Shown here one piece after another: positions 1 to 58,460 of a DNA stretch of 58,460 nt. The notes under the pieces were generated by a model. The model searched no databases, had not been told where the DNA came from, and saw nothing but the letters and a program-made list of their open reading frames with translations. The DNA comes from Escherichia phage SHIN8: the sequence record PP627280.1. One strand, written 5' to 3'. The position numbers and the translations under genes are program-made. How positions within the stretch are numbered: position 1 is the first letter of the stretch; every line of letters begins with the position of its first letter.

Positions 1-558
1 ATGAACGGGGCAAGTCAAGAGCAATATGATCGTGACTGGACGAATTACATCCAGTATGCAAATAGCTTGTCCGCTGAAGAGATGGCAATACGTGACAAAG
101 TTGTTGCTGAGTACATGTTCGACTACAATTGGACTAACGCTTGCATGAGATGCGGGTTCAATGCTATGTTTGCACAGGAGCTTGGCCAACGCTTTGCCAC
201 GGACTGTTATGTTCGATGGAAGCTCAAGGAGATTGAAAGATCCCGTGTTCAACGTACTTCTGAGCAAGCTAACATTGAAGCAGACCTTGAGCGTCAGCAT
301 ATCATTGAAGCATTAAAACGTGAAGCTCATTATACAGGACCGGGATCTTCTCAAGCTGCTAGAGTCGCCGCATTGGGCAAGCTTGCACAAATTTATGATT
401 TGGATGCTCCCAAGAAGGCTAAGATTGATGTTACTAACAGAGGCGGCGTAATGATAGTCCCTGCTGTAGCAAATATTGACGAATGGGAAAAAACTGCATC
501 CGAGTCTCAACAACGACTAGTTAAAGAGACTGAAGATGGAGCTAAACCGACAACCTGA
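1..558 (+). CDS. terminase small subunit (putative)
   Basis: 185-aa ORF directly upstream of and overlapping the large terminase; ATG at position 1 with an AAGGGGG Shine-Dalgarno at 58449-58455 if the sequence is circular. Confidence 0.45.
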   Translation: MNGASQEQYDRDWTNYIQYANSLSAEEMAIRDKVVAEYMFDYNWTNACMRCGFNAMFAQELGQRFATDCYVRWKLKEIERSRVQRTSEQANIEADLERQHIIEALKREAHYTGPGSSQAARVAALGKLAQIYDLDAPKKAKIDVTNRGGVMIVPAVANIDEWEKTASESQQRLVKETEDGAKPTT

Positions 559-2095
559 TAACATGCCGCGAGTCGTCTGGAAACCACATCCAGGTTCACA
601 GACACTCGCTCTATCCTGCCCCGCTGATATTATCCTATACCACGGAACTCGCGGTCCCGGAAAAACGGACTGCCAGCTTATGCGTTTCCGTAAGAATGTT
701 GGTGTAGGGTACGGTAAATTTTGGAAGGGTATTATATTCGACCGTGAATATAAAAACCTTGATGACCTTGTAACTAAATCCCAGCGTTGGTTTCCTGAAT
801 TTAAAGACGGGGCTAAATTCCTTAGCTCTAAGTCTGATTATAAATGGGTTTGGCCTACTGGTGAAGAGCTACTGTTCCGTGTTGCTTGTAAAGAAAAGGA
901 TTACTGGTCTTATCACGGTCACGAATACCCATTTATCGGATGGAACGAATTAACAAAATATCCGGACGGGCGTTTGTTTGAAGCTATGATGTCCTGTAAC
1001 CGTTCATCTTTCTTACCAGAAGATAACCCAATTATCAATCCAGATGGTACGGTCACATATTTACCGGATATCCCTCTTGAAGTGTTTGCTACCAGTAACC
1101 CGTTTGGCGCGGGGCATAACTGGGTTAAGAAACGCTTCATTGACGCTGCACCGATGGGTAAAATACTCAGGAAGACTACGAGAGTGTTTAACCCGAGGAC
1201 GCAGAAAGACGAAGATGTGGTTACGACGCAATGCCATATCTTTGGTTCGTACCGTGAAAACAAAAACCTAAGTCCAAAATATATTGCAGAACTTATGTCT
1301 ATCACAGACCCGAACAAGCGTGCTGCATGGTTGGGCGGGAGCTGGGATATTACATCCGGTGGTATGTTCGATGATCTGTGGCGTAGCACTGTTCACAAAG
1401 TACGACCATTCCCGATTCCAGCGAGTTGGAAGATTACACGTTCTTTCGACTGGGGTTCTTCAAAACCGTTCTCTGTCGGTTGGTGGGCTATTAGTGATGG
1501 TTCGGATGTTGTGCGTGAAGATGGCACTACATTCTCCACGGTCCGCGGTGACCTGTTTAGGATTAACGAATGGTATGGGACCAACGGTAAAACAAACGAA
1601 GGTCTACATTTGCTGGACTCAGAAATTGCAAGCGGTATACTGGAGCGGGAATTGGCCTGGGGTATACACGATCGTGTAGTTCCTGGTCCTGCGGATAACT
1701 CCATTTGGGATCTGGAGAACAATAACTCCACCGCTGCAACAATGGCGAAGAAAATTCGTCTTAACGGGAAGTTATACGACGGTATACATTGGAAGCGCAG
1801 TGATAAGTCTGCTGGGTCACGTAAACGGGGCTGGCAGAAAATGCGTGAGTTCCTTAAAGCTGCACTGCGGGAAGATGCGAACGGTAAACCTTTGCCCGGT
1901 CCGCGCGAGAATCCAGCAATGTACATTTTTGATAACTGCAACTATTTCTTTGAGCTGGTTCCAAGTCTACCTCGCGATGAAGTAGATCAGGACGACGTTG
2001 ATACGGAATGTGAAGACCATATGGGTGATGAAGTTCGTTATATGGTTCTGGATCAAGCTGTTTATACAGGTGTTGGCAAAACTATCGGTATTTAA
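536..2095 (+). CDS. terL: terminase large subunit
   Basis: 519 aa; N-terminal Walker A-like HGTRGPGKTD; size and position before portal. Confidence 0.8.
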   Translation: MELNRQPDNMPRVVWKPHPGSQTLALSCPADIILYHGTRGPGKTDCQLMRFRKNVGVGYGKFWKGIIFDREYKNLDDLVTKSQRWFPEFKDGAKFLSSKSDYKWVWPTGEELLFRVACKEKDYWSYHGHEYPFIGWNELTKYPDGRLFEAMMSCNRSSFLPEDNPIINPDGTVTYLPDIPLEVFATSNPFGAGHNWVKKRFIDAAPMGKILRKTTRVFNPRTQKDEDVVTTQCHIFGSYRENKNLSPKYIAELMSITDPNKRAAWLGGSWDITSGGMFDDLWRSTVHKVRPFPIPASWKITRSFDWGSSKPFSVGWWAISDGSDVVREDGTTFSTVRGDLFRINEWYGTNGKTNEGLHLLDSEIASGILERELAWGIHDRVVPGPADNSIWDLENNNSTAATMAKKIRLNGKLYDGIHWKRSDKSAGSRKRGWQKMREFLKAALREDANGKPLPGPRENPAMYIFDNCNYFFELVPSLPRDEVDQDDVDTECEDHMGDEVRYMVLDQAVYTGVGKTIGI

Positions 2096-2106
2096 CTGGA
2101 GGGTAT

Positions 2107-3603
2107 ATGGGTATTGATGCAACTCACCCGCTATATGACAAGTGGAAGGACGCATGGGTTAAGTGCAACGACTGCTATGAGGGTGAAGATAAAATTAAGG
2201 AAGAAGGTGTTAAATATCTACCACCTTTAGCTTCCATGATTATTGATGGGATGAATAATCCTAATGATTTGGGCTTTCAACGTTGGCTCGCTTATCGTCT
2301 GCGTGCTAACTTCCCTGACGATTATTCAAGTGCGGTTACAAACAATTTAGGTCTGCTACACCAGAAGCCTCCTACAATCCAGCTCCCACCTGAAATGGAA
2401 TACATGCGGGAGCTGTGTACTGCGGACGGTGAAGACATTATTGCTCTGCTACGTCGCATCAATGAAATGCAGTTAAAAAATGGACGTTTGGGCCTGCTGC
2501 TGGACTTGCCGAAAGGTGAGGATGTAAATAACAGACCTTATATTAGCGTTTATGATGCTTTATCCATTATCAACTGGGATGATGGTAAAGATGAATTGGG
2601 CAATATCAACTTGAACATGGTTGTTCTGGATGAAAGCGGTCCTGTACGTGTCAATCAGTTTGACTGGAAAGAAGAGAAGCGTTATCGCGTTCTACAATTA
2701 GGTCCAATGGACACAGATGAAGTAGCAGGTGGAGCGGTCTACTCCCAACATCTGTTTATTAACAATACCAATTATGATGAAGGGCAAATGATTGCTCCTT
2801 ATTATAAAGGTAATACGCTGGATGAAATTCCTTTCCAGTTTGTCAATACAACAGATATTACCCCAGCACCGGAAGCGCCGCCATTGTTGGGTCTTGCTAA
2901 CATTTGTCTAAGCATGTACCGAAGTGACGCGGATTACCGCCAATGCTTGCATATGCAGGGTCAGGATACTTTAGTTGTTGTTGGTGGTTCCATGGAAAAT
3001 GGAGATAAAGCCCCTCAGCGTATTGGTCCTGGTGCAGTCATTAACGTTTCTCAGGGAGGTGACGCTAAATATGTAGGTGTTAGCGGTGACGGTTTGTCCG
3101 AGCAACGTCTCGCACTGGCAGCGGATAAGCAGGAAGCCCAAATTAAAGCCGGGCAAATGGTAAACAATACCAAGAGTACGCAGGAATCAGGCGAAGCTAT
3201 GAAAACGCGTATTGCTGCGCGTACAGCTAGTTTGATTCGAATTGCGTATACTGGTGCGGCTGGTTTGGAGAACTTGCTGAAGGTTTGCGCTAAGTGGATG
3301 GGTGCTGATCCCGAGAAAGTTGTGGTCAAGCCTAATCTTGAATTTACCAAGAGCATGTTTAACGGTCAGGACTTTGTTCAAATTATTACTGCACGCAACC
3401 TTAAAGCTCCGATCAGCTTGCAGTCTATTCATGGCTGGCTCGTTGATCAAGGCTTAACCACACTAAGCTTTGAAGAAGAAATGGCAATTCTTGAAGAAGA
3501 GCTTAAGAAGTGGCCTCTGCCCGATGATGCTAAAGCTGATTTAAACGCAGAGCAGCAAGTAAGTAAAGATCCTAAGGAAGACAACGCTTCCGATAAAGAA
3601 TAG
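2107..3603 (+). CDS. portal protein
   Basis: 498 aa, immediately after terL and before scaffold/capsid; acidic C-terminus. Confidence 0.7.
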   Translation: MGIDATHPLYDKWKDAWVKCNDCYEGEDKIKEEGVKYLPPLASMIIDGMNNPNDLGFQRWLAYRLRANFPDDYSSAVTNNLGLLHQKPPTIQLPPEMEYMRELCTADGEDIIALLRRINEMQLKNGRLGLLLDLPKGEDVNNRPYISVYDALSIINWDDGKDELGNINLNMVVLDESGPVRVNQFDWKEEKRYRVLQLGPMDTDEVAGGAVYSQHLFINNTNYDEGQMIAPYYKGNTLDEIPFQFVNTTDITPAPEAPPLLGLANICLSMYRSDADYRQCLHMQGQDTLVVVGGSMENGDKAPQRIGPGAVINVSQGGDAKYVGVSGDGLSEQRLALAADKQEAQIKAGQMVNNTKSTQESGEAMKTRIAARTASLIRIAYTGAAGLENLLKVCAKWMGADPEKVVVKPNLEFTKSMFNGQDFVQIITARNLKAPISLQSIHGWLVDQGLTTLSFEEEMAILEEELKKWPLPDDAKADLNAEQQVSKDPKEDNASDKE

Positions 3604-3698
3604 TTGCAACTTCCAAGTTGATCGGTTTATATTAACGAACACGGGGCTGGGACGGCTCAGCTCCAAAAACGTCACACGGGTGACAACGGAGATAAGAA

Positions 3699-4571
3699 AT
3701 GAAAAAGAGTTCTGTAGCTATTAGTGTTGGTATGGCTTTAATTAATCCACGCGCTCGCGGTGAAGGTGACGTGGAACTGGAATACGAATATGCATCTGCG
3801 GAAGAAATCCCGGCAGAGTTTGCAACTCTTTACGCAGAGCAGGGCGGTAAATACGTTCTTGCAAAAGTTAAAGGTGTAGCCCCCGCTGATAGCGTTCGTC
3901 GTCTGGAAAGTGCATTAGCAAAAGAACGTAACGACCATCGTCAGGTGAAGCAACAGATTAGCGCACTTGGGCGTCCGGTTGAAGAAGTCCTTGCGGACCT
4001 TGATCGTATCCCTCAACTGGAAGCTGCCGCTAACGGTAAAGGTACTCCGGAAGACATCGAAAAGATGGTTAAAGCCCGTCTTGCTCCGCTTGAGCGTCAA
4101 TTGCAAACTGTAGCAGCTGAACGCGATTCCGTTAAGCAGGAAATTGAAGGCTACCGCACTCGCGAAACTAAAGCGAAGATTAAAGACGCAGTTATTGCTG
4201 CTGCATCCGGTGCTAAGCTGCGTCCGTCTGCTATCGAAGATGCGGTGACTTATGCACAGTTGCAAATGACCGTCGACGAGAACGGCAATGTGGTTACGAA
4301 AGATGGGGCGGGTGTAACTCCATACCTAACCCCGGCGGATTGGCTTAACGAGATCCTCCCGAAACGTCCTCACTGGGTTGAAGGATCTGCTGGTGGTGGT
4401 GCATCTGGTCCGGGCGCTGGCGGACATCACGGCGAAGACCCTTACAGTCACGACGGTTGGAACATCTCTAAACAGATGAATCTCTGGAAAACTAATCAAT
4501 CTTTAGCTAAACGCTTAGCTGAAAAGAATGGCGTAGACCCGCTGAAGCCTGTACGTCCTGCTAAGAAATAA
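3699..4571 (+). CDS. head scaffolding protein
   Basis: 290 aa, charged and coiled-coil-like, between portal and major capsid. Confidence 0.55.
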   Translation: MKKSSVAISVGMALINPRARGEGDVELEYEYASAEEIPAEFATLYAEQGGKYVLAKVKGVAPADSVRRLESALAKERNDHRQVKQQISALGRPVEEVLADLDRIPQLEAAANGKGTPEDIEKMVKARLAPLERQLQTVAAERDSVKQEIEGYRTRETKAKIKDAVIAAASGAKLRPSAIEDAVTYAQLQMTVDENGNVVTKDGAGVTPYLTPADWLNEILPKRPHWVEGSAGGGASGPGAGGHHGEDPYSHDGWNISKQMNLWKTNQSLAKRLAEKNGVDPLKPVRPAKK

Positions 4572-4585
4572 GTTGACATCCCGAC

Positions 4586-4618
4586 GTCCCTGATGTTAAG
4601 TTTCAACACATCAGGGAC
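4586..4618 (+). promoter_or_regulatory. perfect 11-bp hairpin between scaffold and capsid genes
   Basis: GTCCCTGATGT-11 nt-ACATCAGGGAC, no T-run; TTGACA hexamer at 4573-4578. Confidence 0.35.
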
Positions 4619-4693
4619 ACGGGTTCCTAAACAGCCTTCCACGGGGAAAGGCTACCAACAGTAAACAAATCAATCCTTTTCCTGGAGACAAGT

Positions 4694-5755
4694 ATGTCTA
4701 AATCTAAAATTATTCTACCATTTGGTCGTGGTGAAACTGACCTGACTCGTTTGAAGGATGTCATTGTCCCTGAGATCTTCACTGGTTATGTGCAGACGCA
4801 GACCGCTGAACTTTCTGCCCTGATCCAATCCGGTGCGGTTGTGATGGACGAGCGTTTATCAGCTAACCTTGCTGGTGCAGGTCTGACTTTTAACGAGCCG
4901 TTCTATAACGACCTGAAAGATGAAGACGAAGATATCGCGGTTGATAAAGGTAATCCGTCAAAACCGTCTAATATCACTACCGGATCTGAAGTTCAGGTTC
5001 GTATGAGTCGTTCAAAATCCTGGGGTTCTGCGGATCTGGTATCAGCTTTGATCGGTAACGACCCAATGACCGCTATCGGTAACCGCGTGTCTGCGTGGTG
5101 GGTTCGCCGTCTGCAAGCTGCATACATCGCAACCTGGAAAGGTGTATTTGCTAATGCGAAGAAATCTCATAACGACGATTTGACTTTCGACATTTCTGGC
5201 GAGTCCTTTACGAATAACCAGACCAACTTTACCGCGTCTAACTTCATCAACGCAACTGCAACGATGGGTGATGCTGCTCGCGGTCTGACCATGATTATGG
5301 TACACTCTACCGTTCGTAACCGTATGCGTCAGTTGAACCTGATCGACTTCATTCCAGATGCTCGCGGTGAAACTCAGTTTGAGTATTATCAGGGTCTGCG
5401 TATTATTGAAGACGACTCCATGCCGCACGATCCGTCTACTGGTATCTTTGAAAGCTGGCTGTTCGGCCCGGGCGCTACTGCAATGGGTGCTGGTTCACCG
5501 AAAGTTCCGACCGCCGTGGTTCGTGACGAAGCCGCTAACCAAGGCGCTGGTGAAGAAGTTCTTCACAACCGTGTTGAATGGATTCTGCATCCGGTTGGCC
5601 ATGCTTGGGCTGCTGCTCAAACTGCTAAAGGTGGTCCGTCTAACGCTGCTACCACTAACAACCTGGCCCATGTAGATTCCTGGCGTCGTGCGTTCCCTGA
5701 GCGCAAGCAGCTTAAAGTTGCACGCCTGATCACTCGTGAGTATCAGGGTTCCTAA
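4694..5755 (+). CDS. major capsid protein
   Basis: 353 aa after scaffold; followed by a strong intrinsic terminator. Confidence 0.7.
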   Translation: MSKSKIILPFGRGETDLTRLKDVIVPEIFTGYVQTQTAELSALIQSGAVVMDERLSANLAGAGLTFNEPFYNDLKDEDEDIAVDKGNPSKPSNITTGSEVQVRMSRSKSWGSADLVSALIGNDPMTAIGNRVSAWWVRRLQAAYIATWKGVFANAKKSHNDDLTFDISGESFTNNQTNFTASNFINATATMGDAARGLTMIMVHSTVRNRMRQLNLIDFIPDARGETQFEYYQGLRIIEDDSMPHDPSTGIFESWLFGPGATAMGAGSPKVPTAVVRDEAANQGAGEEVLHNRVEWILHPVGHAWAAAQTAKGGPSNAATTNNLAHVDSWRRAFPERKQLKVARLITREYQGS

Positions 5756-5776
5756 GGCTTCACTCAACGCCGCGCT

Positions 5777-5803
5777 GTAGTATTTTGGGGACATCTTATG
5801 TCC
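5777..5803 (+). terminator. intrinsic terminator after major capsid gene
   Basis: GGGGACAT-ctt-ATGTCCCC followed by TCTTTTTT. Confidence 0.6.
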
Positions 5804-5825
5804 CCTCTTTTTTAGGAGAACAACC

Positions 5826-6149
5826 ATGCGTTATCAACGTTATGAGCGACATGACTTGATGGAAAAATCGTTGCAGGTGGAGCCAATTTCGATTACTCTC
5901 GATCCTGCTAAGATTGACACCACAACTTCAGAAGTAAAAACGGTTACTGTTAAAATAAACTTTGTCCCAGGCGGAACTACAAACAAAGCGTATAGCGCGT
6001 CAGTTGACGGTTCCTCTGCTACAATTAAAGACAACGGGGACGGTACAATTACCGTGACCACAACCGCAAGCAGTGGTACTTCAAACTTGACAGTAACGTC
6101 CAAGGCAAAGGATAGTGTTACTGGTACATGTGTTATTAATGTGACCTAA
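5826..6149 (+). CDS. Ig-like (Big_2-type) domain protein, possible head decoration
   Basis: 107 aa, Thr/Ser-rich beta-strand pattern (TVTVKINFVPGG...TITVTTTASSGTSNLTVTSKAKDSVTGTCVINVT); AGGAGA RBS. Confidence 0.55.
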   Translation: MRYQRYERHDLMEKSLQVEPISITLDPAKIDTTTSEVKTVTVKINFVPGGTTNKAYSASVDGSSATIKDNGDGTITVTTTASSGTSNLTVTSKAKDSVTGTCVINVT

Positions 6150-6165
6150 AAATAAGGATTAAACA

Positions 6166-6819
6166 ATGAAGACATTAATTGAAGCATTGTTAGAACTTGA
6201 TCCGGATAACCCGAATCATTGGACTAGCGACGGTCTACCTAAAGTTGACGCTCTGCGTTTCGCTACCGCTAACCCGTCTTTAACTCGCGACGATATTACA
6301 ACTGCTGCTCCGCTGTTTACCCGCGATAACCGCGTGCTGGAAGAGCCCGAGTCAGTGGAACCTGTTAAATCTGCTGACCCAGTTTTACATGAAGCAGTTA
6401 AACAGGAGAAAGCTCATGAAGAACAAAAGAAAGTCGCGGTTGCAACGATGCAAATCGAAGTTAAGATTAGCGAAGCACTGCGTGCTATTCTGGAGCCGGA
6501 AAAAATCGGTGACACTTCCAGCTTAACCGATGAAGAACTGAAAGCGAAGCGCGAAAAGCTTAGCAATGTGGTTAAAGAGATTGCCCACACTAAGCACGCG
6601 TTGGAGCTCGCTATCTCAGACGTTCAAGCGGATCTGGATAAGATTATCGTTGAGCAGGAGCGTCGTCGTCCTAAGTCCGGTCTTACTGCAACTCAGATGT
6701 ATCTTGAAGCGCAGAAAAAACGTAAACCGGAAGACATGCTTTCTGACCATCGCTTCCAGAACCCTATTGACGATCCGGTCGCCCGTATGGTTGCACGTAA
6801 TATGATGCGTCGAGGTTAA
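6166..6819 (+). CDS. hypothetical structural protein
   Basis: 217 aa in head module. Confidence 0.4.
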   Translation: MKTLIEALLELDPDNPNHWTSDGLPKVDALRFATANPSLTRDDITTAAPLFTRDNRVLEEPESVEPVKSADPVLHEAVKQEKAHEEQKKVAVATMQIEVKISEALRAILEPEKIGDTSSLTDEELKAKREKLSNVVKEIAHTKHALELAISDVQADLDKIIVEQERRRPKSGLTATQMYLEAQKKRKPEDMLSDHRFQNPIDDPVARMVARNMMRRG

Positions 6820-6871
6820 CCATGGAAATGAGCCATAGACAATATGTGTTGTGGCTCCTCCGACGTAATAG

Positions 6872-6900
6872 AAAACGGCGTCAAGAAGACGCCGTTTCTG
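6872..6900 (+). terminator. putative terminator or RNA hairpin
   Basis: AAACGGCGTC-aagaa-GACGCCGTTT followed by CTGTT. Confidence 0.35.
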
Positions 6901-6957
6901 TTCCTGAAGAAGAGCTCCCGCCGCTTATCCCTACAACCATCGCAATGAGGAAGAAAG

Positions 6958-7464
6958 ATGGAGATTCCACTGATAGTTGAAGATGGTACTGGTGTACCGG
7001 ACGCCAACAGTTATGTCACCATTGAACAAGTCCGCATGTATGCAGCAATGCGAGGTATTGTACTTCCAAGTGAAGACGAAGATCTAAAGACAAAGATCTT
7101 TGACGCTATGGATTTTGTGGAAGGGTACAGCCAACGCTTTAAAGGTTATAAAATTAACCCACAGCAACCGCTAAATTGGCCACGCTACGGGGTGTTTGTG
7201 GACGGGTTCGAGCTACCCCAAAGCCCCTTACCAAAGGCGCTTATAAACGCTGTTTGCCAGCTTACAGCGGACTCAGCTACTGGCGGTCCTCTTAATGGGA
7301 AAACTACTGCATATGCAGTCAAAAGAACTAAAGTAGAAGGTCTTGAGATTGAATACGCAACTGGTAGCACAGCACAGTCAGGTCCAGCAAAAACATATGA
7401 TAAAGCTATGACGTTTTTATCACCTTTGCTGGGTTATCAAATGGGTAATAGACTGATACGGTGA
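6958..7464 (+). CDS. head-tail adaptor/connector (putative)
   Basis: 168 aa, position between head and tail genes; RBS AGGAAG. Confidence 0.45.
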   Translation: MEIPLIVEDGTGVPDANSYVTIEQVRMYAAMRGIVLPSEDEDLKTKIFDAMDFVEGYSQRFKGYKINPQQPLNWPRYGVFVDGFELPQSPLPKALINAVCQLTADSATGGPLNGKTTAYAVKRTKVEGLEIEYATGSTAQSGPAKTYDKAMTFLSPLLGYQMGNRLIR

Positions 7465-7467
7465 TTT

Positions 7468-7848
7468 ATGAGCTTTCCTTACGAGCAGCTAGTTGAAGCT
7501 GCAAAGCAAATGATCAACGATGCAGGTGTTAACTGTACCCTTGTTGTTATGGAGCAAGGGGAAGGTCAAGATGAATGGGACGATCCGAGCGTTGAAAAAC
7601 GATACCCATTCATTGGAGCTTTCCTTTCACCGAAGGAAAAGATGATTGGCGGCAGTCTTGTTTCTGCTGGTGAACTGAAAGTGTTGACTTACCCAATGAC
7701 ACCTCCATTGACTCGCGATAAAGCAATGACTGCACGCATTGAGCGTGTGTCGCCGGATGGGGAACTGGAAGTGTGGACAATAAATGAGTTTGTTGATACA
7801 CGACCAGCTAACGTTTCTGTTCTTTACACTTTTAAGGTGACGCGATAA
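7468..7848 (+). CDS. head-tail joining protein (putative)
   Basis: 126 aa, tightly packed in neck module. Confidence 0.4.
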   Translation: MSFPYEQLVEAAKQMINDAGVNCTLVVMEQGEGQDEWDDPSVEKRYPFIGAFLSPKEKMIGGSLVSAGELKVLTYPMTPPLTRDKAMTARIERVSPDGELEVWTINEFVDTRPANVSVLYTFKVTR

Positions 7849-8255
7849 TGGGATTCGGGGCGGATATTCGACGTGCAAGTCAGAAGGTACTTGTTCAGAC
7901 AAGCGAACAGGCCAAAAAAGTCGTTGTCAAGTTCACAGAGAACGTGATACAGGATACTCCTGTTAAGACCGGACGTACAAAAGGTGGTTGGCGGTCATCC
8001 ATTGGTGCGCCGTATGCAACGGAAACTATCCGCCTCGATCCTACTGGAGAGATGGCTAAAGCTGAAGCCCGAGTTGTTGCACGCCAACTACCTAATGATA
8101 AAGACTGGACTTTCTATTTTAGCAACCTGACACCATATGCTGGCAAACTGGAGTTCTTAGGTTGGTCGCAGCAAGCTCCGAACGGTATGGTTCGTATTAA
8201 CGTAGCGAAGCTTCCAATGTTGATACGTCAAGCTATAGCAGAAGGAAAACTATAA
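7848..8255 (+). CDS. HK97 gp10-like neck/tail completion protein
   Basis: 135 aa; IQDTPVKTGRTKGGW resembles gp10-family motif; ATGA overlap with upstream gene. Confidence 0.5.
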   Translation: MGFGADIRRASQKVLVQTSEQAKKVVVKFTENVIQDTPVKTGRTKGGWRSSIGAPYATETIRLDPTGEMAKAEARVVARQLPNDKDWTFYFSNLTPYAGKLEFLGWSQQAPNGMVRINVAKLPMLIRQAIAEGKL

Positions 8256-8704
8256 TGCTTGGATACGATTTCATTAATGATGCATTTAATAAGATGCTAC
8301 GCGAAGCAGTTGGACCGGATATTGGTATAGCGTGGAAGAATAAGAAGTTCACACCTAAAGCCAACCAGATGTGGTTAAAGGCAATCAATGCTCCCGCTTC
8401 CACTTACGCTGCAACGCTAGGTGATAACGGTCTGAATGAAATTCCAGGCTTCTACCAAATCACAGTATATAGCCCTTTAAACACTGGAACGTCTAAGCAG
8501 AATCAAATCTTGGATTCTATTCGGAAAAAGTTTAAACTGGGCTTGCGTATCCCGTGCCCGGATGACCACACGTTACGGATCGTCAGTTTAGACTTTTCGC
8601 AAGGTGGACAAACTTCGCTGAACGATTTTACCAAAGGCGGGGTTGAAGATAACTGGGACGTTAACTTTATCACAATCTATTGGTCGGCTCGTGAGCCGAG
8701 GTAA
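8255..8704 (+). CDS. tail completion/terminator protein (putative)
   Basis: 149 aa, precedes major tail protein. Confidence 0.4.
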   Translation: MLGYDFINDAFNKMLREAVGPDIGIAWKNKKFTPKANQMWLKAINAPASTYAATLGDNGLNEIPGFYQITVYSPLNTGTSKQNQILDSIRKKFKLGLRIPCPDDHTLRIVSLDFSQGGQTSLNDFTKGGVEDNWDVNFITIYWSAREPR

Positions 8705-8718
8705 GAGAGGATCTAAAT

Positions 8719-9642
8719 ATGGCTACAGGTTCACGTTATTCGTGTTACTACGTCAAAGAAGATGTAAGCAACACTACGCCAGCGAGTGCGAAGTTTACTC
8801 CGTTCCGTGTGACCAGCTCCGGTCTGGACATTAATATTGCAACGCTGGAATCTGAAGAACTGCGCGATGACGCTGAAACTGCGGACTTCCGCCTCGGTGC
8901 TCGCAGTGTTGAAGGTACAGTAACGGGCGAAATGTCCTTCGGCACCTTCGATGATCTTATTGCTGCTGCACTTCGTGGGGAGTGGCAAGACAACGTCCTT
9001 AAAGGCGGTATTATCCGTCAGTCATTTACTTTCGTAGACTATAACGCAGATCTACCGTCAGGTAAATATACAATTTATCGCGGTTGCGAAGTTAATAGCA
9101 TGACTTTCTCATTGTCTGCGGAAAACATGACCACAGTGGAATTCGGTATTGTTGGTCGCTCAATGGAAATTGCGGAATCGCTCCCATCTGGTGCAACTAT
9201 CAAAGAGCGTACAACTACTTCACCGATGGATGGTTTCTCCGGCCGCTTGCTGGAAAACGACGAAGAAATCAGCGTTATTACGGAAATCGGTCTTACCGTT
9301 GAAAACGATATTGCACCACGCTTTGTTGTTGGTTCTAAGTTCTCCATTGAACCGTCCGCTGGTCGTCGTGCGGTAACTGGTACAGCTAACGTGTACTTCC
9401 TGGATAACAAGCTGCGTATGAAGTATCTGGATGAAGTGGAAACTTCAATCAAGTTTGATCTGATTGACCCAAGCAATCCGGAACAAAAATACACTGTGGA
9501 AATGCCTCGCGTGAAGTTCACTGAAGCTCCACGTCCTATTGACGGCGAAGGGGATATCATGCTTAATATGGGCTACCGCGGATTGCTGGACCCAACAACC
9601 GCAAGTTCCATCAAAATTACCCGCGTTGTAGCGGGAGCCTAA
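8719..9642 (+). CDS. major tail protein
   Basis: 307 aa, directly upstream of chaperone and tape measure. Confidence 0.55.
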   Translation: MATGSRYSCYYVKEDVSNTTPASAKFTPFRVTSSGLDINIATLESEELRDDAETADFRLGARSVEGTVTGEMSFGTFDDLIAAALRGEWQDNVLKGGIIRQSFTFVDYNADLPSGKYTIYRGCEVNSMTFSLSAENMTTVEFGIVGRSMEIAESLPSGATIKERTTTSPMDGFSGRLLENDEEISVITEIGLTVENDIAPRFVVGSKFSIEPSAGRRAVTGTANVYFLDNKLRMKYLDEVETSIKFDLIDPSNPEQKYTVEMPRVKFTEAPRPIDGEGDIMLNMGYRGLLDPTTASSIKITRVVAGA

Positions 9643-9651
9643 GGATAAGAA

Positions 9652-10059
9652 ATGACCGACACCAAAAAAGCCAAAGTTGTAGTAGCTAAAAGCTTCCGTG
9701 ATTTTAAAACTGTGAGCCGGGCTAACGACCCGGCAAACACTAAGCCAATGAATGTGGTTATTCCTGGTGTAGGCGACACTGGCGAAAAACTCTACATTCG
9801 TAGCCGCTACTGCACAGAGTACCGTGATGCTGAACTGAAAGCACAGCGTCAACTGTTGGCTCTTATGCAGGGTAAAGACGGTGAAGTAACGGATGCTATG
9901 AAGGAAGATATCCTTACCCGTTCACTGTGTAACCTTGTAGCAGGTTGGACTTTTGACGAGCCACCGACTGTTGACAACGTGTTTGAGTTCTTAACGGAGA
10001 ACCCAACTGTCCGAGAAGATCTTAACGTATTTGCCGCTAAAGATAGTAATTTTTTCTAA
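9652..10059 (+). CDS. tail assembly chaperone (gpG-like)
   Basis: 135 aa, ends at slippery T_TTT_TTC immediately before stop; upstream of tape measure. Confidence 0.6.
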   Translation: MTDTKKAKVVVAKSFRDFKTVSRANDPANTKPMNVVIPGVGDTGEKLYIRSRYCTEYRDAELKAQRQLLALMQGKDGEVTDAMKEDILTRSLCNLVAGWTFDEPPTVDNVFEFLTENPTVREDLNVFAAKDSNFF

Positions 10060-10457
10060 AAGCGCGCAGACAGTTAATTGATAAGAAGATCCTCCAATGG
10101 GAACTAAATAGCAAAGTCCCCGGCGGGGGATCTTCTTTATTATCGCAACTGCAAAAGGTTGAGGAACAGTCTGGTAAGACGCCACCTAAGCTTAAAGAAT
10201 ATCGGGAAAAGGAAATACCGGTTTGCTTTGAATACCTGTCTACTTTATTTGATGACATTTACACTGGAGGGGATTTTAGTTATACAGAATTGCACAGCTA
10301 TCAGGTAACAATGGGCTTACATCTTCAACCGTACGAATGCGAAATACTGCGACAGCTATGGCTTGAAAAGCGCGTGTCTGAAGCTGAACAAAATGCTAAA
10401 CTCATGGAAAGTCAAATGCAAAATCAGAATAAAGGTAGAAGGAAAAGGAGAAGGTAA
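9652..10457 (+). CDS. tail assembly chaperone -1 frameshift fusion (gpGT-like)
   Basis: -1 frame is open for 133 codons from slippery heptamer 10050-10056 to TAA at 10455-10457, which overlaps the tape measure ATG. Confidence 0.5.
10050..10056 (+). other. putative -1 programmed frameshift slippery heptamer T_TTT_TTC
   Basis: canonical X_XXY_YYZ in the zero frame of the chaperone gene; nested inverted repeats 10083-10137 downstream. Confidence 0.5.
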
Positions 10458-13400
10458 TGGCCGAAACTGCTTCGCTAGTAATCAGGGTTGACGCGAAAGG
10501 GATTAGCACAGCGGACTCCATGCTGCGTAACCTTGCGCGTACAGGTGACACAGCGGAGCGTTCCGCTCAACGTGTCACATCCAGCTATAAAACATTGTCT
10601 AACACATCTAACGAACTTGCAACTGTCACAAGTCGTTTGGATGCTGCAATTGTAGGAATGATTAGCGTTGACACTATTAGCCGTGTTATTTCGCTGTCTG
10701 ACTCCTGGACCATCCTTACCAACAAACTTGAACTGGCTCGTACGGGTAATGAAACCGTTGCGGATGCGCAACAACGTGTATTTGATATTGCCCAGCGTTC
10801 GCGTACAAGCTTGGAAGCGACTGCAACTCTGTACTCCCGTCTCCAGCGTGCGATGAAGAATACTGGTATGACGGGTATGGAGCTTGGACGTATCACGGAA
10901 ACAATCAACAAAGCAATGATCGTTTCTGGTGCAACGTCCCATGAAGCAAGTGCTGCCCTTATTCAGTTTTCGCAAGCAATGGCGTCCGGTGTTCTGCGTG
11001 GGGACGAATTCCGATCCGTTGCAGAACAAGCGCCCCGCTTAACTCAAATCATGTCCGATGCATTAGGTGTTACCATTGGACAATTGCGCGAAATGGCCTA
11101 CAGCGGCAAGTTAACCGCCGATGTGGTTATCAAATCGTTGTCTGGTGCTGCGGATACAATTGATAAAGAATTTAGCCGCACTATGCCAACTTTCAACCAA
11201 CAATGGACGATTGCAACAAACAACCTGACTAAATTTATGGGTGAATCCCAAAAGACTCAAGGTGCGGTCGCTGCATTGGGTCAGACGTTTGTTGCATTAT
11301 CTGAAAACTTAGGAACGGTTGTAACGGTTGGTTCAGCTTTAGCCACAGTGATTACCGCCCGTATCATTACGGCAATGCTTGCTAAGACTAAAGCGTCTAT
11401 AGCTGCTGCAAAAGCATCACAAATGGAAGCTGCACAAACTGCGGCAACTACGGCGGTGATGCAAAGCTCTATTGGCGTTACCGCACAGAAAGCGGCTGCG
11501 GATCGTGCTGCTTCGCTTGCCGCGTTACAGGTTGCTCGCGGGTCATTAGCGGTTGCTAAGGGTACGGCAGCGGAAGCGGGCGCACGTCTTGCCCTTATTA
11601 ACGCTACCCGTGCGCATTCTGCGGCAATTATGGCGGACGTACAAGCGCGGCAAGCGCTCAATGCTGCTCTTAATGCAACTGTACCAGCCGCAAGCCGGGC
11701 GGCTACAGCAATGAGCGTGCTGCGCGGTGCTATGGGGTTAATTGGTGGTCCTGTTGGTGTAGCAATGCTGGCAGCGGGTGCAATTTACTCCTATAAAGCG
11801 TCGCTGGAAGCAGGTCGTGCGGAAAACAATCAGTTTGCGGATAGTGTTGACAGTGTACGCGATAAATTGATGCAAATGACGGAAGCTCAGCTGGCAGCTA
11901 ACGCGGTCAAAGCTAGAGCAATCCTTCCGGAACTTGAAGAGCAACTGAAGCGGGAGCAGAACGCTCTAAAATCTGCAACAGAAACACAGAAGTTCTATGA
12001 AGCACAATTAAAACGCCGTGCCGCGTCCGGTCGTGATACAGCTAGTGCTGAGAAGAACTTACAAATTGCAACGGATAACGTCAAGCTTGCTGCCGAGCGT
12101 GCTGAAGAAGCTCAACGCCGTTACAACAATGTGCTTGAAATGACAAGTCCCGCTATAGAGAAAATAATCCCTCTAGCGCGTCAGCTTGCTGCGGATATGA
12201 AGGCAGTTCTTAACATCAAATCCGGTCCGTTGATTGACGAAAAAGTATTGGACCGCTTTAAAGGTCAACTAGGGGACGTTAACCGTGAGATTGATGTTAA
12301 CACGGTTAAGGGTGCTGGTAATGCTCGCCAAGCTGCAATCCTTAGTGGACTGTATCAGACGCTGGGCAAGGATGCGGATACATACGGAAGTCTTATTCGC
12401 AAAGTAGCTATGGGCCAGGACGTTAGCTCAGAGGCAACAAGCGAATCCGCTAAAGAGCTTGTTAAATATGCTCAAGATTTAGCGCAAGCTCTTGGCAAAA
12501 ACTACGATCTTGAAGAAGCAGAGAGAAACCGGACTAAAGCTACAAAAGACGGTATTAAAGCAGAACAACAGAACGCCAAAGTTATTGACGATTTACGCAA
12601 CAAGCTTAACGAAGTAACCACAGGAGTTAAGGAAAACGCCAAAGCAAAAGCTCAAGCTGTGGCTTTAAACAAGCTCAATACGTCTGCAACTGCCGCGGAA
12701 AAAGCAGAAGTTGTTAGTCTTGCTGCTGCAATTTACGATGCAGAAGAAGCTCAAAAGAAACTGGACGAGCGTAAGAAGAATCGTAAGTTTGCTCAGGGTC
12801 TGTTAGATGAAGGTATGACAGACTATGAAAAAATCGCGTATGAGCAAAATACTAAGATTGCAGATCTTAATGCAAAACAACGGGCGGATGATCTAGCTTA
12901 CTATCAGCTTTACGAAGACGCTAAGACGCAAGTCCTGAAGAAAGCAAGCATGGAAAGGGAAAACCTGGATAAAGTTCTTATGAACCGAATGATATCCTTT
13001 TCTCAGGAATCCTTAGGCATTATAATGGATGGACTGTCACAGGCTGTAAGCCAGCAGAACTTCTTTTATAAAGCTATGTTTGCAGCACAGAAAGCAATGC
13101 AAATCCCGTCAATCCTTGCCAACACGGAAACCGCGGCTTCTGCGGCGCTTGCATGGGGTACACAGCAAGGCGGTGCCACGATGGGTGCAACAATGGCAGC
13201 TATAGTGAAAACTATGGGTTATGCGTCCGCTGCTACTGTGGGTGGCTTAGCGATTGCTGGTATGGCTCACGACGGTATTGATAACGTTCCGCGTGAAGGT
13301 ACATGGTTGCTGGATAAGGGTGAACGTGTACTTAATGCTCCGTCTAATGACAAGTTAAATCGCTTCCTGGATAGCCAAGCTTCACAACAAGGTGGCGTGA

Positions 13401-13573
13401 ATATGTCCGGTGGTGTTAGCATTGTTCAGTATATCACGGTGCAAGGAAATGGCGATGCAGCACTCACACAAGCCATGCAAAAAGCGGCCCGTGATGGTGC
13501 TGAGCAGGGATATAATAAAGTTCTTAATGACTTTGCATCCCGAGGAACAATTCGTAGAACTGCAATGGGGTAA
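10457..13573 (+). CDS. tape measure protein
   Basis: 1038 aa, Ala-rich, helical, follows chaperone pair. Confidence 0.85.
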   Translation: MAETASLVIRVDAKGISTADSMLRNLARTGDTAERSAQRVTSSYKTLSNTSNELATVTSRLDAAIVGMISVDTISRVISLSDSWTILTNKLELARTGNETVADAQQRVFDIAQRSRTSLEATATLYSRLQRAMKNTGMTGMELGRITETINKAMIVSGATSHEASAALIQFSQAMASGVLRGDEFRSVAEQAPRLTQIMSDALGVTIGQLREMAYSGKLTADVVIKSLSGAADTIDKEFSRTMPTFNQQWTIATNNLTKFMGESQKTQGAVAALGQTFVALSENLGTVVTVGSALATVITARIITAMLAKTKASIAAAKASQMEAAQTAATTAVMQSSIGVTAQKAAADRAASLAALQVARGSLAVAKGTAAEAGARLALINATRAHSAAIMADVQARQALNAALNATVPAASRAATAMSVLRGAMGLIGGPVGVAMLAAGAIYSYKASLEAGRAENNQFADSVDSVRDKLMQMTEAQLAANAVKARAILPELEEQLKREQNALKSATETQKFYEAQLKRRAASGRDTASAEKNLQIATDNVKLAAERAEEAQRRYNNVLEMTSPAIEKIIPLARQLAADMKAVLNIKSGPLIDEKVLDRFKGQLGDVNREIDVNTVKGAGNARQAAILSGLYQTLGKDADTYGSLIRKVAMGQDVSSEATSESAKELVKYAQDLAQALGKNYDLEEAERNRTKATKDGIKAEQQNAKVIDDLRNKLNEVTTGVKENAKAKAQAVALNKLNTSATAAEKAEVVSLAAAIYDAEEAQKKLDERKKNRKFAQGLLDEGMTDYEKIAYEQNTKIADLNAKQRADDLAYYQLYEDAKTQVLKKASMERENLDKVLMNRMISFSQESLGIIMDGLSQAVSQQNFFYKAMFAAQKAMQIPSILANTETAASAALAWGTQQGGATMGATMAAIVKTMGYASAATVGGLAIAGMAHDGIDNVPREGTWLLDKGERVLNAPSNDKLNRFLDSQASQQGGVNMSGGVSIVQYITVQGNGDAALTQAMQKAARDGAEQGYNKVLNDFASRGTIRRTAMG

Positions 13574-13576
13574 TAT

Positions 13577-14161
13577 ATGCTCACTTGGCCCGAAGAAATT
13601 AGACCGTCTGAGATGGAATGGTATCTAGTTTCAAACTCTGTAGAATTTACAAGCCCCTTCAATGGGGCTTCCCAAACTGTGTCCTATCCTGGATCACGAT
13701 GGGAAGCAACGTTGACATTTAGTAATTTAAATGACTGGCAATCCAGAAAGCTCGAATCGACATTAGCTAAGCTTGATGGTAAAGCTGGTCGAATCATGCT
13801 TCAAGATTTTGGTCGTTGGGGACGTGCACCAATTGGATCACCTGTGGTTAACGGTGCAAACAATACAGGGACAACTTTATCAACTAAAGGTTGGACGCCT
13901 AATAGAAAGGTTTTATGGGAAGGGGATTACATCGCAGTAAACGATGAATTAAAATTAATAACCGAGGATGCTTGGAGCGATTCTTCTGGTAACGTGATAT
14001 TAAATATCGCCCCGATGCTAAGGACTATTCCACCGAATGGGGCTAAAATCGAAACTCAAAAGCCACAAGGGGCTTTCCGGTTAGCGGAAAATACTAACGG
14101 GGTTAAGCGTCAGCCCGCTTTTAATAATTCATTCACTCTAAAATTCTCGGAGGCGTTCTAA
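13577..14161 (+). CDS. minor tail protein
   Basis: 194 aa directly after tape measure. Confidence 0.5.
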   Translation: MLTWPEEIRPSEMEWYLVSNSVEFTSPFNGASQTVSYPGSRWEATLTFSNLNDWQSRKLESTLAKLDGKAGRIMLQDFGRWGRAPIGSPVVNGANNTGTTLSTKGWTPNRKVLWEGDYIAVNDELKLITEDAWSDSSGNVILNIAPMLRTIPPNGAKIETQKPQGAFRLAENTNGVKRQPAFNNSFTLKFSEAF

Positions 14162-14745
14162 TGCTATTCAGTCCTTTCAGCGATACGCTTCTTGACGCAA
14201 TGGAGCAAACAAATGTTAGCCTGGTTCTTGCTGCGGAGATTGACTTTCCTTCTGGTGTAACGCGTGTGCATACTGGGACAGGGGTTGTTGTTATTAATGG
14301 TCAGACTTTCCTTGGCGTTGGTACTCTTGGGGACGTTGGGTCAGTGACTGAGGAAAACAGCACTAGCTCCAGCACAATGTCCATGGCGCTTAGCGGTCTG
14401 GACATGAGTCTTGTTGGGGAGACATTAAACGAAGAAGTTATCGGGCGTAATGTTGTTTGCTATATTGCAGTGATGAACGATCAAGGTAACGTCATTGCTG
14501 CTAATATTTTATTTGAAGGTTTTATTACAGACACCGCATTACAAGCAGGTCAACAGAATGCCTTGAGTTATGTTATTTCCAACGTGTTTGAGCGTTGGTC
14601 ACAAGGTTTACCGGATCGCTATACAGATGAAAGTCAACAGCGTTTATATCCAGGCGACCGTTTCTTTAGATACATTGCACAAATGGCTGAACGTTCAATC
14701 TTTTGGGGGAGTAAGAAAGATGCGCCAGGGTTCTCCTATGAGTAA
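14161..14745 (+). CDS. minor tail protein
   Basis: 194 aa, ATGA-type overlap with neighbours. Confidence 0.5.
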   Translation: MLFSPFSDTLLDAMEQTNVSLVLAAEIDFPSGVTRVHTGTGVVVINGQTFLGVGTLGDVGSVTEENSTSSSTMSMALSGLDMSLVGETLNEEVIGRNVVCYIAVMNDQGNVIAANILFEGFITDTALQAGQQNALSYVISNVFERWSQGLPDRYTDESQQRLYPGDRFFRYIAQMAERSIFWGSKKDAPGFSYE

Positions 14746-15154
14746 GTTGCCGGGCTGGCAGACACGTTTATTAACCACAGTAAAGGAGTTGTCATCGACT
14801 CCTTTTTCTTGGGGTGAAAATGATTGCTGCACCTTCGCGGCTAAATGTGTTGATGCGCAATACGGCACAAATATCTACGAACAAGTTGCTGGAAAATATA
14901 GTACCGAGCTTGGAAGTAAAAAGTTCACTATTGAAAGAGTTGGAACCGCTTACCTCCCATTGTTATTGGATACTTACCTCAGCGAACGCGTTGACAAGAA
15001 CTATGCGCAAAGAGGCGATGTGGTTACATTTGAGGGAGCATTGGGCTTAACTGCTGGCATATTATGGACTGGATATGTATGGGCTATGGGTCCGAACGGT
15101 GTGGAAACATTCCCGCTTAATAAGATCAAAATTACGGATATTTGGAGGGTCTAA
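14720..15154 (+). CDS. tail tip assembly protein (gpK-like, putative)
   Basis: ORF-track ORF 14570-15154 trimmed to internal ATG 14720 with GGAG RBS; conserved Cys in SWGENDCCTF. Confidence 0.35.
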   Translation: MRQGSPMSKLPGWQTRLLTTVKELSSTPFSWGENDCCTFAAKCVDAQYGTNIYEQVAGKYSTELGSKKFTIERVGTAYLPLLLDTYLSERVDKNYAQRGDVVTFEGALGLTAGILWTGYVWAMGPNGVETFPLNKIKITDIWRV

Positions 15155-18100
15155 TGCCACCAGCAATAATTGGAGCAGCGATAGCTTTAGGTGCGTCGGC
15201 TGCTGCTGCGGCTAGTATTATTTCGGCTACTACCGCTCTCGTTATCGGTATTGCTGCAACCGCGGCAGGTGCTCTTTTGACTAAGACACCAAATATGAAC
15301 TTTGATGCTTACAAGGGGCAGCAAGAGCGTAAACAGGTTCTGCGTGCGGCTACAGCGTCACGTTCTGTTGTATATGGCACGACCGTAGCGTCCGGACTAT
15401 TAGCATTTGCGGAGGAAGAAGCTGGAGATCAAGATGAAGGTGAATGGATGCATCTTGTTGTTGTTCTTGCTAGTCATAAATTGGAAGGTATTGAAACGAT
15501 TTGGTTGGGTGATGACGGAATTGATTGGTTTGGTGAAAACGCTACTTGGGAGTTTCATAACGACCGTCAGACTGTTGACCCATTCATGTTAAGACATTGT
15601 CCTTCCTGGAAGGAGGATATGATTGGCAAGGGTATTGCATGGCTACGTTTAAGCTTAAAGTTTGATGCTGAAAAATTCCCATCTGGTTTGCCAAACGTCA
15701 AGGTGTTGAAAAAGGGACGTAGAGTCTATGACCCACGTTCCGGTCAAACTGTCTTTAGTGATAACGCAGCTCTTGTAATACTCGATTATTTCCGCACGTA
15801 TTTAAAGCGCAAGGATGAAAACATTAACTGGGACCAATTCAAGGAAGCTGCTAACATCTGCGACGAGTTTGTAACTAATGCAGATAATACCACAGAAAGA
15901 CGCTACCGAATTAATGGTGAGTTTGAAGTGGACGAAGCACCTGCCAAGATTCTCGATGCTATGCTTGAAGCTTGTGGCGGGGAGCTAACCTATATTGGCG
16001 GCAAGCATGGTCTGTTAGTTGGTGCTTATTACGGCCCAGCTACCATGACTTTGGATGAAAGCTGCATTGCTGGGGATATTAAAATAATCCCTGAGACATC
16101 TTATAAAGAGCGTACCAATACCATTACAGGTACATTCGTCGACCCGAAGCAAACATACGCTGAAGCAGATTTTCCTCCAGTTGTGGTTAAGGAATGGGTG
16201 GAAAAAGATGGCGGTGAAATAACGCAAGACATGGATTTCCGCTTTGTTACAAGTGAATATCAAGCTCAACGTCTTGCTAATATTATTTTACGTCGTAAGC
16301 GTGTTGGTCGAACAATTGAAGTGCCGTGTAACATGAAGGGGTATAAATTCCGCCCCGGCATGTATGTCAACGTAACCATTTCAAATATCGGAATGAAAAA
16401 CGTTGAGATGCGCGTTACTAAATGGTCATTCGATCCTAAAGGTGGGATTAATCTTGTTCTTCGTCAAGACTTCCTGGAAATGTGGGACGACGCTATTGGT
16501 AAACCAATGGAGCGCCCGGATCTGGTAGACCTTCCGTCTGGTGCTATTGCTCAACCGCAAAACCTTCAGTATCAGGTATTGCAGATTAGCGATGTTGTGC
16601 AGGGTGTTTTAACGTGGAGCAATATTGGGCAGGTAGCATATAACCGCGTAGCCGTGCGACAGGGAGGTACAACGGTTTGGACCGCCCAAGTCCCTGGCCA
16701 AAATGTTCGCGTTACTGGGTTGCTGCGGGGCGCGTATACAGCGCATGTTCAAGCGGTAGCTTACAGCGGGGCAATATCGCCGGAAGCATATCTGGAATTC
16801 AATATTCAAGCACCACCTCCGCCAACTTCTGTTGAAGTGCAACAGGGTTACTTTGCTATAAGTTTGATCCCAAAATCTGCGGATATTGCAAACGTTAGCA
16901 CGCAGTATGATTTCTGGACTTCCGGTGAAACAAGATTGTCTTCCGTGTCTACAGACATTGTAGAACGCGAAGCAACTCGTAAAGGTATGGGTACAACTTG
17001 GACGTCAGAAGGGTTGAAGAATGACCACACTTATTACTGGTATGTCCGCACCATTAACGCTTTCGGATCATCTGCATTTGTAGAAGTAGCTGCATTGTGC
17101 TTTACAACAGCTACAGATTTGATGCCACAAATTGATTCTGAATTCAAGAAGACGGAGACTTACAAAGAGCTTACTACTGAAATCACAGGTGTTAAAGACG
17201 GTGTTACTCAGCTTAGCCAAACTGTAGTGGAAACTGAACAGCGTTTAAGTCAAAGCGTTAGCAATGTTCAACAAAGCGTTATCACTTTAGATGGTGTTGT
17301 TCAGGATCAGGGCGTTACCATTAATGAACAAGGACAGCTCATCGATGCACAGGGTAAGTTGATTGACACTCAAGGTAAGACTATTGAAACGGTTAGCGCG
17401 ACCGTGCAGGAGACAAGTAAAGCAGTTGTAGATTTGGAAGGTAATGTTAACGCTCAATGGGGTGCTAAAGTACAGGTAGATAGTAAAGGGCAAAAATACG
17501 TTGCTGGTATCCAGTTAGGTATGGAAGGGTCCGGTGGAGCTGTTCAGTCTTACTTCATGGTAAGCGCTAACAACTTTGCTATCTATAACCCGACAAATAG
17601 CGTAGCAGAACTAGCATTTGCTGTTAAGAACGGTCAAGTGTTCATGAAGGCTGCGTTTATTGAAAATGGTACTATTGACAGCGCTAAAATTTCAAATCAA
17701 ATTCAGTCAACAAACTACGCAAGCAATAGCGCGGGTTGGATGATTAACAAGAATGGTAGCGCTCAGTTTAACAACGTAACGATAAGAGGTACTGTATACG
17801 CTAGCAACGGATCTTTCACAGGCACAGTGAACGCAACAAGCGGTAAATTCAAGGGTACTGTGGAAGCTACCAGTTTTGTGGGTGATGTTGCGAATATGTG
17901 TGTCATTGCTGAGTCTGCAATACCAAACACACAAACTACAAGTTCAAGAACCTGGACAAAAACTTTCAAAGACTCATCCGGTTCAACATTATCTAAAGAC
18001 TTTGTGTTGCTATTAAGTTATAGTTTAACTGCATATACATCAAATCGGGCAAGTCGTATAATTGTGACTGCTAACATAGGGGAGACATCAATTACAAGGA

Positions 18101-18387
18101 GGATTGAGCGAGCTGCTAATGGTCCTGCCATGGATGTAACCATACCTTTAGCAGTGAAAGGAAGTCGTATAATTGTGACTGCTAACATAGGGGAGACATC
18201 AATTACAAGGAGGATTGAGCGAGCTGCTAATGGTCCTGCCATGGATGTAACCATACCTTTAGCAGTGAAAGGAAAGACAGCGTCGAGCGTAACAATAAGC
18301 GTTAAGGAGGAGTATACGAACGTCTATGGGAGCTACTTGCGCCCGTCTGTAATATTAATGACTCGCGGAACTGGTAGTTGGTCGTAA
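15142..18387 (+). CDS. central tail fibre / host specificity protein (lambda J-like)
   Basis: 1081 aa; hydrophobic N-terminus then J-like core; C-terminal region carries a tandem 37-aa duplication. Confidence 0.75.
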   Translation: MEGLMPPAIIGAAIALGASAAAAASIISATTALVIGIAATAAGALLTKTPNMNFDAYKGQQERKQVLRAATASRSVVYGTTVASGLLAFAEEEAGDQDEGEWMHLVVVLASHKLEGIETIWLGDDGIDWFGENATWEFHNDRQTVDPFMLRHCPSWKEDMIGKGIAWLRLSLKFDAEKFPSGLPNVKVLKKGRRVYDPRSGQTVFSDNAALVILDYFRTYLKRKDENINWDQFKEAANICDEFVTNADNTTERRYRINGEFEVDEAPAKILDAMLEACGGELTYIGGKHGLLVGAYYGPATMTLDESCIAGDIKIIPETSYKERTNTITGTFVDPKQTYAEADFPPVVVKEWVEKDGGEITQDMDFRFVTSEYQAQRLANIILRRKRVGRTIEVPCNMKGYKFRPGMYVNVTISNIGMKNVEMRVTKWSFDPKGGINLVLRQDFLEMWDDAIGKPMERPDLVDLPSGAIAQPQNLQYQVLQISDVVQGVLTWSNIGQVAYNRVAVRQGGTTVWTAQVPGQNVRVTGLLRGAYTAHVQAVAYSGAISPEAYLEFNIQAPPPPTSVEVQQGYFAISLIPKSADIANVSTQYDFWTSGETRLSSVSTDIVEREATRKGMGTTWTSEGLKNDHTYYWYVRTINAFGSSAFVEVAALCFTTATDLMPQIDSEFKKTETYKELTTEITGVKDGVTQLSQTVVETEQRLSQSVSNVQQSVITLDGVVQDQGVTINEQGQLIDAQGKLIDTQGKTIETVSATVQETSKAVVDLEGNVNAQWGAKVQVDSKGQKYVAGIQLGMEGSGGAVQSYFMVSANNFAIYNPTNSVAELAFAVKNGQVFMKAAFIENGTIDSAKISNQIQSTNYASNSAGWMINKNGSAQFNNVTIRGTVYASNGSFTGTVNATSGKFKGTVEATSFVGDVANMCVIAESAIPNTQTTSSRTWTKTFKDSSGSTLSKDFVLLLSYSLTAYTSNRASRIIVTANIGETSITRRIERAANGPAMDVTIPLAVKGSRIIVTANIGETSITRRIERAANGPAMDVTIPLAVKGKTASSVTISVKEEYTNVYGSYLRPSVILMTRGTGSWS
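18051..18272 (+). repeat. perfect tandem duplication, 2 x 111 bp, in-frame within tail fibre gene
   Basis: 18051-18161 and 18162-18272 identical base for base; encodes the same 37 aa twice. Confidence 0.9.
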
Positions 18388-18394
18388 TAAATAA

Positions 18395-18424
18395 TTAACC
18401 CCTCATTTGAGGGGTTAATTTTCA
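18395..18424. terminator. bidirectional intrinsic terminator
   Basis: TTAACCCCTCA-tt-TGAGGGGTTAA perfect stem followed by TTTT; sits between convergent fibre and lipoprotein genes. Confidence 0.55.
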
Positions 18425-18655
18425 ATAATCAATCACACAGTTTGAAGGTGAGCCAATTCGTCGGTATTCGTGATCAATTTCATGACACCATTGCCCAGTC
18501 ATTGGAAGCTTTTCGGTATCATAAATTAAAGAACCGTTACCATCGCGATCCAAAGGTTTTGGAACGACGCCGGAATTAGGTTTACCAGTATTTAAACCAT
18601 TACCACATGCAGTAAGGGACAAACATAATGCCAGCATAATTAGAGCGTGTTTCAT
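18422..18655 (-). CDS. small lipoprotein, candidate superinfection-exclusion protein (Llp/Cor-like by position)
   Basis: 77 aa; signal peptide with lipobox LTAC; convergent with tail fibre gene. Confidence 0.55.
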   Translation of the reverse strand: MKHALIMLALCLSLTACGNGLNTGKPNSGVVPKPLDRDGNGSLIYDTEKLPMTGQWCHEIDHEYRRIGSPSNCVIDY

Positions 18656-18737
18656 CGGGACTCCTTTGTGTTGTTGTCAAGGTTCAATTTTAATATACTT
18701 GTTGTGTTGAGTAAGTCAAATAAAAGTGGGAGATATT

Positions 18738-19346
18738 ATGGCAACTCGTTTACGTGGTACTTTAGTTGATGGTTTGAACAAGCCTATTATCAACGCTACA
18801 GTTGCGCTTTTAGCTAAAGGAAACAGTCTTACCGTATTATCCGGCAGCGAAGCTATCTTTAAAACAAGTGCAACCGGAACATATGACATCACCGTCCAAA
18901 CAGGTTATTACAAGGTTATTATCGGTCTGCAGGGCGTAGAGCCATATAAAGCTGGTGAAATTGCTATTTACGCGGATAGTAAAGAAGGTACGCTGAATAA
19001 CTATTTAACTTCCTGGGCACCAGAAGAGTTAACTCCGGAAGTTATTGCTCAGGTAAAAGATTTGGTTGCACAAGCAGAGACAGCTAAGAATGCTTCAGCT
19101 TCGTCTGCTACTAAATCCGAGCAAGAACGCGTTAAAGCAGAAGCTACTCGTGCTCTCCTGCGCGATCAGCACGCACAAGCGCAAGCTGTTCTGATCTGTG
19201 ACCTGAAGTCCCAGTTGCAGGAAGCTCGCTTTGCAAACTCTCAGTTGGCGCAGACGGCTGGCCTTACCTGTAAAATCAATCAGGTTGAGCAGTTAGTTAA
19301 CTTTAAGCTGCCAACTCCTCCAACTCCTCCGACTGGCTGCTGCTAA
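18738..19346 (+). CDS. protein with carboxypeptidase-regulatory-like beta-sandwich N-domain (possible fibre/structural)
   Basis: start moved to ATG 18738 with GGGAG RBS (track start 18726 is GTG); N-domain G-x-V-x-D...ATGTYDITVQTGYYKV; coiled-coil middle; C-terminal PTPPTPPTGCC. Confidence 0.4.
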   Translation: MATRLRGTLVDGLNKPIINATVALLAKGNSLTVLSGSEAIFKTSATGTYDITVQTGYYKVIIGLQGVEPYKAGEIAIYADSKEGTLNNYLTSWAPEELTPEVIAQVKDLVAQAETAKNASASSATKSEQERVKAEATRALLRDQHAQAQAVLICDLKSQLQEARFANSQLAQTAGLTCKINQVEQLVNFKLPTPPTPPTGCC

Positions 19347-19367
19347 TCGTTGAAGTGTGGTTAAACT

Positions 19368-19403
19368 AAAGCGCCTTTCGCTCCTCCGCTTGGGGCGCTT
19401 TTA
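19368..19403 (+). terminator. putative intrinsic terminator
   Basis: AAAGCGCC...GGCGCTTTT inverted repeat with T-run. Confidence 0.3.
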
Positions 19404-19417
19404 ACAGAGGTACTATC

Positions 19418-19786
19418 ATGAGCCACATTAAAATCGCAACGATGGGAATGCCACGGGTCAAATTGCCTAAGGTTGCTTTACCTCGCATTAGCGTAGGCGA
19501 GCACCACCATGAACATGAGAAAGAGGAATATAAACATGCTCACTCTTATGCTCGAGATCATGAACATATGGCAGCTATGTCAGATGTTCATGACCGGATG
19601 GAAGAACCTCCGCATACGTGGGCGGCGTACCACGACAAGCCCGGCGGTATGATGTCCATTGTTGAAATGGAATACCGCGAATTAATGGAGTGTAAGAAAG
19701 AAGGCGACCGCGCAGGGATCATGAAAGAGTTGACTGATCTTGCCGCAGCTTGTACTTGCGCTCTTCAAAAAATGAAAGATATGTAA
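19418..19786 (+). CDS. His-rich protein, possible MazG-like NTP pyrophosphohydrolase
   Basis: 122 aa; EMEYRELMEC...KELTDLAAA resembles all-alpha NTP-PPase EExxE/D helices; low certainty. Confidence 0.3.
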   Translation: MSHIKIATMGMPRVKLPKVALPRISVGEHHHEHEKEEYKHAHSYARDHEHMAAMSDVHDRMEEPPHTWAAYHDKPGGMMSIVEMEYRELMECKKEGDRAGIMKELTDLAAACTCALQKMKDM

Positions 19787-19801
19787 GAATAGGAAGCCGA
19801 C

Positions 19802-20332
19802 ATGCAAAACGTAAACGCAGGAATGGGCGTAACCCAGTTCAACGGGATGAAACCGAAAAACTCCATCAACATGGGCGGTGTTGATTGGACGTTACGTCGG
19901 GACGCTACCGATTCAACTACCATGTTCCCACACCAGAAGGTGAGCTGGCTTAATGCTGGCTGTGAACCTATGGGCGATGGAAGGGTTCATTACTGTTGGA
20001 TTATGGGAGTGATACCGCCTACGCCGGGCACTATCGAACGACCCGTGAATGTGATGTATGTCGGCTTCCACCAGTTCAAGATTACAATTGCTCCAAACTC
20101 CATTAGTCAATCAGATCTTGATCGTATGCATGTTTACGTCAGCGATGGTAAAGACTTCGCAGGGGATTTTATTAGTAAGTTTCTTGGTATGCAACCAGAG
20201 CAGCCTGTAGAAGCACGCGAGCATATTAGCCCGTGGCCGCCCATGATTGATCAGGAAGTGCTGCAACCAAAGACCGCTCAAACGGTCCCTCAGAAACCGG
20301 AGCAGAAGGTGAAACCAAATGACGAAGAATGA
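19802..20332 (+). CDS. hypothetical protein
   Basis: 176-aa ORF. Confidence 0.4.
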   Translation: MQNVNAGMGVTQFNGMKPKNSINMGGVDWTLRRDATDSTTMFPHQKVSWLNAGCEPMGDGRVHYCWIMGVIPPTPGTIERPVNVMYVGFHQFKITIAPNSISQSDLDRMHVYVSDGKDFAGDFISKFLGMQPEQPVEAREHISPWPPMIDQEVLQPKTAQTVPQKPEQKVKPNDEE

Positions 20333-20603
20333 AGGTATTGATAAAGTCGTTGAAGGGCTTTCTATTCGTGCTCATGTTATAGCAGACGAAGGTCATGATC
20401 AACTCACAATTATGAAATCTGCATTCAGCGATTTTAAGTCTCTTGGAAACTTAAGCGGGTTAATGACTGTGGTGTCGACCGGAAAATTAACCCAGCAGCA
20501 AATCAGTCTGGCTCAGCGTATTGCTGTTAAAGTTATTGCGGTACTTGGGATGATTGAAGCTGAAAAGCCTAGTTCCAAGCAGGATAACGAAAGCGACCTT
20601 TAA
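20319..20603 (+). CDS. hypothetical protein
   Basis: 94-aa ORF overlapping upstream gene. Confidence 0.4.
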   Translation: MTKNEGIDKVVEGLSIRAHVIADEGHDQLTIMKSAFSDFKSLGNLSGLMTVVSTGKLTQQQISLAQRIAVKVIAVLGMIEAEKPSSKQDNESDL

Positions 20604-20614
20604 GGAGGTCTACT

Positions 20615-20818
20615 ATGTGTGGTAATACTAACCGTTGCTGTCTAGGCAGTCCTGCAACACAAGCAGGTATACTTCAGGGGCAATTAGCTCAAGCAGCGTG
20701 TAATTGCAAAACTTTTCAACCAGTAGCGCCAACTCCTGTGTTTGTGAATGCTTTTGCACCGCCTGTTTTCAATACTTTTGGCGTATACCCATACGGTGCT
20801 TTCTTTCGTATATTCTAA
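20615..20818 (+). CDS. small Cys-containing hypothetical protein
   Basis: 67 aa, followed by bidirectional terminator. Confidence 0.35.
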   Translation: MCGNTNRCCLGSPATQAGILQGQLAQAACNCKTFQPVAPTPVFVNAFAPPVFNTFGVYPYGAFFRIF

Positions 20819-20825
20819 GAAGAGA

Positions 20826-20850
20826 AAAGGGGCAAACGCCCCTTTCTTTA
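20826..20850. terminator. bidirectional intrinsic terminator at convergence of plus and minus transcription
   Basis: AAAGGGGC-aaac-GCCCCTTT with T-runs on both strands. Confidence 0.55.
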
Positions 20851-21129
20851 ACGCTTATGAAAAGCTGACAGGATTGCAAGTGTTACAGCACCCAATCCAA
20901 CGACGGTAGCATAAGTGAGTTGGTGTTGAACTTTAACAAAGCCATAATAGGTGCTAGGGATGTCTACAATCCCAAACGCGATAGCAAAGCTGGTCACAAG
21001 TAGTGCTACAGCAAGGGCGCGTAATAACGCCCTGCTCATTGCTGTAAAACCCTTCTCATTACTATCTCCGGTCATTATAACAACAATGATTAGAAATAGC
21101 GAAACGACAACTAATAGATATTCCATCAT
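20848..21129 (-). CDS. membrane protein
   Basis: 93 aa, 2-3 hydrophobic helices. Confidence 0.45.
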   Translation of the reverse strand: MMEYLLVVVSLFLIIVVIMTGDSNEKGFTAMSRALLRALAVALLVTSFAIAFGIVDIPSTYYGFVKVQHQLTYATVVGLGAVTLAILSAFHKR

Positions 21130-21338
21130 TTGCGTCTCCTGTACATGTATTGATCATACGCAGTCGCAATAATAGTGACTGGCCAGCAAGCGAGTATACA
21201 TAGAAGACTTACAATCTTCTCCCAACGTTTCTTATGGGCTAGCGCATAATCATAGTTATTCCAACAAAAGAAATAAGTCATTGCTGTAATAACTGCACCA
21301 ATTACAAAATACATAACCACATATTCAGTCATTAACAA
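21126..21338 (-). CDS. membrane protein
   Basis: 70 aa, two hydrophobic helices. Confidence 0.45.
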   Translation of the reverse strand: MLMTEYVVMYFVIGAVITAMTYFFCWNNYDYALAHKKRWEKIVSLLCILACWPVTIIATAYDQYMYRRRK

Positions 21339-21522
21339 ACTCCCATGTTAAATGATTACGATATACACCATTGTCTACATACCGTCCGGGACGTGCATCA
21401 AAGCTAGGTACAGTAAATGCTAACGTTCCCGCAGTGTAAAGTTGCACCTTTTGTCCGTCCCACGGTCCGCCGATCAATTTAAAAGTCTGTCGATAACCTT
21501 TTGCAGCTCTAGCCATGCTCAC
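21325..21522 (-). CDS. hypothetical protein
   Basis: 65-aa ORF. Confidence 0.35.
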   Translation of the reverse strand: MSMARAAKGYRQTFKLIGGPWDGQKVQLYTAGTLAFTVPSFDARPGRYVDNGVYRNHLTWEFVND

Positions 21523-21558
21523 TCCTTAAATACCCGCGCGAACGCGGGTATTATTTTA

Positions 21559-21765
21559 TTACGCTTCCGGTGTTTCCGGTGATGGTTCATCAGGAACAAC
21601 AATAACGTCGGCTAAAACTTTTAACGCTTCTTGCTGCTCCGCGGTCATATTATTCCAGTAATAGACGTGAATGTAAATTACTGGTTTGTCACCATGTTGC
21701 CACGGTTCGCGACTTACTACATCCACACCTAAATCGCTTGCTACGCTTTTTTCTTTACCAGCCAT
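21559..21765 (-). CDS. hypothetical protein
   Basis: 68-aa ORF. Confidence 0.35.
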   Translation of the reverse strand: MAGKEKSVASDLGVDVVSREPWQHGDKPVIYIHVYYWNNMTAEQQEALKVLADVIVVPDEPSPETPEA

Positions 21766-21797
21766 GCTAATATACCCCTTTAAGGTTTTACACGCGG

Positions 21798-22091
21798 CTA
21801 GCCCCCAAAAGTACCCCTATGATCAAGGGTTCTAATGCGCTGCTCCAGCCAACGTGCGTTCTTTTCAAAATGTTTATTGGTACGCGCTGCTTTGCACGCA
21901 TCAATAATACCTAACTCACATCCAAGCTGCGTTTGTCCCATCACGTAAGAATGGGTTAACATGCTGGATACAAGCTCTTCACATTGTAACTTAATAGGAT
22001 GGTCTTGGCATAGTTTCTTTGCTGCATCTTTTAAATCCACAGCTTGGACACCAGGCGCTATCAGCAAAGTTACGAGTAATAAACGTTTCAT
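21798..22091 (-). CDS. secreted/periplasmic protein
   Basis: 97 aa, cleavable signal peptide MKRLLLVTLLIAPGVQA, four Cys. Confidence 0.45.
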   Translation of the reverse strand: MKRLLLVTLLIAPGVQAVDLKDAAKKLCQDHPIKLQCEELVSSMLTHSYVMGQTQLGCELGIIDACKAARTNKHFEKNARWLEQRIRTLDHRGTFGG

Positions 22092-22375
22092 TATGCTTTC
22101 CCTTTACGACATAAGGCTTGAAGTTCCAGAAGCGCATTAATGTCTTCCTGTGGAGTTACACCAACGTGAATTGGATATTTATCGCGGCATTCGTTACCGA
22201 CCTCAACAGTGTGGTTAATGTAGCCGTAAACACATCCACCAATAACAGTGAAGATAAGCGCAACAATCATTGTAAGGTACTTACCTTGTTTGCGTTCTTC
22301 ATTTTGTTTATTAAGCTGACGGTTAAGTTCTACCGCGTCGATTTTACCTTTATTGTAATCGTCTACTAAGCTCAT
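22091..22375 (-). CDS. single-pass membrane protein
   Basis: track ORF begins at TTG 22432; internal ATG 22375 has GAGGAG RBS and lies after a terminator hairpin. Confidence 0.4.
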   Translation of the reverse strand: MSLVDDYNKGKIDAVELNRQLNKQNEERKQGKYLTMIVALIFTVIGGCVYGYINHTVEVGNECRDKYPIHVGVTPQEDINALLELQALCRKGKA

Positions 22376-22404
22376 TTTGTATCTCCTCTTGTTGTATGCA
22401 TATA

Positions 22405-22430
22405 TTAAAACAGACCCGCGAAGGGTCTGC
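22405..22430 (-). terminator. putative intrinsic terminator downstream of DNA polymerase
   Basis: CAGACCC-gcgaa-GGGTCTG followed by T-run on minus strand. Confidence 0.45.
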
Positions 22431-22439
22431 AAGTAGAAT

Positions 22440-24425
22440 TTAGGCGTATCCCATGTCTTCGAGATACTTCTCTGCTTTAGCTATATAAGCATCATAATCT
22501 ATGTCGTCCGGTATTTTATCCGGTAGCGTCATAATCGGGACACCTCCCGCGCTACCAGCTACACGGTTGCCCGAGTTAGCATAGATTATTTCAGGTGTTT
22601 CTTCATTAGTGCTTAAGTACCAGCGTACAACCTTACCCAAAAATTCGCCATTCCATACCGCGCCGCCTTTTACCGCACGTAGGATAATGAATTTTCTAAT
22701 ATCGTTGCAATTGCGTATAGTACGAGAAACAGGCGTACCGTGGGCCAAACATTCACATACAGATTCCATAATGATCTCACCAGTACAGTTCTTTTGAAGA
22801 CCTGTCTTTGCGAACCACCCTTTACGTTTAATTTCAACATTTCCTTCCTCGTCAGGTTCTTTTACTGCAACATAGTTATTGACGTTAGCGCTGTACAGCT
22901 TGTCATAGTAGTTGGACTCCATTTCAAAGCCTGTCACGGATTCCCACCACTTGATCATATTATCAACGAAGTCCTGCATATGGTCCGGATACTTAACCAC
23001 AATACCATCCGTGTTCGCTGAAATTACTTTAACACCGTTCAGCTCAAACGCTTCAATAAGCATCAACAGTGAAAGCTGTCCAGTTAATGTAACTTGTATC
23101 AATAATTGGGGCGCGTACAGTACGGACCACATAGACCCCAACTTACCGAACGATCCGTTGATGACGATCTTCAGCGTGTTGGCTGTGTTTTTGTCTCCGC
23201 TGTGCTTAGCTGCAATACGGCGGTCTACAATACTTTTATAAACACGAAGGAACGCTGGTCCCAACTGTTCTGGATATAAGCCCTGATTAAGAATGATTGA
23301 AGGATAATAAGACGTTACGTCAATGTCCCGCTTTTTGATACCAGGCTCTTTACCGTGGCCAGCACACTCTTCGGAGCTATGTAAACCACCAATACCCATA
23401 CGGTAGACACCGTCTGCAATCTTGATCTCAAGACCTGTTAATGCTGGAGGTAAGCTGACACCACCGTTATCGCTAACAATAAAGCGACAGTCCCGAACAA
23501 TATCCAGAACACTATTCATCAAAGGTGTTTGAAAACGAATAAAGTCCGGTATGTTGTATGCATACTTTGTTCCAGGATAAACTTGCGGACGCTGTGGGCG
23601 CACGCCCGTTAACGCTTGGATTTCGTGCTTAATCACGTCTTCTGCAATCTGTGCATCGGAGCGTGAACGTAGATCCACACCGTATTCTTGCGACATAATT
23701 TCACGCAAGTGAATAGGCTCTTGCAATGCAATAAAACATTCTTCTGTTTGTACAAGGTCGTTAATACAGTACCAGCGTACAATTAACATCTGGTCCTGCG
23801 TTAACATGGTATTGGGTTTGAACGGTAAATCCTGCATACGTCGAGTATGTACACGTCCGCCGTATTGTTTCAAACCGCCGGACCCAGGCAGCACTTCCAT
23901 GATATCAATGTGGTTAACGTTCTGCATACGCTTGAGACGGTAACTTTTCAATACATCCGAAGGACGCCAGTCTTCAACGATTATCTTATCGGTCGCGTCT
24001 TTAAGCTGCGCATTAGAACAGCCGTTAAGCGCAAGCGTAGCAATGGGCATATCGTACCCGTTACCGTTAAAGCTCACGATAAGGAAGTTTGTCATCACCC
24101 AGTTAAGTAATAAGCAATTCAAACTACAACCGTGATACATCTCGAAGTAGACAACTTTCTTAGTTCGCACTCCGCGAAATGCAATTAAGAAATAATTTGG
24201 ATAACATTCTATATCATATACAAGCGGTTCGCGGTTAATCCATGCTTGAATAAGTTCGTCCTGTGTGTACAGGTTGTATTGGAAGTTCCGCGCTTCCTCA
24301 AGATTAGGCAAATAATCCGGGCGCTCCCAAGTGCGCTCCGGCGGTAAACGTTTAACCTTTTCTTTCTTTGCTTTTGGCTCAGGCGGTAAGTCCTGCCAAA
24401 AGAAACCTATAGCATCGGTTCGCAT
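22440..24425 (-). CDS. DNA polymerase, family B-like with 3'-5' exonuclease
   Basis: 661 aa; exo motif YDIECYPNYF; DVTSYYPSI (motif A-like), KIVINGSFGKLG, ANTDGIVV. Confidence 0.75.
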   Translation of the reverse strand: MRTDAIGFFWQDLPPEPKAKKEKVKRLPPERTWERPDYLPNLEEARNFQYNLYTQDELIQAWINREPLVYDIECYPNYFLIAFRGVRTKKVVYFEMYHGCSLNCLLLNWVMTNFLIVSFNGNGYDMPIATLALNGCSNAQLKDATDKIIVEDWRPSDVLKSYRLKRMQNVNHIDIMEVLPGSGGLKQYGGRVHTRRMQDLPFKPNTMLTQDQMLIVRWYCINDLVQTEECFIALQEPIHLREIMSQEYGVDLRSRSDAQIAEDVIKHEIQALTGVRPQRPQVYPGTKYAYNIPDFIRFQTPLMNSVLDIVRDCRFIVSDNGGVSLPPALTGLEIKIADGVYRMGIGGLHSSEECAGHGKEPGIKKRDIDVTSYYPSIILNQGLYPEQLGPAFLRVYKSIVDRRIAAKHSGDKNTANTLKIVINGSFGKLGSMWSVLYAPQLLIQVTLTGQLSLLMLIEAFELNGVKVISANTDGIVVKYPDHMQDFVDNMIKWWESVTGFEMESNYYDKLYSANVNNYVAVKEPDEEGNVEIKRKGWFAKTGLQKNCTGEIIMESVCECLAHGTPVSRTIRNCNDIRKFIILRAVKGGAVWNGEFLGKVVRWYLSTNEETPEIIYANSGNRVAGSAGGVPIMTLPDKIPDDIDYDAYIAKAEKYLEDMGYA

Positions 24426-24996
24426 TTAATCCGCTCCATTGCTTCTTTAATTGCTAGAATCATATGGTCATAACGACTAACACCACTACCGTCGCAAGTA
24501 TGTGCGCCAAGTACGTGAAATTTAGCAAAACGCTCAGGTCCGTTTACACGTCCAATATGAACATGCTTATTATTTTCCAATCCCCATAAAACAATATCCG
24601 CAGCATGTTCAGAATCTTTAAACTCCGTAGTTCCGCCAATAAAGATACAATCCGCTTCATTTGGAATACTATCACAACCATCCTGGGCTACAAATGCTTT
24701 CTTCCAACCGTCTGCTAGATGGTTGTATTGCCCCACATTTCAAGAGTAGTTTTATGATCCCCAACTTTATCCGGAACGCAGACAAATAAGCATTGGTCTT
24801 TAACATGATATTCTCGTTTAAGAAGAGAAATAAACTCTTTCTCACGAAACCCGCTGTATGCGCCGTTATCAATTGCAAATACAGGTTCACCGCGAGTATA
24901 TCTGGTCAATGGTGTTAATAATTGCCCAACAACGCCTTCCGGCCATTGGGTCTTACGGAAAGCTATACGGTCACGATGCCCGTCAATCAAAAATTT
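24407..24996 (-). pseudogene. hypothetical gene split by single-base frameshift at a C4/G4 run
   Basis: track ORFs 24715-25053 and 24407-24736 are contiguous; adding one G at 24731-24734 gives one ~196-aa ORF (..TTLEMWGQYNHLADGWKK..). Confidence 0.4.
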
Positions 24997-24998
24997 CA

Positions 24999-25952
24999 TT
25001 AGACACGTTCTCCAATTAACACACCGCGAAGATTTTCCCCAAAGAATGCGCAAGGTTGCGGATATAAACTAAAGTCCGCAGTCTTAACCACATTTTCGAG
25101 TAATAACAGGATGTCGATATTGTAAACTCCCGTTATTGATCTGTCCTGCAATACGAAGCTTGCACCTTCTGCATCATCGTAATGAGTACGCGCTAGACCG
25201 TTTTCAATATATACGCGAGGACGATCTTCCGCAAAAGGTTTAATTTTATGCAAGCCCTCAAAAAGACCTGGATCAACAGGATGTGCATTACATTGAACAT
25301 TTAAAATACGACGTATATCAGGCCACTCCGCATCAATAAGCTGTGTTCGCAACCAGCGACCTTCCGGATAATGAAACGTCACATTGTTCTTGCTAACCTG
25401 AATATGTGTCGGGTTAGCTTTAATGCGCAGTATTTCTTTAATAGCAACAGACGGTATTATGCAGTCAATAGGGAATTGATTACCAAACCAATATTCCGCA
25501 ATGGTGACGTTATTTGTAGCAAACAGGCTACCGTTATTAATCAGAATACCGCAAGCCCACGGGCGGGACGCATCCGAGCCTACAAACGGAGCAACAGACT
25601 TCACACCGTGTACGAAGCGAGCACCGTCTATTTCGTATAAATCGCCTTCAGGGAATACGTGAGGTGTTTCCTTGTCAATACAGCGTATAGCAACACGAAA
25701 CGGTCCGGACTTGATATTAAGTTTACCGTTAGCCATCATTGTTAACTGTACGGTTTCGTCACAGTTTGAAATAGCTTTAATCATAAGCCCAGCTTCGGGT
25801 TTGCAATCAATATCCAGCTCAATAGGGCTACCCAGTGCAATAACACCGTTAAAGCCCTGTACCTGTCCATCACGGATAAGAAAGCTGGTAAGCCCTTCTA
25901 CCAGTTCCTTTCGAGCGACGGAGCCTTGAACAAATTTAAGAGCGTCTAACAT
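24999..25952 (-). CDS. sliding clamp (DnaN/beta-clamp-like)
   Basis: 317 aa; DAEWPDIRRILN resembles the DnaN DGRFPDYRRVLP segment. Confidence 0.5.
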   Translation of the reverse strand: MLDALKFVQGSVARKELVEGLTSFLIRDGQVQGFNGVIALGSPIELDIDCKPEAGLMIKAISNCDETVQLTMMANGKLNIKSGPFRVAIRCIDKETPHVFPEGDLYEIDGARFVHGVKSVAPFVGSDASRPWACGILINNGSLFATNNVTIAEYWFGNQFPIDCIIPSVAIKEILRIKANPTHIQVSKNNVTFHYPEGRWLRTQLIDAEWPDIRRILNVQCNAHPVDPGLFEGLHKIKPFAEDRPRVYIENGLARTHYDDAEGASFVLQDRSITGVYNIDILLLLENVVKTADFSLYPQPCAFFGENLRGVLIGERV

Positions 25953-26179
25953 TAGCGATCCTCGATTGCTCTAATTGTGGTTAAATCTAATTCGCAGGTT
26001 GGAGGGTATCCATAAAGTCCCATTTGTTTTCCTTGTGCATTAAACCATGTACCTGACGGATCCTGCCATTGCTTAGGTGTCTTGTGGAGAAATACTACTC
26101 TGTTTTCACCGTAATAATTAATTCTTACGCCTGTGTGAGTATATTTACGTTTACCTTTTGGTCTTCTTAAGTTAGCCAT
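25952..26179 (-). CDS. hypothetical protein
   Basis: 75 aa, basic. Confidence 0.35.
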   Translation of the reverse strand: MANLRRPKGKRKYTHTGVRINYYGENRVVFLHKTPKQWQDPSGTWFNAQGKQMGLYGYPPTCELDLTTIRAIEDR

Positions 26180-27099
26180 CAGAACAACTCCATTACACGA
26201 TCACGGAATGTGCCGTCATGGGTGGCGTTAATGTTTGCAGCAATTACACCATACGCCCATAAGTTGAAGGCAGCACGTGATTCATAGATTGTTGATAAAC
26301 GTTCGTAAGTGAAACCGTTTTGCTCAAGGTATTTAAGGACAGCGTCTTGTTCAATTTCAGTTAATGTTGAAACATGCTTACCAAAATGATGACGGTCCGG
26401 TGACTTATCTGAAACGCGCATTAGTCCCCACGGAGGGGTAACCACACTTCCAAACGCTGCCGCTTGTATCCAGGAGGATGAGTCGCAGCTATACCACGGG
26501 TAACGTTCCATAATGGTTGTGGACGTAATACCAAACGCATGAAGTTTAATCTTAGCACGTCCGCTACCGTCGCAAATGTATTTGTCCCACATGCGGTCAA
26601 GCCAAGTCTTAAGCGTGTCCGTGGAACGCCCTACCATGCCACCGATAGTGATATATTCGTAGTTCTTCATGTAGTATTCAAGATAGCGGAAGTCCTCCCC
26701 AAAGTGAAAGCAAGGTAACGGTTTAGCACCGCGTGCTTCCATTTCAAGTTGGTTACGGTAGGTTTGCAACGGATCACCGATACCATCGAGCACCGACGCC
26801 ATTACTGCGCCATCTTCTACGCGAAGGATGTCTTTGTTGCGCTTGATGTATTCGCAGTATTCAACAATATCAATGTGAGCACCTAACGAGTGCGCGGAGA
26901 ATGCACCGGAGTCGAGAAACACTTTAGCCCCGTCCGCACGCATTTGATCAACATACTTCTGACGCCCAACGTAGTGGTAGGATTCCAAAATATTTGGAAG
27001 GCTATTAACAATGTCTTTTTCCCGATCGTTTAACTTTTCATATCGTTGTTGACCAGCTTTATAGCCGTTGGTATATACCGCAGCGACAAACAGATGCAT
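26179..27099 (-). CDS. dpdA: DNA-guanine transglycosylase (TGT-like, DpdA-type)
   Basis: 306 aa; VFLDSGAFSAH TGT-type motif; adjacent to preQ0 synthesis genes. Confidence 0.7.
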   Translation of the reverse strand: MHLFVAAVYTNGYKAGQQRYEKLNDREKDIVNSLPNILESYHYVGRQKYVDQMRADGAKVFLDSGAFSAHSLGAHIDIVEYCEYIKRNKDILRVEDGAVMASVLDGIGDPLQTYRNQLEMEARGAKPLPCFHFGEDFRYLEYYMKNYEYITIGGMVGRSTDTLKTWLDRMWDKYICDGSGRAKIKLHAFGITSTTIMERYPWYSCDSSSWIQAAAFGSVVTPPWGLMRVSDKSPDRHHFGKHVSTLTEIEQDAVLKYLEQNGFTYERLSTIYESRAAFNLWAYGVIAANINATHDGTFRDRVMELF

Positions 27100-27656
27100 T
27101 ATTCCACCTCAAATTTATTACGCTTAGATCTGTTTTCTTCAATAGATAAGTATTGTAGGTTACTAAGGACGTGAAGTCCACTGACTCTTTTACCGCAAAG
27201 AGGTATAATATGATCAACCTCCATCCCATCCGGGCAGTTAGCGTAGAACAATTCAATTTGTTCTTTTTCAGACCACGCAGGGATTCTTAAAGACCTTTTC
27301 TTATGCACTTCAAGGGAATGTAACCTTGATCTAGCTTTACCGTAATCTGTCTTAGCCCAGCGTTTCAGCCTTTCTTTATTTTGTTCTTTACCTTTCTCAG
27401 TAGAATTATAAGCAGCTTTTGAACGTTGAAGGGCTTCTTTTCCTTTCTGTGACTTATGGTATCTCTTAATAGCATTCCTTGCAGCTTCTGTTTTATTGTA
27501 AATACGCATTCTTTTCTTTCGTGCTTCTCTGTCACAAGTAATACAATAGCCATCTACAGTCTTTCTTTCAGAAACATGACCTTTCGCACAAGGCTTACCA
27601 GTAAAATAATATTTCAAACCTCTTTCTTTTGCTTCAGCTCTTGTGATAATTTCCAT
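27099..27656 (-). CDS. HNH homing endonuclease
   Basis: 185 aa; C-terminal DHIIPL...N...N HNH motif; Cys pairs; AT-rich codon usage. Confidence 0.65.
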   Translation of the reverse strand: MEIITRAEAKERGLKYYFTGKPCAKGHVSERKTVDGYCITCDREARKKRMRIYNKTEAARNAIKRYHKSQKGKEALQRSKAAYNSTEKGKEQNKERLKRWAKTDYGKARSRLHSLEVHKKRSLRIPAWSEKEQIELFYANCPDGMEVDHIIPLCGKRVSGLHVLSNLQYLSIEENRSKRNKFEVE

Positions 27657-27670
27657 TGTCTTATACCAAC

Positions 27671-27708
27671 TAAAAAGCCCATACCAGTATTATGACCGAT
27701 ATGGGCTT
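27671..27708 (-). terminator. putative intrinsic terminator between folE and HNH/dpdA
   Basis: AAGCCCATA/TATGGGCTT 9-bp stem followed by TTTTT on minus strand. Confidence 0.4.
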
Positions 27709-27726
27709 GATCTGTAAAGCTATCTA

Positions 27727-28368
27727 TTATTTACAAGCTTCAAGGAACTCCCGGCGCCATTCTTTACCAATATCGCTACCATGCTCCAGTTCTGTAGCGC
27801 CCCGGAATGCTTTAGTAATAGTAGAGCTGCCGCATACCTGCTTAACACCGCGTGACTCCATGCACATATGCTTGGCGTCAACATAAACACATACAGCTTT
27901 CGGGTTTAAATGCTCCTGAATAGCGTCTGCAATCTGGTTAGTAAGACGTTCCTGAACTTGCAGTCGACGACTAAAAGCATCCACAACGCGAGACAGCTTA
28001 CTAAGCCCAACAATCTTCCCATTGGGGACATAACCCACGACAGCATGACCGATGATAGGAGCCATGTGATGCTCACAATGACTATACACAGGGATATCAC
28101 GGACAATGACCATTTCATTGGTGTTTTCCGCCCCGTCTTCAAAGGTCTTAAATAACCCAGCAATATCTACATCGTAACCGCTAAACCACGTTGCATAAGC
28201 TTTCGCTACACGCTCCGGAGTTTCCTCCAGTCCTGGGCGCAGAACCGCGCTAACTTCAATTTGGGATAGTAAAGTACGCACAGCGTTAGCAATACGGAAT
28301 TGAACACCTTCACTATTAATACTATATTTAGACATGGTTTGCAGTTTCCTTGTTGTTAATGTGGTCAT
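27727..28368 (-). CDS. folE: GTP cyclohydrolase I
   Basis: 213 aa; SHCEHHMAPIIGHAVVGYVP active-site region. Confidence 0.85.
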   Translation of the reverse strand: MTTLTTRKLQTMSKYSINSEGVQFRIANAVRTLLSQIEVSAVLRPGLEETPERVAKAYATWFSGYDVDIAGLFKTFEDGAENTNEMVIVRDIPVYSHCEHHMAPIIGHAVVGYVPNGKIVGLSKLSRVVDAFSRRLQVQERLTNQIADAIQEHLNPKAVCVYVDAKHMCMESRGVKQVCGSSTITKAFRGATELEHGSDIGKEWRREFLEACK

Positions 28369-28369
28369 A

Positions 28370-28906
28370 TCACAGGCTATAGTTTACGTGGCATTTCGAA
28401 GTTTCTTCGATGGTGCATTCTACAAGTTGAACACCATGTTCGTCAAGCAGTAGCGGACCAATTACTTCAACCATATATGCAGCTAGATTTTCCGCAGTTG
28501 GGTTGAACGGCAAAGATACAAGTGAATCGTTAAAAGCTTTAAGATCTTCATCCCCTTCACCGAAAGTAGGCCAACCGCGTTCAGATTGAGTATCCGTTTC
28601 AATACAACATTGCAGTCCGTTGATCAACATATCCTTTTCCCAATGTAGAAACTTATGATCCCAGTTATCTTCTAGCCACTGGCAGAGCGTAGTTTTAACC
28701 ACACTAAAGTCGATCACGCGCCCAACGCTGTCCAGACCGTCCTCAATCAGCTTTCCTCGTGTCACTACTTTTCCGCATCCATGTTTCGGTGCAACTTTAA
28801 AATGAAACTTATAGTTGTGACCGTGGAGGTGGCGACATTTGCTTTCATGTCCTACAACACGGTGACCAGCGCAAATTTCATGTGAACGGATTACTGTATA
28901 GCTCAT
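28370..28906 (-). CDS. queD: 6-carboxy-5,6,7,8-tetrahydropterin synthase
   Basis: 178 aa; ICAGHRVVGHESKCRHLHGHNY Cys/His zinc motif. Confidence 0.75.
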   Translation of the reverse strand: MSYTVIRSHEICAGHRVVGHESKCRHLHGHNYKFHFKVAPKHGCGKVVTRGKLIEDGLDSVGRVIDFSVVKTTLCQWLEDNWDHKFLHWEKDMLINGLQCCIETDTQSERGWPTFGEGDEDLKAFNDSLVSLPFNPTAENLAAYMVEVIGPLLLDEHGVQLVECTIEETSKCHVNYSL

Positions 28907-29178
28907 TTTAATACCTCTTCTACTCTATTCATAAATTCCAAATGACGACGCATAGTTTCTTCTTTTGTGGAAGAATTACAATGCGACCAACCATTATCTA
29001 AGAAATATGCCCAATAATATTCACCATACTTCTTCCGCATAGCGGGAATGGGACATTTCCTTCTTTCAAGCTTAGGGTTCTGTGATCTTATATAAGCTTG
29101 TTTTTCTTTAAGACTTAATGCTTCAAACCAGTCAGCTTGCTCGTGGTACTTTAAATGTTTTGGAGGTACAGGGATCAT
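28903..29178 (-). CDS. hypothetical protein embedded in deazaguanine cluster
   Basis: 91-aa ORF. Confidence 0.4.
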   Translation of the reverse strand: MIPVPPKHLKYHEQADWFEALSLKEKQAYIRSQNPKLERRKCPIPAMRKKYGEYYWAYFLDNGWSHCNSSTKEETMRRHLEFMNRVEEVLK

Positions 29179-29753
29179 TTAATCACCTCTTTAGATTGTT
29201 CAATTTCTAACGCACGCTGTGCGGACGCAATAATGTCTTTCAAATCTTCTAACAGATTTTTATGACCGCGTTCGCCCGGCTGCAACGCTTTTTTGATTAA
29301 ATGCTGCAAAGCTGGGTTAGTTGTCTTCCAAGCTTCCAAGACATCATACACATCCACGATACACTTTACAACATTTCCGTTTTGATCTTTACCACGAATA
29401 ACTTTCTGATATTTATTCATGGGAATTTTAGATGGTTTGTATTTCGTAAAAACTGCACCATTAAATGTATTACTTATGCTTGTTTCAGAAGCTTGATGGT
29501 ACAATCCGGAGCGAGTGTTTTCGCTAGCTTGTTTGACGTAATCATCCGCAACAATATAACGCCAAGATATAACTGAATCCTTTTCTAACGGTATTACATT
29601 ATCGCAGGATTTTTTATACCAATCCCATCCTTGCTTATGGTTCTTCTTAATAGATCCATTAGCTAATTGAACTTCAAATTGCTCATTCTGAAGAAAAATA
29701 GGCATTCCTTTTCCATCATGTTTGTGCCAAATTTTATTCAAATTATCTTTCAT
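29175..29753 (-). CDS. hypothetical protein embedded in deazaguanine cluster
   Basis: track ORF trimmed to ATG 29753; Lys/Asn-rich, AT-rich. Confidence 0.4.
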   Translation of the reverse strand: MKDNLNKIWHKHDGKGMPIFLQNEQFEVQLANGSIKKNHKQGWDWYKKSCDNVIPLEKDSVISWRYIVADDYVKQASENTRSGLYHQASETSISNTFNGAVFTKYKPSKIPMNKYQKVIRGKDQNGNVVKCIVDVYDVLEAWKTTNPALQHLIKKALQPGERGHKNLLEDLKDIIASAQRALEIEQSKEVIK

Positions 29754-29755
29754 TT

Positions 29756-30235
29756 TTACGCTCTCGCTGTACGTGAATGAACTTCGTAAACAACCCAAAG
29801 AATAGCGGACGCTGTGAACTTACTTAAGCTCATTGCTACCATAGATCCCGGATTAACAATACCTATAATACTTAAGAACACAATGGAGTCAATCGGTACA
29901 GCTACCAAAGAGCTGATAAATACACGTTGATGAAAAGGCTTCTTGGTGACCGTGTATACCACATAATCAGCAAACTCACTAAGCGCAAAAGACGCAACGG
30001 ATGCAACTACAACCGCAGGATCTCCAAACACCCAGCTAAGGATGCAGCCAACGATCATTGCAGGGATAACACCTTTACCCGCGTTACGCTGTGCGTAATC
30101 ACGCAGGACAAAGATAATGCTTACAAAGAAAGCCATCATGGGGACTACGCCAAGTGGCGTATTAAGCATCGGAAGGTAGGAAAAGCCCAGGTTTACGAAT
30201 GTAATTGCAGCCAGATAAGCAACGATAAATTTCAT
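29756..30235 (-). CDS. polytopic membrane protein, possible 7-deazaguanine precursor transporter (YhhQ-like)
   Basis: 159 aa, 4-5 hydrophobic helices, located between queD and queC. Confidence 0.4.
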   Translation of the reverse strand: MKFIVAYLAAITFVNLGFSYLPMLNTPLGVVPMMAFFVSIIFVLRDYAQRNAGKGVIPAMIVGCILSWVFGDPAVVVASVASFALSEFADYVVYTVTKKPFHQRVFISSLVAVPIDSIVFLSIIGIVNPGSMVAMSLSKFTASAILWVVYEVHSRTARA

Positions 30236-30355
30236 ACTTTTGTTCTCCAGTTTTAACAGCGCTATTCGCTGGTTGTTGGGTTTAAAAGATTTAGTACTAT
30301 AGTTGGGTTACCGCACCCTAAACAATGCGCTAGCGGTGCGGTTTTCTCGGTAAGA

Positions 30356-31063
30356 TCAAGCTTTGCTAATAAATTCGCTGTACCCTTTAGCACGCAATTT
30401 GCACGCAGGGCATTCTCCGCAACCGTATCCCCAATCATGCAGAGTACGACGGACGCCGTTATAGCAAGTATGTGACCGCTCAATCACTGTGGTTAAGAAA
30501 CCAACCTTATCCGCCAGCTCAAACGTTTCTGCTTTATTTAAACGCATAAGCGGAGTAACAAAATGGATATCTGTTTCATATCCAACGTTTAACGTAGCTT
30601 CAAGCAGATCTACAAACTGCTGGCGGCAATCCGGATAACCGCTATAGTCCGTTTCACAAACGCCTGTAACCACATATCGAGCTCCAACCTTCTGCGCGTA
30701 GGCGTGCGCGGTAGTCAGGAAAAGAGCATTACGGTTTGGCACAAAGCTTGCCGGAAGGTTGTTGTGCTGTTCGTGATGTTCGTTAACATCACCTTCATTC
30801 CCGATTAAAGCACTATTGCCAATCTGTTTCAAAGCAGGTAATTCAAAGACAACAAACGGGACATTGTGCTCTTTACAAATTTGATTTGCACAAGCCAGCT
30901 CAATGTTATGACGTTGACCGTATGCAAAACCAATAGCATACACCTTATCATAGTTATTAAGGGCAAGACCCAAACAGGTGACGCTGTCCTGGCCGCCAGA
31001 CAGGACGACAACGGCGGAGTTATGATTTTTTACAGGGAATACCAGTTTATCTAATTTATTCAT
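30356..31063 (-). CDS. queC: 7-cyano-7-deazaguanine synthase
   Basis: 235 aa; PP-loop VVLSGGQDSVTC; C-terminal Cys cluster CYNG...CGECPAC. Confidence 0.85.
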   Translation of the reverse strand: MNKLDKLVFPVKNHNSAVVVLSGGQDSVTCLGLALNNYDKVYAIGFAYGQRHNIELACANQICKEHNVPFVVFELPALKQIGNSALIGNEGDVNEHHEQHNNLPASFVPNRNALFLTTAHAYAQKVGARYVVTGVCETDYSGYPDCRQQFVDLLEATLNVGYETDIHFVTPLMRLNKAETFELADKVGFLTTVIERSHTCYNGVRRTLHDWGYGCGECPACKLRAKGYSEFISKA

Positions 31064-31064
31064 T

Positions 31065-31253
31065 TTAGAAACCTTTAAGGTTAATATTAAGGTTAACGAC
31101 TACTTGTTCAACTACATCTTCAGAGGTTACCTGACGCTTGTGAATCTCAAGCTCCGAGTATATTTTCTTGGATGCAGCACGGCAAATAGCGTCATTTAAC
31201 TCGTCCTGTAAACGTTGAATCTTTTGCATAAGAATTACAGTCTCTTCATTCAT
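31065..31253 (-). CDS. hypothetical protein
   Basis: 62-aa ORF. Confidence 0.3.
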   Translation of the reverse strand: MNEETVILMQKIQRLQDELNDAICRAASKKIYSELEIHKRQVTSEDVVEQVVVNLNINLKGF

Positions 31254-31458
31254 CTACTTCACCTTTAATATCACAAGGGTTGATTGTTACGTTAGACATT
31301 ACAATTGGATGATTGCGCGCTCCAATTGTACTAACGTGATTAATATCTAATTCTACATGCACGCCCTGCATAGTAGCATGAGCAATTGAAGAATTAAGTT
31401 TTTCTACCAGCTCAGTGATCATTTCCTGATGCTGTTTCGCTTCTTCTAAAGTGATCAT
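31246..31458 (-). CDS. hypothetical protein
   Basis: 70-aa ORF. Confidence 0.3.
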   Translation of the reverse strand: MITLEEAKQHQEMITELVEKLNSSIAHATMQGVHVELDINHVSTIGARNHPIVMSNVTINPCDIKGEVDE

Positions 31459-32165
31459 TATTCCACCCCAATATATTTGTGAACCTGAAGCTGCAACGTG
31501 TAACCGTGTTTCATACAGCTTTGGACAACGGCTTGGATATTACTGTGGTTAAGGTCTTCATCCTGCTCGTCCATTGGCTGTAAATATATCTTACCCTTGA
31601 AACCCTTCGGAGGTCTAGCGATAAATGGCGTAGCTTGATGATCTAATGCCTGAAGCGGCAAACCATCTTCCACGTTTACACAGCACGCTTTAAGTACATA
31701 TTTAAATGCATTAGCGCGGCGCAGCACAGAAGGATGAATCTTTGAGGTCTTGGGACTACATACAATTACAGGTGACTGGGAAAAGTTCTTAGGTAAAGGC
31801 ATAGACCCATTAGTTTCAATTTGCACCAAATACCCGCGCGATAACAGTTGTTCAATAAACGGGTTAATTTGCTGACGGAACGGTTCACCCCCAGTGATAA
31901 CCACAAGTGAGGTGCTATTGCCGGATTCCAGCTTACGGCTTTCGATTAAACGCATAATATCGACAATGTGATAAAGACTACGACCAACAGTATAATCTGT
32001 ATCACAGCCAGGGCATTGCAGATTACACCCAGCAAGACGCACAAATACAGCAGGTTGGCCGCAGAATGGACCTTCACCCTGAATGGTAGAGAATACCGAA
32101 TGCACGTCTAAATACATATCGTTTTCTTTAGAACGGGACTCGGGAGCTTGTTGATTAATATTCAT
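31458..32165 (-). CDS. queE: 7-carboxy-7-deazaguanine synthase (radical SAM)
   Basis: 235 aa; CNLQCPGC (Cx3Cx2C) radical-SAM motif. Confidence 0.8.
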   Translation of the reverse strand: MNINQQAPESRSKENDMYLDVHSVFSTIQGEGPFCGQPAVFVRLAGCNLQCPGCDTDYTVGRSLYHIVDIMRLIESRKLESGNSTSLVVITGGEPFRQQINPFIEQLLSRGYLVQIETNGSMPLPKNFSQSPVIVCSPKTSKIHPSVLRRANAFKYVLKACCVNVEDGLPLQALDHQATPFIARPPKGFKGKIYLQPMDEQDEDLNHSNIQAVVQSCMKHGYTLQLQVHKYIGVE

Positions 32166-32180
32166 CTTAAATCCTCTAGT

Positions 32181-32209
32181 GAAAAAGAAAGCGCCTCATT
32201 GGGCGCTTT
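32181..32209 (-). terminator. putative intrinsic terminator
   Basis: AAAGCGCC/GGCGCTTT stem followed by CTTTTTC on minus strand. Confidence 0.45.
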
Positions 32210-32234
32210 CATTATAACGTGATATGTTTTGATA

Positions 32235-33047
32235 TTACAAGCCGTTCAGGGCTTCCGGTACTGGCATAGGCACACGGCCAGTTACACCATTAAACTTCTT
32301 CCAACGTGCATACTGAGTTTTAACGGTATCTTCGTTCAGACCGTGGCGACCAGCCAGATTCAGAACATAAGAGATCGGAGCAGGCTGACCCAGCGTAGCG
32401 CTAATCTGATCCATCAGAGCCCAGGCACGACCGCAGGAAGTCTCAGGTTGTGGACGACGAACACCATTCTGTTCAGGCATACGGTTCGCTTCTTTCGCTT
32501 TTTCACGTTCAGCTTTTTCGCGGGCTTTTTCAGCAGCCTTTTCAGCCTGTTTAGCAGCGCGGATCTTGTCTTTGAAGCCTTTGATAAACGAATCCAGTTC
32601 GTCAACCATGCTCTGAGCAGCACTTACTGCACCGGACAGATCTTCATCTTTGGATTTTTTAACAACTGCTTTCAGCTCTTTCAGTTTATTCTTAAAAAGC
32701 TTCAGCTGTTCAGAACCCTGAAATTCAGCTACCGTAATCTCTTCAATAGTGCCTTTATCGGCAACATCGGATAAAACAGACCTCACGGTTTCAACTCCGC
32801 GGGAAAGAGCGGTAAATTTATTTTCCGCTACAGCACGAATTTCAGCTTGTTTCTTTTCAGCGGCAGCTTTTTTCTCTGCTTCTTTTTTCTCTTTTGCTAC
32901 GCGTGCAGCTTCAGCAGCAGCGGCTTTTTTAGCCTCTGCGTCGTTAGCAGTAGCTTCTTTCTTTGCAGGCTTAGCAGATTTTGCAGCGGCAGCAGCGGCT
33001 GCGGCAGCAGCGGCTTTCTTATCTTCAATATTACTCATTTTCTTCAC
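32235..33047 (-). CDS. Ala/Lys-rich low-complexity protein, possible histone H1-like DNA-binding protein
   Basis: 270 aa; N-terminal AAAAAAAAAAKSAKPAKK and AKKA repeats; structured C-terminal domain. Confidence 0.4.
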   Translation of the reverse strand: MKKMSNIEDKKAAAAAAAAAAAKSAKPAKKEATANDAEAKKAAAAEAARVAKEKKEAEKKAAAEKKQAEIRAVAENKFTALSRGVETVRSVLSDVADKGTIEEITVAEFQGSEQLKLFKNKLKELKAVVKKSKDEDLSGAVSAAQSMVDELDSFIKGFKDKIRAAKQAEKAAEKAREKAEREKAKEANRMPEQNGVRRPQPETSCGRAWALMDQISATLGQPAPISYVLNLAGRHGLNEDTVKTQYARWKKFNGVTGRVPMPVPEALNGL

Positions 33048-33165
33048 TCCGAATTATTATGGGTTCGTTTGTTACCAACGGGGTTAAATGTACCAAAGGA
33101 TTTTGTGACACGCAACCCCTTACATAAACATTTTTAAAAATATTTTTGATCAGGGTTAGAACTTA

Positions 33166-33660
33166 TTAGCTCTTCGCACCTCTGCCCGGTGTCCATGCTG
33201 CTTGCAATGCGGGTTGCTCACAAATGACCCTGGCACCGGAAATAATACCACCCTCCCGTTCAGCATCGTATTTGACACGGGCAGGTTTCCAAAGTCCTTC
33301 ATCCATTGACGGTACGTATTGCCCAAGTTGAGGCGAGCAAAAGCCCTGGATATCATATTCCACACAGAATTCGGCTTGTGCGCTAATTTGGGCGTGATCC
33401 AGGATTGTTTCTGGAAGTTGCGTAAAGTAATCAGACAAAATGCGCTCAACGATTTCCCGTTCATATGGTGCAGCTCCTAAATTTTCTGTCAGGTTAATAT
33501 AAAGCATTTGAAGATCTACATCTTCAAGATCTTTTAAATCGTTTACTGGTGTTACCAGTGTTGACTCCGGACAACAGATAATTCCAAGTTGGTGTAGTGT
33601 CAACCAATTGGGATGTTTTGCCAAGAGTTCAAATTTATCTGTATCAATTAGGACGTACAT
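33166..33660 (-). CDS. hypothetical protein
   Basis: 164-aa acidic ORF; AGGGGA RBS. Confidence 0.4.
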   Translation of the reverse strand: MYVLIDTDKFELLAKHPNWLTLHQLGIICCPESTLVTPVNDLKDLEDVDLQMLYINLTENLGAAPYEREIVERILSDYFTQLPETILDHAQISAQAEFCVEYDIQGFCSPQLGQYVPSMDEGLWKPARVKYDAEREGGIISGARVICEQPALQAAWTPGRGAKS

Positions 33661-33681
33661 TGCAATCCCCTATAAATAAGT

Positions 33682-33704
33682 AATGCCCCAATAGTAGGGG
33701 CATT
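33682..33704 (-). terminator. weak putative terminator or RNA hairpin
   Basis: AATGCCCC-aatagta-GGGGCATT. Confidence 0.3.
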
Positions 33705-33719
33705 AGATGTTGAAGTCAA

Positions 33720-35702
33720 TTAGAACGGGACGTAATCCGGATCATCTACTTGTACAGGGTTAACCACATTGTTCACCGTTATGCCTTGCGTATTCTGCGA
33801 AACAATATCGTCCCAGCTTACATCATCGTTATAGCTCGGACCTTCTGTTGTTCCATCCTGCCCGTATACTTTAACCTGAATAGCTTCGTCGTCCTGTGGA
33901 GCTTCAAACTTACCGAAACAAGTACCATCATAATCATAGTTCAATATCTCAGGCCATTTCTTATTGGTATGAACTTTGATGTATTTTGGTGTTTTAAGCA
34001 TTGCAGCAACATCAAGAGCTTCTTCAATAGTTTGTGGTAAAGGTAAATGTGTCCTTTTCTTCCACCATGCAACAGCTTTACGACCTGCCCAGTCCCCATG
34101 AAGCAGAGCTACCCATTCACTGAATATTTTACTACCGCAATAATAAGTCACCTTCATTGTTGGAGGTTTAGAGCTGTCATTGCGTTTAGTATGCTTTGCA
34201 TAAGTAACATGCGTAACTTTGAAGTCTTCAACTACTGGAATATCCTGCTTGATCAGGGCTTCCGTACTTGCAGCTTTCTTGAGTTTGGTCTGGAACTTAA
34301 ACTCATGACCGCAAAAGCCTTCTTTAACGTAATCCGTCCCGCGTAGCCTAAATCCTTTCAGATATAATTGTTGAACTTGTTCCTGTGTGACGCTGTCCAT
34401 TGGGATTGGTGCGAAGCCACCGCAATAGCGAGCGGATGCATGATTATACGACCCACATACATCGCATTCTTTAACCGGAGCAGTACCAGCACCTTTTTCG
34501 CCAGGGCGCTTGGGTTTAACAGGGTCGTTAATAGGGCCCAAACGGCGCGTATTGCCGCTGAAATCCAGTACAAGGCAGTTCTGCTTGGGGCTTGCCGCAA
34601 TAGCTTGTAAGCGCCCCTCCTGCGTGGAAAGATCAAAGCCCTCCGCGTACACCGGACGCGTACCGCGACCCAGCATCTGGACCCATAGCACCGCCGACGC
34701 AGTTGGGCGGAGCATGATAATTAAGTCCAGCATTGGATGATCAAAACCTGTGGTTAAGACGTTATTGTTAGTTAATGCACGAAATTCACCGCGCTTGAAC
34801 TTTTCAATAATCTCGTCACGTTCTTTTGCATCAAGCTTAGAGTGAATACATCCACAGCTAATACCCATATCGTTCAGCATATCGCAGGCGTCTTTAGCGT
34901 GTTCAATACCAGAACAAAATATAAGCCAGCTTTGACGGTCTTCACCACATTCAATCGCTTCCTCAAGTGCGCGGAGTGTTGCGTCATCGCGGTTTACCGC
35001 ACTTTGCAGCTCACTCTGGATAAACTCACCGCCGCGTTTACCTACCCCGTTGATGTCCAGCTCCATCTTAGTACGCTTTGGCACAACCGGAAGAAGATAA
35101 CCTTGCTCCAGGAACCAGTTAAAGGCTTCCGGAGTAGTTGCATCGAACGTTACCTTATCAAATAACGCATCATCGTCTTCGTTTTCCTTGACAATTGAAC
35201 CATACCCCAGTCGATAAGGTGTAGCAGTAAGGCCGATGATTTTTAAGTAAGGGTTAACTTCACGCAACGCTGCAAAGAACTTCTTATACATTGTTGCATC
35301 ACGCGGACTAATAAGATGCGCTTCATCCACAAAAATAAGATCAACTTTGCCGAACTTTTTCGGATGCTTAGCAACGGACGCAATCCCTGCAAAGGTAATA
35401 AGATTGTAGACTTCTTTACGCTTCAAACCCGCGCTGTAAATACCTGCTGGCGCTTCGGGCCAGACTTTCATTAATTTATCATAGTTTTGTGCAATTAACT
35501 CTTTGACGTGAGTTAACATCATTACGCGCTGGTTTGGATACCATTTGTAAAGCAGATCGAGGAACCCCGCGATAACGAGCGATTTTCCTGTCCCTGTTGG
35601 TAACAGGATCAAAGGGTTCCCCGCGTTACCCTTTTCAGCATCAAAATAGCGGAATACGCTATAAACTGCTTCCTGTTGATAATCGCGGAGCCTCATAATC
35701 AA
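33720..35702 (-). CDS. DEAD/DEAH-box superfamily 2 helicase
   Basis: 660 aa; Walker A LPTGTGKS; FVDEAHLIS; zinc-ribbon CDVCGS...YCGG. Confidence 0.7.
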   Translation of the reverse strand: MIMRLRDYQQEAVYSVFRYFDAEKGNAGNPLILLPTGTGKSLVIAGFLDLLYKWYPNQRVMMLTHVKELIAQNYDKLMKVWPEAPAGIYSAGLKRKEVYNLITFAGIASVAKHPKKFGKVDLIFVDEAHLISPRDATMYKKFFAALREVNPYLKIIGLTATPYRLGYGSIVKENEDDDALFDKVTFDATTPEAFNWFLEQGYLLPVVPKRTKMELDINGVGKRGGEFIQSELQSAVNRDDATLRALEEAIECGEDRQSWLIFCSGIEHAKDACDMLNDMGISCGCIHSKLDAKERDEIIEKFKRGEFRALTNNNVLTTGFDHPMLDLIIMLRPTASAVLWVQMLGRGTRPVYAEGFDLSTQEGRLQAIAASPKQNCLVLDFSGNTRRLGPINDPVKPKRPGEKGAGTAPVKECDVCGSYNHASARYCGGFAPIPMDSVTQEQVQQLYLKGFRLRGTDYVKEGFCGHEFKFQTKLKKAASTEALIKQDIPVVEDFKVTHVTYAKHTKRNDSSKPPTMKVTYYCGSKIFSEWVALLHGDWAGRKAVAWWKKRTHLPLPQTIEEALDVAAMLKTPKYIKVHTNKKWPEILNYDYDGTCFGKFEAPQDDEAIQVKVYGQDGTTEGPSYNDDVSWDDIVSQNTQGITVNNVVNPVQVDDPDYVPF

Positions 35703-36607
35703 TCTTTCCCGTAATAATTAGCTACTTGATAGTTTTGACAACCAACTTTCTGTCCTTGCGTATCCACTGCGACGGAATGGAAATTGCAATACCATGTTCC
35801 ATCTTCTTTAGGTTCAAGGAATTGGCATGTGCGGCAGTTTACTTCCGGCATAGTTTTACGCCAGCATAGTGAGGAGTGATCGCACCATTTACATTCGAAG
35901 AAAGTGGAATCTTTAAATGCGCGGTCCGGAATATCTGTAGCAATAGCAATCTGCACACCACGATCAATATACATGTCCGCGGTAACAGGATCAAACGGAA
36001 TAATTTCTGCGTAAACTTCATCGTCATTCTTGTTTACAGCAAGATATAACGCTGCGCCAAGACCTAGTTTTCGCATGTACACGTTCATCTGTACATAGTG
36101 TTCAGGTTTAGCTTCTTTGACACCTTTAGCTTTCAGCTTTTTAAAAGACTTATCGTTATGTGTCTTCATTTCGGTGAGCACAGGCATCCCAGGCTGCACG
36201 TCCGGACAACCTATAACCACACCATCGCAGGAACCGCCAAAGTGTCCGCCAGCTTCGCTGATACGGAACTGGTGTCCGTTTTCGTCCTGCTGGTAGACCT
36301 GCATACCTGCCGCAAGCAGCATAGCAATGAAACGGGCTTCTTCCAGATGTCCGCGGTTAAACAGTCGAAGCTGGCGTCCGTCAAACTCTTTGCGTGTGGC
36401 CCAGCGATATCCATAGAAAAGCTTGCGTGCGCATTGCTGCCCAATAAGGGAAGCGCCTAAGTGACTGCGGTTACCGCTTTCAGGGCGATAAGCGTCTTCA
36501 ATTGTGGGAATGACTACGCCAAGATACTTACGGTAAGTCCCACCCTGATCTTTTTGCACACCGTCATTGATCGCTTGAAGTGTTTTTTCTGCAATATAAA
36601 TAGCCAT
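35699..36607 (-). CDS. PD-(D/E)XK nuclease, Cas4/RecB-like with C-terminal Cys cluster
   Basis: 302 aa; D...EMK and QMNVY motifs; CKWCDHSSLC...CRTC. Confidence 0.55.
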   Translation of the reverse strand: MAIYIAEKTLQAINDGVQKDQGGTYRKYLGVVIPTIEDAYRPESGNRSHLGASLIGQQCARKLFYGYRWATRKEFDGRQLRLFNRGHLEEARFIAMLLAAGMQVYQQDENGHQFRISEAGGHFGGSCDGVVIGCPDVQPGMPVLTEMKTHNDKSFKKLKAKGVKEAKPEHYVQMNVYMRKLGLGAALYLAVNKNDDEVYAEIIPFDPVTADMYIDRGVQIAIATDIPDRAFKDSTFFECKWCDHSSLCWRKTMPEVNCRTCQFLEPKEDGTWYCNFHSVAVDTQGQKVGCQNYQVANYYGKD

Positions 36608-36672
36608 TGGAATACCTTAGAAAAATAAGCCGTCTTTCGACGGCTTATGGACACTACAGAGGGAGGGTTATC

Positions 36673-37560
36673 TTACTGCTGCCACGGCGGGACTGCTGCT
36701 TGTGCCGGATGCGGTTCAGCTTGCTGCTGCGGCTGAGCTTGCTGCTGAGGTGCTGCTGCTTGGCCAGGCTGTGCTACCTGCTGCGCCCACGGCTGCTGAG
36801 CTGCTTCCGGTGCTACTGGCTGTTGTACCGGAGCTTGCTGCACTGGCTGCTGTGGTGCTGCGTTTTGAGCAGGATTATCCCACGGCTGCGGTGCGGCATT
36901 CTGCCACGGTTGTGCTGCTGCGCCCTGCTGTGGTGCTGGTTGCTGCTGCACAGGCTGCTGAACTGGCTGCTGTTGCTGCACCGGAGCTTGCTGCTGTACA
37001 GGCGCTTGCTGTTGCTGAGCAAACGGGTTAGCTGCTGGTTGCTGTGGTGCTGCGCCCGGGAAAGCTGGCTGCTGTGCTGGCGCACCTGCACCGAACGGGT
37101 TAGCTACTGCCGCTTGAGCACCCATTGCTGGAGCACCTGCTTCTTTTTCCGCATACTTAACCGGATCGTTAATGTTAGCATAACCGTTAGGCTCGTTGCT
37201 GTCTTCATAACCTTCCTGAGAACGAACTTTCAGACGCAGGTTCAGCGGAATGTTATGCAGTTGAGCAGGAGTATCCCAGCGAATTACGCCAACCGCATGG
37301 GAAAGCGCGCCCAGTTGTTCGTATGCGATACGCACAGTATCTTCGTTGTCGTTGATAACGTTGTAACGAGCAAAGATTTTACGACCTTTGGCAAAACCAT
37401 CAATGATGCTAAACGTTACCTGGATCGCCATACCGCCATTTTTGGTCGGTTTAAATTCAGATGCTTCAATTACTGCTTTATACCAACCTTTCGGCAATGC
37501 GCCGTAAGAAGGTGCTTGATAGCTGCTCGCGTCAAAGTGGAAATTAGTTGGCATAGTCAT
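36673..37560 (-). CDS. ssDNA-binding-like protein with Gln/Pro/Ala-rich C-terminal tail
   Basis: 295 aa; globular N-domain ~140 aa then low-complexity QQQAPVQQ repeats; next to Sak4-like ATPase. Confidence 0.4.
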   Translation of the reverse strand: MTMPTNFHFDASSYQAPSYGALPKGWYKAVIEASEFKPTKNGGMAIQVTFSIIDGFAKGRKIFARYNVINDNEDTVRIAYEQLGALSHAVGVIRWDTPAQLHNIPLNLRLKVRSQEGYEDSNEPNGYANINDPVKYAEKEAGAPAMGAQAAVANPFGAGAPAQQPAFPGAAPQQPAANPFAQQQQAPVQQQAPVQQQQPVQQPVQQQPAPQQGAAAQPWQNAAPQPWDNPAQNAAPQQPVQQAPVQQPVAPEAAQQPWAQQVAQPGQAAAPQQQAQPQQQAEPHPAQAAVPPWQQ

Positions 37561-38288
37561 TAGTTAATACCTTTCATTTTGTTGATAACAGAACCTAAGT
37601 GTGGGACTTCAACCGCATCTAAACGTCCCGAACGATCCTTAGCGATTGTATTAAAGTCCGGTTGAGTTTGCAAGTAACGATACGAGTTACCTTGCTGATC
37701 CTTATTTACATTCAGACGAAATACTTCGTCGAAGAAGTAAGGGAGCATTTGCCCCAATTTGGATCCAGGCATAGATGGAGCATACGCGGTAACACCGGAG
37801 ACTTCATCTTTGTCTTTGCCCATTTTAGCAGACATATAAACATGTTTGCCAGGAATATCGCGAAATTTACGGATCAGATCTTGCATCTTTTCAAGCAAAG
37901 TACCATAAGCTTGACGAGGATCTTTCGTTCCCTTTTTCGCGTTGTTTAAACATTGTTCAGCAATTTCGCTCAAGCTGTCAAGCGCAATAGAATCGAAATA
38001 CTGCTGGTTAGCTGGAGTTACGCACCACTGATAAGCCGCTTCAACGTCTTCCAGACATTTCACTTCAATTACCGGAATATCGTAAACGATGGGCAAACCC
38101 ATGTTACCATAAACACGGTTAAGGTTTTCCGCTGCAATAGACAACAGACCGGATTCTGCGCTGATTAAAATTGGTTTAGGTAGTGTGGCTACAAGGCTGG
38201 TTTTACCCATACCTGCTTCACCGTAAACCAGAATTTTAACACCTGTGTCCTGCACAACTTGTGAAGACATTTTAATTTCAATGGCCAT
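37560..38288 (-). CDS. RecA-like ATPase (Sak4-type recombination protein, putative)
   Basis: 242 aa; N-terminal Walker A GEAGMGKTS. Confidence 0.55.
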   Translation of the reverse strand: MAIEIKMSSQVVQDTGVKILVYGEAGMGKTSLVATLPKPILISAESGLLSIAAENLNRVYGNMGLPIVYDIPVIEVKCLEDVEAAYQWCVTPANQQYFDSIALDSLSEIAEQCLNNAKKGTKDPRQAYGTLLEKMQDLIRKFRDIPGKHVYMSAKMGKDKDEVSGVTAYAPSMPGSKLGQMLPYFFDEVFRLNVNKDQQGNSYRYLQTQPDFNTIAKDRSGRLDAVEVPHLGSVINKMKGIN

Positions 38289-38353
38289 TTAACGCCTCTC
38301 TTTTAAGTTCGCGCTCATTGTAACGTAATATACTTTGAACCCTCAATTACTTT

Positions 38354-39280
38354 TTAATCTAAAGCCTGATCACTTTCATCGCGGAAATGCATAAAGTTTG
38401 CAAAACGCGGTTTATCTTTCACGCCATGAGGGAAGTGTTTATATGAAATAGTCCGACCTTTAATTTTGTCAGGGTTATTCCAATAATAAATCTTATCCTC
38501 TTGCGTTAGTTTACCAGGACTAACGTTGATTGTATTGCCCGTCTTAACGTCTTTACAAACCAACGTCCCGATCATACCGTTAGGAACTTTATTTTCCTGA
38601 TGCGAAGATCGTGTAGTCCTGCCCAGCTCGTTAACAGTAGCTTCATTAAGGTTAGTTTCACCCTCAATAATATCAAGGACAATAGCATCTTCCTGAATAA
38701 AGCGTTTAATACGAAGATATCCACCTTCACGAACTGTGCCGCGCCCATGTTTATAAGGCTTGTCAGGATCACGGATAATAATACCTTCATAACCCATATC
38801 AAGCCAGATGTTTTCCCAGTAGAGCAGCTCTTGTAAAGACTTAACCACACGCATCTCTACCACTTTCAGGTCGAACAATTCACCCTTCGCGTGCTGTGTG
38901 GTTATAAAGTCTTTCATCATGTTGTAGCGAGCTTCATACCCAAGCTCTGCTACACTTTCCGCGCACAGATCAAAGATGTGCCATATTAGCAACGGTTCAC
39001 CTTCAATTGTATTTACCGCACTGGTTGTTTTACGACACAGGTCAGGATCTGTTTCCAACCCTGCTGCAAGTTCACCGTCATAGCCCATGTACTGGGGACC
39101 GCTGAAAATTGCGCTTGTATGGCGGTTTTTAAACAGCTTTAAGCTTCGCCCTACTATCTGCCCGTCCGGATTTAAACCGCGTACACCGTCGATTTTAGGC
39201 AGTATACAGCACGGAAACTTAATCTTTTCTTCAACCGCGTCAGTCGCTAAATGTGGTTTAAATGCCATTGTTAACCTCAT
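38354..39280 (-). CDS. ATP-dependent DNA ligase
   Basis: 308 aa; motif I LPKIDGVRG. Confidence 0.7.
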   Translation of the reverse strand: MRLTMAFKPHLATDAVEEKIKFPCCILPKIDGVRGLNPDGQIVGRSLKLFKNRHTSAIFSGPQYMGYDGELAAGLETDPDLCRKTTSAVNTIEGEPLLIWHIFDLCAESVAELGYEARYNMMKDFITTQHAKGELFDLKVVEMRVVKSLQELLYWENIWLDMGYEGIIIRDPDKPYKHGRGTVREGGYLRIKRFIQEDAIVLDIIEGETNLNEATVNELGRTTRSSHQENKVPNGMIGTLVCKDVKTGNTINVSPGKLTQEDKIYYWNNPDKIKGRTISYKHFPHGVKDKPRFANFMHFRDESDQALD

Positions 39281-39899
39281 TCATAATAATCATGTTGATG
39301 AGAACTGCCACGTATACCGCAACGTTCTAAAAGTATTGCAGCTTTTTGAGCTTTCTCTTTCATACGGGTATTACGGCGTAAATGTCCGCTACCCTTTTTA
39401 GGTCTATTTTCCTTTTTCTTTGCTTCGGAAATAAGCTCTTTGCATTCCTGCAAACGGATCTTGCTTCTTTCCAATCGCATAGCAGAACGCGCACGTTCAT
39501 CGCAAAATCTTTGGGCTTTACTACGTTGGTCTTGCGTACTTGTATGACCTTTAACGTGGCGGAACTCAATAGTTAGATTATATTTACGCAATTGATCGTT
39601 CAACCATTTGAAAGCTACACCTTCCTGTTCACTTTTCCAGCTTGCTTCTTTATACACTTTAATAGCTGTTGAACAATCTGTTTGCACAATTAAATGATCG
39701 CCTGGATGGATTAATTTAGCCTTCAATCCCTCCCAAATAACATTACAGATTGCCATTGTTTCAGCTGCATTATTATCAGGAGCTCCACGTAACGGCCCAC
39801 CGTTAGCGTTATTTCCACGGTTGCACACTACCCAGCCACCGTATCCCGCGGCTTTGTATTTGGACAAAAACTTGCATCAGATATAATTGTTACTCTCAT
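39277..39899 (-). pseudogene. ribonuclease H, interrupted by frameshift at an A5/T5 run
   Basis: N-terminal MRVTIISDASF is in another frame from the track ORF (TTG start at 39867); one extra T at 39866-39870 gives continuous ..SDASFLSKYKAAGYGGW..TDC.. Confidence 0.5.
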
Positions 39900-39911
39900 T
39901 ATTTATCCTTA

Positions 39912-39935
39912 ATAAAAAGGGGTCTGTTGACCCCC
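39912..39935 (-). terminator. intrinsic terminator upstream of RNase H
   Basis: GGGGTC-aaca-GACCCC followed by TTTTT on minus strand. Confidence 0.5.
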
Positions 39936-39940
39936 TATAG

Positions 39941-40171
39941 TTATGCAGGAATGGATTCTTCCGGTACTTCCGGAATAACAATCTCAATTTCTTCCTCATT
40001 CTGGAAGGTTAGTCGAAACCCGTCTCCTGGACGCCCGAAAGCAAAGGTAAGGGCTATCGTATTATCCTGCTCGTAATGACAGATGCTTTCTACTTTCATT
40101 TCGTTACCGTAAAAGTCACGGTAAATCATTCCAGGTAGCGCATCGGTCGCTTTGATCTTTCTTACAGCCAT
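39941..40171 (-). CDS. hypothetical protein
   Basis: track ORF trimmed to internal ATG (MAVRKIKATD..). Confidence 0.35.
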   Translation of the reverse strand: MAVRKIKATDALPGMIYRDFYGNEMKVESICHYEQDNTIALTFAFGRPGDGFRLTFQNEEEIEIVIPEVPEESIPA

Positions 40172-40181
40172 TATTCCCCGT

Positions 40182-40973
40182 TTACAGTTTGTCTTTGAAC
40201 TCTTCGATATATTGCTCGATCGGATACTGCTTACGCTTGAAACGATCAAACAAGATTTTAGCAGATTCTACGTCTTCGTCGCTCTCTTTACTTGCGCCCG
40301 GTGCCATAAAATCACGCCATGTAAAACCGTTCAGATTATGCATCTTAGCGATGTGCTTGTTGTAACGGCTTTCCCAGTCCACACGCGGACCTTCCATCGT
40401 GCGTAAACCGCGCCCAAGCACCTGTACATATAGATCTTTCTGACGTTGTACAGCTTCGCCATTATAAGGTCCGGTTTTAAACTCAACAATACTACCGTTA
40501 AGATCTACACCATCTGCAAAGTTGTGTAGCATAGTTTCAATGACGTCATTCAATGTTGGAACCGCCACTTTACCCTGAGCAATACCTGCTAAATAACCGA
40601 CGTTTTCTTCACCGTACAACTCGATCAGTTCTTTCTTGGTTGCTTCTGCTTCTTTGTTTGCGGACAAAGCCAACATCTGTTGTTCGAACATGTGCTCCTG
40701 TTCCAGGAAGTGAGCATAGCGCTCTTCGTCTACTTTGCACACAATCCATTTATATTCAACATCCTTGCTGAAGTCCGGATACTGATCTACTTCTACTACT
40801 TCCGTAGCAAAGAACTTGCCGTTATGTTGAATAACAACTGTATCGCCCGGCTGCAATTCGTCACTTTCCAGAGCACGGTAGGTATAAAGACGCCCACTCG
40901 CTTCAAACTTAACTTTGACAGTTACAACGCCTTTTAACAGAGCATGATAAGCTTTCTGAAATTCTTTACGCAT
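40182..40973 (-). CDS. hypothetical protein
   Basis: 263-aa ORF. Confidence 0.4.
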   Translation of the reverse strand: MRKEFQKAYHALLKGVVTVKVKFEASGRLYTYRALESDELQPGDTVVIQHNGKFFATEVVEVDQYPDFSKDVEYKWIVCKVDEERYAHFLEQEHMFEQQMLALSANKEAEATKKELIELYGEENVGYLAGIAQGKVAVPTLNDVIETMLHNFADGVDLNGSIVEFKTGPYNGEAVQRQKDLYVQVLGRGLRTMEGPRVDWESRYNKHIAKMHNLNGFTWRDFMAPGASKESDEDVESAKILFDRFKRKQYPIEQYIEEFKDKL

Positions 40974-41015
40974 TTTTAGTTTCCTCTTGGGCGGATTGAC
41001 CGCCCGTTAATGTGG

Positions 41016-41426
41016 TTAAGCTTTATTTGGAACGATTTCCAGTGACGCGGAACCAACTTTCGATTCAACGCACTGGTTAAAGACTGCGGCTTGCTCCGCT
41101 GTAAGTTTACGCCAAGCCGCAACTTTCAACACAGGTTTATTTTCTACAAGCTGATCAACGTTAACACCAACTTTAATCAGATCGCCCAGGATTCCGTTAA
41201 GACTTGGAAGATCAATCTTACGATCAATCTTGTGAGTCATTTTCATAACCCCGCCAGTAATTTCAACTTTATTAGTCCCCTCAGACGGCGCTGGGAAATA
41301 GGACTTAATAATCTTTTCGCGTAGTGCTCGCTCGCGAGCTTGAAGCTTTTGTAATTCTGCTTTGGTTTTATACCACTCAATAACATCTGCTTCGGTTGCT
41401 TGTACTGCTTTATCTGCGTCGAACAT
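41016..41426 (-). CDS. hypothetical protein
   Basis: track ORF begins at TTG; internal ATG 41426 has GAGGA RBS. Confidence 0.4.
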   Translation of the reverse strand: MFDADKAVQATEADVIEWYKTKAELQKLQARERALREKIIKSYFPAPSEGTNKVEITGGVMKMTHKIDRKIDLPSLNGILGDLIKVGVNVDQLVENKPVLKVAAWRKLTAEQAAVFNQCVESKVGSASLEIVPNKA

Positions 41427-41489
41427 TTTTCTATCCTCTGTTGTGTTTCGATGTATGTATAATAGCGCATCCATGTGACAGGGCAAGAC

Positions 41490-41660
41490 TCAATCTGTAT
41501 CAATTAATCTTTTTAAACGGATTAGTAATCTAGCAACCTTCCTCCATTCAGCATCCTCCATTAATGGTGAAGGCTTATACGCTTCAGGTATCGGACAAGG
41601 TATATAGGGTTCCATGTCAGATATTACTTGCTTTGATAACTTTTTCTTCCGTTTACCCAT
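41490..41660 (-). CDS. small basic protein (56 aa), not in ORF track
   Basis: ATG ORF MGKRKKKLSKQ... below track threshold; weak RBS. Confidence 0.25.
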   Translation of the reverse strand: MGKRKKKLSKQVISDMEPYIPCPIPEAYKPSPLMEDAEWRKVARLLIRLKRLIDTD

Positions 41661-41667
41661 AAATAAC

Positions 41668-42423
41668 CTATTTCAAATAGCGGGAAGTCATAATTGGATG
41701 CAAAGACACTTCTTCCTCAGATGTAACCACATTGCGCTTCCCTGAGCAAGGCACTTCTAATTCAATTTCAGCTGCCCCACAGACACGGCATTGATGTAAT
41801 GCAATTTCACCATTTCTATCCTTGATGCACTCAGGGGCGTCCGGATCGCTATTAATATATAATTCATGACCGTTTATAAAAGGTCGCATATCCCGTTTAC
41901 GATAAGCTACACCCGTTGACCCGAAACCATTAGCACCGCGCTCAGTAGTCTTGAGCTCGTCTACTTCTACCAATTGCACGCTGGGCAGCTTAATAAGCAT
42001 AGCTTGCGCAATGCGATCACCATGATTGACAGTAAAACTACCATCGTTATCGATGGTCATCTTAACCTTAAGTTCTCCAGTGTAGTCGCTATCAATGACG
42101 CCCACGCAGTTTGCCAGACGCACGTCATTTTTGAATCCGTGCCCGCTACGGGAATAGACCATAAGCGCGTAACCTTCAGGAATATCAAACGCTAACCCTG
42201 TGCGGAATATGTGCTCGTAAGAGAAAATGATTTGTTCACAACCGTCTTCACTTTTGAGATCCGCGTGCAGGTCAAAGCAAGCTGCCCCGGCAGTGGCAAA
42301 CGCTGGTAGAATTGCCGTGTCAGTTAAACGTTTCACACCGACCGGAATTGTGCTTAATGATGCAGCAAATTTTTCAACATCAATTGCAAAAGAATTTTTT
42401 GTGATATTTAATACATCAGTCAT
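41668..42423 (-). CDS. dut: dUTP diphosphatase with C-terminal zinc-ribbon extension
   Basis: 251 aa; GVIDSDYTGE, SRSG, RIAQ, GFGSTG motifs; C-terminal CRVCG...PCSG. Confidence 0.7.
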   Translation of the reverse strand: MTDVLNITKNSFAIDVEKFAASLSTIPVGVKRLTDTAILPAFATAGAACFDLHADLKSEDGCEQIIFSYEHIFRTGLAFDIPEGYALMVYSRSGHGFKNDVRLANCVGVIDSDYTGELKVKMTIDNDGSFTVNHGDRIAQAMLIKLPSVQLVEVDELKTTERGANGFGSTGVAYRKRDMRPFINGHELYINSDPDAPECIKDRNGEIALHQCRVCGAAEIELEVPCSGKRNVVTSEEEVSLHPIMTSRYLK

Positions 42424-42455
42424 AATTTCACCTTATTGAATTGAACCGCGATCAA

Positions 42456-42977
42456 TTAACCATTGTTGGAAAATTCACCGTGCAAAATTGCACGCATTTC
42501 CTTCAGCCATTGTGTCGCTTTATTTTTACCTTCATCATTAAATGGGAAATACCTATAATAGTTTTTACCATTCAGCCGAATCTGCGCTAACCAACTATTG
42601 CTGCTTTTAGATTTGTTATGTGTAAGACCTTTAACCCCGCTTGAATTGTTACTATATTTAAATCTATTATGTGCGTTCTGACTAGAATCGCAAGCCCTCA
42701 AATTGTATTGAGCATTATTCAGTTTATTGCAGTCATCATGATCAATTTCTTCAGGTTCTTCATCATAGAGCATTTTCCAGATTATACGGTGGACAAAATA
42801 TGAAATGCCATCAATCTTTGTTCTAAGATGACCAGTTGTATGAACCCATCCAACGCAAGATCCCTTTGGAGCTCTGTTGCTTCTATGAATCTTCCATGTT
42901 AATGCACCCGTCGACGGATCATAGTCAAACAGCTCCAGAAGCTGCTCTTGTGTAAGGTGTATAGGCTTCGCTTTCAT
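42456..42977 (-). CDS. HNH homing endonuclease with AP2-like DNA-binding domain
   Basis: 173 aa; HRIIW...DHDDCNKLNN HNH_3-type motif; AT-rich. Confidence 0.65.
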   Translation of the reverse strand: MKAKPIHLTQEQLLELFDYDPSTGALTWKIHRSNRAPKGSCVGWVHTTGHLRTKIDGISYFVHRIIWKMLYDEEPEEIDHDDCNKLNNAQYNLRACDSSQNAHNRFKYSNNSSGVKGLTHNKSKSSNSWLAQIRLNGKNYYRYFPFNDEGKNKATQWLKEMRAILHGEFSNNG

Positions 42978-43444
42978 GATATGAGTGAACCCCTCTCAAT
43001 CAAGTAGCATTTCGCGTGCGCTTTAAAAATAATGCGGTAGTCATCAAGACTAATTTCCGCGCGGATGGAATCTTTAACTTCATACCACTGCCATTCACCA
43101 TTACTGAAGACAACCGGATTAAGCGGTAGAACAACCTTCCATCCTTTACGTTCTATTTTATACATCAGAACTGGATATCTGCCAAGCTCTTTAGCAGATT
43201 GAACAGTCTGCTTCCACCATGTGTTTACTTGTGGCGTAGCATGGTTTTTTACTTCAACCGCATGGTGGCATGTATTGCTAATGTCGCAACCCCCGACCGC
43301 ACTTTGATTCTGGTTACGCTGAGCAATAGGTTTTTCCGGTAACTGCATCCCCAGCTCTGCGTAAATTTCGGCATAAATTGCATTAAAGAAGTCACATACT
43401 TCCCGCTCACCGCGTTGACCTTTAGCGCGAATATTTACTGCCAT
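42974..43444 (-). CDS. PD-(D/E)XK-type nuclease (possible Holliday junction resolvase)
   Basis: 156 aa; GQRGEREV...D...EVK arrangement. Confidence 0.4.
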   Translation of the reverse strand: MAVNIRAKGQRGEREVCDFFNAIYAEIYAELGMQLPEKPIAQRNQNQSAVGGCDISNTCHHAVEVKNHATPQVNTWWKQTVQSAKELGRYPVLMYKIERKGWKVVLPLNPVVFSNGEWQWYEVKDSIRAEISLDDYRIIFKAHAKCYLIERGSLIS

Positions 43445-43445
43445 T

Positions 43446-43748
43446 TCAAATCCCCTTTAAAGACTCACCAATAATCCGTTTAATTTTACATAGTCTGCGA
43501 ACTTGAGTAAAGAACGCTCCGTTTTTCCATGGTACGCCAAAATCTCCGGTTGTGATTGGTTGCATAAAACCTGGAAGAACAATGCTAGCGCTAGCTGTAA
43601 CTCCATCCGGTTTATTGTCAATAGTGATAATATAGTCTTCGTCCATTTTACTCATAATGCAACCAGACTCGACATCCGTCCCCATATAACGCACTTGCAC
43701 AGACCATCCTGATTGCGACAGGTGCTGTTTAAATTCTTCATATGTCAT
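43446..43748 (-). CDS. hypothetical protein
   Basis: 100-aa ORF. Confidence 0.4.
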   Translation of the reverse strand: MTYEEFKQHLSQSGWSVQVRYMGTDVESGCIMSKMDEDYIITIDNKPDGVTASASIVLPGFMQPITTGDFGVPWKNGAFFTQVRRLCKIKRIIGESLKGI

Positions 43749-43787
43749 ATAATCTCCAAAAGTTGAATATAAAACACTTCATAAAGA

Positions 43788-43816
43788 ATTTTATATTGAA
43801 GTTCTGTTGATCTCAA
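43788..43816 (-). promoter_or_regulatory. candidate sigma70-type promoter (TTGAGA-17-TAAAAT)
   Basis: hexamers read on minus strand, just downstream of a terminator and ~40 nt upstream of the 43748 start. Confidence 0.3.
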
Positions 43817-43820
43817 GGAA

Positions 43821-43852
43821 CAAAAAAGCCCAGGCATAAGGATTCCTGGGCT
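43821..43852 (-). terminator. intrinsic terminator
   Basis: AGCCCAGG-10 nt loop-CCTGGGCT followed by TTTTTTG on minus strand. Confidence 0.55.
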
Positions 43853-43958
43853 CTCTTGATTGTCGGATAGCTTACTTTGACTGCCGTCTTCGTCTATCCT
43901 GGCCTACTTGTACAGCCTCGCCAAAGGCTGGTGACGGTTTGGTACATCTGGCGCCGTC

Positions 43959-44095
43959 GCGTTAAACATCGTTCACATCGTTCAGTAAGTTGCGGGTTTA
44001 CCCTGTCCGCTCCAGGAAGCCCAGCGAAAGTAGTTGCTGTAAGGAGGTACAGCTACCGCTTTCAAGGGCTTGAGTTAAGCATCGTTCACTAAGTT
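43959..44095. repeat. direct repeats of CATCGTTCA(C/G)(TAAGTT) in a ~300-bp non-coding region
   Basis: copies at 43967-43976, 43977-43991 and 44080-44095. Confidence 0.7.
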
Positions 44096-44164
44096 AATGT
44101 TGTTAAATTGTTAAACCTCGTTAACTGTGGTTATCTTAAAGGATGCAGTCTTGAATGGCAAGCT

Positions 44165-44482
44165 TCAATTTTGCGCGGTCCCCTTTGCCGCTTTTGGTGC
44201 TAAAGTACCATCATTTAACATCAACTCAAAACCTGTTACTTGATCGGTTGGAACAATAGGGTAATTCATGATAGCCATGTGGATACAACACCCTCCATCA
44301 CATTCGTCGATGTATTCACTACCCCAATAGTATAAATGACCATCTCTTCGAATATCCATTGCTGTAGGGAAATCTACAAGAATTCTTTTGATTTCTTTTC
44401 GTCCTTCTTTATGCAGATTAGTTTCAATACGGATAAGCTCCGCATAAATTGCTTCACAGATAGTATTTACAATTCCCATCAT
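44165..44482 (-). CDS. hypothetical protein
   Basis: 105-aa ORF with CDGGCC cluster. Confidence 0.4.
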   Translation of the reverse strand: MMGIVNTICEAIYAELIRIETNLHKEGRKEIKRILVDFPTAMDIRRDGHLYYWGSEYIDECDGGCCIHMAIMNYPIVPTDQVTGFELMLNDGTLAPKAAKGTAQN

Positions 44483-44689
44483 TTACCCCCTTAAGTTTTG
44501 AATCATTCTATCACAGGCAGCTTTTACAGAAGAGTTCTGCCAGTCTTCTTCAATTTGTGAAGGTTCTTCAGGCGAATAAGCAGCACTAATCAAGCACTGA
44601 TTATAACCTTCAATATAAGCTTGCTTTGCGGTATCGACTATTGCTCGTAAAGCGATATTGAATAATTGTTGATCCATTTTACACCTCAC
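44483..44689 (-). CDS. hypothetical protein
   Basis: 68 aa; GTG start overlapping stop of upstream micro-ORF. Confidence 0.4.
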   Translation of the reverse strand: MRCKMDQQLFNIALRAIVDTAKQAYIEGYNQCLISAAYSPEEPSQIEEDWQNSSVKAACDRMIQNLRG

Positions 44690-44760
44690 AGAATGTACAT
44701 AAACCAGAAATAACCAGCTACGAAAATAGCACCCGCAAATAATTTTAAAAGCTCGAACAT
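44686..44760 (-). CDS. 24-aa hydrophobic micro-protein (MFELLKLFAGAIFVAGYFWFMYIL)
   Basis: ATG with strong GGAGGG RBS; stop overlaps next start (GTGA); candidate promoter upstream. Confidence 0.35.
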   Translation of the reverse strand: MFELLKLFAGAIFVAGYFWFMYIL

Positions 44761-44787
44761 TGTTCCCTCCGTTAACTTTATGCTGTA

Positions 44788-44815
44788 AGTATAGCAGGAC
44801 TTACGATGTATGCAA
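44788..44815 (-). promoter_or_regulatory. candidate sigma70-type promoter (TTGCAT-16-TATACT)
   Basis: hexamers on minus strand ~30 nt upstream of the micro-ORF. Confidence 0.3.
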
Positions 44816-44918
44816 CAACTTTAGACTTGAAATACATCTATAAAATAGCACGATTTGCCTTTACCTCTGATCCGTCTAGCTGTACTATTAACACATAAAC
44901 AGAGCGGAGGATTACAAA

Positions 44919-45143
44919 ATGGTCATGCTGAATAAAGTATATAGCACAATGGGCGCGGATTATAAAGTTGTACGTCACCCGCGTACTGGTAAATTTGAAG
45001 CGTATATCCGTCCAATGGGTGAAAGTTGGATGTATTACGGTACTTATGATGACGCTGAGCAAGCTTATAAAGAAGCGGAAAGTGCGGCGGAAGCATCCGA
45101 AATTATGGCAAGGTACGACGTCGATGATTACTACCTTAACTAA
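44919..45143 (+). CDS. hypothetical acidic protein, lone plus-strand gene inside minus-strand block
   Basis: 74 aa; GGAGGA RBS; followed by terminator. Confidence 0.45.
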   Translation: MVMLNKVYSTMGADYKVVRHPRTGKFEAYIRPMGESWMYYGTYDDAEQAYKEAESAAEASEIMARYDVDDYYLN

Positions 45144-45147
45144 CAAT

Positions 45148-45172
45148 AAAGGGCCATTTGGCCCTTTATTTA
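45148..45172. terminator. bidirectional intrinsic terminator
   Basis: AAAGGGCC-attt-GGCCCTTT with T-rich flanks. Confidence 0.5.
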
Positions 45173-47512
45173 TTCCTCTTCTCCTAAGTTTGCCATAATA
45201 CCTTCAACATCTTGCGTAATGCGCCAAGCGGCCCCAGTAAATCCCAGTTTGATAGTTTCCTCCCGTGTTACCGGAACAAGAGCACCCATAGCAACCATCT
45301 CTTTGATCGTAGACTCAATTGCTGCGGACAATCCGTGGTGATAGTTTTTAAACGCGGACTTACTTGCAAGACGAGTAGTAATATCACCCCGCGTGATAAT
45401 ACCTTCTTTACGCAGATCTACACGTTTAACTTTCACCCAATCTTTAGTTAGATAATTGACACAAACTTGGCACATAGTACGGATACGAGCTTCGTCATTA
45501 GTACCGATACCCCCACTATGCCATTCCTTCATAATGATATCCTGTCCATGACGCACAAAGTCTAAGGCCCATTGTACATGATAGGTCTGCACAACCGGAT
45601 TGATCCAGTTTTCTCCCACAGCTAACAGGGCGGATAGACGTAATACCTTCAGGTGCGCACGGTTCCACGGCTGACGGATCGCTTCGTCTTTGGTTGCGTT
45701 AATATTACGGTCACATTCATCGTTAAACTGATCACATAATGCTTCCGCTTCTGGACTAAACTGCACTTCAATACTTTGATGCTTTGCCATTGCGACTAAG
45801 GTGTGGTTAACAAGATGGCACACCATATCCCGCAAATGCTGATCCATTGTAGTCTGCTGGTTCTTGTTTAAAGGTGGTCGATCCCCTTCATAGCGGACAA
45901 CATGGAAACGGGATAAGAATCCATCCTCCATCATTTCACGGGTTAAAGCTTCAAAAAACGTGTCCGGTGTCGTTTCGCCCATGATGCTATAGGCCACACC
46001 TTGTTGAGCTTCCGTATTATTAGCCTTATCAGAATAAGACATACCACCAACAATAGACATCTGACCGGACTTTTGATAAACATCGGTAAGGTCATTCTTG
46101 AAGCTTTGCATCGGTGAACCTGCTGGCGCCGTTGCCATTGCTTTGATAATCTTACCAAACTCACCGTTCAAGTTGATAAAAGATTGTTTGTCTGCAAAAG
46201 ATTTACGCAGTGCGGAGCCGGAAGCGCATCGGTCAAAAGATACAAAGCTATGAATCTGCGGAAACGGTTCCTGAAGCTGGCTAACTATATTAGATAGGCC
46301 GCTGTTCAACGTTTCTTTACCAACACCTGAACGAGCAATAAGGACGAAATATCCATTAAGACCAGATTGCGGAATCTGCCAAACCTTCCCGCATACGCCA
46401 GCCATAAATCCTAGTGCTGTCACAATAGAAATTTCTTTCACTGGTCGGACAGATGCTTTGTAGATGTACTTCGCAAGCTCCCCAGCAAGTCCCGGCGGCC
46501 AGTCAATGGCGGTTGCATCAATAGATGTACTTTCTGCAACTACTGTCTGCCCCTGTGTTGTTTCAACAGTTACGGGCATTTCCGCTACCTGCTGCATTGC
46601 ACTGTGTGCCGCTTGCATACGGGCAGCATAATCCCGCGCCAGCGCCGCTACGTTTTCCTGGGCAATGCGCTCACGCTCCATGCGACCGCGACACATACGC
46701 AAGCAACGGTCAATATGAACATTGTTCTTATTAGCCTTCTCACGTTTGCCCAGTGCACTGTAACGGAACAGACGACGACATTGCTCATTACTTTCCGTGT
46801 AAAATGCATACATAGAAATAAGGGCAAGATCTGCTTCAGACTGGGAAGGGAAACCCATTTCAACCCATTCACCATTGAATAACCGCGCATACTTATCGCC
46901 GTTATCTGCTTCAAGTGCGCGCTGATGAATAGTTGCATCATCTTCTACCGGATCTTTTTCTACCAGTTCAATTTCATATGTCTTGCGCTGAAGATCAATT
47001 TCATTCACAAGCATAGTAAGGTAATGATCACGTTCTGCGACTGGTTTGTTGTAGACGGGATTACCCGTGCAGATAATAAAACGCTCCTGACTATAAACCT
47101 CGACACCATCACGTCGACGACCTTTACCGATGTTACCTCTTAACCACAGGTGGACACCCAAGCCTGAGCGACTCACTTCGGTGTAAGTGTCGAACGCAGT
47201 CATGATCTGTTCGAAGCGGCGCAACTGCTCCGGCGTCGTGTGCTTCTTGGGATCAGGTTCATTGGTTGCGTTCTTCACATCCAGGTCGATGCAGGTGAAC
47301 GGGTCTTGTGCAGTAAGCACAAAGCCAATATAAGGTTTATTGAAATGAGCGGCGCAACCTTTAGCAGCTTCAAACGTCATAAGCATATCCGGATCGGTAA
47401 CGTCCGCCGCCATCAAACGTCCAATATCGCTATCCCATACCAACGGCTTTTTATCCGCATCGGCGACCGCCCATTGTGGGAAAGCTTTAATTTCAGCGGG
47501 AAACAGTTCCAT
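45170..47512 (-). CDS. DNA primase/helicase (primase-polymerase-like N-domain plus P-loop NTPase)
   Basis: 780 aa; Walker A ARSGVGKETL in C-terminal half; acidic catalytic-like CIDLDV...GLGVHLWL N-domain. Confidence 0.65.
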   Translation of the reverse strand: MELFPAEIKAFPQWAVADADKKPLVWDSDIGRLMAADVTDPDMLMTFEAAKGCAAHFNKPYIGFVLTAQDPFTCIDLDVKNATNEPDPKKHTTPEQLRRFEQIMTAFDTYTEVSRSGLGVHLWLRGNIGKGRRRDGVEVYSQERFIICTGNPVYNKPVAERDHYLTMLVNEIDLQRKTYEIELVEKDPVEDDATIHQRALEADNGDKYARLFNGEWVEMGFPSQSEADLALISMYAFYTESNEQCRRLFRYSALGKREKANKNNVHIDRCLRMCRGRMERERIAQENVAALARDYAARMQAAHSAMQQVAEMPVTVETTQGQTVVAESTSIDATAIDWPPGLAGELAKYIYKASVRPVKEISIVTALGFMAGVCGKVWQIPQSGLNGYFVLIARSGVGKETLNSGLSNIVSQLQEPFPQIHSFVSFDRCASGSALRKSFADKQSFINLNGEFGKIIKAMATAPAGSPMQSFKNDLTDVYQKSGQMSIVGGMSYSDKANNTEAQQGVAYSIMGETTPDTFFEALTREMMEDGFLSRFHVVRYEGDRPPLNKNQQTTMDQHLRDMVCHLVNHTLVAMAKHQSIEVQFSPEAEALCDQFNDECDRNINATKDEAIRQPWNRAHLKVLRLSALLAVGENWINPVVQTYHVQWALDFVRHGQDIIMKEWHSGGIGTNDEARIRTMCQVCVNYLTKDWVKVKRVDLRKEGIITRGDITTRLASKSAFKNYHHGLSAAIESTIKEMVAMGALVPVTREETIKLGFTGAAWRITQDVEGIMANLGEEE

Positions 47513-47523
47513 GATTTATCCTT

Positions 47524-47739
47524 TTACTGAGAACTAACCATTGCACAACCGATGGCAGCAAATAAGTGCTTCTTAGTCTCGTTGATCACTTTCTCTGCAT
47601 CCAGATAGCTCTCATAATGTCCAAGGTAAATAATAGTCCCTGCAACCATGATATAAGCTGTGCGGTAATGCATGTAATGCCCAATGAACCATCCCTGCTC
47701 CCGAAGCTTATTTTGTCCAACTTCACTAAGTACCATCAT
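47524..47739 (-). CDS. hypothetical protein
   Basis: 71-aa ORF. Confidence 0.35.
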   Translation of the reverse strand: MMVLSEVGQNKLREQGWFIGHYMHYRTAYIMVAGTIIYLGHYESYLDAEKVINETKKHLFAAIGCAMVSSQ

Positions 47740-47939
47740 GACCTCCGACGCTTATCGCCTTGCATCTTTTCCAGGGCGGGCACTGCTAAGGAACGTTTGT
47801 AGATGTACTGGTTAGCGATTCTGATAGCGCCCGGGATGCTGTCACGTATGCGCGACATCTTAAACTTAGATATGCCATAACGGTCTTCAATTTCCGCCGC
47901 CGTTATGTAGTTCAAATCAAATTCCGATTCGTGATCCAT
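47736..47939 (-). CDS. helix-turn-helix DNA-binding protein (putative regulator)
   Basis: track ORF trimmed to ATG 47939 with GGAGGG RBS; YITAAEIEDRYGISKFKMSRIRDS HTH-like. Confidence 0.4.
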   Translation of the reverse strand: MDHESEFDLNYITAAEIEDRYGISKFKMSRIRDSIPGAIRIANQYIYKRSLAVPALEKMQGDKRRRS

Positions 47940-48004
47940 AATACCCTCCGTTACAACCGTCCACACAATACACAGTAAAGTCCTACTTTGCAACTATTTT
48001 TGCA

Positions 48005-48733
48005 TTATTGCGGAGTTGTGATAATATGGTTACCAACTTCTAACATAACGTCCTGCGGCTCTCTTCCCTGTCTTAAGCTAATGAGCCAATTATCAATATT
48101 AGGAAGAATATTTTTAGCCTGCTCAGAATCCCTGTATAGTGCAAGGTCTACCCATTGAGCCCCAAGCTTGACACGGATAGCGGTAGCGGTTTCGTAATGG
48201 TGCAGGGAACACGTAGGCCAGCGACCGCGATTATCCCAATCCTGGATATCGCCACTCCGGCGCATTCTGTACCAGCGATGGGTTAGTTTATCCATTTCCT
48301 TATCCGTCAGAGCATCCCCTTTAAGCAAAGCTTGGCGCTGTATCCAGGCCTTAAGCTCGGCGTTTTCCTTGCGCCCGGTTTTACCCTTATCTACTTTTAC
48401 CTTAAGTGCTTCCTCATAGGGATCGTTACCCTTGCCCATGTGGTAATTGAATTTGCCCGTATAGCTGCGAAGCTCTTTGGCGTCCAGCTCATGCCCCAGC
48501 TTATCGCTAACCCATGCAAGGAAAGCCGCACGCTCTGCATCCAGTTTACCCGCTTTTTGTCTTACCGCTTTTTTAACTGGTTGCTCCACATCTTCGTTGA
48601 AGTAATCCTCCACCATAGCAAGCGCCTGAGCCTTAGTGGGCACGCCCCGTAACCGCGAGCACGCTTGCACGACCCAGGCAGCAAAGCACAAATCCTTAAC
48701 CACAGTTTTAGATGTAATAGTTTCTTCGCTCAT
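48005..48733 (-). CDS. hypothetical protein (first gene of a leftward operon)
   Basis: 242 aa; GGAGGA RBS; candidate promoter immediately upstream. Confidence 0.45.
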   Translation of the reverse strand: MSEETITSKTVVKDLCFAAWVVQACSRLRGVPTKAQALAMVEDYFNEDVEQPVKKAVRQKAGKLDAERAAFLAWVSDKLGHELDAKELRSYTGKFNYHMGKGNDPYEEALKVKVDKGKTGRKENAELKAWIQRQALLKGDALTDKEMDKLTHRWYRMRRSGDIQDWDNRGRWPTCSLHHYETATAIRVKLGAQWVDLALYRDSEQAKNILPNIDNWLISLRQGREPQDVMLEVGNHIITTPQ

Positions 48734-49401
48734 AAATCCTCCTAGTGAACTGGTAATGCTACTATAAAACAGCTATTAGCTATTTGCAAGAATTGTTTTA
48801 ATATAGTGCTTAGTGGCGTACATAGTGGGCAAAGCGTGTATAGTACGCCGTTACTGGCTTTGTAAAAGTTTGCCACTATAAACCACTATCCCACTATTCA
48901 CTAATTTTTTATTTTTACACAGAGCAAAGTTTATAAGTTTACGGTTTCCCCCTTATTACCCCGTTTTCAAACAAAGAATTAGTAGTAGTAGTGAAAACGT
49001 GTAAATGCCACTATCACTACTATACTATTAATTATCTGAAAAAAGTTGGGAGTATACCCCTATAAACTTATAAACTTTCAGTCAACTAACTAAAATAAAA
49101 CTAATTAAACTAATATTAATAATAACTATAAATATATATAAAATAAGGATTTATTATTATTGTATATAGTACCTATTGGTATTATGTGATGAGTTTATAG
49201 TCACTAAATAAACTCTATAAATTTTAATAAACCTGAACGGATGCAAATCAAAAACGAGAAGTCAAGTGCTTTTGAGGGAAATTTATTGAACTATTGTGAT
49301 CGGAAGGTATATCAAGCTATAATGCGCTTAATCGCGGGATATTGGAGGAGGACTTTATTGCGCGGTTAACCGGACCAGTAGGAGGGCTGGCCCGGAGTAG
49401 T
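48734..49401. repeat. AT-rich 668-bp non-coding region with repeated CTATAAA/CCACTAT motifs
   Basis: CTATAAA at ~48763, 48877, 49050, 49127, 49216 and inverted at 49194; CCACTAT x3 at 48872-48897; (TAG)4 at 48981-48992. Confidence 0.6.
48761..48789 (-). promoter_or_regulatory. candidate sigma70-type promoter (TTGCAA-17-TATAGT)
   Basis: hexamers on minus strand, -10 about 28 nt upstream of the 48733 ATG. Confidence 0.35.
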
Positions 49402-49734
49402 TTAGAGCTGTACAGGTATGAAGTGGGCTAATGTGTCGTCTGACATGATACCCGACAATTTTTCGCTTACCCATTCGGACCAAATGCTATCCGGTTCCTG
49501 GCGGTGTACAAACCAGATTTCGGAAGTGCCTTCTTTGCGCATCGGCTTCACTTCTACAAGGAACTTGTCCTGCATGAGGCGGGTGAAGCAGACGCTGGTC
49601 ATTGGAACCGGCTTTTCGTGTTTATTGTAATAAGGAGTCAGTAATTTATTTCCGAAGTTAGCAACTTCATAAACTGTTCCTTTGCGAAGACCTCTGATGT
49701 CTGTGTAAGAGCGGATAAATGTTTTCATGTTCAC
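49402..49734 (-). CDS. hypothetical protein
   Basis: 110-aa ORF. Confidence 0.4.
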   Translation of the reverse strand: MNMKTFIRSYTDIRGLRKGTVYEVANFGNKLLTPYYNKHEKPVPMTSVCFTRLMQDKFLVEVKPMRKEGTSEIWFVHRQEPDSIWSEWVSEKLSGIMSDDTLAHFIPVQL

Positions 49735-49778
49735 TCCTAGGGCTCCCGCAGAAGCCCGTTGGTAGATGTGGTTATAGA

Positions 49779-50393
49779 TTATGCGTCCAGTCCGTTGTAT
49801 TTGCGCCAGGCGTAGAACTGAATGGCGACTGTTGTCCCGTTGTAAGAAGGCATTGCAGCTTTCATTTCTTTCAGCTCCGGCGTGCGACCCAGTTCAGCTA
49901 AAAGTTTGTCGCCCATTGCCCACACTTCGGCGGTTTTTCCTTTCAGAGGCTTGCGAGCGCCATTTTTGAAATCACAGCGAGCAGCTTTTGCATCCTGTTT
50001 TGGCGCGGCAGCTTTTGGCTCTTCAATTTTGATTTCAGAAACCTGCGTGGCAGCTTTTGCGTGTTTCATATCTTTCTCTTCCTCCTGCTCCAGAGCTTCG
50101 AGGCAGCTTTTGACGATTTCCGGATTTACCATCGGGCGCAGTACCGAGACGCTGGCAGCTGGCGCGGCGGTCGGTGCCGGGACTTTCTGCTCCGGCAGCT
50201 GCGCTTTTTTATGGTCGCGCAGCACCTGAAGCACTTCCTTCTCGACGATGTAAAAACCGATCTCGTCCTGATGGATAAGCTGTTCGTGTGCGTCGCGTGC
50301 AACCTGGCCCCAGCGGGTCTTAAGGGCGCGGCGTGCATTCGTTTTCATGGTGTAACGCATTTTGTCCTGTTCGCGGTGAGTTACTTTAGACAT
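49779..50393 (-). CDS. hypothetical protein
   Basis: 204-aa ORF, Ala/Lys-rich middle. Confidence 0.4.
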   Translation of the reverse strand: MSKVTHREQDKMRYTMKTNARRALKTRWGQVARDAHEQLIHQDEIGFYIVEKEVLQVLRDHKKAQLPEQKVPAPTAAPAASVSVLRPMVNPEIVKSCLEALEQEEEKDMKHAKAATQVSEIKIEEPKAAAPKQDAKAARCDFKNGARKPLKGKTAEVWAMGDKLLAELGRTPELKEMKAAMPSYNGTTVAIQFYAWRKYNGLDA

Positions 50394-50483
50394 GGTATAG
50401 CTCCTTCTGTTAGATTGTTTAGTTGTCTTGCTAAGTTGACTTATTATTGCCCAGTCGGATCAACTAGGCAAGATATAAATCAC

Positions 50484-50708
50484 TTATTTAACCATTAAGG
50501 CCCATCTTTTATAGCCGTTCAGCTCCAGTCTATGACCGTGATCGTTGCAATAACGTTGGATATTATTAAAGTCGTTATCATTCATATCGCTAACATCAAT
50601 ATTAAAATAGTTGCGCTTTGCAGCTGTAACGTATTGGGACAATTGTATTGAGTACAGATGTTCAATGTTGTCGATAATAGCTTGCTGAACTTTAGTGATA
50701 GTAGCCAT
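50484..50708 (-). CDS. hypothetical protein
   Basis: 74-aa ORF. Confidence 0.4.
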   Translation of the reverse strand: MATITKVQQAIIDNIEHLYSIQLSQYVTAAKRNYFNIDVSDMNDNDFNNIQRYCNDHGHRLELNGYKRWALMVK

Positions 50709-51046
50709 GATGCAACCCTTTTTATGTGGTTAAGCAGTATTTCTTTGTTGAAGTAATAATAGCCTTGCATCGTGATATTGAATAGGCCAAAAGTGCTATT
50801 TTAGATCACTATTACATCTACAGCTTTGCAGTAACGCTACGCTAAAAATGCAAAGTCTTACGTTTGCAAAGAAAGTGGATTTTATGTACATCACTCTTAG
50901 TACGTATAACGTCTATTATGTTAAATAGCTAAGTTATTGATTTATGGTAAATCTTGTATCAATTCGGACGTTATAGGAGTCTAACGTATTGATTTATAAG
51001 GGTGTAAAATTTTGCTGTTTGTAGCGCATAAAAAGGAACAAACCGG

Positions 51047-51063
51047 GATGTCATAAAATGACA
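51047..51063. promoter_or_regulatory. candidate operator palindrome ATGTCAT-aaa-ATGACAT in divergent control region
   Basis: perfect 7-bp inverted repeat next to TATAAA-like elements between divergent gene blocks. Confidence 0.3.
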
Positions 51064-51168
51064 TGTGTTTTGTCAGTATAAATGCCACGTTTGGCCTAGA
51101 CATGGATCAAGTCATGTTGTACTATATAGTCAAAGGAAAGATAAAGCTGAAAGGCGGAGGAAAATAAA

Positions 51169-51318
51169 ATGAGAAAGTTTAAAGTCATGTACTACGGTAA
51201 CTACATTGGAGACGTTAAAGCTCCGAACCGTGCTGAGGCAGAAGGTTTCGTCCGCGCAGAGATGCAACTTGGAATCGCTGATTTTGCAGCCATTATCGAA
51301 CTAGTAGAGGTATTTTAA
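51169..51318 (+). CDS. small hypothetical protein (49 aa), not in ORF track
   Basis: ATG with GGAGGA RBS, first gene of the rightward block. Confidence 0.35.
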   Translation: MRKFKVMYYGNYIGDVKAPNRAEAEGFVRAEMQLGIADFAAIIELVEVF

Positions 51319-51319
51319 T

Positions 51320-51460
51320 ATGCCACGCAAATACACGCTTACACGCGCACAGCACGCGTTATTAATTGCAGCAATGCGCGCAGAATATGCAGTTCATGGC
51401 TGGCATAGTGCCATGATGCGCGGTAAAAGCATATATGCGGACATACTCTCGCAAGGATAA
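51320..51460 (+). CDS. small hypothetical protein (46 aa), not in ORF track
   Basis: ATG 2 nt after upstream stop. Confidence 0.3.
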   Translation: MPRKYTLTRAQHALLIAAMRAEYAVHGWHSAMMRGKSIYADILSQG

Positions 51461-52025
51461 CGCACACAGCAGCACCACAGCGAGCTAATGTACATAGGTA
51501 ATGGTAATGCATTACCAACACACAACGAGCACGCTGTACCCCACAAAGCGGCGCTAATTTCAACACTCACAGGCTGTACGTTAACTCGTACGGCCTGCTC
51601 TGCTATATGCACGCCACATACGCAGCCAGCTCACAGTGAACATTAATATAATCACGAATGAAATGGATTCGTTTGGAAGAATAACAATTCTTGCAGTCAC
51701 AGACCGGTCCAATGAGCCGGCTCATAGACCCCACCTAGGATCATCAGGGTACTAATAATCACCCGAGGGCGCCTTATCCATCCTGATAGTAAGTCCACGC
51801 CTAAATCTCACCTGTCACATCCCTGTCCACCTACATCCATGACCCCACCTACCTTCTTTTTGAATATATTGCGCTCATCCTTTCTAAATATATGGATTTT
51901 GGTAGTAAATTCTGAGTCGTCAACGTATAATTCGTCTTGTAGCTGCTCCATAGCTATCATCTTTAAGCGGATGCAACCAATTTCTATCAGTTCACACCTG
52001 TTTTTAGAGCATCGAGGAGGTATTT

Positions 52026-52277
52026 ATGTGCGACTCCAGTGCAAGCGCTGCACCCAGCACCTCCAGCAATGTGGTTACAGAGGTAAATGCAATGCGATTA
52101 GGCCCATATCGCGGCTATTATGGTCGTGCAGCATGGAATGACGCTACTCAACGTTTTGAAGGCTGGATTATCTGTCCGGAACGTGTTAAATTTCACTCCG
52201 TAAAAGAGAAAAATATCGTTCTTAATTTTCAAAAATGTGTCACTAAATATGTAGAGGAGCAGGAAGAATGCGTGTAG
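52026..52277 (+). CDS. hypothetical protein
   Basis: 83 aa; AGGAGG RBS. Confidence 0.4.
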   Translation: MCDSSASAAPSTSSNVVTEVNAMRLGPYRGYYGRAAWNDATQRFEGWIICPERVKFHSVKEKNIVLNFQKCVTKYVEEQEECV

Positions 52278-52510
52278 AAGACGAGCAAAAGACAGTTGAC
52301 TACTTCGGAATGCAAATTGTTGTTCCGGAATGGGTTAAATGGCTTGCTGTCGATGGTGACGGCAAATTATTCGGTTATGAATGTGAGCCCGACATTTTAG
52401 TTAATGTAGATTGGGATAAATGGTACAGTGAAGAAGGTAAATGCCGCTGCATTACAGAAGTCATCCTTGAAGAAGAACATTGGTCACAAACCTTAGTGGA
52501 GCTTTTTTAA
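52268..52510 (+). CDS. hypothetical protein (paralogue of 52852-53148)
   Basis: 80 aa; shares VPEW..AVDGDGK..Y.CEP motif with 52852 ORF. Confidence 0.4.
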   Translation: MRVEDEQKTVDYFGMQIVVPEWVKWLAVDGDGKLFGYECEPDILVNVDWDKWYSEEGKCRCITEVILEEEHWSQTLVELF

Positions 52511-52800
52511 TGCACGTAGAAGATATTGTTGAAGGCAAAGAGTATCGTTTACTGACCGATATTGGCGGTGTCGGATATACTCCGGATGATGCGGCTTGTT
52601 TTAACGTCCTTCCGCAAGGTGCTATCGTGACAGTTAACAAGGTTGTTACCGATTTATACAGCGTTCATGACGGCAGATGGCCACATGCAGTTATTGTCAC
52701 CTTCGGTAAAGATGGTTATGTGGACCTTGATGGCGAAGACGATACTTACGAAGTTGCGTATACAGGTCTGGTAAGTCCCAATTTCCTGGAAGAAGTATAA
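52510..52800 (+). CDS. hypothetical protein
   Basis: track ORF trimmed to ATG overlapping upstream stop (TAATG). Confidence 0.4.
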   Translation: MHVEDIVEGKEYRLLTDIGGVGYTPDDAACFNVLPQGAIVTVNKVVTDLYSVHDGRWPHAVIVTFGKDGYVDLDGEDDTYEVAYTGLVSPNFLEEV

Positions 52801-52851
52801 TTATCAATCTATAATGGGCTCTACGGAGCCCTTAATTATCTGGAGGTTGTT

Positions 52852-53148
52852 ATGCTGTATTTAGGGATGGACGAAACTGGACACGCGATTCCTTCCGTTA
52901 ACAAGGAGACGCAAGTATTTACCGACTATTACGGGTCTGCTGTCCCTGTTGAGCCCTGGGCTAACTTTATCGCTGTAGATGCAGACGGTAAAGTTCATTG
53001 TTATGACGCCAAACCTTCTTGCTATGAATCTGGTAAGCAATGGATGCTTGGCGTATACGGATTACATGTGCGCTACTGCGGTGAAGTTGACATTGAAGGT
53101 GTGGACTGGCGCGATACGTTGAAGGAGATTAAAGATGTCCGCGGCTGA
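52852..53148 (+). CDS. hypothetical protein (paralogue of 52268-52510)
   Basis: 98 aa; VPVEPWANFIAVDADGKVHCYDAKP. Confidence 0.4.
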   Translation: MLYLGMDETGHAIPSVNKETQVFTDYYGSAVPVEPWANFIAVDADGKVHCYDAKPSCYESGKQWMLGVYGLHVRYCGEVDIEGVDWRDTLKEIKDVRG

Positions 53149-53221
53149 AGTTACGACATTTATAATAGCTTTTGCTGTTGCTTTATTCCTTATAGCTAAG
53201 TTAGATTTAATGATGGGATAG
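53135..53221 (+). CDS. 28-aa hydrophobic micro-protein, not in ORF track
   Basis: ATG with GGAG RBS; MSAAEVTTFIIAFAVALFLIAKLDLMMG. Confidence 0.3.
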   Translation: MSAAEVTTFIIAFAVALFLIAKLDLMMG

Positions 53222-53224
53222 TTT

Positions 53225-53449
53225 ATGCGCTTACTCATGGTGTTAGGCGTTATACTTGCCGCTTTCGTTGTATTTGCAATTGTAGACTCTAAAGAAATGG
53301 AGCGGCAAAACTGCCAACGTACTGGTAACAGCCGTGAGGATATCATTTGGCAATATATTTACGATGCAAAAGGTAATGTTATGTCAATGTATCCTCAGGT
53401 TATTACTGAGTATGAATATAAATGCAATGACCGTAACAGGTGGAGATAA
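53225..53449 (+). CDS. small membrane-anchored protein
   Basis: 74 aa, N-terminal hydrophobic helix. Confidence 0.4.
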   Translation: MRLLMVLGVILAAFVVFAIVDSKEMERQNCQRTGNSREDIIWQYIYDAKGNVMSMYPQVITEYEYKCNDRNRWR

Positions 53450-53451
53450 TA

Positions 53452-53643
53452 ATGGATAGACTATCCGATGAGCGCGTTGCTAAGCTTGCAGAATATGACT
53501 GTGCAAGCAATGAGGAGGTTATGTTTTTAGCACAAGAGGTGAAGGAACTTCGAGCTGTAGCAAAGGACTTCCTGCGTCGTAATAAATATGGTCCTTTGTT
53601 CTATCGTGATTTGTATAACCGTTTTAAGGAGATTGTGAAATGA
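53452..53643 (+). CDS. hypothetical protein
   Basis: track ORF trimmed to ATG with GGAG RBS. Confidence 0.35.
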   Translation: MDRLSDERVAKLAEYDCASNEEVMFLAQEVKELRAVAKDFLRRNKYGPLFYRDLYNRFKEIVK

Positions 53644-53909
53644 TTACCGCTCAAGAAGCTCGTGAATTAAGCGATAAGCTGGATATTAGCGAAGATATTG
53701 AATTTATCAGTAACAGCATTCGCGTAGCTGCTACAAAGGGATACAATAAAGTATCACTGGTAACAAAATACGGCGCTGTTGGCAATCCTGACACTCAAGA
53801 CCCGACAACTATGAAGATTGCTAAATGGTTAGCTGATTCTGGTTTTACGGTGTTATATTATCCTTCAATGGACCAACGTGATAACGAGCGTACTGAGGTA
53901 GCATGGTGA
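53640..53909 (+). CDS. hypothetical protein
   Basis: 89-aa ORF. Confidence 0.4.
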   Translation: MITAQEARELSDKLDISEDIEFISNSIRVAATKGYNKVSLVTKYGAVGNPDTQDPTTMKIAKWLADSGFTVLYYPSMDQRDNERTEVAW

Positions 53910-53977
53910 TTGAAGAAAATATCAAATATTGGAAAGGCTTTATTGACGAAATGTTGAAACCATTGGAGAAGAAATAA
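53903..53977 (+). CDS. 24-aa micro-ORF translationally coupled on both sides
   Basis: ATGGTGA overlap with upstream stop and TAATG overlap with downstream start. Confidence 0.25.
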   Translation: MVIEENIKYWKGFIDEMLKPLEKK

Positions 53978-54369
53978 TGCTATTAGTCGTCACCGGAGGT
54001 CGAGATTTTAAGCATGTGGAGTATATTTACGCTCAATTGGATAAGCTGCATATGCAAAGAAGGATAACCACACTTCGCCACGGTGACGCTGACGGTGTTG
54101 ACCGGATTTGCGCACATTGGGCAGAGCGCAACGGTATTAAGACAGAAGCGTTCCCTGCCCCGTGGGACAATCTTTCCTTACCAAATACAAAGATACGGTA
54201 TAACGCCAAGGGTGCTTATAATGCACAAGCTGGCGCTTACCGCAATCAATTGATGCTGGATACTGATCCTAAACCAGATCACGCTATTGTATTTCCTGGC
54301 GGAGCTGGTACTATGGATATGTACAGACGGATTAAAGCATCCGGTATTCCTTACACTTTAGCGGAGTAA
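53977..54369 (+). CDS. Rossmann-fold nucleotide-binding protein (SLOG/DprA-like, putative)
   Basis: 130 aa; LVVTGGRDF, HGDADGVD, IVFPGGAGT glycine-rich motifs. Confidence 0.4.
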   Translation: MLLVVTGGRDFKHVEYIYAQLDKLHMQRRITTLRHGDADGVDRICAHWAERNGIKTEAFPAPWDNLSLPNTKIRYNAKGAYNAQAGAYRNQLMLDTDPKPDHAIVFPGGAGTMDMYRRIKASGIPYTLAE

Positions 54370-54372
54370 ATA

Positions 54373-54843
54373 ATGGCTGACGTTAAAACTATTGTTGATG
54401 TAATGGATGAGTCCAAAGACTGCCAACTGAAGAAGTCGTTTGAAGTAAAACAGGTTACAGAGACTCAGTTAGTCTGTAATTTTGCGCGTTATTGTGGACT
54501 GGGGCGCGGGAAAGACTGGAACGGGCTTATTGTTATGCCCACATCACAGATCCTCGTTTACGTCCGCAATATTGTAGAAGATCTTTTGCGTCTTCAAATA
54601 GATATTGGTGACGTAGAAATTAACATGACCGCGAGCTCTACCATTGTGGTTAAATGGCAGTCGGGCGAGACACTGCGTTTGGAAGCGTGCCATTGTGCTA
54701 AGAGCCTACACCACCTGCGCGGTTGTCATTACCAGTTCGTTGGGTTTGTACATCCGCAAGGGTTAAGCGAGCGTACGGCGCTGGTAGCGCGTTTGCTGCT
54801 GCGTCCTTATAATAACGAGCTGGAAGTTATATACGAGGCATAA
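54373..54843 (+). CDS. hypothetical protein with Cys/His cluster
   Basis: 156 aa; CHCAKSLHHLRGCH. Confidence 0.4.
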   Translation: MADVKTIVDVMDESKDCQLKKSFEVKQVTETQLVCNFARYCGLGRGKDWNGLIVMPTSQILVYVRNIVEDLLRLQIDIGDVEINMTASSTIVVKWQSGETLRLEACHCAKSLHHLRGCHYQFVGFVHPQGLSERTALVARLLLRPYNNELEVIYEA

Positions 54844-54844
54844 A

Positions 54845-55051
54845 ATGGAAACTCCATTAGCTAAACAAATGATAGAGCGTGCGGATCGGGACGGTTTACC
54901 GGAAGACCATGCTATGCGTCGAACCGCCCAAGTGTTTGACGAGATTAGCGTTAAATATGCTATGGGTAAGAGCACCCCTAAAGCCTTATTAGGTGCTTGG
55001 GCTCGCGCTCGACGCTGCTGGTGTAACTATACCGGAGAACAGCTTATATGA
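54845..55051 (+). CDS. hypothetical protein
   Basis: 68-aa ORF. Confidence 0.35.
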   Translation: METPLAKQMIERADRDGLPEDHAMRRTAQVFDEISVKYAMGKSTPKALLGAWARARRCWCNYTGEQLI

Positions 55052-55470
55052 TCAAACACGTTAAACAGCCAACGTTGAATACATGCGTTTCCGCGTGTTT
55101 GGCAATGATCCTTAATAAACCTGTTGAGACGGTTATTAAGGAATTTCACAGTCGTTATTATAACAACTGGGAAATCACTATCAGCGAATATTTGACTAAA
55201 AACGGCGTCCAGCATCATTGTTCAGAAGGTGGTGGGCGTGAAACTTTGCATATGGGAGGTTTGTTCCTGTGCACGGTGCCAAGTCTTAATATTCCTGGCG
55301 CATTGCACCAGATTGTGATTGATATGACGGATCACAAGTTTATTGTGCATGATCCAATTAAAGGATGGGAAGGTAAAAAGTTCTATGTTGGTCCGGATCA
55401 AGATCCTGAAGAGCCTGGAGCTTTTATCATTCATACTTGGGTCAAAGACGTTGAAATCCTGCTTTATTAA
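55048..55470 (+). CDS. papain-fold cysteine peptidase (C39-like domain, putative)
   Basis: 140 aa; QPTLNTCVSACLAMIL N-terminal Cys motif and HQIVIDMTDHKFIVHDP His motif. Confidence 0.45.
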   Translation: MIKHVKQPTLNTCVSACLAMILNKPVETVIKEFHSRYYNNWEITISEYLTKNGVQHHCSEGGGRETLHMGGLFLCTVPSLNIPGALHQIVIDMTDHKFIVHDPIKGWEGKKFYVGPDQDPEEPGAFIIHTWVKDVEILLY

Positions 55471-55500
55471 TTTTCTTGCTATCACATAACCCTTCATTGT

Positions 55501-55534
55501 ATTGTGTACCCATCGAATAAGAGGGGTACACAAT
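55501..55534 (+). promoter_or_regulatory. perfect 11-bp hairpin occluding RBS/start codon of downstream membrane-protein gene
   Basis: ATTGTGTACCC-12 nt-GGGTACACAAT; 3' arm includes the first two bases of the ATG at 55533. Confidence 0.4.
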
Positions 55535-55718
55535 GACCAAACTATACGCCGGATTGTTTTTATTTGCGACGTTGATGTTCGCTGGGCTTTATACCTATAC
55601 AGTAGTCGAACAACCTTCCACGGTTATCCGAATCTTTGCAAGTACAGGGCTTTGCATCTGTCTTATTCTATTTGTTTTATGCATTGTTATTATCCAAGAC
55701 CAAAGGAAAGTTAAATGA
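55533..55718 (+). CDS. small two-helix membrane protein
   Basis: 61 aa, two hydrophobic segments. Confidence 0.45.
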   Translation: MTKLYAGLFLFATLMFAGLYTYTVVEQPSTVIRIFASTGLCICLILFVLCIVIIQDQRKVK

Positions 55719-56179
55719 CCACAATTGCGTTTGATGGAAAAGTATTAGCTGCGGACCGTGGAGTTATGCGCGGGGAAGCTGTGACTGCTTATAAGAAAGT
55801 TCATAGCGTGAATGGACATCGTGGACGGTTTTTACTGGGCTTGTGCGGTTTGACGGCATTTACCGATCAGGTGTTGCGTTATTTTAATAGCGCGGAACCT
55901 GTTAAGTTCCCTGATATTAAACTTTACAGTAAAGATGATGATTACGGGCAAACTTGCGGTCTTGCTGTCACTCCGGAAGGTACTTGCCATTTTATTTATA
56001 ATGATGGTACTTTGAGTGAGCCCATGCTGGATGGATGGGGATCTGAGGGTAGCGGTTGTGTGTTTGCTGCTGGTGCATTAGCTGCTGGTGCAAGTGCGAG
56101 CGAAGCTATTGAGCTGGCAATTAAACACACCACATGTGCATTCCTGGGAGTTGATACAATATCGTTTGAGGGTTTTTAA
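55715..56179 (+). CDS. HslV-like Ntn-hydrolase (proteasome beta-subunit-like peptidase, putative)
   Basis: 154 aa; N-terminal MTTIAF (Thr after Met), KKV, GLCGLTAFTDQVLRYF and GSEGSG segments parallel HslV. Confidence 0.5.
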   Translation: MTTIAFDGKVLAADRGVMRGEAVTAYKKVHSVNGHRGRFLLGLCGLTAFTDQVLRYFNSAEPVKFPDIKLYSKDDDYGQTCGLAVTPEGTCHFIYNDGTLSEPMLDGWGSEGSGCVFAAGALAAGASASEAIELAIKHTTCAFLGVDTISFEGF

Positions 56180-56180
56180 A

Positions 56181-56672
56181 ATGGAATGGTCTTCCATATT
56201 CACTTATTTGGATGGAAAGCTGTTCTGGAAAACTTCTAGAGGCGGTAGAGTTATACCAGGAGCACTTGCTGGTCATGCTACAAAGAGGGGTTACGTCAAA
56301 ATACGATGCGGTTGTAGTTTCTATCTAAGGCATCGCATAGTATGGGAAATGCATAATGGGTCCATTCCCGAAAATATGCAAATAGATCATATTAATCACG
56401 TTCCTGGAGATGATAGGATAGAGAATCTTAGATTAGTTACAAGTACATTAAATAATAGGAACGTAACCAGATCTAAGCTTAATAAGTCTGGTGTTACTGG
56501 TGTTTGCTATCACAAAAGAAATAAAAGATGGATAGCTTATATTAATACACAGGTCGGTCAAGTAAGACTTGGCTCTTTTATTAATTTTGAAGATGCTGTC
56601 AATGCTCGTAAAAATGCTGAGATTGTATATGAATACCACGAGAATCATGGAACTGAACGTAAGAGTTTTTGA
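56181..56672 (+). CDS. HNH homing endonuclease with AP2-like domain
   Basis: track ORF trimmed to ATG 56181; HRIVW...IDHINHVPGDDRIENLR HNH_3-type motif. Confidence 0.65.
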   Translation: MEWSSIFTYLDGKLFWKTSRGGRVIPGALAGHATKRGYVKIRCGCSFYLRHRIVWEMHNGSIPENMQIDHINHVPGDDRIENLRLVTSTLNNRNVTRSKLNKSGVTGVCYHKRNKRWIAYINTQVGQVRLGSFINFEDAVNARKNAEIVYEYHENHGTERKSF

Positions 56673-56916
56673 TGTTTTACCTTCACAATTAAACTGGAGG
56701 ATAAAAGATTTTTATAACTATGTCCAAGTGAACGATGATATTTTCTTCACTGATTGTGAGGAGGTAGCTATTGCGATTATTGATAGTCTGCAAACTAATG
56801 GCCTTGTTATCTTTTGGGATGGGGTTAACGATTACTCAGTATATTCAGAAAAGTATCTTGGCGAAGGGAACTCATTATTCGCTAAGTCCTGCGTTCTGGC
56901 ATTCCTTAATAGATAA
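56647..56916 (+). CDS. hypothetical protein
   Basis: internal ATG of track ORF 56569-56916; start uncertain. Confidence 0.3.
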   Translation: MELNVRVFDVLPSQLNWRIKDFYNYVQVNDDIFFTDCEEVAIAIIDSLQTNGLVIFWDGVNDYSVYSEKYLGEGNSLFAKSCVLAFLNR

Positions 56917-57001
56917 TCCGTCATATCCAATTCAGCTTGCTCCTCTTGATCAAAGCCTGTTAATATTATCAAGCCTAAATCAAGCGGAGGAGGCTTTATC
57001 T

Positions 57002-57439
57002 ATGGCACTTCAACCTCGTGGTATTCGTAATAACAATCCAGGCAATATTCGCTGGGGTGATAATTGGCAGGGCTTAGTTCCTGCTGATAAGCGAACCGAT
57101 AAATCTTTTGCTCAATTCACGCAACCGATTTACGGCATTCGTGCGCTAGCGAAAATCCTGACAAACTACACCAAACGTGAAGGCTTGCCCAATGTGGGTA
57201 AGAAAAACATCGACACTGTACGTGAAATTATCGCTCGCTGGGCACCGCCTAACGAAAACGATACGGAAGCGTATATTCGCTCTGTTGCCAAAGCAATTGG
57301 TGTTCAACCTAACGATCCAATTAATGTCTTCGACAAGGCAATTATGTCAGGATTGGTGAAAGCAATCATTCGTCATGAAAATGGCATGATGCCCTATACC
57401 GATGACGTAATTAACCGCGCTATTGCAATGGTACTTTAA
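57002..57439 (+). CDS. endolysin (putative peptidoglycan hydrolase)
   Basis: track ORF trimmed to ATG 57002 with GGAGGAGG RBS; conserved GIRNNNPGNIRW segment; directly upstream of holin and spanins. Confidence 0.5.
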   Translation: MALQPRGIRNNNPGNIRWGDNWQGLVPADKRTDKSFAQFTQPIYGIRALAKILTNYTKREGLPNVGKKNIDTVREIIARWAPPNENDTEAYIRSVAKAIGVQPNDPINVFDKAIMSGLVKAIIRHENGMMPYTDDVINRAIAMVL

Positions 57440-57443
57440 CTGA

Positions 57444-57466
57444 CGGGGCGTTAGCCCCTTTTATTT
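57444..57466 (+). terminator. putative intrinsic terminator between endolysin and holin
   Basis: GGGGC-gtta-GCCCC followed by TTTTATTT. Confidence 0.4.
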
Positions 57467-57475
57467 GGAGGGAAC

Positions 57476-57820
57476 ATGTTCAATTCACCCAACGAACATT
57501 GGGCAGTTCTAGCGGGGTTTGCGTTTATCTCCCTCATTGGGGGAGCTCTCGGTTATGTCATGCGTACAATAGACGCTGGTAAGAAAGTACGGGCAAGTAT
57601 TGCGTTTCTTGAAGGCTTATCCGCCGCTTTCTTTGGCGTTATAATGTATGCGATCTACAGGGAGTTTAACATCAGCCTTTGGTTCGCTTTTGGCCTTGCT
57701 GGCCTATTTGCTTGGGCAGGTTCACGTGCTACGCTAAAAGCCCTAACGTCGCTTATAGCTTCACGGACAGGGATCAAACTCGATTCAGGGGACTGCAAAC
57801 ATGAAAACGATTCTAAATAA
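57476..57820 (+). CDS. holin
   Basis: 114 aa, three hydrophobic helices, charged C-terminus; GGAGGG RBS. Confidence 0.55.
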   Translation: MFNSPNEHWAVLAGFAFISLIGGALGYVMRTIDAGKKVRASIAFLEGLSAAFFGVIMYAIYREFNISLWFAFGLAGLFAWAGSRATLKALTSLIASRTGIKLDSGDCKHENDSK

Positions 57821-58277
57821 CTTCTTCGGTTTTATAAAAACTAAACCGCGTCTGTTTATCGAGTATTTGATGATCGGCGCGGTTGTGTTTTTATGCGGGG
57901 TGGCTGCATACTTGTGGTCACAGAACGAGCTCAGCAAAACTAATTTAAATCATGCTGAGCAAAGACTAACCGTTGTAGAACGGGACAATGCAAAGCTGGG
58001 CGAAGCTGTTGTATTTCTTGCATCCCAACGGGAGAAGGATACTGAATCCTATCGAAAATTGGCTTCAGCAATTGAAAGTGAGCAACATAACCACAGGTTG
58101 CTTCAGGACAAATTAAAAGCACTGGAGAAAAGCAATGCCGACGTCAAAGCTTATCTTAATGAGCGTGTTCCTGATGATTTGCGCAGGCTGCTCGACGGAG
58201 ATACAACCTCCACCACCGCCGCAGATAGTGAAGATAAAACTTCCGGCCCATCTGTTGGTAGAATGTCGGGAAGTTGA
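57801..58277 (+). CDS. i-spanin (Rz-like)
   Basis: 158 aa; N-terminal transmembrane helix then coiled-coil periplasmic domain. Confidence 0.55.
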   Translation: MKTILNNFFGFIKTKPRLFIEYLMIGAVVFLCGVAAYLWSQNELSKTNLNHAEQRLTVVERDNAKLGEAVVFLASQREKDTESYRKLASAIESEQHNHRLLQDKLKALEKSNADVKAYLNERVPDDLRRLLDGDTTSTTAADSEDKTSGPSVGRMSGS

Positions 58278-58440
58278 TAAATATCCTTTGGTTTATACAA
58301 GGGATATTATCCAACGTTTGCAGGATACAGAAACAGCTCTGACTGAATGTAAACTGAGGGTTAAGGAAATCATACGCTATGAAGCTGAAAATGTTTCGCT
58401 TGATTTTGTAGGATCAAGCAATTATATTCAGCCTAAATAG
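58135..58440 (+). CDS. o-spanin (Rz1-like lipoprotein) overlapping i-spanin in +1 frame
   Basis: 101 aa; signal peptide with Cys at LMICAGC, PPPPP run; starts inside Rz. Confidence 0.55.
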   Translation: MPTSKLILMSVFLMICAGCSTEIQPPPPPQIVKIKLPAHLLVECREVDKYPLVYTRDIIQRLQDTETALTECKLRVKEIIRYEAENVSLDFVGSSNYIQPK

Positions 58441-58460
58441 CAATAAGAAAGGGGGCTTCC

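Follow-up and report, generated by a model that had tools for sequence, protein, structure and literature searches.

Escherichia phage SHIN8 likely makes two tail assembly chaperones from one locus: a 135-aa protein, G, and a 268-aa protein, GT, produced by a programmed -1 ribosomal frameshift on the heptamer T_TTT_TTC at the 3' end of G. Based on our sequence analysis, we put the probability of this reading at about 0.9. The frameshift itself was known before: GenBank, RefSeq and UniProt have listed the same fusion protein since the genome of Seurat, the type phage of the genus, in which the event is already annotated. Biologically, the G/GT paradigm is not extended by it. The sole loose end, of modest interest, is a hairpin in the mRNA that appears to be selected and stands at a non-canonical distance from the slip site.

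The window, that is the whole stretch of 58,460 nucleotides analyzed here, carries the locus within a run of tail genes. Over about 2.5 kb around the frameshift it is 94-98% identical to 33 sequenced Seuratvirus (Queuovirinae) coliphages, including KS_A3, slur01, CAjan and Seurat. Pfam and PHROG matches give the gene order as terminator, tube, G, T, tape measure protein (TMP) and Dit, and the features are as follows.

8255-8704, + strand: tail terminator gene (PF13554).
8719-9642, + strand: tail tube (major tail) protein gene, directly upstream of G (PF18906 Phage_tube_2, 3.8e-41; PHROG 290).
9652-10059, + strand: gene G, read in the zero frame to give the 135-aa tail assembly (tape measure) chaperone (open reading frame; PHROG 313 and PHROG 569; naming in relatives).
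10050-10056, + strand: slippery heptamer T_TTT_TTC, in X_XXY_YYZ phase with G (sequence; in-phase conservation among relatives).
10057-10059, + strand: TAA stop of G, abutting the heptamer (sequence).
10056-10457, + strand: T segment, lying in the -1 frame, with 133 sense codons and then TAA (translation, substitution pattern, PHROG 569).
10079-10142, + strand: conserved RNA hairpin (folds, synonymous-recoding null, variation pattern).
10158-10367, + strand: Phage_TAC_18 domain, T residues 35-104 (PF23812, 1.5e-9, 38.3 bits against a cut-off of 27).
10445-10459, + strand: Shine-Dalgarno-like AAGGAGAAGG and the TAATG stop/start overlap between GT and the tape measure gene (sequence).
10457-13573, + strand: tape measure protein gene, 1038 aa (PF20155 TMP_3, 7e-60; PHROG 339, 1.6e-181).
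13577-14161, + strand: distal tail protein gene (profile matches).

The chaperone locus is flanked by the tube gene (PF18906, 8719-9642) and the tape measure gene (PF20155, 10457-13573), which is the position of a G/GT pair. A small GC hairpin, CCCGCGTTGTAGCGGG, lies at the very end of the tube gene (9620-9635), just before G, and is not followed by a T-tract on the + strand; in the records of the Nonagvirus phages HdK1 and SP8 a terminator is annotated at the equivalent tube/G junction. Further along the window, a perfect in-frame tandem duplication of 111 bp (18051-18274; 2.0 copies, 100% identical, 37 aa) sits near the C-terminus of a 1081-aa J-like central tail fibre reading frame (15142-18387). 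A 501-bp query over it maps onto 390 bp, that is onto a single copy, in 12 of the 12 relatives listed (the best 12 of 22 records), and it could be either a real recent duplication in a host-recognition protein or an assembly artefact.

The anatomy of the frameshift region can be read directly from the DNA. Gene G ends in GAT AGT AAT TTT TTC TAA, in which the heptamer is read AA[T TTT TTC] TAA, so that the slippery heptamer does lie in phase just before the stop, as a preliminary description of this DNA had claimed. In the -1 frame a TAA occupies 10047-10049, hence the frame is open from 10050, the first base of the heptamer, and its overlap with G is 7 nt, exactly the heptamer. Because the overlap consists of only those 7 nt, any -1 shift joining the two frames must occur there. 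From 10056 the -1 frame runs through 133 sense codons to a TAA at 10455-10457, where the final A is at the same time the first base of the ATG of the tape measure gene at 10457 (TAATG, 10455-10459). The stop is preceded by AAGGAGAAGG; the overlap of this stop with the tape-measure start had been described correctly. So had the size of the fusion (about 268 aa), as conceptual joining of G and T gives 268 aa. The preliminary description was also right in counting 133 open codons, but not in stating that they contain no ATG: ATG codons occur at 10311, 10404 and 10416, along with TTG at 10290 and GTG at 10374, and it is only the first 80 codons (10050-10289) that are free of ATG, GTG and TTG. Among 20,000 dinucleotide shuffles, 3 kept the frame open (about 1.5e-4), the probability calculated from composition is 6e-5, and across the same stretch stops number 4 and 17 in the two remaining frames. 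Two overlapping frames, the downstream one without a start of its own over its conserved part, are what is expected of a G/GT pair.

The pattern of substitutions shows that the -1 frame is translated, with purifying selection at the protein level upstream of any start codon. Among 10 Seuratvirus sequences, 10050-10457 has 52 variable columns, 38 of them at third positions of the -1 frame. When the variable codons are divided into those with synonymous changes only and those with an amino-acid change, the counts are 31 and 11 in the -1 frame versus 1 and 42, and 2 and 41, in the other two. As counted from the list of variable columns, 23 of the 28 columns upstream of the first possible start (10290) are third positions, so the coding signal precedes any possible start codon. 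Profile searches place the T part in a chaperone family: it matches PF23812 (Phage_TAC_18) with 38.3 bits, above the gathering cut-off of 27, and the domain begins at about 10158, inside the start-free stretch. PHROG 569 aligns with the whole conceptual fusion, residues 1-268 (5e-77), and as the alignment runs from end to end, this family holds full-length fused proteins.

For the G part, membership in the tail assembly chaperones comes from PHROG 313, named 'tail assembly chaperone' (3.6e-11), together with PHROG 569 (7e-26), as that of T comes from Pfam and that of the fusion from PHROG 569. Its match to the Pfam family Phage_TAC_4 is below threshold (14.3 versus 21.1 bits), its AlphaFold2 model, built on an alignment of 8 sequences, has a pLDDT of 45 and a pTM of 0.31, and sequence and profile searches of the PDB with G returned no meaningful matches. 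The sub-threshold Pfam chaperone match of G counts against the frameshift model, as do the lack of a stimulator at the canonical spacing and the separate reading frames annotated in several records.

The slip site is conserved well beyond the genus. A tblastn search with the T part found 86 phage records, roughly 33 of which are near-identical Seuratvirus sequences, while matches at 25-46% identity come from Nonagvirus (9g, JenK1 and others), Pantoea phage Vid5 and phages of Providencia, Klebsiella, Pseudomonas, Stenotrophomonas and Alteromonas. In every locus fetched, T lies in the -1 frame behind a reading frame of 129-158 aa, with TTTTTTC in phase inside the overlap (TTTTTTA/TTTAAAG in K4PH164); phages with an in-phase heptamer at the homologous position include 9g, Vid5, PSTCR4, Kpn2-P2, Ab19, ZQG1 and R7M. 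The zero-frame stop ranges from adjacent to the heptamer to 103 nt downstream, and the in-phase heptamer is kept regardless. The first two columns in an alignment of 12 T parts, 21-76% identical to that of SHIN8, are an invariant Phe-Phe encoded by the heptamer itself. Both TTTTTTC and the stop are retained in Hafnia phage yong3 and in metagenomic intermediates. Among relatives in IMG/VR the -1 arrangement is found in 65 of 65, behind an upstream open frame of 128-300 codons; a strict X_XXY_YYZ heptamer, in most cases TTTTTTC or AAATTTT, is present in 53, and in the remaining 12 G_GUU_UUU or A_AUU_UUA takes its place. In the sequences compared, an in-phase U-rich slip site and the -1 arrangement recur down to about 25% identity in T. 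In four relatives from Pseudomonas and Alteromonas phages the stop of G follows TTTTTTC by 46-103 nt, and their minimum free energy (MFE) folds, unlike those of the enterobacterial clade, place a hairpin 6-7 nt after the heptamer, the canonical spacing of a stimulator; the overall stability of these folds is not above the synonymous null.

Given this conservation along with the gene order, the in-phase heptamer, the purifying selection, the chaperone domain and the matching annotation in the curated records of Seurat and SA80RD, the reading of the locus as a G/GT-type -1 frameshift, already proposed from the SHIN8 sequence, is well backed. Most ribosomes on G would read AAU UUU UUC and terminate at UAA to yield the 135-aa chaperone. 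A small fraction would slip back by 1 nt, with the two tRNA-Phe on UUU-UUC re-pairing at UUU-UUU, and would read on in the -1 frame from 10056 to the UAA at 10455-10457. The product would be the 268-aa GT, its C-terminal half bearing the Phage_TAC_18 domain, and T is predicted to be expressed only as that half. If the analogy with lambda gpG/gpGT holds, the G part common to both products may bind the tape measure protein encoded directly downstream, the T part may recruit the tube protein encoded directly upstream, and a fixed low frequency of slipping may set the ratio of G to GT for tail assembly. The binding partners are taken from that analogy, and we infer both that the slippage is ribosomal and that it is infrequent. 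U_UU.U_UU.C is among the heptamers that gave more than 0.10% -1 frameshifting in E. coli with no stimulator (PMC4066793).

The same 268-aa fusion would also result from transcriptional slippage, if RNA polymerase inserted one extra U at the T6 tract. The sequence does contain six consecutive T, and by our reading of it an additional U would lead to the identical protein (...N F F L K...). For transcriptional slippage to be efficient in bacteria, a run of about 8-9 A or T is generally required, which counts against slippage on T6. It is further disfavoured because non-homopolymeric heptamers are in use among relatives and the ribosomal phase is always kept: AAATTTT, TTTAAAG, G_GUU_UUU and A_AUU_UUA, found at the homologous position, are classic tandem-slip sites without a long homopolymer, and X_XXY_YYZ phase is relevant to ribosomes only. 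We consider this route to the fusion very unlikely. In a second rival there is no fusion, and the downstream frame yields only a small separate protein started at TTG 10290 or ATG 10311. This accords with the in-frame ATG and TTG codons and with the short coding sequences that the records of KurtStettler, KS_A3, Skure, STP-SP5, 9g and others give for the region, but its likelihood is close to negligible: the Phage_TAC_18 match begins 130 nt before the candidate starts, at T residue 35 (about 10158), amino-acid conservation and third-position-biased substitution reach up to the heptamer across 80 codons devoid of ATG, GTG and TTG, and the annotated starts vary between records.

Programmed frameshifting at this locus has a history of uneven annotation. 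In KM236243.1 (phage Seurat), CPT_Seurat14 is a two-piece joined coding sequence named 'tape measure chaperone', and 'ribosomal slippage (10236)' is noted on CPT_Seurat13; position 10236 corresponds to 10053 of the SHIN8 window. The record of SA80RD (OL960575) has the same joined chaperone, and a 268-aa entry is present for SA126VB too. The fusion built from the Seurat DNA by a shift at the heptamer is exactly AIW03876.1 / YP_009151957.1 / UniRef100_A0A0A0RTG6. Seurat gp13/gp14 (AIW03877.1, AIW03876.1) is the orthologous locus, with about 95% DNA identity, and Seurat, vB_EcoS_SA80RD and SA126VB all share with SHIN8 the heptamer, the stop, the 268-aa fusion and the TAATG junction. The SHIN8 and Seurat fusions differ at three residues, and the exact SHIN8 fusion is absent from a collection of 15 billion proteins. 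The Seurat paper merely names a 'tape measure chaperone', and our literature searches found no experimental work on the frameshift or on either product in Queuovirinae.

The frameshift is annotated in some records of close relatives and missed in others. KurtStettler and KS_A3 (10311-10457 in both), Skure (from a TTG start) and STP-SP5 have small separate reading frames instead. None of the records from eight Nonagvirus loci, Vid5 and two Providencia phage loci annotates the chaperone frameshift; they give a separate 'hypothetical protein' from an internal TTG or ATG, and the RefSeq label on G in these records is often 'tail length tape measure protein'. The practical value of the present analysis is in annotation, as the joined chaperone is missed and arbitrary small reading frames are called in many records of the group, including all Nonagvirus records inspected, BASEL phages and Pharokka-style records. 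An in-phase U-rich heptamer at the homologous position provides a simple rule for repairing them.

Downstream of the slip site, the inverted repeat that had first been noted (10083-10105/10115-10137) is present and folds into a hairpin spanning 10079-10142, with a 17-bp lower stem containing one bulge, an internal loop, 4 + 3 further base pairs and a 9-nt loop. Its parts are a core stem (10085-10095/10125-10135), an upper stem (10098-10101/10119-10122) and a variable apical part (10102-10118). The preliminary description had proposed that nested inverted repeats at 10083-10137 act as a stimulatory structure. The hairpin exists and is conserved, but the stimulatory role is unproven because 22 nt separate the heptamer from its 5' edge (10079), more than the usual 5-9 nt; in other genera the hairpins start after 18-35 nt. 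According to PMC5009743, 3' stimulators begin 5-9 nt, rarely 12-15 nt, after the heptamer. A three-way junction closed by helices 10062-10064/10180-10182 and 10067-10075/10165-10173 would reduce the spacer to 5-10 nt. The closing helix is paired in 98.8% of cells of the Seuratvirus alignment, and STP-SP5 has two compensatory changes in it. However, neither in the SHIN8 window (21/150) nor in most other genera do the closing pairs exceed, in expected number, the synonymous-recoding null, and we rejected the junction as evidence.

The hairpin is probably a functional mRNA element, and what its function may be has two main answers. We give an even chance to its being something other than a stimulator, namely a site for RNase III or other processing, a 3'-end stabilizer or a partial terminator, which would raise expression of the tube protein and G relative to T, TMP and the later tail genes. 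This would suit the spacer of 22 nt (18-35 nt elsewhere), outside both the 5-9 nt and the rarer 12-15 nt ranges, and the long stem of about 24 bp with interruptions. In Seuratviruses the core stem is followed by UUUAUUAU, and a pattern scan flags the apical stem with a T-rich tail. In addition, lambda-type G/GT shifting is low-level, and no 3' structure is named for it in the portion of PMC5009743 that covers it. If most ribosomes stop at 10059, the hairpin would lie in mostly untranslated RNA. On the other hand, the U-rich tail is missing after the equivalent hairpins of 9g and Kpn2-P2, terminator-like matches in the region number 7 versus 5.9 in shuffles, and stimulation from a distal 3' position has precedents. 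We rejected an intrinsic terminator as such, as pattern matches are no commoner than in shuffles and the U-tail is not conserved beyond Seuratvirus. Distal 3' effects on -1 shifting are known from T7 gene 10, where they act over more than 200 nt, and from IS elements with stem-loops 44-104 nt away; given these effects, it is possible, though unproven, that the hairpin is a distant stimulator. Somewhat doubtful, and offered tentatively, is the proposal that the hairpins of Seuratvirus, Nonagvirus, Vidquintavirus and the Klebsiella-phage relatives form an undescribed distal regulator of the G:GT:TMP ratio. Such a regulator could modulate frameshifting from a non-canonical distance, or it could be a processing, termination or stability element in a stretch that only frameshifted ribosomes translate. 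If the hairpin does tune frameshifting or the fate of the transcript, it would add modestly to the understanding of tail-protein stoichiometry in siphophages.

The case for a role at the RNA level begins with the fold, which appears more stable than the encoded protein alone would account for. The 111-nt segment 10050-10160 that contains the hairpin has an MFE of -33.7 kcal/mol (z = -3.7), and 0 of 200 shuffles were as stable. A hairpin arising only as a by-product of its peptide (..KKILQWEL..VPGGGSSLL..), without function at the RNA level, would agree with the conserved residues encoded by its arms, and most core pairs never vary, hence they hold no covariation information. Against this, synonymous recodings of the SHIN8 hairpin peptide fold much more weakly (z = -3.0, 0 of 300 as stable), as they do in 8 of 10 enterobacterial-clade representatives (z -2.3 to -3.5, at most 6 of 300 reaching that stability); under the same null, the mean z of control coding windows is -0.79. 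Variation at third positions among Seuratviruses is also suppressed, at 1 of 29 in 10056-10144, compared with 64 of 132 in G, 37 of 104 in the rest of T and 91 of 200 in TMP (Fisher p = 3e-4 and 1.5e-6, the latter versus G). In Nonagvirus the synonymous suppression is not significant (4/29 versus 24/99, p = 0.31; also p = 0.07), which fits a by-product; the stem arms of the Nonagvirus hairpin are invariant and changes fall in the loop. Strong hairpins of different sequence, with z of -2.3 to -3.5 against the synonymous null, occupy the same codons in 9g, Kpn2-P2-like phages, Vid5 and one IMG/VR locus, again unlike what a mere by-product would leave. Taken with its conservation, this makes RNA-level selection on the hairpin apparent beyond the constraint from the protein, and we regard the by-product explanation as unlikely.

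An alignment widened to Seuratviruses, metagenomic intermediates and Hafnia phage yong3 (56-81% identical in G) has variable positions at 4 of 30 sites in the core and upper stems and at 14 of 17 in the apical part. In it 94.6% of cells pair, a value reached by 0 of 500 shuffles, and double changes occur at three pairs. From our reading of the alignment, the 9g and Kpn2-P2 hairpins share a common register, with compensatory pair differences. A multi-genus codon-aligned consensus fold yielded no consensus structure; there is no position-by-position covariation across genera because the hairpin registers are shifted by 2-5 nt. No excess fold stability over the synonymous null was found in the K4PH164 group or in the Pseudomonas-phage group. 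A search of the whole window against Rfam gave no family at gathering score, the hairpin locus having only noise-level miRNA-like hits.

Two other stretches of the window stood out in these scans. The first, a CTG/GCTG-rich low-complexity stretch at 36850-37060 inside a long + strand open frame (36604-37563), includes control windows at 36874-37030 with z down to -5.8 versus the synonymous null but z = 0.28 versus dinucleotide shuffles; as these outliers reflect CTG-rich low complexity and not structure, the control distribution is conservative. The second, at 10327-10461, is another valley of low variation among Seuratviruses, with 5-6 variable columns per 90 nt compared with 15-25 elsewhere. 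The valley takes in the ribosome-binding site of the tape measure gene and the 3' end of the T frame, its RNA is less structured than shuffles (z = +1.4), and its pattern fits an open translation-initiation region plus protein constraint.

Several known systems resemble parts of the SHIN8 locus. IS911 and dnaX have bacterial tandem-slip heptamers with a 3' stem-loop or three-way junction, but these structures start 5-9 nt from the heptamer versus 22 nt in SHIN8, and dnaX has an upstream Shine-Dalgarno sequence; an IS911-like three-way junction in SHIN8 would depend on a predicted closing helix that is no better than chance. T7 gene 10A/10B undergoes a -1 shift on a U-rich tRNA-Phe site, G_GUU_UUC, akin to the G_GUU_UUU used by some relatives of the SHIN8 locus, and in T7 gene 10 a 3' element acts far beyond the canonical spacing. 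Unlike the SHIN8 locus, 10A/10B is a capsid gene with its distal element more than 200 nt away in a terminator, and there is no homology between them.

The likeness to lambda gpG/gpGT concerns the arrangement as a whole. We take the G/GT literature (Levin 1993; Xu, Hendrix & Duda 2004, 2013, 2014) as it is summarized in PMC5009743, according to which the partner of the lambda G part is the tape measure protein, that of the T part is the major tail subunit, and assembly requires a molar ratio near 30:1. The SHIN8 slip site, U_UUU_UUC with two tRNA-Phe, differs from the G_GGA_AAG of lambda, and, unlike in lambda, the zero-frame stop abuts the heptamer and a strongly conserved hairpin lies 22 nt downstream. 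As in lambda and other long-tailed phages, the locus stands between the major tail and tape measure genes, and the longer product, like the GT predicted for SHIN8, shares a common N-terminal chaperone domain with the shorter one. In long-tailed phages the G/GT arrangement is conserved despite low sequence similarity, as it is among the relatives of SHIN8.

What the first reader, a model, noticed from the sequence alone, without database searches (positions are those of the whole stretch)
18051..18272. Perfect 111-bp tandem duplication inside the tail-fibre gene
Two adjacent copies are identical base for base and in frame, duplicating a 37-aa segment (SRIIVTANIGETSITRRIERAANGPAMDVTIPLAVKG) in the distal part of the J-like fibre. 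Perfect identity implies a very recent duplication or an assembly artefact. If real it lengthens or re-registers the receptor-binding region and may reflect host-range adaptation.
Basis: seen in the sequence. Interest (0 to 1): 0.6.

Follow-up and report, generated by a model that had tools for sequence, protein, structure and literature searches.

The report
Assembly-overlap artefact in tail-tip gene
The perfect 111-bp doubling in this phage's tail-tip gene is almost certainly a leftover of genome assembly, because the same laboratory's other phage genomes carry an identical-length perfect doubling at unrelated places.

Summary
Window 18051-18272 is two adjacent, base-identical, in-frame 111-bp copies inside the J-like tail-tip gene (15154-18387) of Escherichia phage SHIN8, a Seuratvirus. 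The biological reading does not hold. I examined eight phage genomes from the same laboratory (442 kb). Five of them (SHIN8, KS_S4, KS_W4, SM_S22, SM_W22) each carry exactly one perfect two-copy tandem duplication of exactly 111 bp. The five sit at five different sites and in two unrelated genera. No other perfect tandem duplication with a period above 16 bp exists in any of the eight. At each site, relatives sequenced by other groups have one copy. KS_S4 with its duplication collapsed is 99.988% identical to KS_A3, which lacks it. The new copy-to-copy junction is absent from public viral and metagenome contigs. All the Seuratvirus records start at, or 11-12 bp before, the small-terminase start codon, so they were rotated. 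The best explanation is a pseudo-circular de Bruijn contig whose ends overlapped by the k-mer length (k = 111) and which was rotated before the overlap was trimmed. The true J protein is most likely 1040 aa, not 1077. Confidence is about 0.95. Reads or PCR would settle it. The main value is database correction.

The parts
18051..18161 (+). Copy 1 of the 111-bp unit. Under the artefact model this is the k-mer that formed the start of the original contig, or equally the genuine single copy.
   Evidence: TRF, direct reading, exhaustive scan.
18162..18272 (+). Copy 2 of the 111-bp unit, base-identical to copy 1. One of the two copies is the untrimmed terminal overlap and should be deleted from the record.
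   Evidence: Relatives have 990 bp where the window has 1101 bp.
18150..18175 (+). Novel copy1-to-copy2 junction (GCAGTGAAAGG|AAGTCGTATAATTGT). It exists only if the duplication is physically real.
   Evidence: The junction 26-mer is absent from IMG/VR viral contigs and from JGI metagenome contigs. The normal junction GCAGTGAAAGGAAAGACAGCGTCG is found in 3 IMG/VR contigs.
15154..18387 (+). J-like central tail fibre / tail-tip gene. It is 1077 aa as deposited (WZL04264.1, phage SHIN8) and most likely 1040 aa in reality.
   Evidence: Pfam Phage-tail_3, Ig_J, Ig_J_second and Phage_Tail_Tip. PDB matches to lambda gpJ and other J-like proteins reach about residue 940. In the 90% cluster only SHIN8 and KS_S4 are 1077 aa among the listed members; 11 of the other 12 listed are 1040 aa and one is 1022 aa.
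18422..18655 (-). Neighbouring small gene on the opposite strand, annotated as a lipoprotein in relatives. It is context only and is not affected by the duplication.
   Evidence: ORF list; annotations in KS_S4, Seurat and CAjan. No Pfam hit.

Best explanation
The second 111-bp copy is an artefact of how the genome record was built and is not part of the phage DNA. A de Bruijn graph assembler such as SPAdes, run with a largest k of 111, returns a circularly permuted phage genome as a pseudo-circular linear contig. The first and last k bases of that contig are the same sequence. The contig was then rotated to start at the small-terminase ATG without first removing one copy of that overlap. The two contig ends were therefore joined head to tail, producing an internal, perfect, exactly two-copy tandem repeat of length k. 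In SHIN8 the arbitrary contig break happened to lie in the distal part of gene J. Because 111 is a multiple of 3, the reading frame survived and the gene caller produced a 1077-aa protein in place of the real 1040-aa one. Shown: the repeat itself; the recurrence of the same length at other sites in sibling records; its absence from relatives; and the rotated state of the records. Inferred: the assembler, the value k = 111 and the order of the steps.
For: (1) Recurrence of the same length at unrelated sites. Perfect 2.0-copy, 111-bp tandem duplications occur in KS_S4 at 18120-18341, KS_W4 at 40789-41010 in a different gene, SM_S22 at 39478-39700 and SM_W22 at 5890-6111. The last two are Dhillonvirus, an unrelated genus. 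All come from the same laboratory. (2) Exhaustive scan of 8 genomes from that laboratory, 442,235 bp: every perfect tandem duplication with a period above 16 bp is exactly 111 bp, and there is at most one per genome. (3) SHIN8 and KS_S4 both have +111 bp in J, but their boundaries are about 70 bp apart, so they are independent events of identical length. (4) 21 of 22 full-length relatives have one copy at the SHIN8 site. All 32 full-length relatives have one copy at the KS_W4 site. Among the listed members of the J cluster, only SHIN8 and KS_S4 are 1077 aa. (5) Collapsed KS_S4 is 99.988% identical to KS_A3 over 58.4 kb, and KS_A3 has no duplication. (6) Four of the six Seuratvirus records begin exactly at the terS ATG and two begin 11-12 bp upstream; the end-to-start junctions agree between records, which shows computational rotation. 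(7) There is no junction microhomology in KS_S4, KS_W4 and SM_W22, 1 bp in SM_S22 and 2 bp in SHIN8. (8) In KS_S4 the repeated unit starts immediately after one of only four SNPs that separate it from KS_A3. This is expected if a graph loop is anchored at the vertex that closes a SNP bubble. (9) The junction sequence is absent from public viral and metagenome contigs. (10) The k-mer-length terminal repeat of SPAdes pseudo-circular phage contigs is documented: PMC12007190 and PMC7372960. The Phage Annotation Guide, PMC8785237, warns that redundancies can end up inside a contig.
Against: No reads were available, so single-copy status in the DNA is not shown directly. The text I could read for the laboratory's preprint contains no assembly methods, so the assembler and k = 111 are inferred. 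My recollection that Shovill picks 31,51,71,91,111 for 150-nt reads comes from memory and I could not confirm it in the literature. KS_A3, KS_A8 and Dru_SM1 from the same laboratory lack the duplication, so the pipeline did not always leave it. The SHIN8 and KS_S4 break points lie only about 70 bp apart, roughly a 0.2-0.7% coincidence if breaks were uniformly random. This is explained for KS_S4 by the adjacent SNP but not for SHIN8.
Confidence: 0.95

Rival explanations
1. A genuine, very recent in-frame tandem duplication of 37 residues in the distal receptor-binding part of J. It would have arisen by replication slippage or illegitimate recombination during propagation and might alter adsorption or host range.
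For: The repeat is in frame and lies in the distal roughly 150 residues of J, the region that binds the receptor in lambda-like tail tips (the receptor role is from general knowledge of lambda gpJ). A 2-bp microhomology (AA) is present at the junction. A second phage, KS_S4, also has +37 aa in the same region.
Against: The same exact length occurs as perfect duplications in a non-tail gene of KS_W4 and in two Dhillonvirus genomes from the same laboratory. It occurs nowhere in relatives from other laboratories. KS_S4's near-identical twin KS_A3 lacks it. The junction is absent from public assemblies. Five independent real duplications would not all be exactly 111 bp with zero divergence.
Confidence: 0.02
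2. A real terminal redundancy (111-bp direct terminal repeats at the physical genome ends) that the assembler placed inside the contig.
For: The Phage Annotation Guide notes that terminal repeats can end up inside contigs. Two perfect adjacent copies are what an internalised terminal repeat looks like.
Against: Physical ends would have to lie inside the J coding sequence in SHIN8, 70 bp away in KS_S4, and at 40.8 kb in the co-linear relative KS_W4. They would also need the same 111-bp length in an unrelated genus. Real termini are conserved in position among close relatives. KS_A3, essentially the same phage as KS_S4, shows none.
Confidence: 0.01
3. A different computational artefact that gives the same result, such as manual joining of overlapping contigs, or a polishing or scaffolding step that inserts a fixed-length overlap, rather than a k = 111 graph overlap.
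For: The methods are unknown. A constant length across genomes only shows a pipeline constant and does not identify which one.
Against: 111 is odd and below 128, as k values for SPAdes-type assemblers must be (general knowledge). The documented behaviour of SPAdes fits exactly. The KS_S4 boundary abuts a SNP, as a graph vertex would.
Confidence: 0.02

Closest known systems
k-mer-length terminal overlap of pseudo-circular SPAdes contigs of phage genomes (described in PMC12007190 and PMC7372960)
   Same: The two copies are perfectly identical. There are exactly two copies. The length is a pipeline constant equal to the assembler's k and does not depend on locus or phage. Relatives lack it.
   Different: Here the overlap is internal and not at the record's ends, because the contig was rotated to the terS start before trimming. 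The length is 111, not the commonly reported 127. It fell inside a gene and went unnoticed because 111 is divisible by 3.
Internalised terminal redundancy in assemblies of phages with direct terminal repeats (Phage Annotation Guide, PMC8785237, question 4)
   Same: A redundancy that belongs at contig or genome ends appears as an internal direct repeat after assembly.
   Different: True terminal repeats sit at a conserved genomic position in related phages, and their length is a property of the phage. Here there are five positions and one length, across two genera.
Genuine repeat expansions or duplications in phage receptor-binding proteins linked to host-range change (general knowledge; not tested here)
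   Same: The location is the distal part of a tail-tip protein and the insertion is in frame.
   Different: There is no support from relatives, from a twin genome or from public assemblies. The identical length at non-tail loci in other genomes argues against a biological origin.

Membership tests
Assembler k-mer overlap artefact (rotated pseudo-circular contig) | The two copies are 100% identical, directly adjacent, and number exactly 2.0 | tested here: met
   TRF gives 100% matches, 0 indels and 2.0 copies; exhaustive scan.
Assembler k-mer overlap artefact (rotated pseudo-circular contig) | The length is a pipeline constant: the same length in other genomes from the same source, whatever the locus or phage | tested here: met
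   111 bp in KS_S4, KS_W4, SM_S22 and SM_W22 at four other sites and in two genera. No other perfect tandem duplication with a period above 16 bp in 442 kb.
Assembler k-mer overlap artefact (rotated pseudo-circular contig) | Absent from close relatives assembled independently | tested here: met
   21 of 22 relatives have one copy at the SHIN8 site and 32 of 32 at the KS_W4 site. KS_A3 matches collapsed KS_S4 at 99.988%. Cluster lengths.
Assembler k-mer overlap artefact (rotated pseudo-circular contig) | The record was rotated relative to the assembler's contig | tested here: met
   Records start exactly at the terS ATG (11-12 bp before it in KS_W4 and Dru_SM1), and the end-to-start junctions agree between records.
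Assembler k-mer overlap artefact (rotated pseudo-circular contig) | The assembler was run with a largest k equal to the repeat length (111) | not testable with these tools
   The preprint text available contains no assembly methods. The Shovill default for 150-nt reads is recalled from memory only.
Assembler k-mer overlap artefact (rotated pseudo-circular contig) | Reads support a single copy (no junction reads, uniform depth) | not testable with these tools
   No read data were accessible. As a proxy, the junction 26-mer is absent from IMG/VR and JGI metagenome contigs.
Genuine tandem duplication in a receptor-binding protein | The same duplication, with the same boundaries, is seen in an independent isolate or assembly | tested here: not met
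   The only other +111 bp J gene (KS_S4) has boundaries about 70 bp away. The junction is absent from public contigs.
Genuine tandem duplication in a receptor-binding protein | The size is idiosyncratic to the event, not shared with unrelated loci from the same data source | tested here: not met
   Five events, all exactly 111 bp.
Genuine tandem duplication in a receptor-binding protein | Junction-spanning reads or a longer amplicon | not testable with these tools
   Needs the raw reads or a PCR.
Lambda-J-like central tail fibre / tail-tip protein (the host gene) | Phage_Tail_Tip and J Ig-like domains, and a position after the tape measure and distal tail genes | tested here: met
   Pfam PF09327 (E 3e-44), PF24489 (E 9e-34), with weaker PF24421 and PF13550. 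PDB hits to lambda gpJ 8iyk and 8xcj. Gene order in the annotated relatives.

The most novel reading that the evidence does not exclude
The duplication is physically present in SHIN8 virions, and its 111-bp length only coincidentally matches the artefacts in sibling records. SHIN8 would then carry a 37-residue in-frame repeat in the distal receptor-binding part of J, and KS_S4 a second, overlapping one. That would point to a hotspot where the tail tip tolerates or exploits segmental duplication during host adaptation.
Probability: 0.02. Interest if true: 0.35.

Novelty: not a real feature. Interest (0 to 1): 0.06.

Why it matters
There is little biological content here. The practical value is data hygiene. 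At least five deposited phage genomes carry an untrimmed 111-bp overlap: SHIN8, KS_S4 (PP627282), KS_W4 (PP627281), SM_S22 (PP627283) and SM_W22 (PP920555). The overlap lengthens four annotated proteins by 37 residues, including two tail-tip proteins (WZL04264.1 and WZL04467.1) that could mislead comparisons of receptor-binding proteins, host-range prediction or structure modelling. The case also gives a simple screen: a perfect two-copy tandem repeat whose length is odd, at most 127 bp, and shared by other records of the same submitter should be treated as an assembly overlap until reads show otherwise.

Tried and rejected
(1) Assembly methods. The laboratory's preprint (10.1101/2024.04.14.589459) names the phages, but the text I could read has no sequencing or assembly methods. 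No published version turned up.

(2) Literature confirmation that k = 111 is a standard choice, for example in Shovill. Searches returned nothing usable (searches failed, 51-55). That point stays marked as coming from memory.

(3) An independent assembly of the same phage. The exact sequence of the collapsed 1040-aa SHIN8 J is not in the 15-billion-protein collection, so no comparison was possible.

(4) Neighbouring accessions. PP627276, PP627277, PP627280 and PP627284 are not in the phage collection.

(5) Variant sites as an explanation for the break points. This works exactly for KS_S4, where a private SNP at 18119 abuts the unit. It does not work for SHIN8 or KS_W4, where no sibling SNP is directly adjacent.

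(6) Structural mapping of the duplicated segment. PDB and Pfam matches stop near residue 940, so the distal domain has no template. I did not run a structure prediction because it could not change the verdict.

(7) A real terminal repeat and a real duplication were both considered and rejected, for the reasons given under the rival explanations.

Full report
**The observation**

The window contains two adjacent, base-identical 111-bp copies at 18051-18161 and 18162-18272. Tandem Repeats Finder reports period 111, 2.0 copies, 100% matches and no indels, and the sequence read directly shows the same. Two more bases (AA) match after copy 2, so the boundary is ambiguous by 2 nt.

The repeat is in frame in the long ORF 15142/15154-18387 on the + strand. 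It duplicates the 37-residue segment SRIIVTANIGETSITRRIERAANGPAMDVTIPLAVKG at residues 967-1003 and 1004-1040, counted from the ATG at 15154. It is the only exact repeat of 60 nt or more in the window.

**What the gene and genome are**

The ORF is a lambda-J-like central tail fibre, or tail-tip protein.
- Pfam finds Phage-tail_3, two J Ig-like domains and Phage_Tail_Tip at residues 751-887.
- Solved structures of lambda gpJ and other J-like proteins align up to about residue 940.
- The duplicated stretch therefore lies in the distal part that has no template.

An exact-sequence look-up identifies the protein as WZL04264.1, "central tail fiber J [Escherichia phage SHIN8]", on a 58,460-bp contig, which is the window length. 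The window is thus the genome of phage SHIN8, a Seuratvirus (Queuovirinae) related to CAjan and Seurat. It was isolated from Japanese sewage by a laboratory that also deposited KS_A3, KS_A8, KS_W4, KS_S4, Dru_SM1, SM_S22 and SM_W22.

**Relatives have one copy**

For a 1101-bp query across the repeat, 21 of 22 full-length relatives align over 990 bp in two pieces, which means a single copy. Among the listed members of the 90% protein cluster, only SHIN8 and KS_S4 are 1077 aa. Eleven of the other twelve listed are 1040 aa and one is 1022 aa.

**The key result**

KS_S4 also has +111 bp in J. It is a perfect two-copy duplication of exactly 111 bp, but its boundaries lie about 70 bp further 3' than those in SHIN8. 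These are two independent events of identical length.

I then scanned whole genomes for perfect tandem duplications:
- KS_W4 has a perfect 111-bp duplication at 40789-41010, in an unrelated hypothetical gene that is 903 bp there and 792 bp in its siblings.
- SM_S22, a Dhillonvirus and so an unrelated genus, has one at 39478-39700.
- SM_W22, another Dhillonvirus from the same laboratory but a different submission, has one at 5890-6111.
- KS_A3, KS_A8 and Dru_SM1 have none.

Across all eight genomes (442,235 bp), every perfect tandem duplication with a period above 16 bp is exactly 111 bp, and no genome has more than one. At the KS_W4 site all 32 full-length relatives have a single copy. SM_S22's repeat sits in a naturally repeat-rich region, but the natural repeats there are imperfect (77-91% matches), and no relative reproduces the 801-bp arrangement.

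**Further support**

- With its duplication collapsed, KS_S4 is 99.988% identical to KS_A3 over 58.4 kb, differing by four SNPs and one 3-bp indel. They are the same phage, and one record carries the extra 111 bp while the other does not.
- Four of the six Seuratvirus records begin exactly at the small-terminase ATG, and KS_W4 and Dru_SM1 begin 12 and 11 bp before it. The end-to-start junctions agree between records, so the records are computational rotations of circularised contigs.
- Junction microhomology is 0 bp in KS_S4, KS_W4 and SM_W22, 1 bp in SM_S22 and 2 bp in SHIN8. That fits an arbitrary cut better than slippage.
- The novel copy-to-copy junction 26-mer is absent from IMG/VR and from JGI metagenome contigs. 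The normal junction is found in three IMG/VR contigs.

**Mechanism**

De Bruijn graph assemblers return a circularly permuted genome as a linear contig whose first and last k bases are the same sequence. Two phage papers describe this for SPAdes and say the overlap was removed by hand: PMC12007190 and PMC7372960. The Phage Annotation Guide (PMC8785237) warns that redundancies can end up inside a contig.

If such a contig is rotated before trimming, for example to start at the terminase gene, the two ends are joined head to tail. The overlap then becomes an internal, perfect, two-copy tandem repeat of length k. A single length shared by five genomes at five sites is the signature of a pipeline constant.

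Two points here are inferred. The value k = 111 is inferred from the repeat length. From memory, 111 is the largest k that Shovill selects for 150-nt reads, but I could not confirm this in the literature. The laboratory's preprint text held here gives no assembly methods.

Because 111 is divisible by 3, the artefact never breaks a reading frame. That explains why it went unnoticed in four coding regions, and why being in frame is not evidence for biology.

**A residual puzzle**

The SHIN8 and KS_S4 break points are only about 70 bp apart, which would be roughly a 0.2-0.7% coincidence for uniformly random breaks.

For KS_S4 there is a specific explanation. One of its four SNPs against KS_A3 is at 18119: G in KS_S4 giving Lys, T in all siblings giving Asn, at J residue 989. 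That base immediately precedes the repeated unit 18120-18230. The chance of such adjacency to one of the five differences is about 2 in 10,000. In a de Bruijn graph, the k-mer that starts right after a variant site is the vertex that closes the bubble, and a loop is naturally anchored at such a vertex. This suggests that the KS_S4 reads contained both alleles, from a mixed stock or from carry-over from a sibling library.

For SHIN8 and KS_W4 no sibling SNP abuts the unit, so the position of the SHIN8 break remains unexplained without reads.

**Rivals**

- **A genuine recent duplication.** This cannot be excluded without reads. It would require five independent events of exactly the same length, all without divergence, confined to one laboratory's records and absent from a twin genome. 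I give it about 2%.
- **A real 111-bp terminal repeat placed internally.** This would need physical ends inside gene J in SHIN8, 70 bp away in KS_S4, at 40.8 kb in co-linear KS_W4, and the same length in another genus. I give it about 1%.
- **Another computational step with a fixed overlap.** This is possible, at about 2%, and would lead to the same practical conclusion.

**Verdict**

The sequence feature is real in the record but very probably not in the phage. The J protein of SHIN8 should be 1040 aa, and one copy (for example window 18162-18272) should be removed. Interest is low. The main value is correcting five public records and providing a simple screen for this class of artefact. Junction-read counts, read depth on a one-copy reference, or a PCR across 17950-18400 (340 bp versus 451 bp) would be decisive.

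Noticed in passing
Loci L007 18120-18341 (KS_S4, PP627282.1), L006 40789-41010 (KS_W4, PP627281.1), L012 39478-39700 (SM_S22, PP627283.1), L015 5890-6111 (SM_W22, PP920555.1): Four other GenBank phage genomes from the same laboratory each carry one perfect two-copy 111-bp tandem duplication. These are probably the same untrimmed assembly overlap. Three of them lengthen annotated proteins by 37 residues.
   Followed up: yes
L007 (KS_S4) position 18119 versus L004 (KS_A3) 18119; equivalent to window 18120: KS_S4 and KS_A3 differ at only four SNPs and one 3-bp indel genome-wide. Three of the four SNPs are in tail genes (8741, 12542, 18119). The one in J changes Asn to Lys at residue 989, in the distal receptor-binding part, and directly abuts KS_S4's duplicated unit. 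It may be a real polymorphism in the stock.
   Followed up: partly
window 18726-19346 (+): The lateral tail fibre ORF is only 206 aa. It has a Prophage tail fibre N-terminal domain (Pfam PF08400), and homology to the roughly 1030-aa fibre of KS_A3 and KS_A8 ends near window 19145. SHIN8 therefore seems to have a truncated or replaced lateral tail fibre, as the BASEL phage GottfriedDienst does.
   Followed up: partly
window 32986-33015: This is a natural 15-bp perfect tandem repeat (GCGGCAGCAGCGGCT), with 2 copies here and 3 copies at the matching place in KS_A3 and KS_S4. It is a genuine small copy-number polymorphism and a useful contrast with the 111-bp artefact.
   Followed up: partly
window 18394-18419: A GC-rich inverted repeat (ATTAACCCCTCA..TGAGGGGTTAAT) lies between the stop codon of J and the convergent small lipoprotein gene (18422-18655, minus strand). 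The equivalent site is annotated in phage Seurat as a bidirectional terminator flanking an apparent moron.
   Followed up: no
L012 (SM_S22) about 11390-11555 and 39478-39700; L015 (SM_W22) about 11998-12159: The Dhillonvirus genomes have two distant repeat-rich regions that share exact stretches of 60 nt or more (CGGGACA-type motifs, about 28 kb apart). The equivalent region in phage SO-1 is annotated as direct, inverted and palindromic repeats. The SM_S22 contig break fell inside one of these regions.
   Followed up: no

Follow-up and report, generated by a model that had tools for sequence, protein, structure and literature searches.

The small lipoprotein gene beside the central tail-tip gene of Escherichia phage SHIN8 probably encodes an exclusion lipoprotein directed at LamB. 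The class is familiar, with a biology already established for Llp, Cor, Rtp45, and Lpp010, and the hypothesis for this locus has been published. In our assessment, the ~6 kDa product is likely to make the infected cell, and the debris left by lysis, refractory to phages that use the maltoporin LamB, the progeny of the phage itself included. This assignment follows from homology to the tested lipoprotein Lpp010, from a strict tie between the gene and the use of LamB, and from the solved periplasmic mechanisms of Llp on FhuA and Rtp45 on LptDE. Maffei et al. (2021) described the loci downstream of gpJ as encoding receptor-binding proteins together with cognate exclusion proteins (PMC8594841), and van den Berg et al. 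[quoted passage not shown] Bas23 is a near-identical phage, and its lipoprotein is 96% identical to that of SHIN8. To these reports we add explicit evidence that the lipoprotein of Seuratvirus is homologous to Lpp010, a clean pattern of lipoprotein presence and absence against measured receptors, the finding of the gene beside two different J receptor-binding subtypes, and its occurrence in lambda-like prophages.

The window, by which we mean the whole stretch of DNA analysed (58,460 nt; PP627280.1), is the genome of a virulent Seuratvirus (Queuovirinae). The region was 91-99% identical to the Seuratvirus phages SLUR75, KS_S4, slur01, Seurat, CAjan, Bas21, Bas23, and Bas24 (the BASEL names of the last three being GottfriedDienst, WildeMaa, and SeppeHuegi, respectively). 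The features of the locus are collected in Table 1. A sequence-only reading of this DNA had described a 77-aa ORF with a signal peptide and an LTAC lipobox, and each of these elements was present: the ORF itself, Lys2, the hydrophobic core, and L14-T15-A16-C17. The same reading placed the ORF immediately downstream of a fibre gene on the opposite strand. Position and orientation were correct, but the neighbour is a J-like central tail-tip protein by Pfam and PHROG 31, not a fibre.

Table 1. Positions of the features discussed, in nucleotides of the SHIN8 window
Feature	Position	Strand	Remarks
J-like central tail-tip protein gene	15142..18387	plus	Pfam Phage_Tail_Tip and Ig_J_second; PHROG 31
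J C-terminal 193 aa (residues 889-1081)	17806-18384	plus	Presumed LamB-binding domain; genetically linked to the lipoprotein gene
Perfect tandem duplication, 2 x 111 nt (37 aa, SRIIVTANIGETSITRRIERAANGPAMDVTIPLAVKG)	18051..18272	plus	Inside the receptor-binding C-terminal domain of J
12-bp GC-cored hairpin	18393..18420	both	Putative bidirectional intrinsic terminator common to the convergent J and lipoprotein genes
77-aa prolipoprotein CDS	18422..18655	minus	ATG start; stop codon 18422-18424; member of PHROG 12984 (type-C Lpp, or Lpp010, family)
Mature lipoprotein, 61 aa (C17-Y77)	18425..18607	minus	Gly directly after the Cys predicted to be lipidated
Lipobox LTAC	18605-18616	minus	Predicted; read from sequence
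Signal peptide, residues 1-16 (MKHALIMLALCLSLTA)	18608..18655	minus	Read from sequence
Shine-Dalgarno AAGGAG	18661..18666	minus	5 nt upstream of the lipoprotein ATG
Sigma-70-like promoter TTGACT-16-TATATT	18692..18719	minus	Consensus match only; 10/12 consensus positions
Side (lateral) tail fibre gene	18738-19346		On the far side of the lipoprotein ORF from J; 202 aa, N-terminal PF08400 domain only
Lysis cassette	56771-58440		Complete; right end of SHIN8, ~39 kb from the lipoprotein ORF
Endolysin	56771-57439		Lysis cassette
Holin	57476-57820		Lysis cassette
i-spanin	57801-58277		Lysis cassette
o-spanin lipoprotein, proline-rich	58135-58440		Overlaps i-spanin; ICAGC lipobox and PPPPP stretch

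Two observations concern the neighbouring genes. The mechanical ORF call began J at a TTG codon, while the relatives Bas21, Bas25, and KS_S4 are annotated from an ATG at 15153-15154 (MPPAIIG...); the ATG at 15154 is the more likely start. The side fibre of SHIN8 appears vestigial: its counterpart in KS_S4 has 1028 aa, and the Bas21 version is similarly short.

The lipoprotein reads MKHALIMLALCLSLTAC GNGLNTGKPNSGVVPKPLDRDGNGSLIYDTEKLPMTGQWCHEIDHEYRRIGSPSNCVIDY, with MKHALIMLALCLSLTAC followed directly by GNG... Its signal peptide comprises K2 and a hydrophobic core, and leads into the lipobox. The profile of PHROG 12984 matched the protein over its full length (positions 1-77 of 77; E = 1.3e-56). 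Scans with Pfam, NCBIfam, and PADLOC gave matches at the level of the signal peptide or none; lipoprotein signal-peptide models (e.g. LptM) matched weakly, over residues 1-19 only. Beyond the lipid anchor, the mature N-terminus is rich in Gly, Asn, and Pro and has low predicted order (AF2 pLDDT 50-57 for residues 11-30). The AF2 model, built with 25 homologues, reached a pLDDT of 66 overall and ~75 for residues 30-70, with a pTM of 0.40.

Putative signals for separate expression flank the gene. The Shine-Dalgarno sequence was kept in Bas21, Bas22, and 9g, and the record of phage Seurat annotates a ribosome-binding site at the equivalent place. The sigma-70-like promoter was kept in Bas21 and Bas22, and its -10 hexamer in 9g. 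Judging by its match to consensus, this putative promoter would give the lipoprotein gene a transcript of its own. At the other end, the 34-nt gap between the end of J (18387) and the lipoprotein stop codon contains the hairpin, whose folding energies were -17.6 kcal/mol (plus strand; z-score -5.1) and -18.2 kcal/mol (minus strand; z-score -4.8); none of 200 shuffles folded as well. The shared bidirectional terminator proposed in the sequence-only reading is supported by a strong hairpin in the gap and by the same annotation in Seurat, where the GenBank record gives the equivalent structure the label [quoted passage not shown]. In mEp010, the equivalent hairpin is annotated as terminator T18. 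The Seurat record also already labels the lipoprotein ORF "putative lipoprotein".

The word "moron" in that record, and the fact that small outer-membrane lipoproteins of phages are most often o-spanins, would fit a lysis protein (the spanin subunit of the outer membrane) or an unrelated moron that plays no part in exclusion. We regard such an identity as highly improbable. SHIN8 has a complete lysis cassette of its own elsewhere in the genome, the gene is tied to J rather than to lysis genes in the phage and prophage loci examined, and its homologue Lpp010 has a demonstrated exclusion phenotype. An o-spanin identity in particular was rejected, as the cassette includes its own overlapping i-spanin/o-spanin pair and the lipoprotein ORF is without a partner gene.

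Comparison across phages revealed a conserved gene at a conserved place. A full-length copy was found by tblastn in 43 phage records. Pairwise dN/dS of the gene ranged from 0.08 to 0.22, with synonymous sites near saturation, and the gene is under strong purifying selection. For example, the SHIN8 and Bas22 proteins were near-identical from residue 23 on despite a pS of 0.62. The 77-aa ORF is therefore a real gene, beyond chance, given the 43 full-length records, the low dN/dS, and the kept position. Directly after J and convergent on it, the gene was present in Bas21 and Bas22 (Seuratvirus), 9g (Nonagvirus), and EP23 (Dhillonvirus), and the same J-convergent place was occupied in AS5 (Drexlerviridae), mEp010 (temperate, mEpimmI), and a lambda-like E. 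coli prophage. Altogether, the position was kept across five or six phage lineages. The EP23 gene is present but unannotated, and the genome paper of 9g contains no discussion of the lipoprotein gene.

Within the protein, Cys17, Cys57, and Cys73 were invariant (Cys17 in the 25 family members aligned). Further invariant positions were PNSGV (26-30), T47, E48, G54-Q55-W56-C57, R66, G68, N72, and C73, and the alignment that includes Lpp010 had 20 invariant columns. Cys57 and Cys73 probably form a disulfide in the periplasm.

Bacterial assemblies contributed two settings. One homologue (P0002; L013 6001-6234), 92% identical to the SHIN8 lipoprotein, is that of the lambda-like E. coli prophage, where it was convergent on a 1264-aa J gene. 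This J gene belongs to a lambda-like tail module with homologues of L, K, I, and J, carried by a chromosomal contig of 102 kb. The LamB module thus circulates in lambdoid prophages too. The other homologue (P0026; L015 3293-3511 and L016 2212-2430, E. coli assemblies) was an exception: it has 72 aa, lies among small genes on the same strand and not beside J, and is without a canonical lipobox (..ALCCTAFA/NT..). This protein may represent a soluble variant in the periplasm that belongs to a different phage context.

When 1.8 billion representative proteins were searched exhaustively with the HMM of the family, only four matched, which indicates that the family is narrow, and the search gave no bridge from it to Cor or Llp. 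The fourth match (P0030) was a metagenomic adhesin of 4467 aa with CshA/SdrD repeats, nine of which matched profile positions 32-62 (E = 1.7e-6). This match probably reflects resemblance to a beta-hairpin repeat and not common ancestry.

Functional evidence comes from a homologue with a measured phenotype. The SHIN8 lipoprotein was 54% identical, over 95% of its length, to the product of a gene shared by mEp010, mEp013, mEp044, and mEp554 (tblastn, E = 2e-21). In mEp010 this is gp116, or Lpp010, a "type-C lipoprotein" whose gene is convergent on J across terminator T18. Negrete-Mendez et al. (2025) cloned gp116 as Lpp010 and expressed it from a plasmid in E. coli W3110 (PMC11893012). Expression excluded mEp010, mEp044, mEp554, and, unexpectedly, lambda, while mEp013 escaped although it is LamB-dependent (PMC11893012). 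Exclusion is thus not absolute for every LamB user. All four of these mEp phages required lamB, whereas mEp021 and mEp515 required ompA and carried a different lipoprotein (PMC11893012).

Presence of the gene followed receptor use. Among the BASEL phages, Bas21, Bas22, Bas23, and Bas24 are LamB-dependent, Bas14, Bas18, Bas19, Bas20, and Bas25 use LptD, and Bas15-17 use FhuA (PMC8594841, table S5). The lipoprotein was present in Bas21, 22, 23, and 24, with 97%, 83%, 96%, and 95% amino-acid identity to the SHIN8 protein, and tblastn, with all 43 matching records listed, returned no copy from Bas14-20, Bas25, mEp021, or mEp515. Among phages with tested receptors, the gene therefore occurred in all LamB users (8 of 8; Bas21-24, mEp010, mEp013, mEp044, and mEp554) and in none of the LptD, FhuA, or OmpA users (0 of 10), counts that are inflated by close relatedness and correspond to roughly three independent lineages. 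The sequence-only reading had proposed a receptor-blocking exclusion lipoprotein at this locus. That proposal gains support, by sequence and by analogy, from the Lpp010 homology, the association with LamB use, and the naming of the Bas23 locus in the literature (PMC9586334).

The adjoining J protein also bears on the receptor. Outside the 37-aa duplication, the J C-terminus of SHIN8 was identical to that of LamB-dependent Bas21 at 153 of 156 positions. It aligned to the very last residue with the J C-terminus of mEp010 (34% identity) and only weakly with lambda J (26%). The J protein of Bas25, an LptD user, was colinear with SHIN8 J (74% identity) up to about residue 888 and then stopped, while SHIN8 J extends further; at the Bas25 locus a 321-aa gene replaces the lipoprotein. 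A second J C-terminal subtype stood beside the lipoprotein gene in Bas22, 9g, and the E. coli prophage, and that of Bas22 was 65% identical to that of mEp010. Since the lipoprotein accompanies two divergent J C-terminal types, it follows the receptor LamB and not one receptor-binding sequence. Exclusion of lambda by Lpp010 fits this interpretation.

The duplication within the J C-terminus was not found in Bas21. Among the 60 records listed of 98, only KS_S4 had a matching J C-terminus of equal length to that of SHIN8. The duplication may affect receptor binding; alternatively, it may have arisen recently by replication slippage.

Exclusion by Lpp010 was measured by plating, in plaque and spot assays only, and the word "adsorption" is absent from the paper (PMC11893012). 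Such data would also accommodate a lipoprotein that excludes LamB phages after adsorption, for instance at insertion of the tail tip or tape measure or at passage of DNA through the periplasm, with LamB binding intact. The sparing of mEp013, which needs LamB, favours this alternative, as does the architecture of LamB, which has no plug and no known allostery and is therefore a mechanistically awkward target for blocking from the periplasm. We nonetheless consider a block after adsorption unlikely. In phages with unrelated backbones, presence of the gene tracks the outer-membrane receptor, and Lpp010 acts even on lambda, a phage with a no more than distantly related J C-terminus. The usual view of the benefit for virulent phages is that progeny are spared adsorption to infected cells and debris, and such a benefit requires that irreversible adsorption be blocked (PMC11990801, PMC12685063).

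Our preferred reading, inactivation of LamB itself, can be laid out as a series of steps. A sigma-70-type promoter of its own would let the gene be transcribed separately from the late tail genes around it. Given the lipobox, the precursor would be exported and receive its lipid at Cys17, and signal peptidase II would remove the signal peptide. The Lol system would then carry the lipoprotein to the inner leaflet of the outer membrane, as the E. coli +2 rule predicts for a lipoprotein with Gly, rather than Asp, at that position. Export, lipidation, and sorting by the +2 rule are established E. coli lipoprotein biology. Finally, the PNSGV segment and the Cys57/Cys73 core would bind LamB from the periplasmic side, and bound LamB would become unusable by the receptor-binding domain of J. 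The strict conservation of PNSGV within a tether that looks flexible suggests a segment that makes contacts, rather than one that merely links.

A surface location is an alternative to action from the periplasm. For lipoproteins that target LamB or LptD, van den Berg et al. considered that the protein might be flipped to the surface or threaded through the outer membrane (PMC9586334), where it would mask LamB from outside in the manner of TraT or other surface lipoproteins. The Gly/Asn/Pro-rich mature N-terminus, with its pLDDT of 50-57 across residues 11-30, would suit such an arrangement. However, both solved cases, first Llp and then Rtp45, proved periplasmic (PMC9586334, PMC12685063), and neither a surface-export signal nor a partner gene is visible at the SHIN8 locus. 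We hold masking from the surface to be quite unlikely and retain action from the periplasm.

How a periplasmic protein could block LamB was flagged as a question by van den Berg et al., given that this receptor has no plug and no known allostery (PMC9586334). One tentative answer, which we rate as possible but short of probable, is that this trimeric sugar porin is disabled by a structural mechanism distinct from the plug-mediated reverse allostery of Llp. PNSGV and a beta-hairpin might insert into the barrel from its periplasmic side, in the way known for Rtp45 and LptD, or the N-terminal linker might thread the pore; uptake of maltodextrins would then probably be shut as well. If true, a plug-independent block of LamB would answer the question of how such lipoproteins could block the receptor without allostery (PMC9586334), and would extend the known ways in which periplasmic proteins remodel outer-membrane channels. 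It would also provide a genetically encoded 6-kDa LamB inhibitor that protects against lambda-type phages and many other LamB phages.

Receptor-blocking lipoproteins determine whether the progeny of a lytic phage are lost on cell debris, and whether the members of a phage cocktail interfere with one another. The Lpp010 family could cause cross-exclusion between therapeutic phages that share LamB. Because this family marks LamB use in small siphoviruses, it helps to predict receptors from genome sequence.

Among characterized systems, Lpp010 is the closest. The two proteins are true homologues of like size that share the invariant motifs PNSGV, TEKLP, GQWC, and NC, and both genes are convergent on J across a terminator and lie upstream of the side fibre gene. 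They differ in their carriers (a virulent Queuovirinae phage for SHIN8, the temperate mEpimmI phage mEp010 for Lpp010), in the residues that follow the lipid anchor (GNGLNTGK in SHIN8, AVDKEAALHNL in Lpp010), and in the linked J receptor-binding domain, which in SHIN8 is of the other subtype and 34% identical to that of mEp010. At 54% identity, the exclusion specificity of the SHIN8 lipoprotein could differ from that of Lpp010.

By sequence homology, the SHIN8 lipoprotein belongs only to this Lpp010 family, PHROG 12984. The sequence-only reading had likened it to Llp and Cor, a likeness that stands at the level of function but not of homology, since alignments covered the signal peptide only and the Cor model gave no match. 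In organization, Llp, Cor, Rtp45, Lpp010, and the SHIN8 gene are alike, each being a small lipoprotein gene beside a host-specificity gene with its own promoter or terminator. Cor (T1, phi80, N15, and HK022; NF047972) resembles the SHIN8 protein as a lipoprotein of ~75 aa whose gene is convergent, across a terminator, on the block of tail-tip and host-specificity genes. It excludes phages that share its receptor, and acts on FhuA-dependent phages. Homology to Cor was rejected: NF047972 matched T1 Cor as a positive control (E = 3.5e-15) and matched neither the SHIN8 protein (E <= 1) nor Lpp010, and hhalign aligned 21 signal-peptide columns only.

Llp of T5 (PDB 8A60, 7QJF) is likewise a 77-aa prolipoprotein, encoded beside the receptor-binding protein gene and under its own promoter. 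It contains an intramolecular disulfide, resides on the periplasmic side of the outer membrane, and binds the periplasmic face of FhuA, inactivating the phage's own receptor (PMC9586334). FhuA is a TonB-dependent transporter whose plug mediates this "reverse allostery", in contrast to LamB, which is plugless. Homology to Llp was also rejected, as the hhalign alignment covered the signal peptide only (probability 51%). Queried by sequence with the protein or the family profile, the PDB yielded chance matches only (E > 0.5). At E <= 10, neither query matched Llp (8A60, 7QJF), which was confirmed to be in that copy of the database, or Rtp45 (9RPS), whose presence in it was unconfirmed. Foldseek with the AF2 model returned nothing at E < 1 from the PDB and BFVD and nothing at E < 5 from the PDB; with a model of such low confidence (pLDDT 66), the empty result is uninformative about Llp and Rtp45, and not negative.

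In small siphoviruses, Rtp45 of phage Rtp, or the equivalent lipoprotein of Bas18 (PDB 9RPS), resembles the SHIN8 protein in its size of ~6 kDa and its locus downstream of gpJ. It contains a single disulfide and targets a receptor that lies outside the TonB-dependent transporters. On LptDE, Rtp45 binds at the periplasmic rim and sends a beta-hairpin up the lumen that displaces the extracellular loops EL4 and EL5 (PMC12685063). LptDE is a different target, and the lumen of LamB is much narrower than that of LptD. By analogy, a LamB blocker finds its best mechanistic template in Rtp45.

Follow-up and report, generated by a model that had tools for sequence, protein, structure and literature searches.

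A one-base contraction of a G tract splits an accessory barrel-protein gene in the genome sequences of Escherichia phages SHIN8 and phiG7

The genome sequence of Escherichia phage SHIN8, a Seuratvirus (PP627280.1; the window analyzed here is the whole stretch of 58,460 nucleotides), contains two short overlapping reading frames between the genes for a family-B DNA polymerase and a DNA polymerase processivity factor. This raises the question of whether the locus holds two genes or one gene that has lost a base, and, in the latter case, whether the base is missing from the phage DNA or from the assembly alone. In GenBank, the two pieces are entered as separate hypothetical proteins, WZL04279.1 and WZL04278.1. 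A preliminary description, made from the letters of the sequence, proposed that one G added to a run of four would fuse them, and took the break, together with another in the RNase H gene, as suggestive of systematic sequencing error in conserved genes.

All features of the locus lie on the minus strand. The processivity factor (clamp) gene (24999–25952) is the upstream neighbor and the polymerase gene polB (22440–24425) the downstream neighbor, as the preliminary description had placed them. The first frame, ORF1 (24715–24999; WZL04279.1), starts with an ATG at 24999 that overlaps the clamp stop codon as TAATG and is preceded by GGAG 11 nt upstream. It reads MKFLIDG...TTLEMWG, corresponding to residues 1–90, followed by four out-of-frame residues, NTTI, and a TAG stop at 24715–24717. 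The second frame, ORF2 (24407–24736; WZL04278.1), lies in the −1 frame, overlaps ORF1 by 22 nt, and encodes residues 91–197. It opens with a GTG and reads GQYNHLADGWKK...; this GTG, at 24736–24734, is its sole possible start, and no Shine-Dalgarno match was found upstream of it. The lesion itself is a G4 tract at 24731–24734 (CCCC on the plus strand, GGGG on the coding strand), and extension from G4 to G5 fuses ORF1 and ORF2 into a protein of 197 residues. The whole disrupted gene spans 24407–24999 and has 593 nt, one less than the 594 nt of the intact form. Of the extent proposed earlier (24407–24996, about 196 residues), the boundary at 24407 stands, but the other end lies at 24999 and the fused protein is one residue longer. 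The 3′ end of the gene overlaps polB by 19 nt and contains the polB ATG as well as its GGAG. An imperfect hairpin with the stem ACAACCATC / GATGGTTGT (24673–24727) begins 4 nt 3′ of the G run.

The site was read at the DNA level in 15 related contigs from independent samples. Fourteen of these read ATGTGGGGGCAA, with five Gs, and one, a more distant allele (L003), reads GGGCG. Four Gs are found in SHIN8 and in phiG7, the only other deposited and cultured coliphage with the gene. If the missing G is disregarded, the phiG7 gene shows no substitutions relative to the intact copies in three contigs (L013, L014, and L017), and the SHIN8 gene shows a single synonymous substitution relative to those in four others (L004–L007). 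The two broken genes differ from each other by 10 substitutions and belong to separate allele groups. Because they lie on different alleles, each within 0–1 substitutions of an intact G5 form, the contraction arose, or was called, twice independently and very recently. In alleles with an Ala or Glu codon at this position (GGGCG or GGGAG), the G run is missing, and both lesions are on G5-bearing alleles. Deletion of the C in the GGGCG of L003 was considered as the origin of the four-G run and discarded, since closer alleles carry G5. Among the members listed for the 90% protein cluster, those from outside GenBank are all intact (192–197 residues; about 46 contigs by the table), and the exact 109-residue ORF2 product is recorded from SHIN8 and phiG7 alone. 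Exact-pattern scans for the G4 and G5 forms returned nothing from IMG/VR, JGI metagenomes, or GTDB genomes, and complete E. coli genomes and plasmids gave no match.

The fused translation is identical, residue for residue, to P0123, an intact protein from public assemblies, and one continuous match to the phrog_15826 family spans the junction (residues 21–178, E 5e-25). Together with the 14 G5 contigs, these results of the homology search confirm that the two frames are one gene. A word-indexed search with the fused protein gave 564 homologues, and the best 120 of these are nearly all about 190–200 residues long. The family is large, with 2,434 representatives of 50%-identity clusters. The AlphaFold model of an intact, 96%-identical relative (pLDDT 95.8) predicts a minimal eight-stranded β/α TIM barrel, a (β/α)8 fold in which the frameshift, at residue 90, would fall in helix α4 and separate strands β1–β4 from strands β5–β8. 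Invariant positions occur on both sides of the break: the DNG and PD motifs in the first half, and in the second half Gln-106, GG122–123, His-148/Gly-150/Arg-151, and TCDGSG168–173. Across 94 divergent sequences, Asp-44 (in DNG) and Asp-77 are near-invariant (at least 90%), and Asp-170 (in CDGSG) is invariant. Two distant members in the representative library, P0334 and P0304, are N-terminal (residues 1–94 plus an out-of-frame tail) or C-terminal (from residue 88) fragments with a similar mid-barrel break. These are probably contig-end or frameshift noise, as many other fragments break elsewhere.

Several observations point to a remote resemblance of the barrel to DpdA and tRNA-guanine transglycosylase (TGT). 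On inspection by eye, and partly also in hhalign, the motifs around Asp-44, Asp-77, and Asp-170 align in order with the DSG, LDGIGD, and CDSSS motifs of DpdA1. In hhalign against a DpdA1 alignment, the match has a probability of 24.6% and an E of 8e-4 and covers DNGAFS..IGG only, in a sensible motif register. Actinophage homologues found by tblastn (E ~1e-14) are annotated, by annotation only, as "DpdA-like tRNA-guanine transglycosylase," and a Foldseek search of BFVD matched viral "queuine tRNA-ribosyltransferase" proteins with E values of 1e-4 to 1e-2. Structure searches did not separate DpdA/TGT from generic TIM barrels, however, and pyruvate kinase and transaldolase barrels ranked equal to or above them. 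No TGT or DpdA was found in a PDB profile search with the barrel protein, and no Pfam or NCBIfam model matched among 94 diverse family members. Outside its barrel, TGT has a zinc-binding subdomain as well as insertions that bind nucleic acid. Such additions are absent here: the protein stops about 25 residues past the last strand and has no CxCxxC..H motif, and the only invariant cysteine, Cys-169, is invariant solely among close homologues (alignment A4). The SHIN8 gene product is thus described as a putative, unproven DpdA/TGT-like minimal barrel.

Although the preliminary description counted the gene among conserved genes of the replication module, it does not belong to the replication core and is an accessory cassette between the clamp gene and polB. 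The clamp stop codon directly overlaps the polB start in CAjan and Seurat and in about 30 further Seuratvirus records, and the ~574-bp gene is absent there. The gene is dispensable, as seen from the ~30 cultured Seuratviruses that do without it. Between Seuratviruses, it is 4–20 times less diverged than its clamp and polB flanks, with sharp boundaries: SHIN8 and L004 differ by 0.2% in the gene and by 4.1–4.7% in the flanks, and phiG7 and L014 by 0% and 5.0–7.5%, respectively. Low divergence of this kind points to recent spread of the cassette or to mosaic exchange. The gene neighbors in Seuratviruses are FolE, QueD, QueC, QueE, and DpdA1, and the canonical phage DpdA1 of SHIN8, a 7-deazaguanine DNA transglycosylase, is encoded at 26179–27099 (minus strand) in the context of this preQ0 module. 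An intact homologue of 194 residues with 56.6% identity is present in Vibrio phage vB_VpaS_R29Z (L022, 4767–5351), where clamp, barrel gene, and polB follow in the same order beside QueD and FolE. From this synteny, the association of the gene with the 7-deazaguanine and replication module would predate the cassette of the E. coli Seuratviruses. In mycobacteriophage Phegasus, the barrel gene is a singleton. The preQ0 module of SHIN8 also contains, between DpdA1 and FolE, an ORF for a 185-residue HNH-endonuclease-like protein (..EVDHIIPL..NLQYL..EEN..) at 27099–27656 (minus strand), where relatives have an ORF of 68–77 residues instead; this ORF may be a homing-endonuclease insertion.

The missing G could in principle reflect decay, function, mutation, or miscalling. 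Decay had been kept as an alternative in the preliminary description, and an old pseudogene in the SHIN8 lineage would suit an accessory gene that is missing from most relatives. The broken copies, however, fall in different allele groups, are still within one substitution of intact alleles, and contain no further stops or indels in SHIN8 or phiG7 besides the single lesion, which makes long-term decay extremely improbable. The lesion shows neither decay nor a conserved split. A related phage with two separate frames around four Gs, which the preliminary description had reckoned would speak against a single broken gene, does exist in phiG7, but it is misleading in this respect: the phiG7 split sits on a different allele, identical to intact G5 alleles, and represents a recurrent lesion and not a conserved two-gene arrangement. 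The 8 synonymous and 2 nonsynonymous differences between SHIN8 and phiG7 likewise do not count as evidence of purifying selection after the shift, since the lesions are independent and the differences are older than the lesions. The arrangement might nevertheless be functional, with the G tract acting as an on/off contingency switch, or with half-barrels or a low-level −1 frameshift product supplying the activity. G5 and G4 states do both occur among near-identical alleles, the break in helix α4 between β4 and β5 halves the barrel, and half-barrels of some TIM-barrel enzymes can reassemble; a hairpin also lies 4 nt past the G run. Against this, the site (G UGG GGC A) lacks a slippery heptamer X XXY YYZ, the stability of the hairpin equals that of shuffled sequence (z 0.31), and intact alleles have the hairpin too. 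With the frameshift also not conserved, programmed slippage was rejected. The GTG of ORF2 lacks a Shine-Dalgarno match. Apart from the two GenBank isolates, the cluster members listed all have a single ORF, as do all full-length homologues examined. A tract of 5 nt is short for high-frequency phase variation, and the lesions are too young for selection to have shaped a split. We therefore regard a functional arrangement as improbable.

A base-calling or assembly artefact, in which the real DNA has G5, the gene is intact, and one G was under-called beside a modified GGC in both deposits (for example, in native-DNA Nanopore or flow-based sequencing), is a much stronger contender. What has changed is precisely the length of a homopolymer, repair of the lesion gives a known intact protein, and accompanying decay is wholly absent. 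The four-G form occurs only in two submitter-assembled isolate genomes and never in the ~46 Logan/ENA/NCBI assemblies, and a difference in technology would also yield this distribution of G4 and G5. The preQ0-modified motifs of CAjan are GGC, with GA, and preQ0 depresses Nanopore read quality (PMC7544227). Both SHIN8 frameshift sites abut GGC. The second site is in the RNase H gene (39277–39898, minus strand), where SHIN8 reads GGCTTTG and CAjan reads GGCTTTTG. This contraction from A4 to A3 (indel at plus-strand position 39853) cuts off the N-terminal MRVTIISDAS strand with the catalytic Asp. As the preliminary description had noted, it is a second single-base homopolymer frameshift; it is private to SHIN8, as the extra base is present in 15 of the 15 related phage records matched, and it is the only other ORF-internal frameshift in the genome. 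Two real knock-outs in one 58-kb stock would be unusual, and an indel-prone assembly fits them better. The rest of the SHIN8 sequence does not show such a tendency, however. Comparison with CAjan gave the same length for all 20 A/T6 runs, for 79 A/T5 runs, and for 6 G/C5 runs; the few changes in run length include both gains and losses and are located at gene boundaries. Full length is called for each of the 12 G5 runs in SHIN8, three of which have the GGGGGC context. Genome-wide under-calling of homopolymers was rejected on this evidence, and the earlier reading as systematic error is not supported; phiG7, deposited independently, also has the four Gs. In the neighboring genes, the substitutions private to SHIN8 have a natural-looking spectrum (24 synonymous and 3 nonsynonymous), and no other clean ORF-internal frameshift was found in phiG7 relative to CAjan. 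An artefact would also require that two laboratories had made one and the same error at this base, each on a different allele. No sequencing platform was found in the literature for SHIN8 or phiG7. Weighing these points, we consider an artefact a real possibility, although somewhat short of an even chance. Among the boundary changes, a run at 40176 (plus strand), just upstream of the start of a small gene, is C4 in SHIN8, C5 in CAjan, and C6 in phiG7, and further changes in run length occur at 29753, 40973, 44486, and 51897. This variation shows that intergenic homopolymers in these genomes are often naturally polymorphic.

We infer that the contraction is present in the phage DNA and not in the assembly alone, and give about an even chance to a real and recent slippage mutation from G5 to G4 in an accessory gene. 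The natural state of the gene is a G5 tract (TGG GGG CAA), which, according to this slippage model, was contracted to G4 by replication slippage in SHIN8. Translation would then end four codons past the G4 tract, leaving an N-terminal half barrel of 94 residues, and the C-terminal half would be stranded in the −1 frame behind a GTG without a ribosome-binding site, so that the gene is effectively knocked out. In the predicted knock-out, the ~290 nt of RNA that precede polB would be poorly translated. The same contraction would have occurred separately in phiG7 on another allele, with the G5 tract as the probable mutational hot spot of the gene, and loss of the gene may be tolerated or even favored on isolation and propagation with laboratory E. 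coli. Selection in culture would then account for the recurrence. That both cultured carriers are broken and intact copies dominate elsewhere is compatible with loss at a hot spot, driven by culture, or with a reproducible miscall. A stronger form of the slippage model would be counter-selection of the intact gene on laboratory E. coli, which might act through a toxic product, over-modification of DNA, or triggering of a host defense, so that carriers would be recovered in culture only as G5-to-G4 "off" escapers. Such counter-selection would explain why the two cultured carriers share the position of the break whereas the ~46 other assemblies are intact, and also why the gene is missing in ~30 cultured Seuratviruses, but we consider it rather unlikely.

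For annotation, WZL04279.1 and WZL04278.1, and likewise their phiG7 counterparts, are best merged into a single disrupted gene. A real and recurrent lesion would draw attention to an uncharacterized and very widespread family of ~200-residue barrels in the 7-deazaguanine DNA-modification and replication module, against which laboratory culture may select, and might lead to a second DNA-modifying activity or a defense trigger in Queuovirinae. An artefact would add a small caution on indel calls beside preQ0-modified GGC motifs.

Among known systems, the guanine transglycosylases of the DpdA/TGT type (phage DpdA1 of CAjan, bacterial DpdA 7UI4, and DpdA3 of phiST) share with the SHIN8 protein the TIM-barrel fold and, for DpdA1, the motif order D(N/S)GAFS, (P/L)D..GD, IGG, H.(I/F)G, and CD(G/S)S. 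In contrast to these enzymes, the SHIN8 protein is a bare barrel of ~195 residues without extra subdomains. The gene adjoins the preQ0 module both in Seuratviruses and in Vibrio phage R29Z; some carriers of the barrel gene are without 7-deazaguanine genes.

The lesion can be compared with three kinds of frameshift. Programmed −1 frameshifts, such as those of the tail-chaperone G/GT and dnaX type, also involve two overlapping ORFs that are fused by a −1 shift, but the SHIN8 site has no heptamer or significant stimulatory structure, and its relatives all have one ORF. Sequencing errors linked to homopolymers and base modification resemble the lesion in that a single-base run change touches the GGC preQ0 motif and has a second case in the same genome. 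Unlike such cases, the rest of SHIN8 is without under-calling, and the same change is seen in an independently deposited genome. At the SHIN8 site itself, a sequencing error and a slipped-strand mutation would look identical. Classical phase-variable tracts are far longer than the 5-nt tract of SHIN8, and no evidence of reversible switching was found there. As in slipped-strand homopolymer frameshifts of the loss-of-function or contingency type, however, a one-base contraction of a run recurs on independent backgrounds, and both the "on" state, G5, and the "off" state, G4, are seen.

Follow-up and report, generated by a model that had tools for sequence, protein, structure and literature searches.

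The minus-strand block at positions 26179-32165 of Escherichia phage SHIN8 raises the question of whether it forms a 7-deazaguanine DNA-modification system, which base such a system would place in phage DNA, and whether the genes interspersed among its recognizable enzymes add further chemistry. The window analyzed here, 58,460 nucleotides long, is the complete genome of SHIN8, a Seuratvirus, and is collinear with the genome of phage CAjan (blastn coverage 89%). The minus-strand ORFs claimed for the block by an earlier sequence-only reading are present and encode, in order of ascending coordinates, DpdA, an HNH endonuclease, FolE, QueD, two ORFs, a YhhQ-like protein, QueC, two small ORFs and QueE. 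The CAjan cluster as published comprises 12 genes (28,621-34,560; PMC7544227), and by that definition the SHIN8 cluster also takes in a 75-aa ORF at 25952-26179. Our comparison indicates that the block is very probably a CAjan-type phage 7-deazaguanine system with dPreQ0 as its product. Gene identities, orthology, synteny and motif content are established for SHIN8 itself; the chemistry, gene requirement, modification motifs and protection are established in CAjan, phiHS1 and DruSM1, and SHIN8 would be expected to behave in the same way. The dPreQ0 cluster is thus genuine but ordinary, being already well studied in CAjan-type coliphages.

The four enzymes of the preQ0 pathway were borne out by Pfam or TIGR families together with their motifs, as the sequence-only reading had proposed. 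FolE (GTP cyclohydrolase I, 213 aa, 27727-28368, minus strand as are all features below; motif SHCEHH) matched PF01227 at E=1e-63, and QueD (6-carboxytetrahydropterin synthase, 178 aa, 28370-28906; motif CRHLHGH) matched PF01242 at E=5e-22, with 84% and 77% identity to their respective CAjan counterparts. QueE (7-carboxy-7-deazaguanine synthase, a radical SAM enzyme of 235 aa, 31458-32165; motif CNLQCPGC), 99.6% identical to that of CAjan, matched TIGR04322 (E=2e-28) and TIGR04508 (E=8e-27), each under its equivalog cut-off. QueC (7-cyano-7-deazaguanine synthase, 30356-31063; motif SGGQDS) is a standalone protein of 235 aa that matched PF06508 at E=1e-74, passed the TIGR00364 cut-off of 150 with 242 bits, and shares 97.4% identity with CAjan QueC; Pfam and NCBIfam searches found no amidotransferase domain in it. 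Furthermore, these profile searches detected neither Gat nor QueF, nor any further tailoring domain, across the cluster and the window-specific ORFs, and the window-specific ORFs elsewhere in the genome held no QueF, amidotransferase or methyltransferase. Together, FolE, QueD, QueE and QueC would make preQ0 (7-cyano-7-deazaguanine), as a free base, from host GTP.

The candidate for inserting this base is a DpdA1-type DNA guanine transglycosylase of 306 aa (26179-27099; motif VFLDSGAF), and its assignment required orthology in addition to profile evidence. The protein matched phrog_887, 'queuine tRNA-ribosyltransferase', at E=6e-94. Its NCBIfam DpdA hit was weak, scoring 17 bits where the cut-off is 200 (E=0.002), Pfam gave no match to TGT PF01702 or any other family even at E<=10, and none of the curated TGT/DpdA profile thresholds was reached. 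The sequence-only reading had named this ORF a TGT-like transglycosylase of the DpdA type and had taken a failure to match TGT-family profiles as evidence against that identity; for Pfam the ORF does formally fail to match, but this is overridden by orthology, as the protein is 95.4% identical to the genetically validated DpdA of CAjan, from which it differs at 14 of 306 residues. An AF2 model (pLDDT 89) predicts a (beta/alpha)8 barrel with a hairpin after it and helices forming the C-terminal domain. Residues D63, D105, H132, G153-G154 and D206 vary little or not at all, and D63, D105, H132 and D206, which are located at strand ends of the modeled TIM barrel, are the counterparts of the active-site residues D95, D130, H181 and D256 of Salmonella DpdA (PMC10164549).

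After replication, the TGT-fold DpdA would swap guanine for preQ0 in duplex phage DNA. At 95% identity to the CAjan enzyme, SHIN8 DpdA most likely targets the GA and GGC motifs described for CAjan (PMC7544227), although the 14 substitutions mean that motif specificity could differ in SHIN8. In the SHIN8 genome, 28.5% of G (63,180 per 10^6 nt) lies in a GA or GGC context; by comparison, CAjan DNA contains dPreQ0 at 70,628 per 10^6 nt, which equals about 32% of G, with other species below 6 per 10^6 nt (PMC6884629), and 29.5% was measured in the Seuratvirus phiHS1 (bioRxiv 10.64898/2026.05.19.726188). Action at these motifs would be expected to yield roughly 28-32% dPreQ0 per G and to block restriction-type defences that read those positions. 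In CAjan, dPreQ0 was demonstrated by mass spectrometry, deletion mutants and nanopore mapping, and it protects DNA from restriction; deletion of dpdA, folE or queC abolished the modified signal, with the residual dPreQ0 of the folE and queC mutants, about 12-fold lower in the queC mutant, being ascribed to host preQ0 (PMC6884629, PMC7544227). In DruSM1, a sister phage, infectivity on BREX type I systems and on restriction-like ones was lost when ORFs 41-48 ('moron, auxiliary metabolism') were knocked out (bioRxiv 10.1101/2024.04.14.589459). Many GenBank records label the orthologues queuosine tRNA-ribosyltransferase or queuosine biosynthesis, as would suit an auxiliary queuosine pathway acting on host or phage tRNA and not on DNA. 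Such a role is extremely improbable, since dPreQ0 sits in CAjan DNA itself in a dpdA-dependent manner (PMC6884629), SHIN8 DpdA possesses neither the TGT Zn subdomain (AF2 model, profile searches) nor a TGT profile match, and QueF, QueA and QueG, which would complete queuosine, were absent from Pfam and NCBIfam searches and from the window-specific ORFs.

Apart from these enzymes, the cluster encodes five ORFs that remained without an assigned function after Pfam, PHROG and NCBIfam searches, and the tailoring enzymes DpdL, DpdM and DpdN came from just such positions in other phages (PMC10516641). It is nevertheless very unlikely that orf91, orf192, orf62, orf70 and orf75 tailor preQ0 further and make, for instance, dADG, dPreQ1 or a derivative the final base. 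Four of them, orf62, orf70, orf192 and orf75, have homologues in CAjan, yet that phage contains essentially only dPreQ0 (PMC6884629), and the unassigned ORFs displayed no nucleotide- or cofactor-binding signature (Pfam and NCBIfam; for the orf192 module also PDB). The basic orf91 (28903-29178, pI 9.3) had no match in Pfam, PHROG or NCBIfam and, of the relatives compared, is carried by KS_A3 and SA80RD alone. The adjacent orf192 (29175-29753; phrog_23361, E=1e-94) starts at ATG 29753, with the open frame extending to TTG 29798, and combines a variable N-terminal part with a C-terminal module, about 65 aa long, that is conserved; the protein is 56% identical overall to its CAjan counterpart, from which its N-terminus differs. 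Both orf91 and the orf192 N-terminus occupy hypervariable slots, whereas the C-terminal motif (KYxxxI..VDVYDVL.AW..NPALQHLIKKALQPGERGHK..DL.DI.ASA.RA.E) recurs at 60-79% identity in many phage proteins from other contigs whose architectures are diverse and otherwise unrelated, and the module had no match in Pfam or PDB. The region 31065-31458, previously taken as one ORF, comprises two overlapping genes for small acidic proteins, orf62 (62 aa, 31065-31253; phrog_24420) and orf70 (70 aa, 31246-31458; phrog_26258), which are weakly similar to each other (pairwise E=4e-4) and share 92% and 97% identity, respectively, with their CAjan counterparts. The 'radical SAM' label of phrog_26258 was without support in Pfam. 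The basic orf75 (phrog_38388), first gene of the published CAjan cluster, was 100% identical in all Seuratvirus relatives compared. No enzyme signature of extra tailoring was found in these five ORFs or in the HNH insert, and we infer that the five are probably not tailoring enzymes. The earlier suggestion that the inserts serve extra tailoring or self-targeting avoidance found no support, given the variable slots, the patchy HNH gene and the lack of an enzyme signature.

The polytopic membrane protein (159 aa, 29756-30235), proposed earlier as a precursor importer, was identified correctly in kind. It is a YhhQ/Vut_1 homologue that matched PF02592 at E=1e-5 and the 'queuosine precursor transporter' family TIGR00697 at E=7.5e-5, each under the cut-off, with several overlapping hydrophobic stretches covering most of residues 3-137, and it is 99.4% identical to the 'putative preQ0 transporter' of CAjan. 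Deletion of yhhQ in CAjan left modification unchanged (PMC7544227), so this homologue is dispensable there, and the SHIN8 protein may act as an optional salvage importer of preQ0.

The predicted HNH endonuclease between dpdA and folE (185 aa, 27099-27656) is also present, as revealed by a match to phrog_1035, 'endonuclease VII' (E=2e-16), and the motif DHIIPL...N...N, with Pfam HNH reaching only E=0.21. KS_A3 and KS_S4 carry a copy 100% identical to that of SHIN8. Homologues of 44-46% identity adjoin dpdA in Nonagvirus and Pseudomonas NP1-like phages. Counting SHIN8 and its relatives, such HNH genes flank dpdA at this position in three lineages of Queuovirinae (some members of Seuratvirus; Nonagvirus SE1/JenP1/FritzHoffmann; Pseudomonas NP1/PaMx25/PAB2), while L013 carries a different gene, HNH_3/NUMOD3, at that position. 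This recurrence would fit a working part of the system, one that cuts unmodified host or competitor DNA while dPreQ0 shields the phage genome. We consider such a role unlikely, as the gene is missing from CAjan, SA80RD, Seurat-type relatives, phiG7 and ERZ NODE_462, where modification is normal or predicted to be normal. Furthermore, its family is scattered across 244 unrelated phage records, SHIN8 carries at least two further free-standing HNH_3 genes as lineage-specific inserts (42456-42977 and 56088-56672), and a strong terminator-like hairpin (14-bp stem plus T run, 27675-27708, identified after folE by a consensus scan) stands between the HNH gene and folE. In SA80RD, whose corresponding region lacks the HNH insert, a rho-independent terminator is annotated between dpdA and folE. 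Since patchiness, a widespread family, further HNH_3 inserts and separation by a hairpin are typical of homing endonucleases beside conserved genes, the SHIN8 gene is most likely a homing endonuclease insert, a selfish element that would have lodged where dpdA meets folE.

The only new point of our analysis lies outside the coordinates covered by the sequence-only reading. A second DpdA-like gene, here termed mini-DpdA (24407-24999; phrog_15826; about 197 aa when intact), sits between the sliding-clamp and DNA-polymerase genes, 1.2 kb from the dpdA of the cluster, and no description of it was found in the literature that could be searched. The intact 197-aa versions are known in the same synteny, and the AF2 model of an intact homologue (pLDDT 95.7) revealed a minimal, eight-stranded TIM barrel in which the TGT catalytic aspartates are kept; hhalign related it to DpdA1 with a probability of 67% (E=5e-5). 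Among 80 IMG/VR loci, 79 lacked DpdA1, and at 35 queC, queD, queE or folE was found within the fetched flanks, mostly directly abutting; in uncultured phages, mini-DpdA often abuts queC, queD or queE with no other DpdA nearby. In SHIN8, a 1-nt loss in a G run (24731-24734) splits the gene into ORFs of 94 aa (24715-24999) and 109 aa (24407-24736), which match the same family at profile positions 19-90 and 103-186. This loss would nominally inactivate mini-DpdA, and the system would therefore run on DpdA1 alone, like that of CAjan.

It is possible, albeit doubtful, that mini-DpdA still works in SHIN8 as a second transglycosylase, through a sequencing error, slip-back at the G run, low-level -1 frameshifting or assembly of two half-barrels. 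The halves are intact except for the one missing base, the frame is interrupted in helix alpha4, which lies between one (beta/alpha)4 half and the other (AF2 model of the homologue), the gene and its clamp and polymerase neighbours overlap at their start and stop codons, and intact proteins exist with the same amino-acid sequence as the repaired alleles (P0392 for the window, P0394 for phiG7). In addition, pN/pS between the two frameshifted copies is 0.07 (p=1e-4), although this low value fits two recent independent losses equally well. Against continued function, two independently deposited genomes share the same 1-nt loss, the only possible restart codon (GTG 24736) has no Shine-Dalgarno sequence before it, no canonical slippery heptamer is found, and the RNA downstream folds no better than shuffled sequence (z=-0.11). 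Nominal inactivation is our preferred reading; should the frameshift be a sequencing error, SHIN8 could have a second working transglycosylase, with effects on the pattern or level of modification.

Comparison with known systems places SHIN8 closest to CAjan, with which it shares the order queE, two small ORFs, queC, yhhQ, two ORFs, queD, folE, a variable ORF, dpdA, orf75, clamp and polymerase, and 95-99.6% identity in DpdA, QueC, QueE and YhhQ. As QueC is standalone in both phages, the product in SHIN8 would be dPreQ0; the same prediction, with its anti-restriction role, had been made from the sequence, is supported by CAjan orthology and collinearity, and is already known for this type of system. 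The two phages differ in the dpdA-folE gap (a 68-aa ORF in CAjan, the HNH gene on a 565-bp segment in SHIN8), in the QueD-side slot (an unrelated 107-aa ORF in CAjan, orf91 in SHIN8), and in the clamp-polymerase gap, where the 570-bp mini-DpdA segment of SHIN8 (24427-24996) is missing from CAjan, KS_A3 and SA80RD. The dG+ system of Enterobacteria phage 9g and Nonagvirus likewise combines a DpdA1-type transglycosylase (about 68% identical to that of SHIN8) with FolE, QueD and QueE in the same replication-module context, but 9g-type phages encode a Gat-QueC fusion (458 aa in L013) and make 2'-deoxyarchaeosine, whereas the 235-aa SHIN8 QueC has no glutamine amidotransferase domain. The DpdA of the Salmonella Montevideo Dpd system (PDB 7UI4) and the phage DpdAs share the TIM-barrel transglycosylase fold, three active-site aspartates and a gate aromatic four residues past the first Asp (PMC10164549); unlike 7UI4, phage DpdA1 (306 aa) and the mini form (197 aa) both lack a CxCx2C-type Zn-site motif, and no DpdB ATPase partner or DpdC was seen among the SHIN8 ORFs examined. 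The mini form further lacks the post-beta8 insertion and carries Gln where DpdA and DpdA1 carry His, a conserved residue also missing in DpdA2 (PMC6884629). Its profile did not match DpdA2 or DpdA3 significantly (a one-sequence HMM search gave E=0.015 and 0.079; hhalign probability <=1.5%), none of the 25-26 phage records matched by tblastn was a known DpdA2 or DpdA3 phage, and DUF6610 was touched by one of 120 members (E=0.048). Nevertheless, mini-DpdA (about 197 aa, compared with 459 aa for DpdA2 and 259 aa for the DpdA3-like gp042) resembles phage DpdA2 (KVP40/nt-1), DpdA3 (phiST/phi19:2, CP220) and DpdA4 (HVTV-1, DUF6610) in being a divergent TGT-like protein encoded beside preQ0-pathway genes.

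The ORF listing of the window revealed an unbroken series of minus-strand genes between 24000 and 35000, all genes named in this stretch being on that strand, and family matches confirmed the four preQ0-pathway enzymes claimed by the sequence-only reading. These are FolE (27727–28368; PF01227, E=1e-63), QueD (28370–28906; PF01242, E=5e-22), QueC (30356–31063; PF06508, E=1e-74, with TIGR00364 above its cut-off) and QueE (31458–32165; TIGR04322, 2e-28, and TIGR04508, 8e-27, with the radical-SAM motif CNLQCPGC), and every signature motif quoted in that reading, the transglycosylase motif included, was found. From these unambiguous family assignments, the four genes are predicted to encode the full preQ0 pathway. 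Domain searches of the cluster and of the window-specific ORFs detected none of the preQ0-converting enzymes Gat-QueC, ArcS, QueF, DpdC, DpdL, DpdM or DpdN. QueC displayed no additional domain in these searches, and the sole QueF-family match was sub-threshold and located inside FolE, the T-fold being common to both families. Distant, undescribed preQ0-converting enzymes may be present.

Nucleotide comparison by megablast placed the block in Seuratvirus (Queuovirinae), with 95% identity to the relative KS_A3 and ~93% to CAjan, the reference Seuratvirus with a published dPreQ0 cluster; the window is collinear with CAjan starting at nucleotide 1, with a blastn coverage of 89%. At the protein level, identity to the CAjan counterparts is 95.4% for DpdA (306 aa), 84% for FolE, 77% for QueD, 99.4% for the YhhQ-like protein, 97.4% for QueC, 99.6% for QueE, and 92% and 97% for the small proteins orf62 and orf70. 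The CAjan cluster comprises 12 genes, with functions assigned to six of them (PMC7544227). CAjan DNA contains 70,628 dPreQ0 per 10^6 nt, or ~32% of G, and none in a dpdA mutant (PMC6884629), and nanopore mapping and restriction digests located the modified sites to GA and GGC (PMC7544227). Deletion of folE, queC or dpdA led to the loss of the modified nanopore signal, a low residual dPreQ0 in the folE and queC mutants being attributed to host preQ0, and deletion of yhhQ left the modification unaffected and produced no phenotype (PMC7544227). The Seuratvirus phiHS1 displays 29.5% replacement (bioRxiv 10.64898/2026.05.19.726188), and in DruSM1, a sister of SHIN8, knock-outs in the 'auxiliary metabolism' block of ORFs 41–48 were non-infective on BREX type I and restriction-like systems (bioRxiv 10.1101/2024.04.14.589459). 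By motif count, 28.5% of the window's G's lie in a GA or GGC context, in agreement with the chemistry measured in CAjan and phiHS1. The prediction that SHIN8 carries dPreQ0 is thus supported through orthology to the CAjan system. Judged by its sequence, the cluster belongs to a known system in a known phage, whose chemistry, genetics, motifs and anti-restriction role are already published. It is one further Seuratvirus copy, and its practical value lies in annotation: SHIN8 DNA is expected to resist many G-reading restriction enzymes and to disturb nanopore basecalling, and 'queuosine tRNA' labels on the cluster genes are misleading.

The transglycosylase gene of the cluster (26179–27099), here termed DpdA1 together with its family, matched phrog_887 (E=6e-94) and no Pfam family, PF01702 included, at E<=10. 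Its only NCBIfam DpdA match was NF041059, at 17 bits against a cut-off of 200, and a profile built from 34 DpdA1 family members retrieved neither a TGT nor a DpdA chain from the PDB. In the AF2 model (pLDDT 89), the eight-stranded barrel precedes a hairpin and a C-terminal domain of helices, and the catalytic aspartates lie at the ends of beta3, beta4 and beta8. Asp63, Phe67 (four residues on), Asp105, His132, Gly153-Gly154 and Asp206 are all located at strand ends, and the residues D95/F99, D130, H181 and D256 of Salmonella DpdA (PMC10164549) correspond to D63/F67, D105, H132 and D206. The DpdA-type assignment therefore stood on the phrog_887 match, the fold, the catalytic residues and orthology to CAjan; the match to TGT-family profiles, whose failure the sequence-only reading had named as refuting evidence, was not obtained. 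We attribute the missing matches to the divergence of phage DpdA1 rather than to misidentification, and since curated TGT and DpdA profiles are not matched, membership rests on the fold, the catalytic residues and the CAjan genetics.

The remaining genes of the block had been suggested to encode extra tailoring, a suggestion that scanning the cluster ORFs with Pfam, NCBIfam and PHROG profiles left unsupported, as nothing emerged beyond the core assignments. The gene at 27099–27656, between dpdA and folE, encodes an HNH protein (phrog_1035, E=2e-16) with the motif DHIIPL...N...N and a weak Pfam HNH match (E=0.21). In blastn it is a clean 565-bp presence/absence difference between the window and CAjan, and KS_A3 and KS_S4 carry the protein with 100% identity, whereas it is missing in SA80RD, phiG7 and ERZ NODE_462. 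Homologues with 44–46% identity adjoin dpdA in the Nonagviruses SE1, JenP1 and FritzHoffmann and in Pseudomonas NP1-like phages (NP1 30402–30821). The HNH motif and the presence or absence at a fixed site fit a putative, selfish homing endonuclease, and its recurrence beside dpdA is consistent with homing into a conserved junction; that the protein serves to tell unmodified DNA apart is assigned a low probability. Three Queuovirinae lineages thus have an HNH gene flanking dpdA, and identity between the lineages is only 44–46%. A Nonagvirus-like contig (L013) carries a different HNH_3/NUMOD3 gene at the same place (7735–8109), as well as a helicase gene with intein/homing-endonuclease domains (Hom_end_hint, LAGLIDADG) at 1–2364. 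Relative to CAjan, two further HNH_3 homing-endonuclease genes, both free-standing, form lineage-specific inserts at 42456–42977 (minus strand) and 56088–56672 (plus strand); an AP2-like domain is present in one of them. A 1.1-kb segment at 47513–48733 (minus strand) also has no blastn match in CAjan; it holds a 242-aa ORF and two small ORFs, for which no Pfam match was found.

For the membrane protein at 29756–30235 two matches fell below threshold, one to PF02592 (Vut_1; 26.3 bits against 27.2, E=1e-5) and the other to TIGR00697, 'queuosine precursor transporter' (22.6 against 51, E=7.5e-5), and several overlapping hydrophobic stretches span most of residues 3–137 of its 159 aa. It is, by sequence comparison, a probable homologue of the CAjan 'putative preQ0 transporter', which is dispensable in that phage. 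The 120-bp gap between this gene and queC (30236–30355) contains a GC-rich hairpin, CCGCACC...GGTGCGG, with no T tract and no Rfam match; in SA80RD a terminator is annotated at the equivalent position. Searching Rfam at E<=1 for a preQ1 riboswitch or other RNA upstream of the yhhQ-like gene or elsewhere in the cluster returned only a sub-threshold sraL match. The orf91 gene (28903–29178) had no homologue in any profile library searched, and its slot is occupied by an unrelated ORF in CAjan. The adjacent orf192 (29175–29753) combines a variable N-terminal part with a C-terminal module of ~65 aa, VDVYDVL.AW..NPALQHLIKKALQPGERGHK..DL.DI.ASA.RA.E, which is encoded at 29175–29390 and forms the C-terminal third. 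The module occurs with 60–79% identity on other contigs in many phage proteins of diverse architecture and with unrelated N-termini, some of them HTH-containing; homologue search, alignment and profile searches returned no Pfam or PDB match for it, and a suspected resemblance of orf192 to DUF3310 was supported by no match. The interval at 31065–31458, read earlier as a single ORF, proved to hold two overlapping ones, orf62 (31065–31253) and orf70 (31246–31458), both encoding small acidic proteins with a mutual similarity of 35% over 26 aa (pairwise E=4e-4); they may be paralogues derived from a tandem duplication. In KS_A3, SA80RD and ERZ NODE_462, extra small ORFs have been gained or lost in this queE–queC interval. 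Taken together, the inserts comprise a probable homologue of an already known putative transporter, a putative selfish endonuclease and small ORFs of variable content, with no hint of extra tailoring.

The one lead worth pursuing lies just outside the dpdA–queE block. At coordinates below those of dpdA, the window carries the DNA polymerase gene (22440–24425), two short ORFs (24407–24736 and 24715–24999), the sliding clamp gene (24999–25952) and orf75 (25952–26179). The clamp and polymerase genes are separated by a 570-bp segment that is missing in CAjan, KS_A3 and SA80RD. The two short ORFs (109 and 94 aa) match the 212-position family phrog_15826, the 94-aa ORF at positions 19–90 and the 109-aa ORF at 103–186; since both belong to this one family, they represent a single gene broken by a frameshift, here termed mini-DpdA (~197 aa when intact). 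Its start codon, the ATG at 24999, shares bases with the stop codon of the clamp gene (TAATG), and its own stop codon overlaps the polymerase start.

The model of intact mini-DpdA (pLDDT 95.7) is a compact eight-stranded TIM barrel with a (beta/alpha)8 fold. Viral models of similar fold include several phage 'queuine tRNA-ribosyltransferases' and the Cellulophaga phage phiST protein M4SLA5, whose 259 aa equal the length of the DpdA3-like gp042 of phi19:2; Foldseek alone did not separate mini-DpdA from generic TIM barrels. With 2,490 clusters at 50% identity (E<=1e-3), the family is a large one, and across 120 diverse aligned members the invariant or near-invariant positions are D44-N45, P76-D77, T85, Q106, G122-G123, H148, G150-R151, N153, R157 and D170, with Asp77, Gly122-Gly123 and Asp170 invariant and Asp44 at least 90% conserved. 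In the model all the catalytic candidates are located at strand C-termini. Using the roles described in PMC10164549 (general acid/base, base-recognition and nucleophile aspartates, and a gate aromatic), we found all three active-site aspartates, the gate aromatic (Y/F48, four residues past Asp44) and the GG after beta6 in mini-DpdA. The zinc site (CxCx2C...H) and the Ins8 insertion are absent: no Cys cluster was detected, and the chain stops one helix past beta8. As DpdA1 likewise displays no CxCx2C, the zinc-site motif defines TGT and bacterial DpdA and not the phage forms.

The break was mapped to one base missing in a G run at 24731–24734 (GGGG, minus strand). A 59.5-kb metagenomic Seuratvirus contig encodes an intact 197-aa relative, compared with which the window and phiG7 are both one base short (ATGTGGGCGCAA versus ATGTGGG-GCAA). 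The frameshift thus occurs in both cultured isolates, and uncultured assemblies with an intact gene number at least 11. Within the 90% cluster there are intact twins, 197-aa proteins identical to the repaired alleles: P0392 for the window (4 contigs) and P0394 for phiG7 (22 contigs), which amounts to at least 26 uncultured contigs with a twin of either. Codon 90 of these twins is Gly, and among the Gly codons only GGG can be reached in one step from the GCG found in the more distant intact allele, so that a change from G5 to G4 would be the likeliest event. Scans for the intact twin alleles at the DNA level revealed no match in E. coli genomes or plasmids, and pattern scans of IMG/VR and JGI metagenomes returned only a chance match. 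The window and phiG7 genes differ by eight synonymous and two non-synonymous changes (pN/pS 0.07, p=1e-4), from which purifying selection on the split gene was initially read; this reading was withdrawn because the intact twins of each allele fit two recent independent losses or errors equally well. Programmed −1 frameshifting was also rejected: there is no canonical slippery heptamer and no restart signal, and RNA folding downstream of the break resembles that of shuffled sequences (z=−0.11). A local 11-bp stem at the break is not kept in phiG7 or in the intact relative.

The two isolates have different alleles, and an intact twin exists for both, so the loss would be independent in the two lineages, a shared kind of sequencing error, or the product of tract instability. 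The G run overlaps a GGC motif, a target of CAjan DpdA, so that a sequencing error induced by the modification, repeated slippage, and counter-selection during culture are all possible. The frameshift of the cultured isolates might reflect counter-selection or instability in culture and not simple decay. As sequenced, mini-DpdA is treated as presumably inactive, and we consider it rather unlikely that the gene is in fact functional in the window.

The genomic context of the family was surveyed in 80 IMG/VR loci. At least one of queC, queD, queE and folE was present in the fetched flanks of 35 loci, mostly directly abutting, and at least two in 10, and 79 of the 80 had no DpdA1. One locus (L007) displays the order queD-queC-queE-mini, and another (L038) carries all four pathway genes. 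In many uncultured phages, mini-DpdA is the sole DpdA-like gene next to queC, queD or queE. The order clamp, mini-DpdA, polymerase with upstream DpdA1 and preQ0 genes recurs in Vibrio phage R29Z, a JGI contig, a Nonagvirus-like Gat-QueC contig and the IMG/VR locus L024. Pairing with DpdA1 is rare: of the 72 DpdA1 loci in IMG/VR that were informative, 1 displayed it. It occurs in Arthrobacter phage Sonali, where both genes lie beside queC, queD, queE and folE, and in locus L182, where the mini gene directly follows dpdA1; the presence of both forms in such distant phages suggests that the pairing was assembled more than once. In Sonali the two genes lie close together (5054–5671 and 8041–8931), and in L182 (7986–9520) they overlap end to start. 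Other mini-DpdA copies stand alone. In L014 (3271–11038), a solo copy adjoins the gene of a 2,934-aa polyvalent ParB/MuF-type anti-restriction protein, and that of Erythrobacter phage ZS04 (63897–64478) is annotated 'DarB-like antirestriction protein'. The family is common across uncultured phages, where it is closely linked to preQ0 genes.

Mini-DpdA displayed no match to Pfam TGT or to PDB sequences, and no direct profile match of either mini-DpdA or DpdA1 to TGT/DpdA structures was obtained. Alignment to the diverse DpdA1 family with hhalign yielded a probability of 67% (E=5e-5, 90 columns), and the relaxed alignment pairs D44 with D63, D77 with D105, Q106 with H132, G122-G123 with G153-G154, H148 with H187 and D170 with D206. 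The mini-DpdA HMM matched Rosebush DpdA with E=1.3e-3 in a small database, and actinophage homologues with 32–37% identity carry the depositor annotation 'DpdA-like tRNA-guanine transglycosylase'. The hhalign probability was 1.5% for DpdA2 (KVP40 NP_899370, 459 aa) and 0.4% for the DpdA3-like protein (phi19:2 gp042, 259 aa), and a weak match to DUF6610, bearing on DpdA4, was present in only 1 of 120 mini-DpdA members. By these profile comparisons, the family is neither DpdA2 nor DpdA3-like, to which it has no significant similarity, and it shows little resemblance to DpdA4. The 2019 DpdA census does not include the phages that carry it, and no description of the family was found in the searchable literature, a scope that does not extend to the 2023 supplementary tables. 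We tentatively propose, from the model and the conserved residues and with somewhat less than even confidence, that mini-DpdA represents an undescribed minimal subfamily of DNA 7-deazaguanine transglycosylases, a bare barrel that retains the catalytic aspartates and has neither the zinc site nor the nucleic-acid-binding insertion. Where it accompanies DpdA1, a second sequence specificity or substrate could be gained. If the proposal is true, it would supply a candidate 7-deazaguanine-inserting enzyme for the many uncultured phages that carry queC, queD or queE with no recognised DpdA nearby, and would make it a more pointed question how sequence in DNA is read by DpdA enzymes; at 197 aa, a bare TIM barrel exchanging guanine in DNA would be the smallest such transglycosylase.
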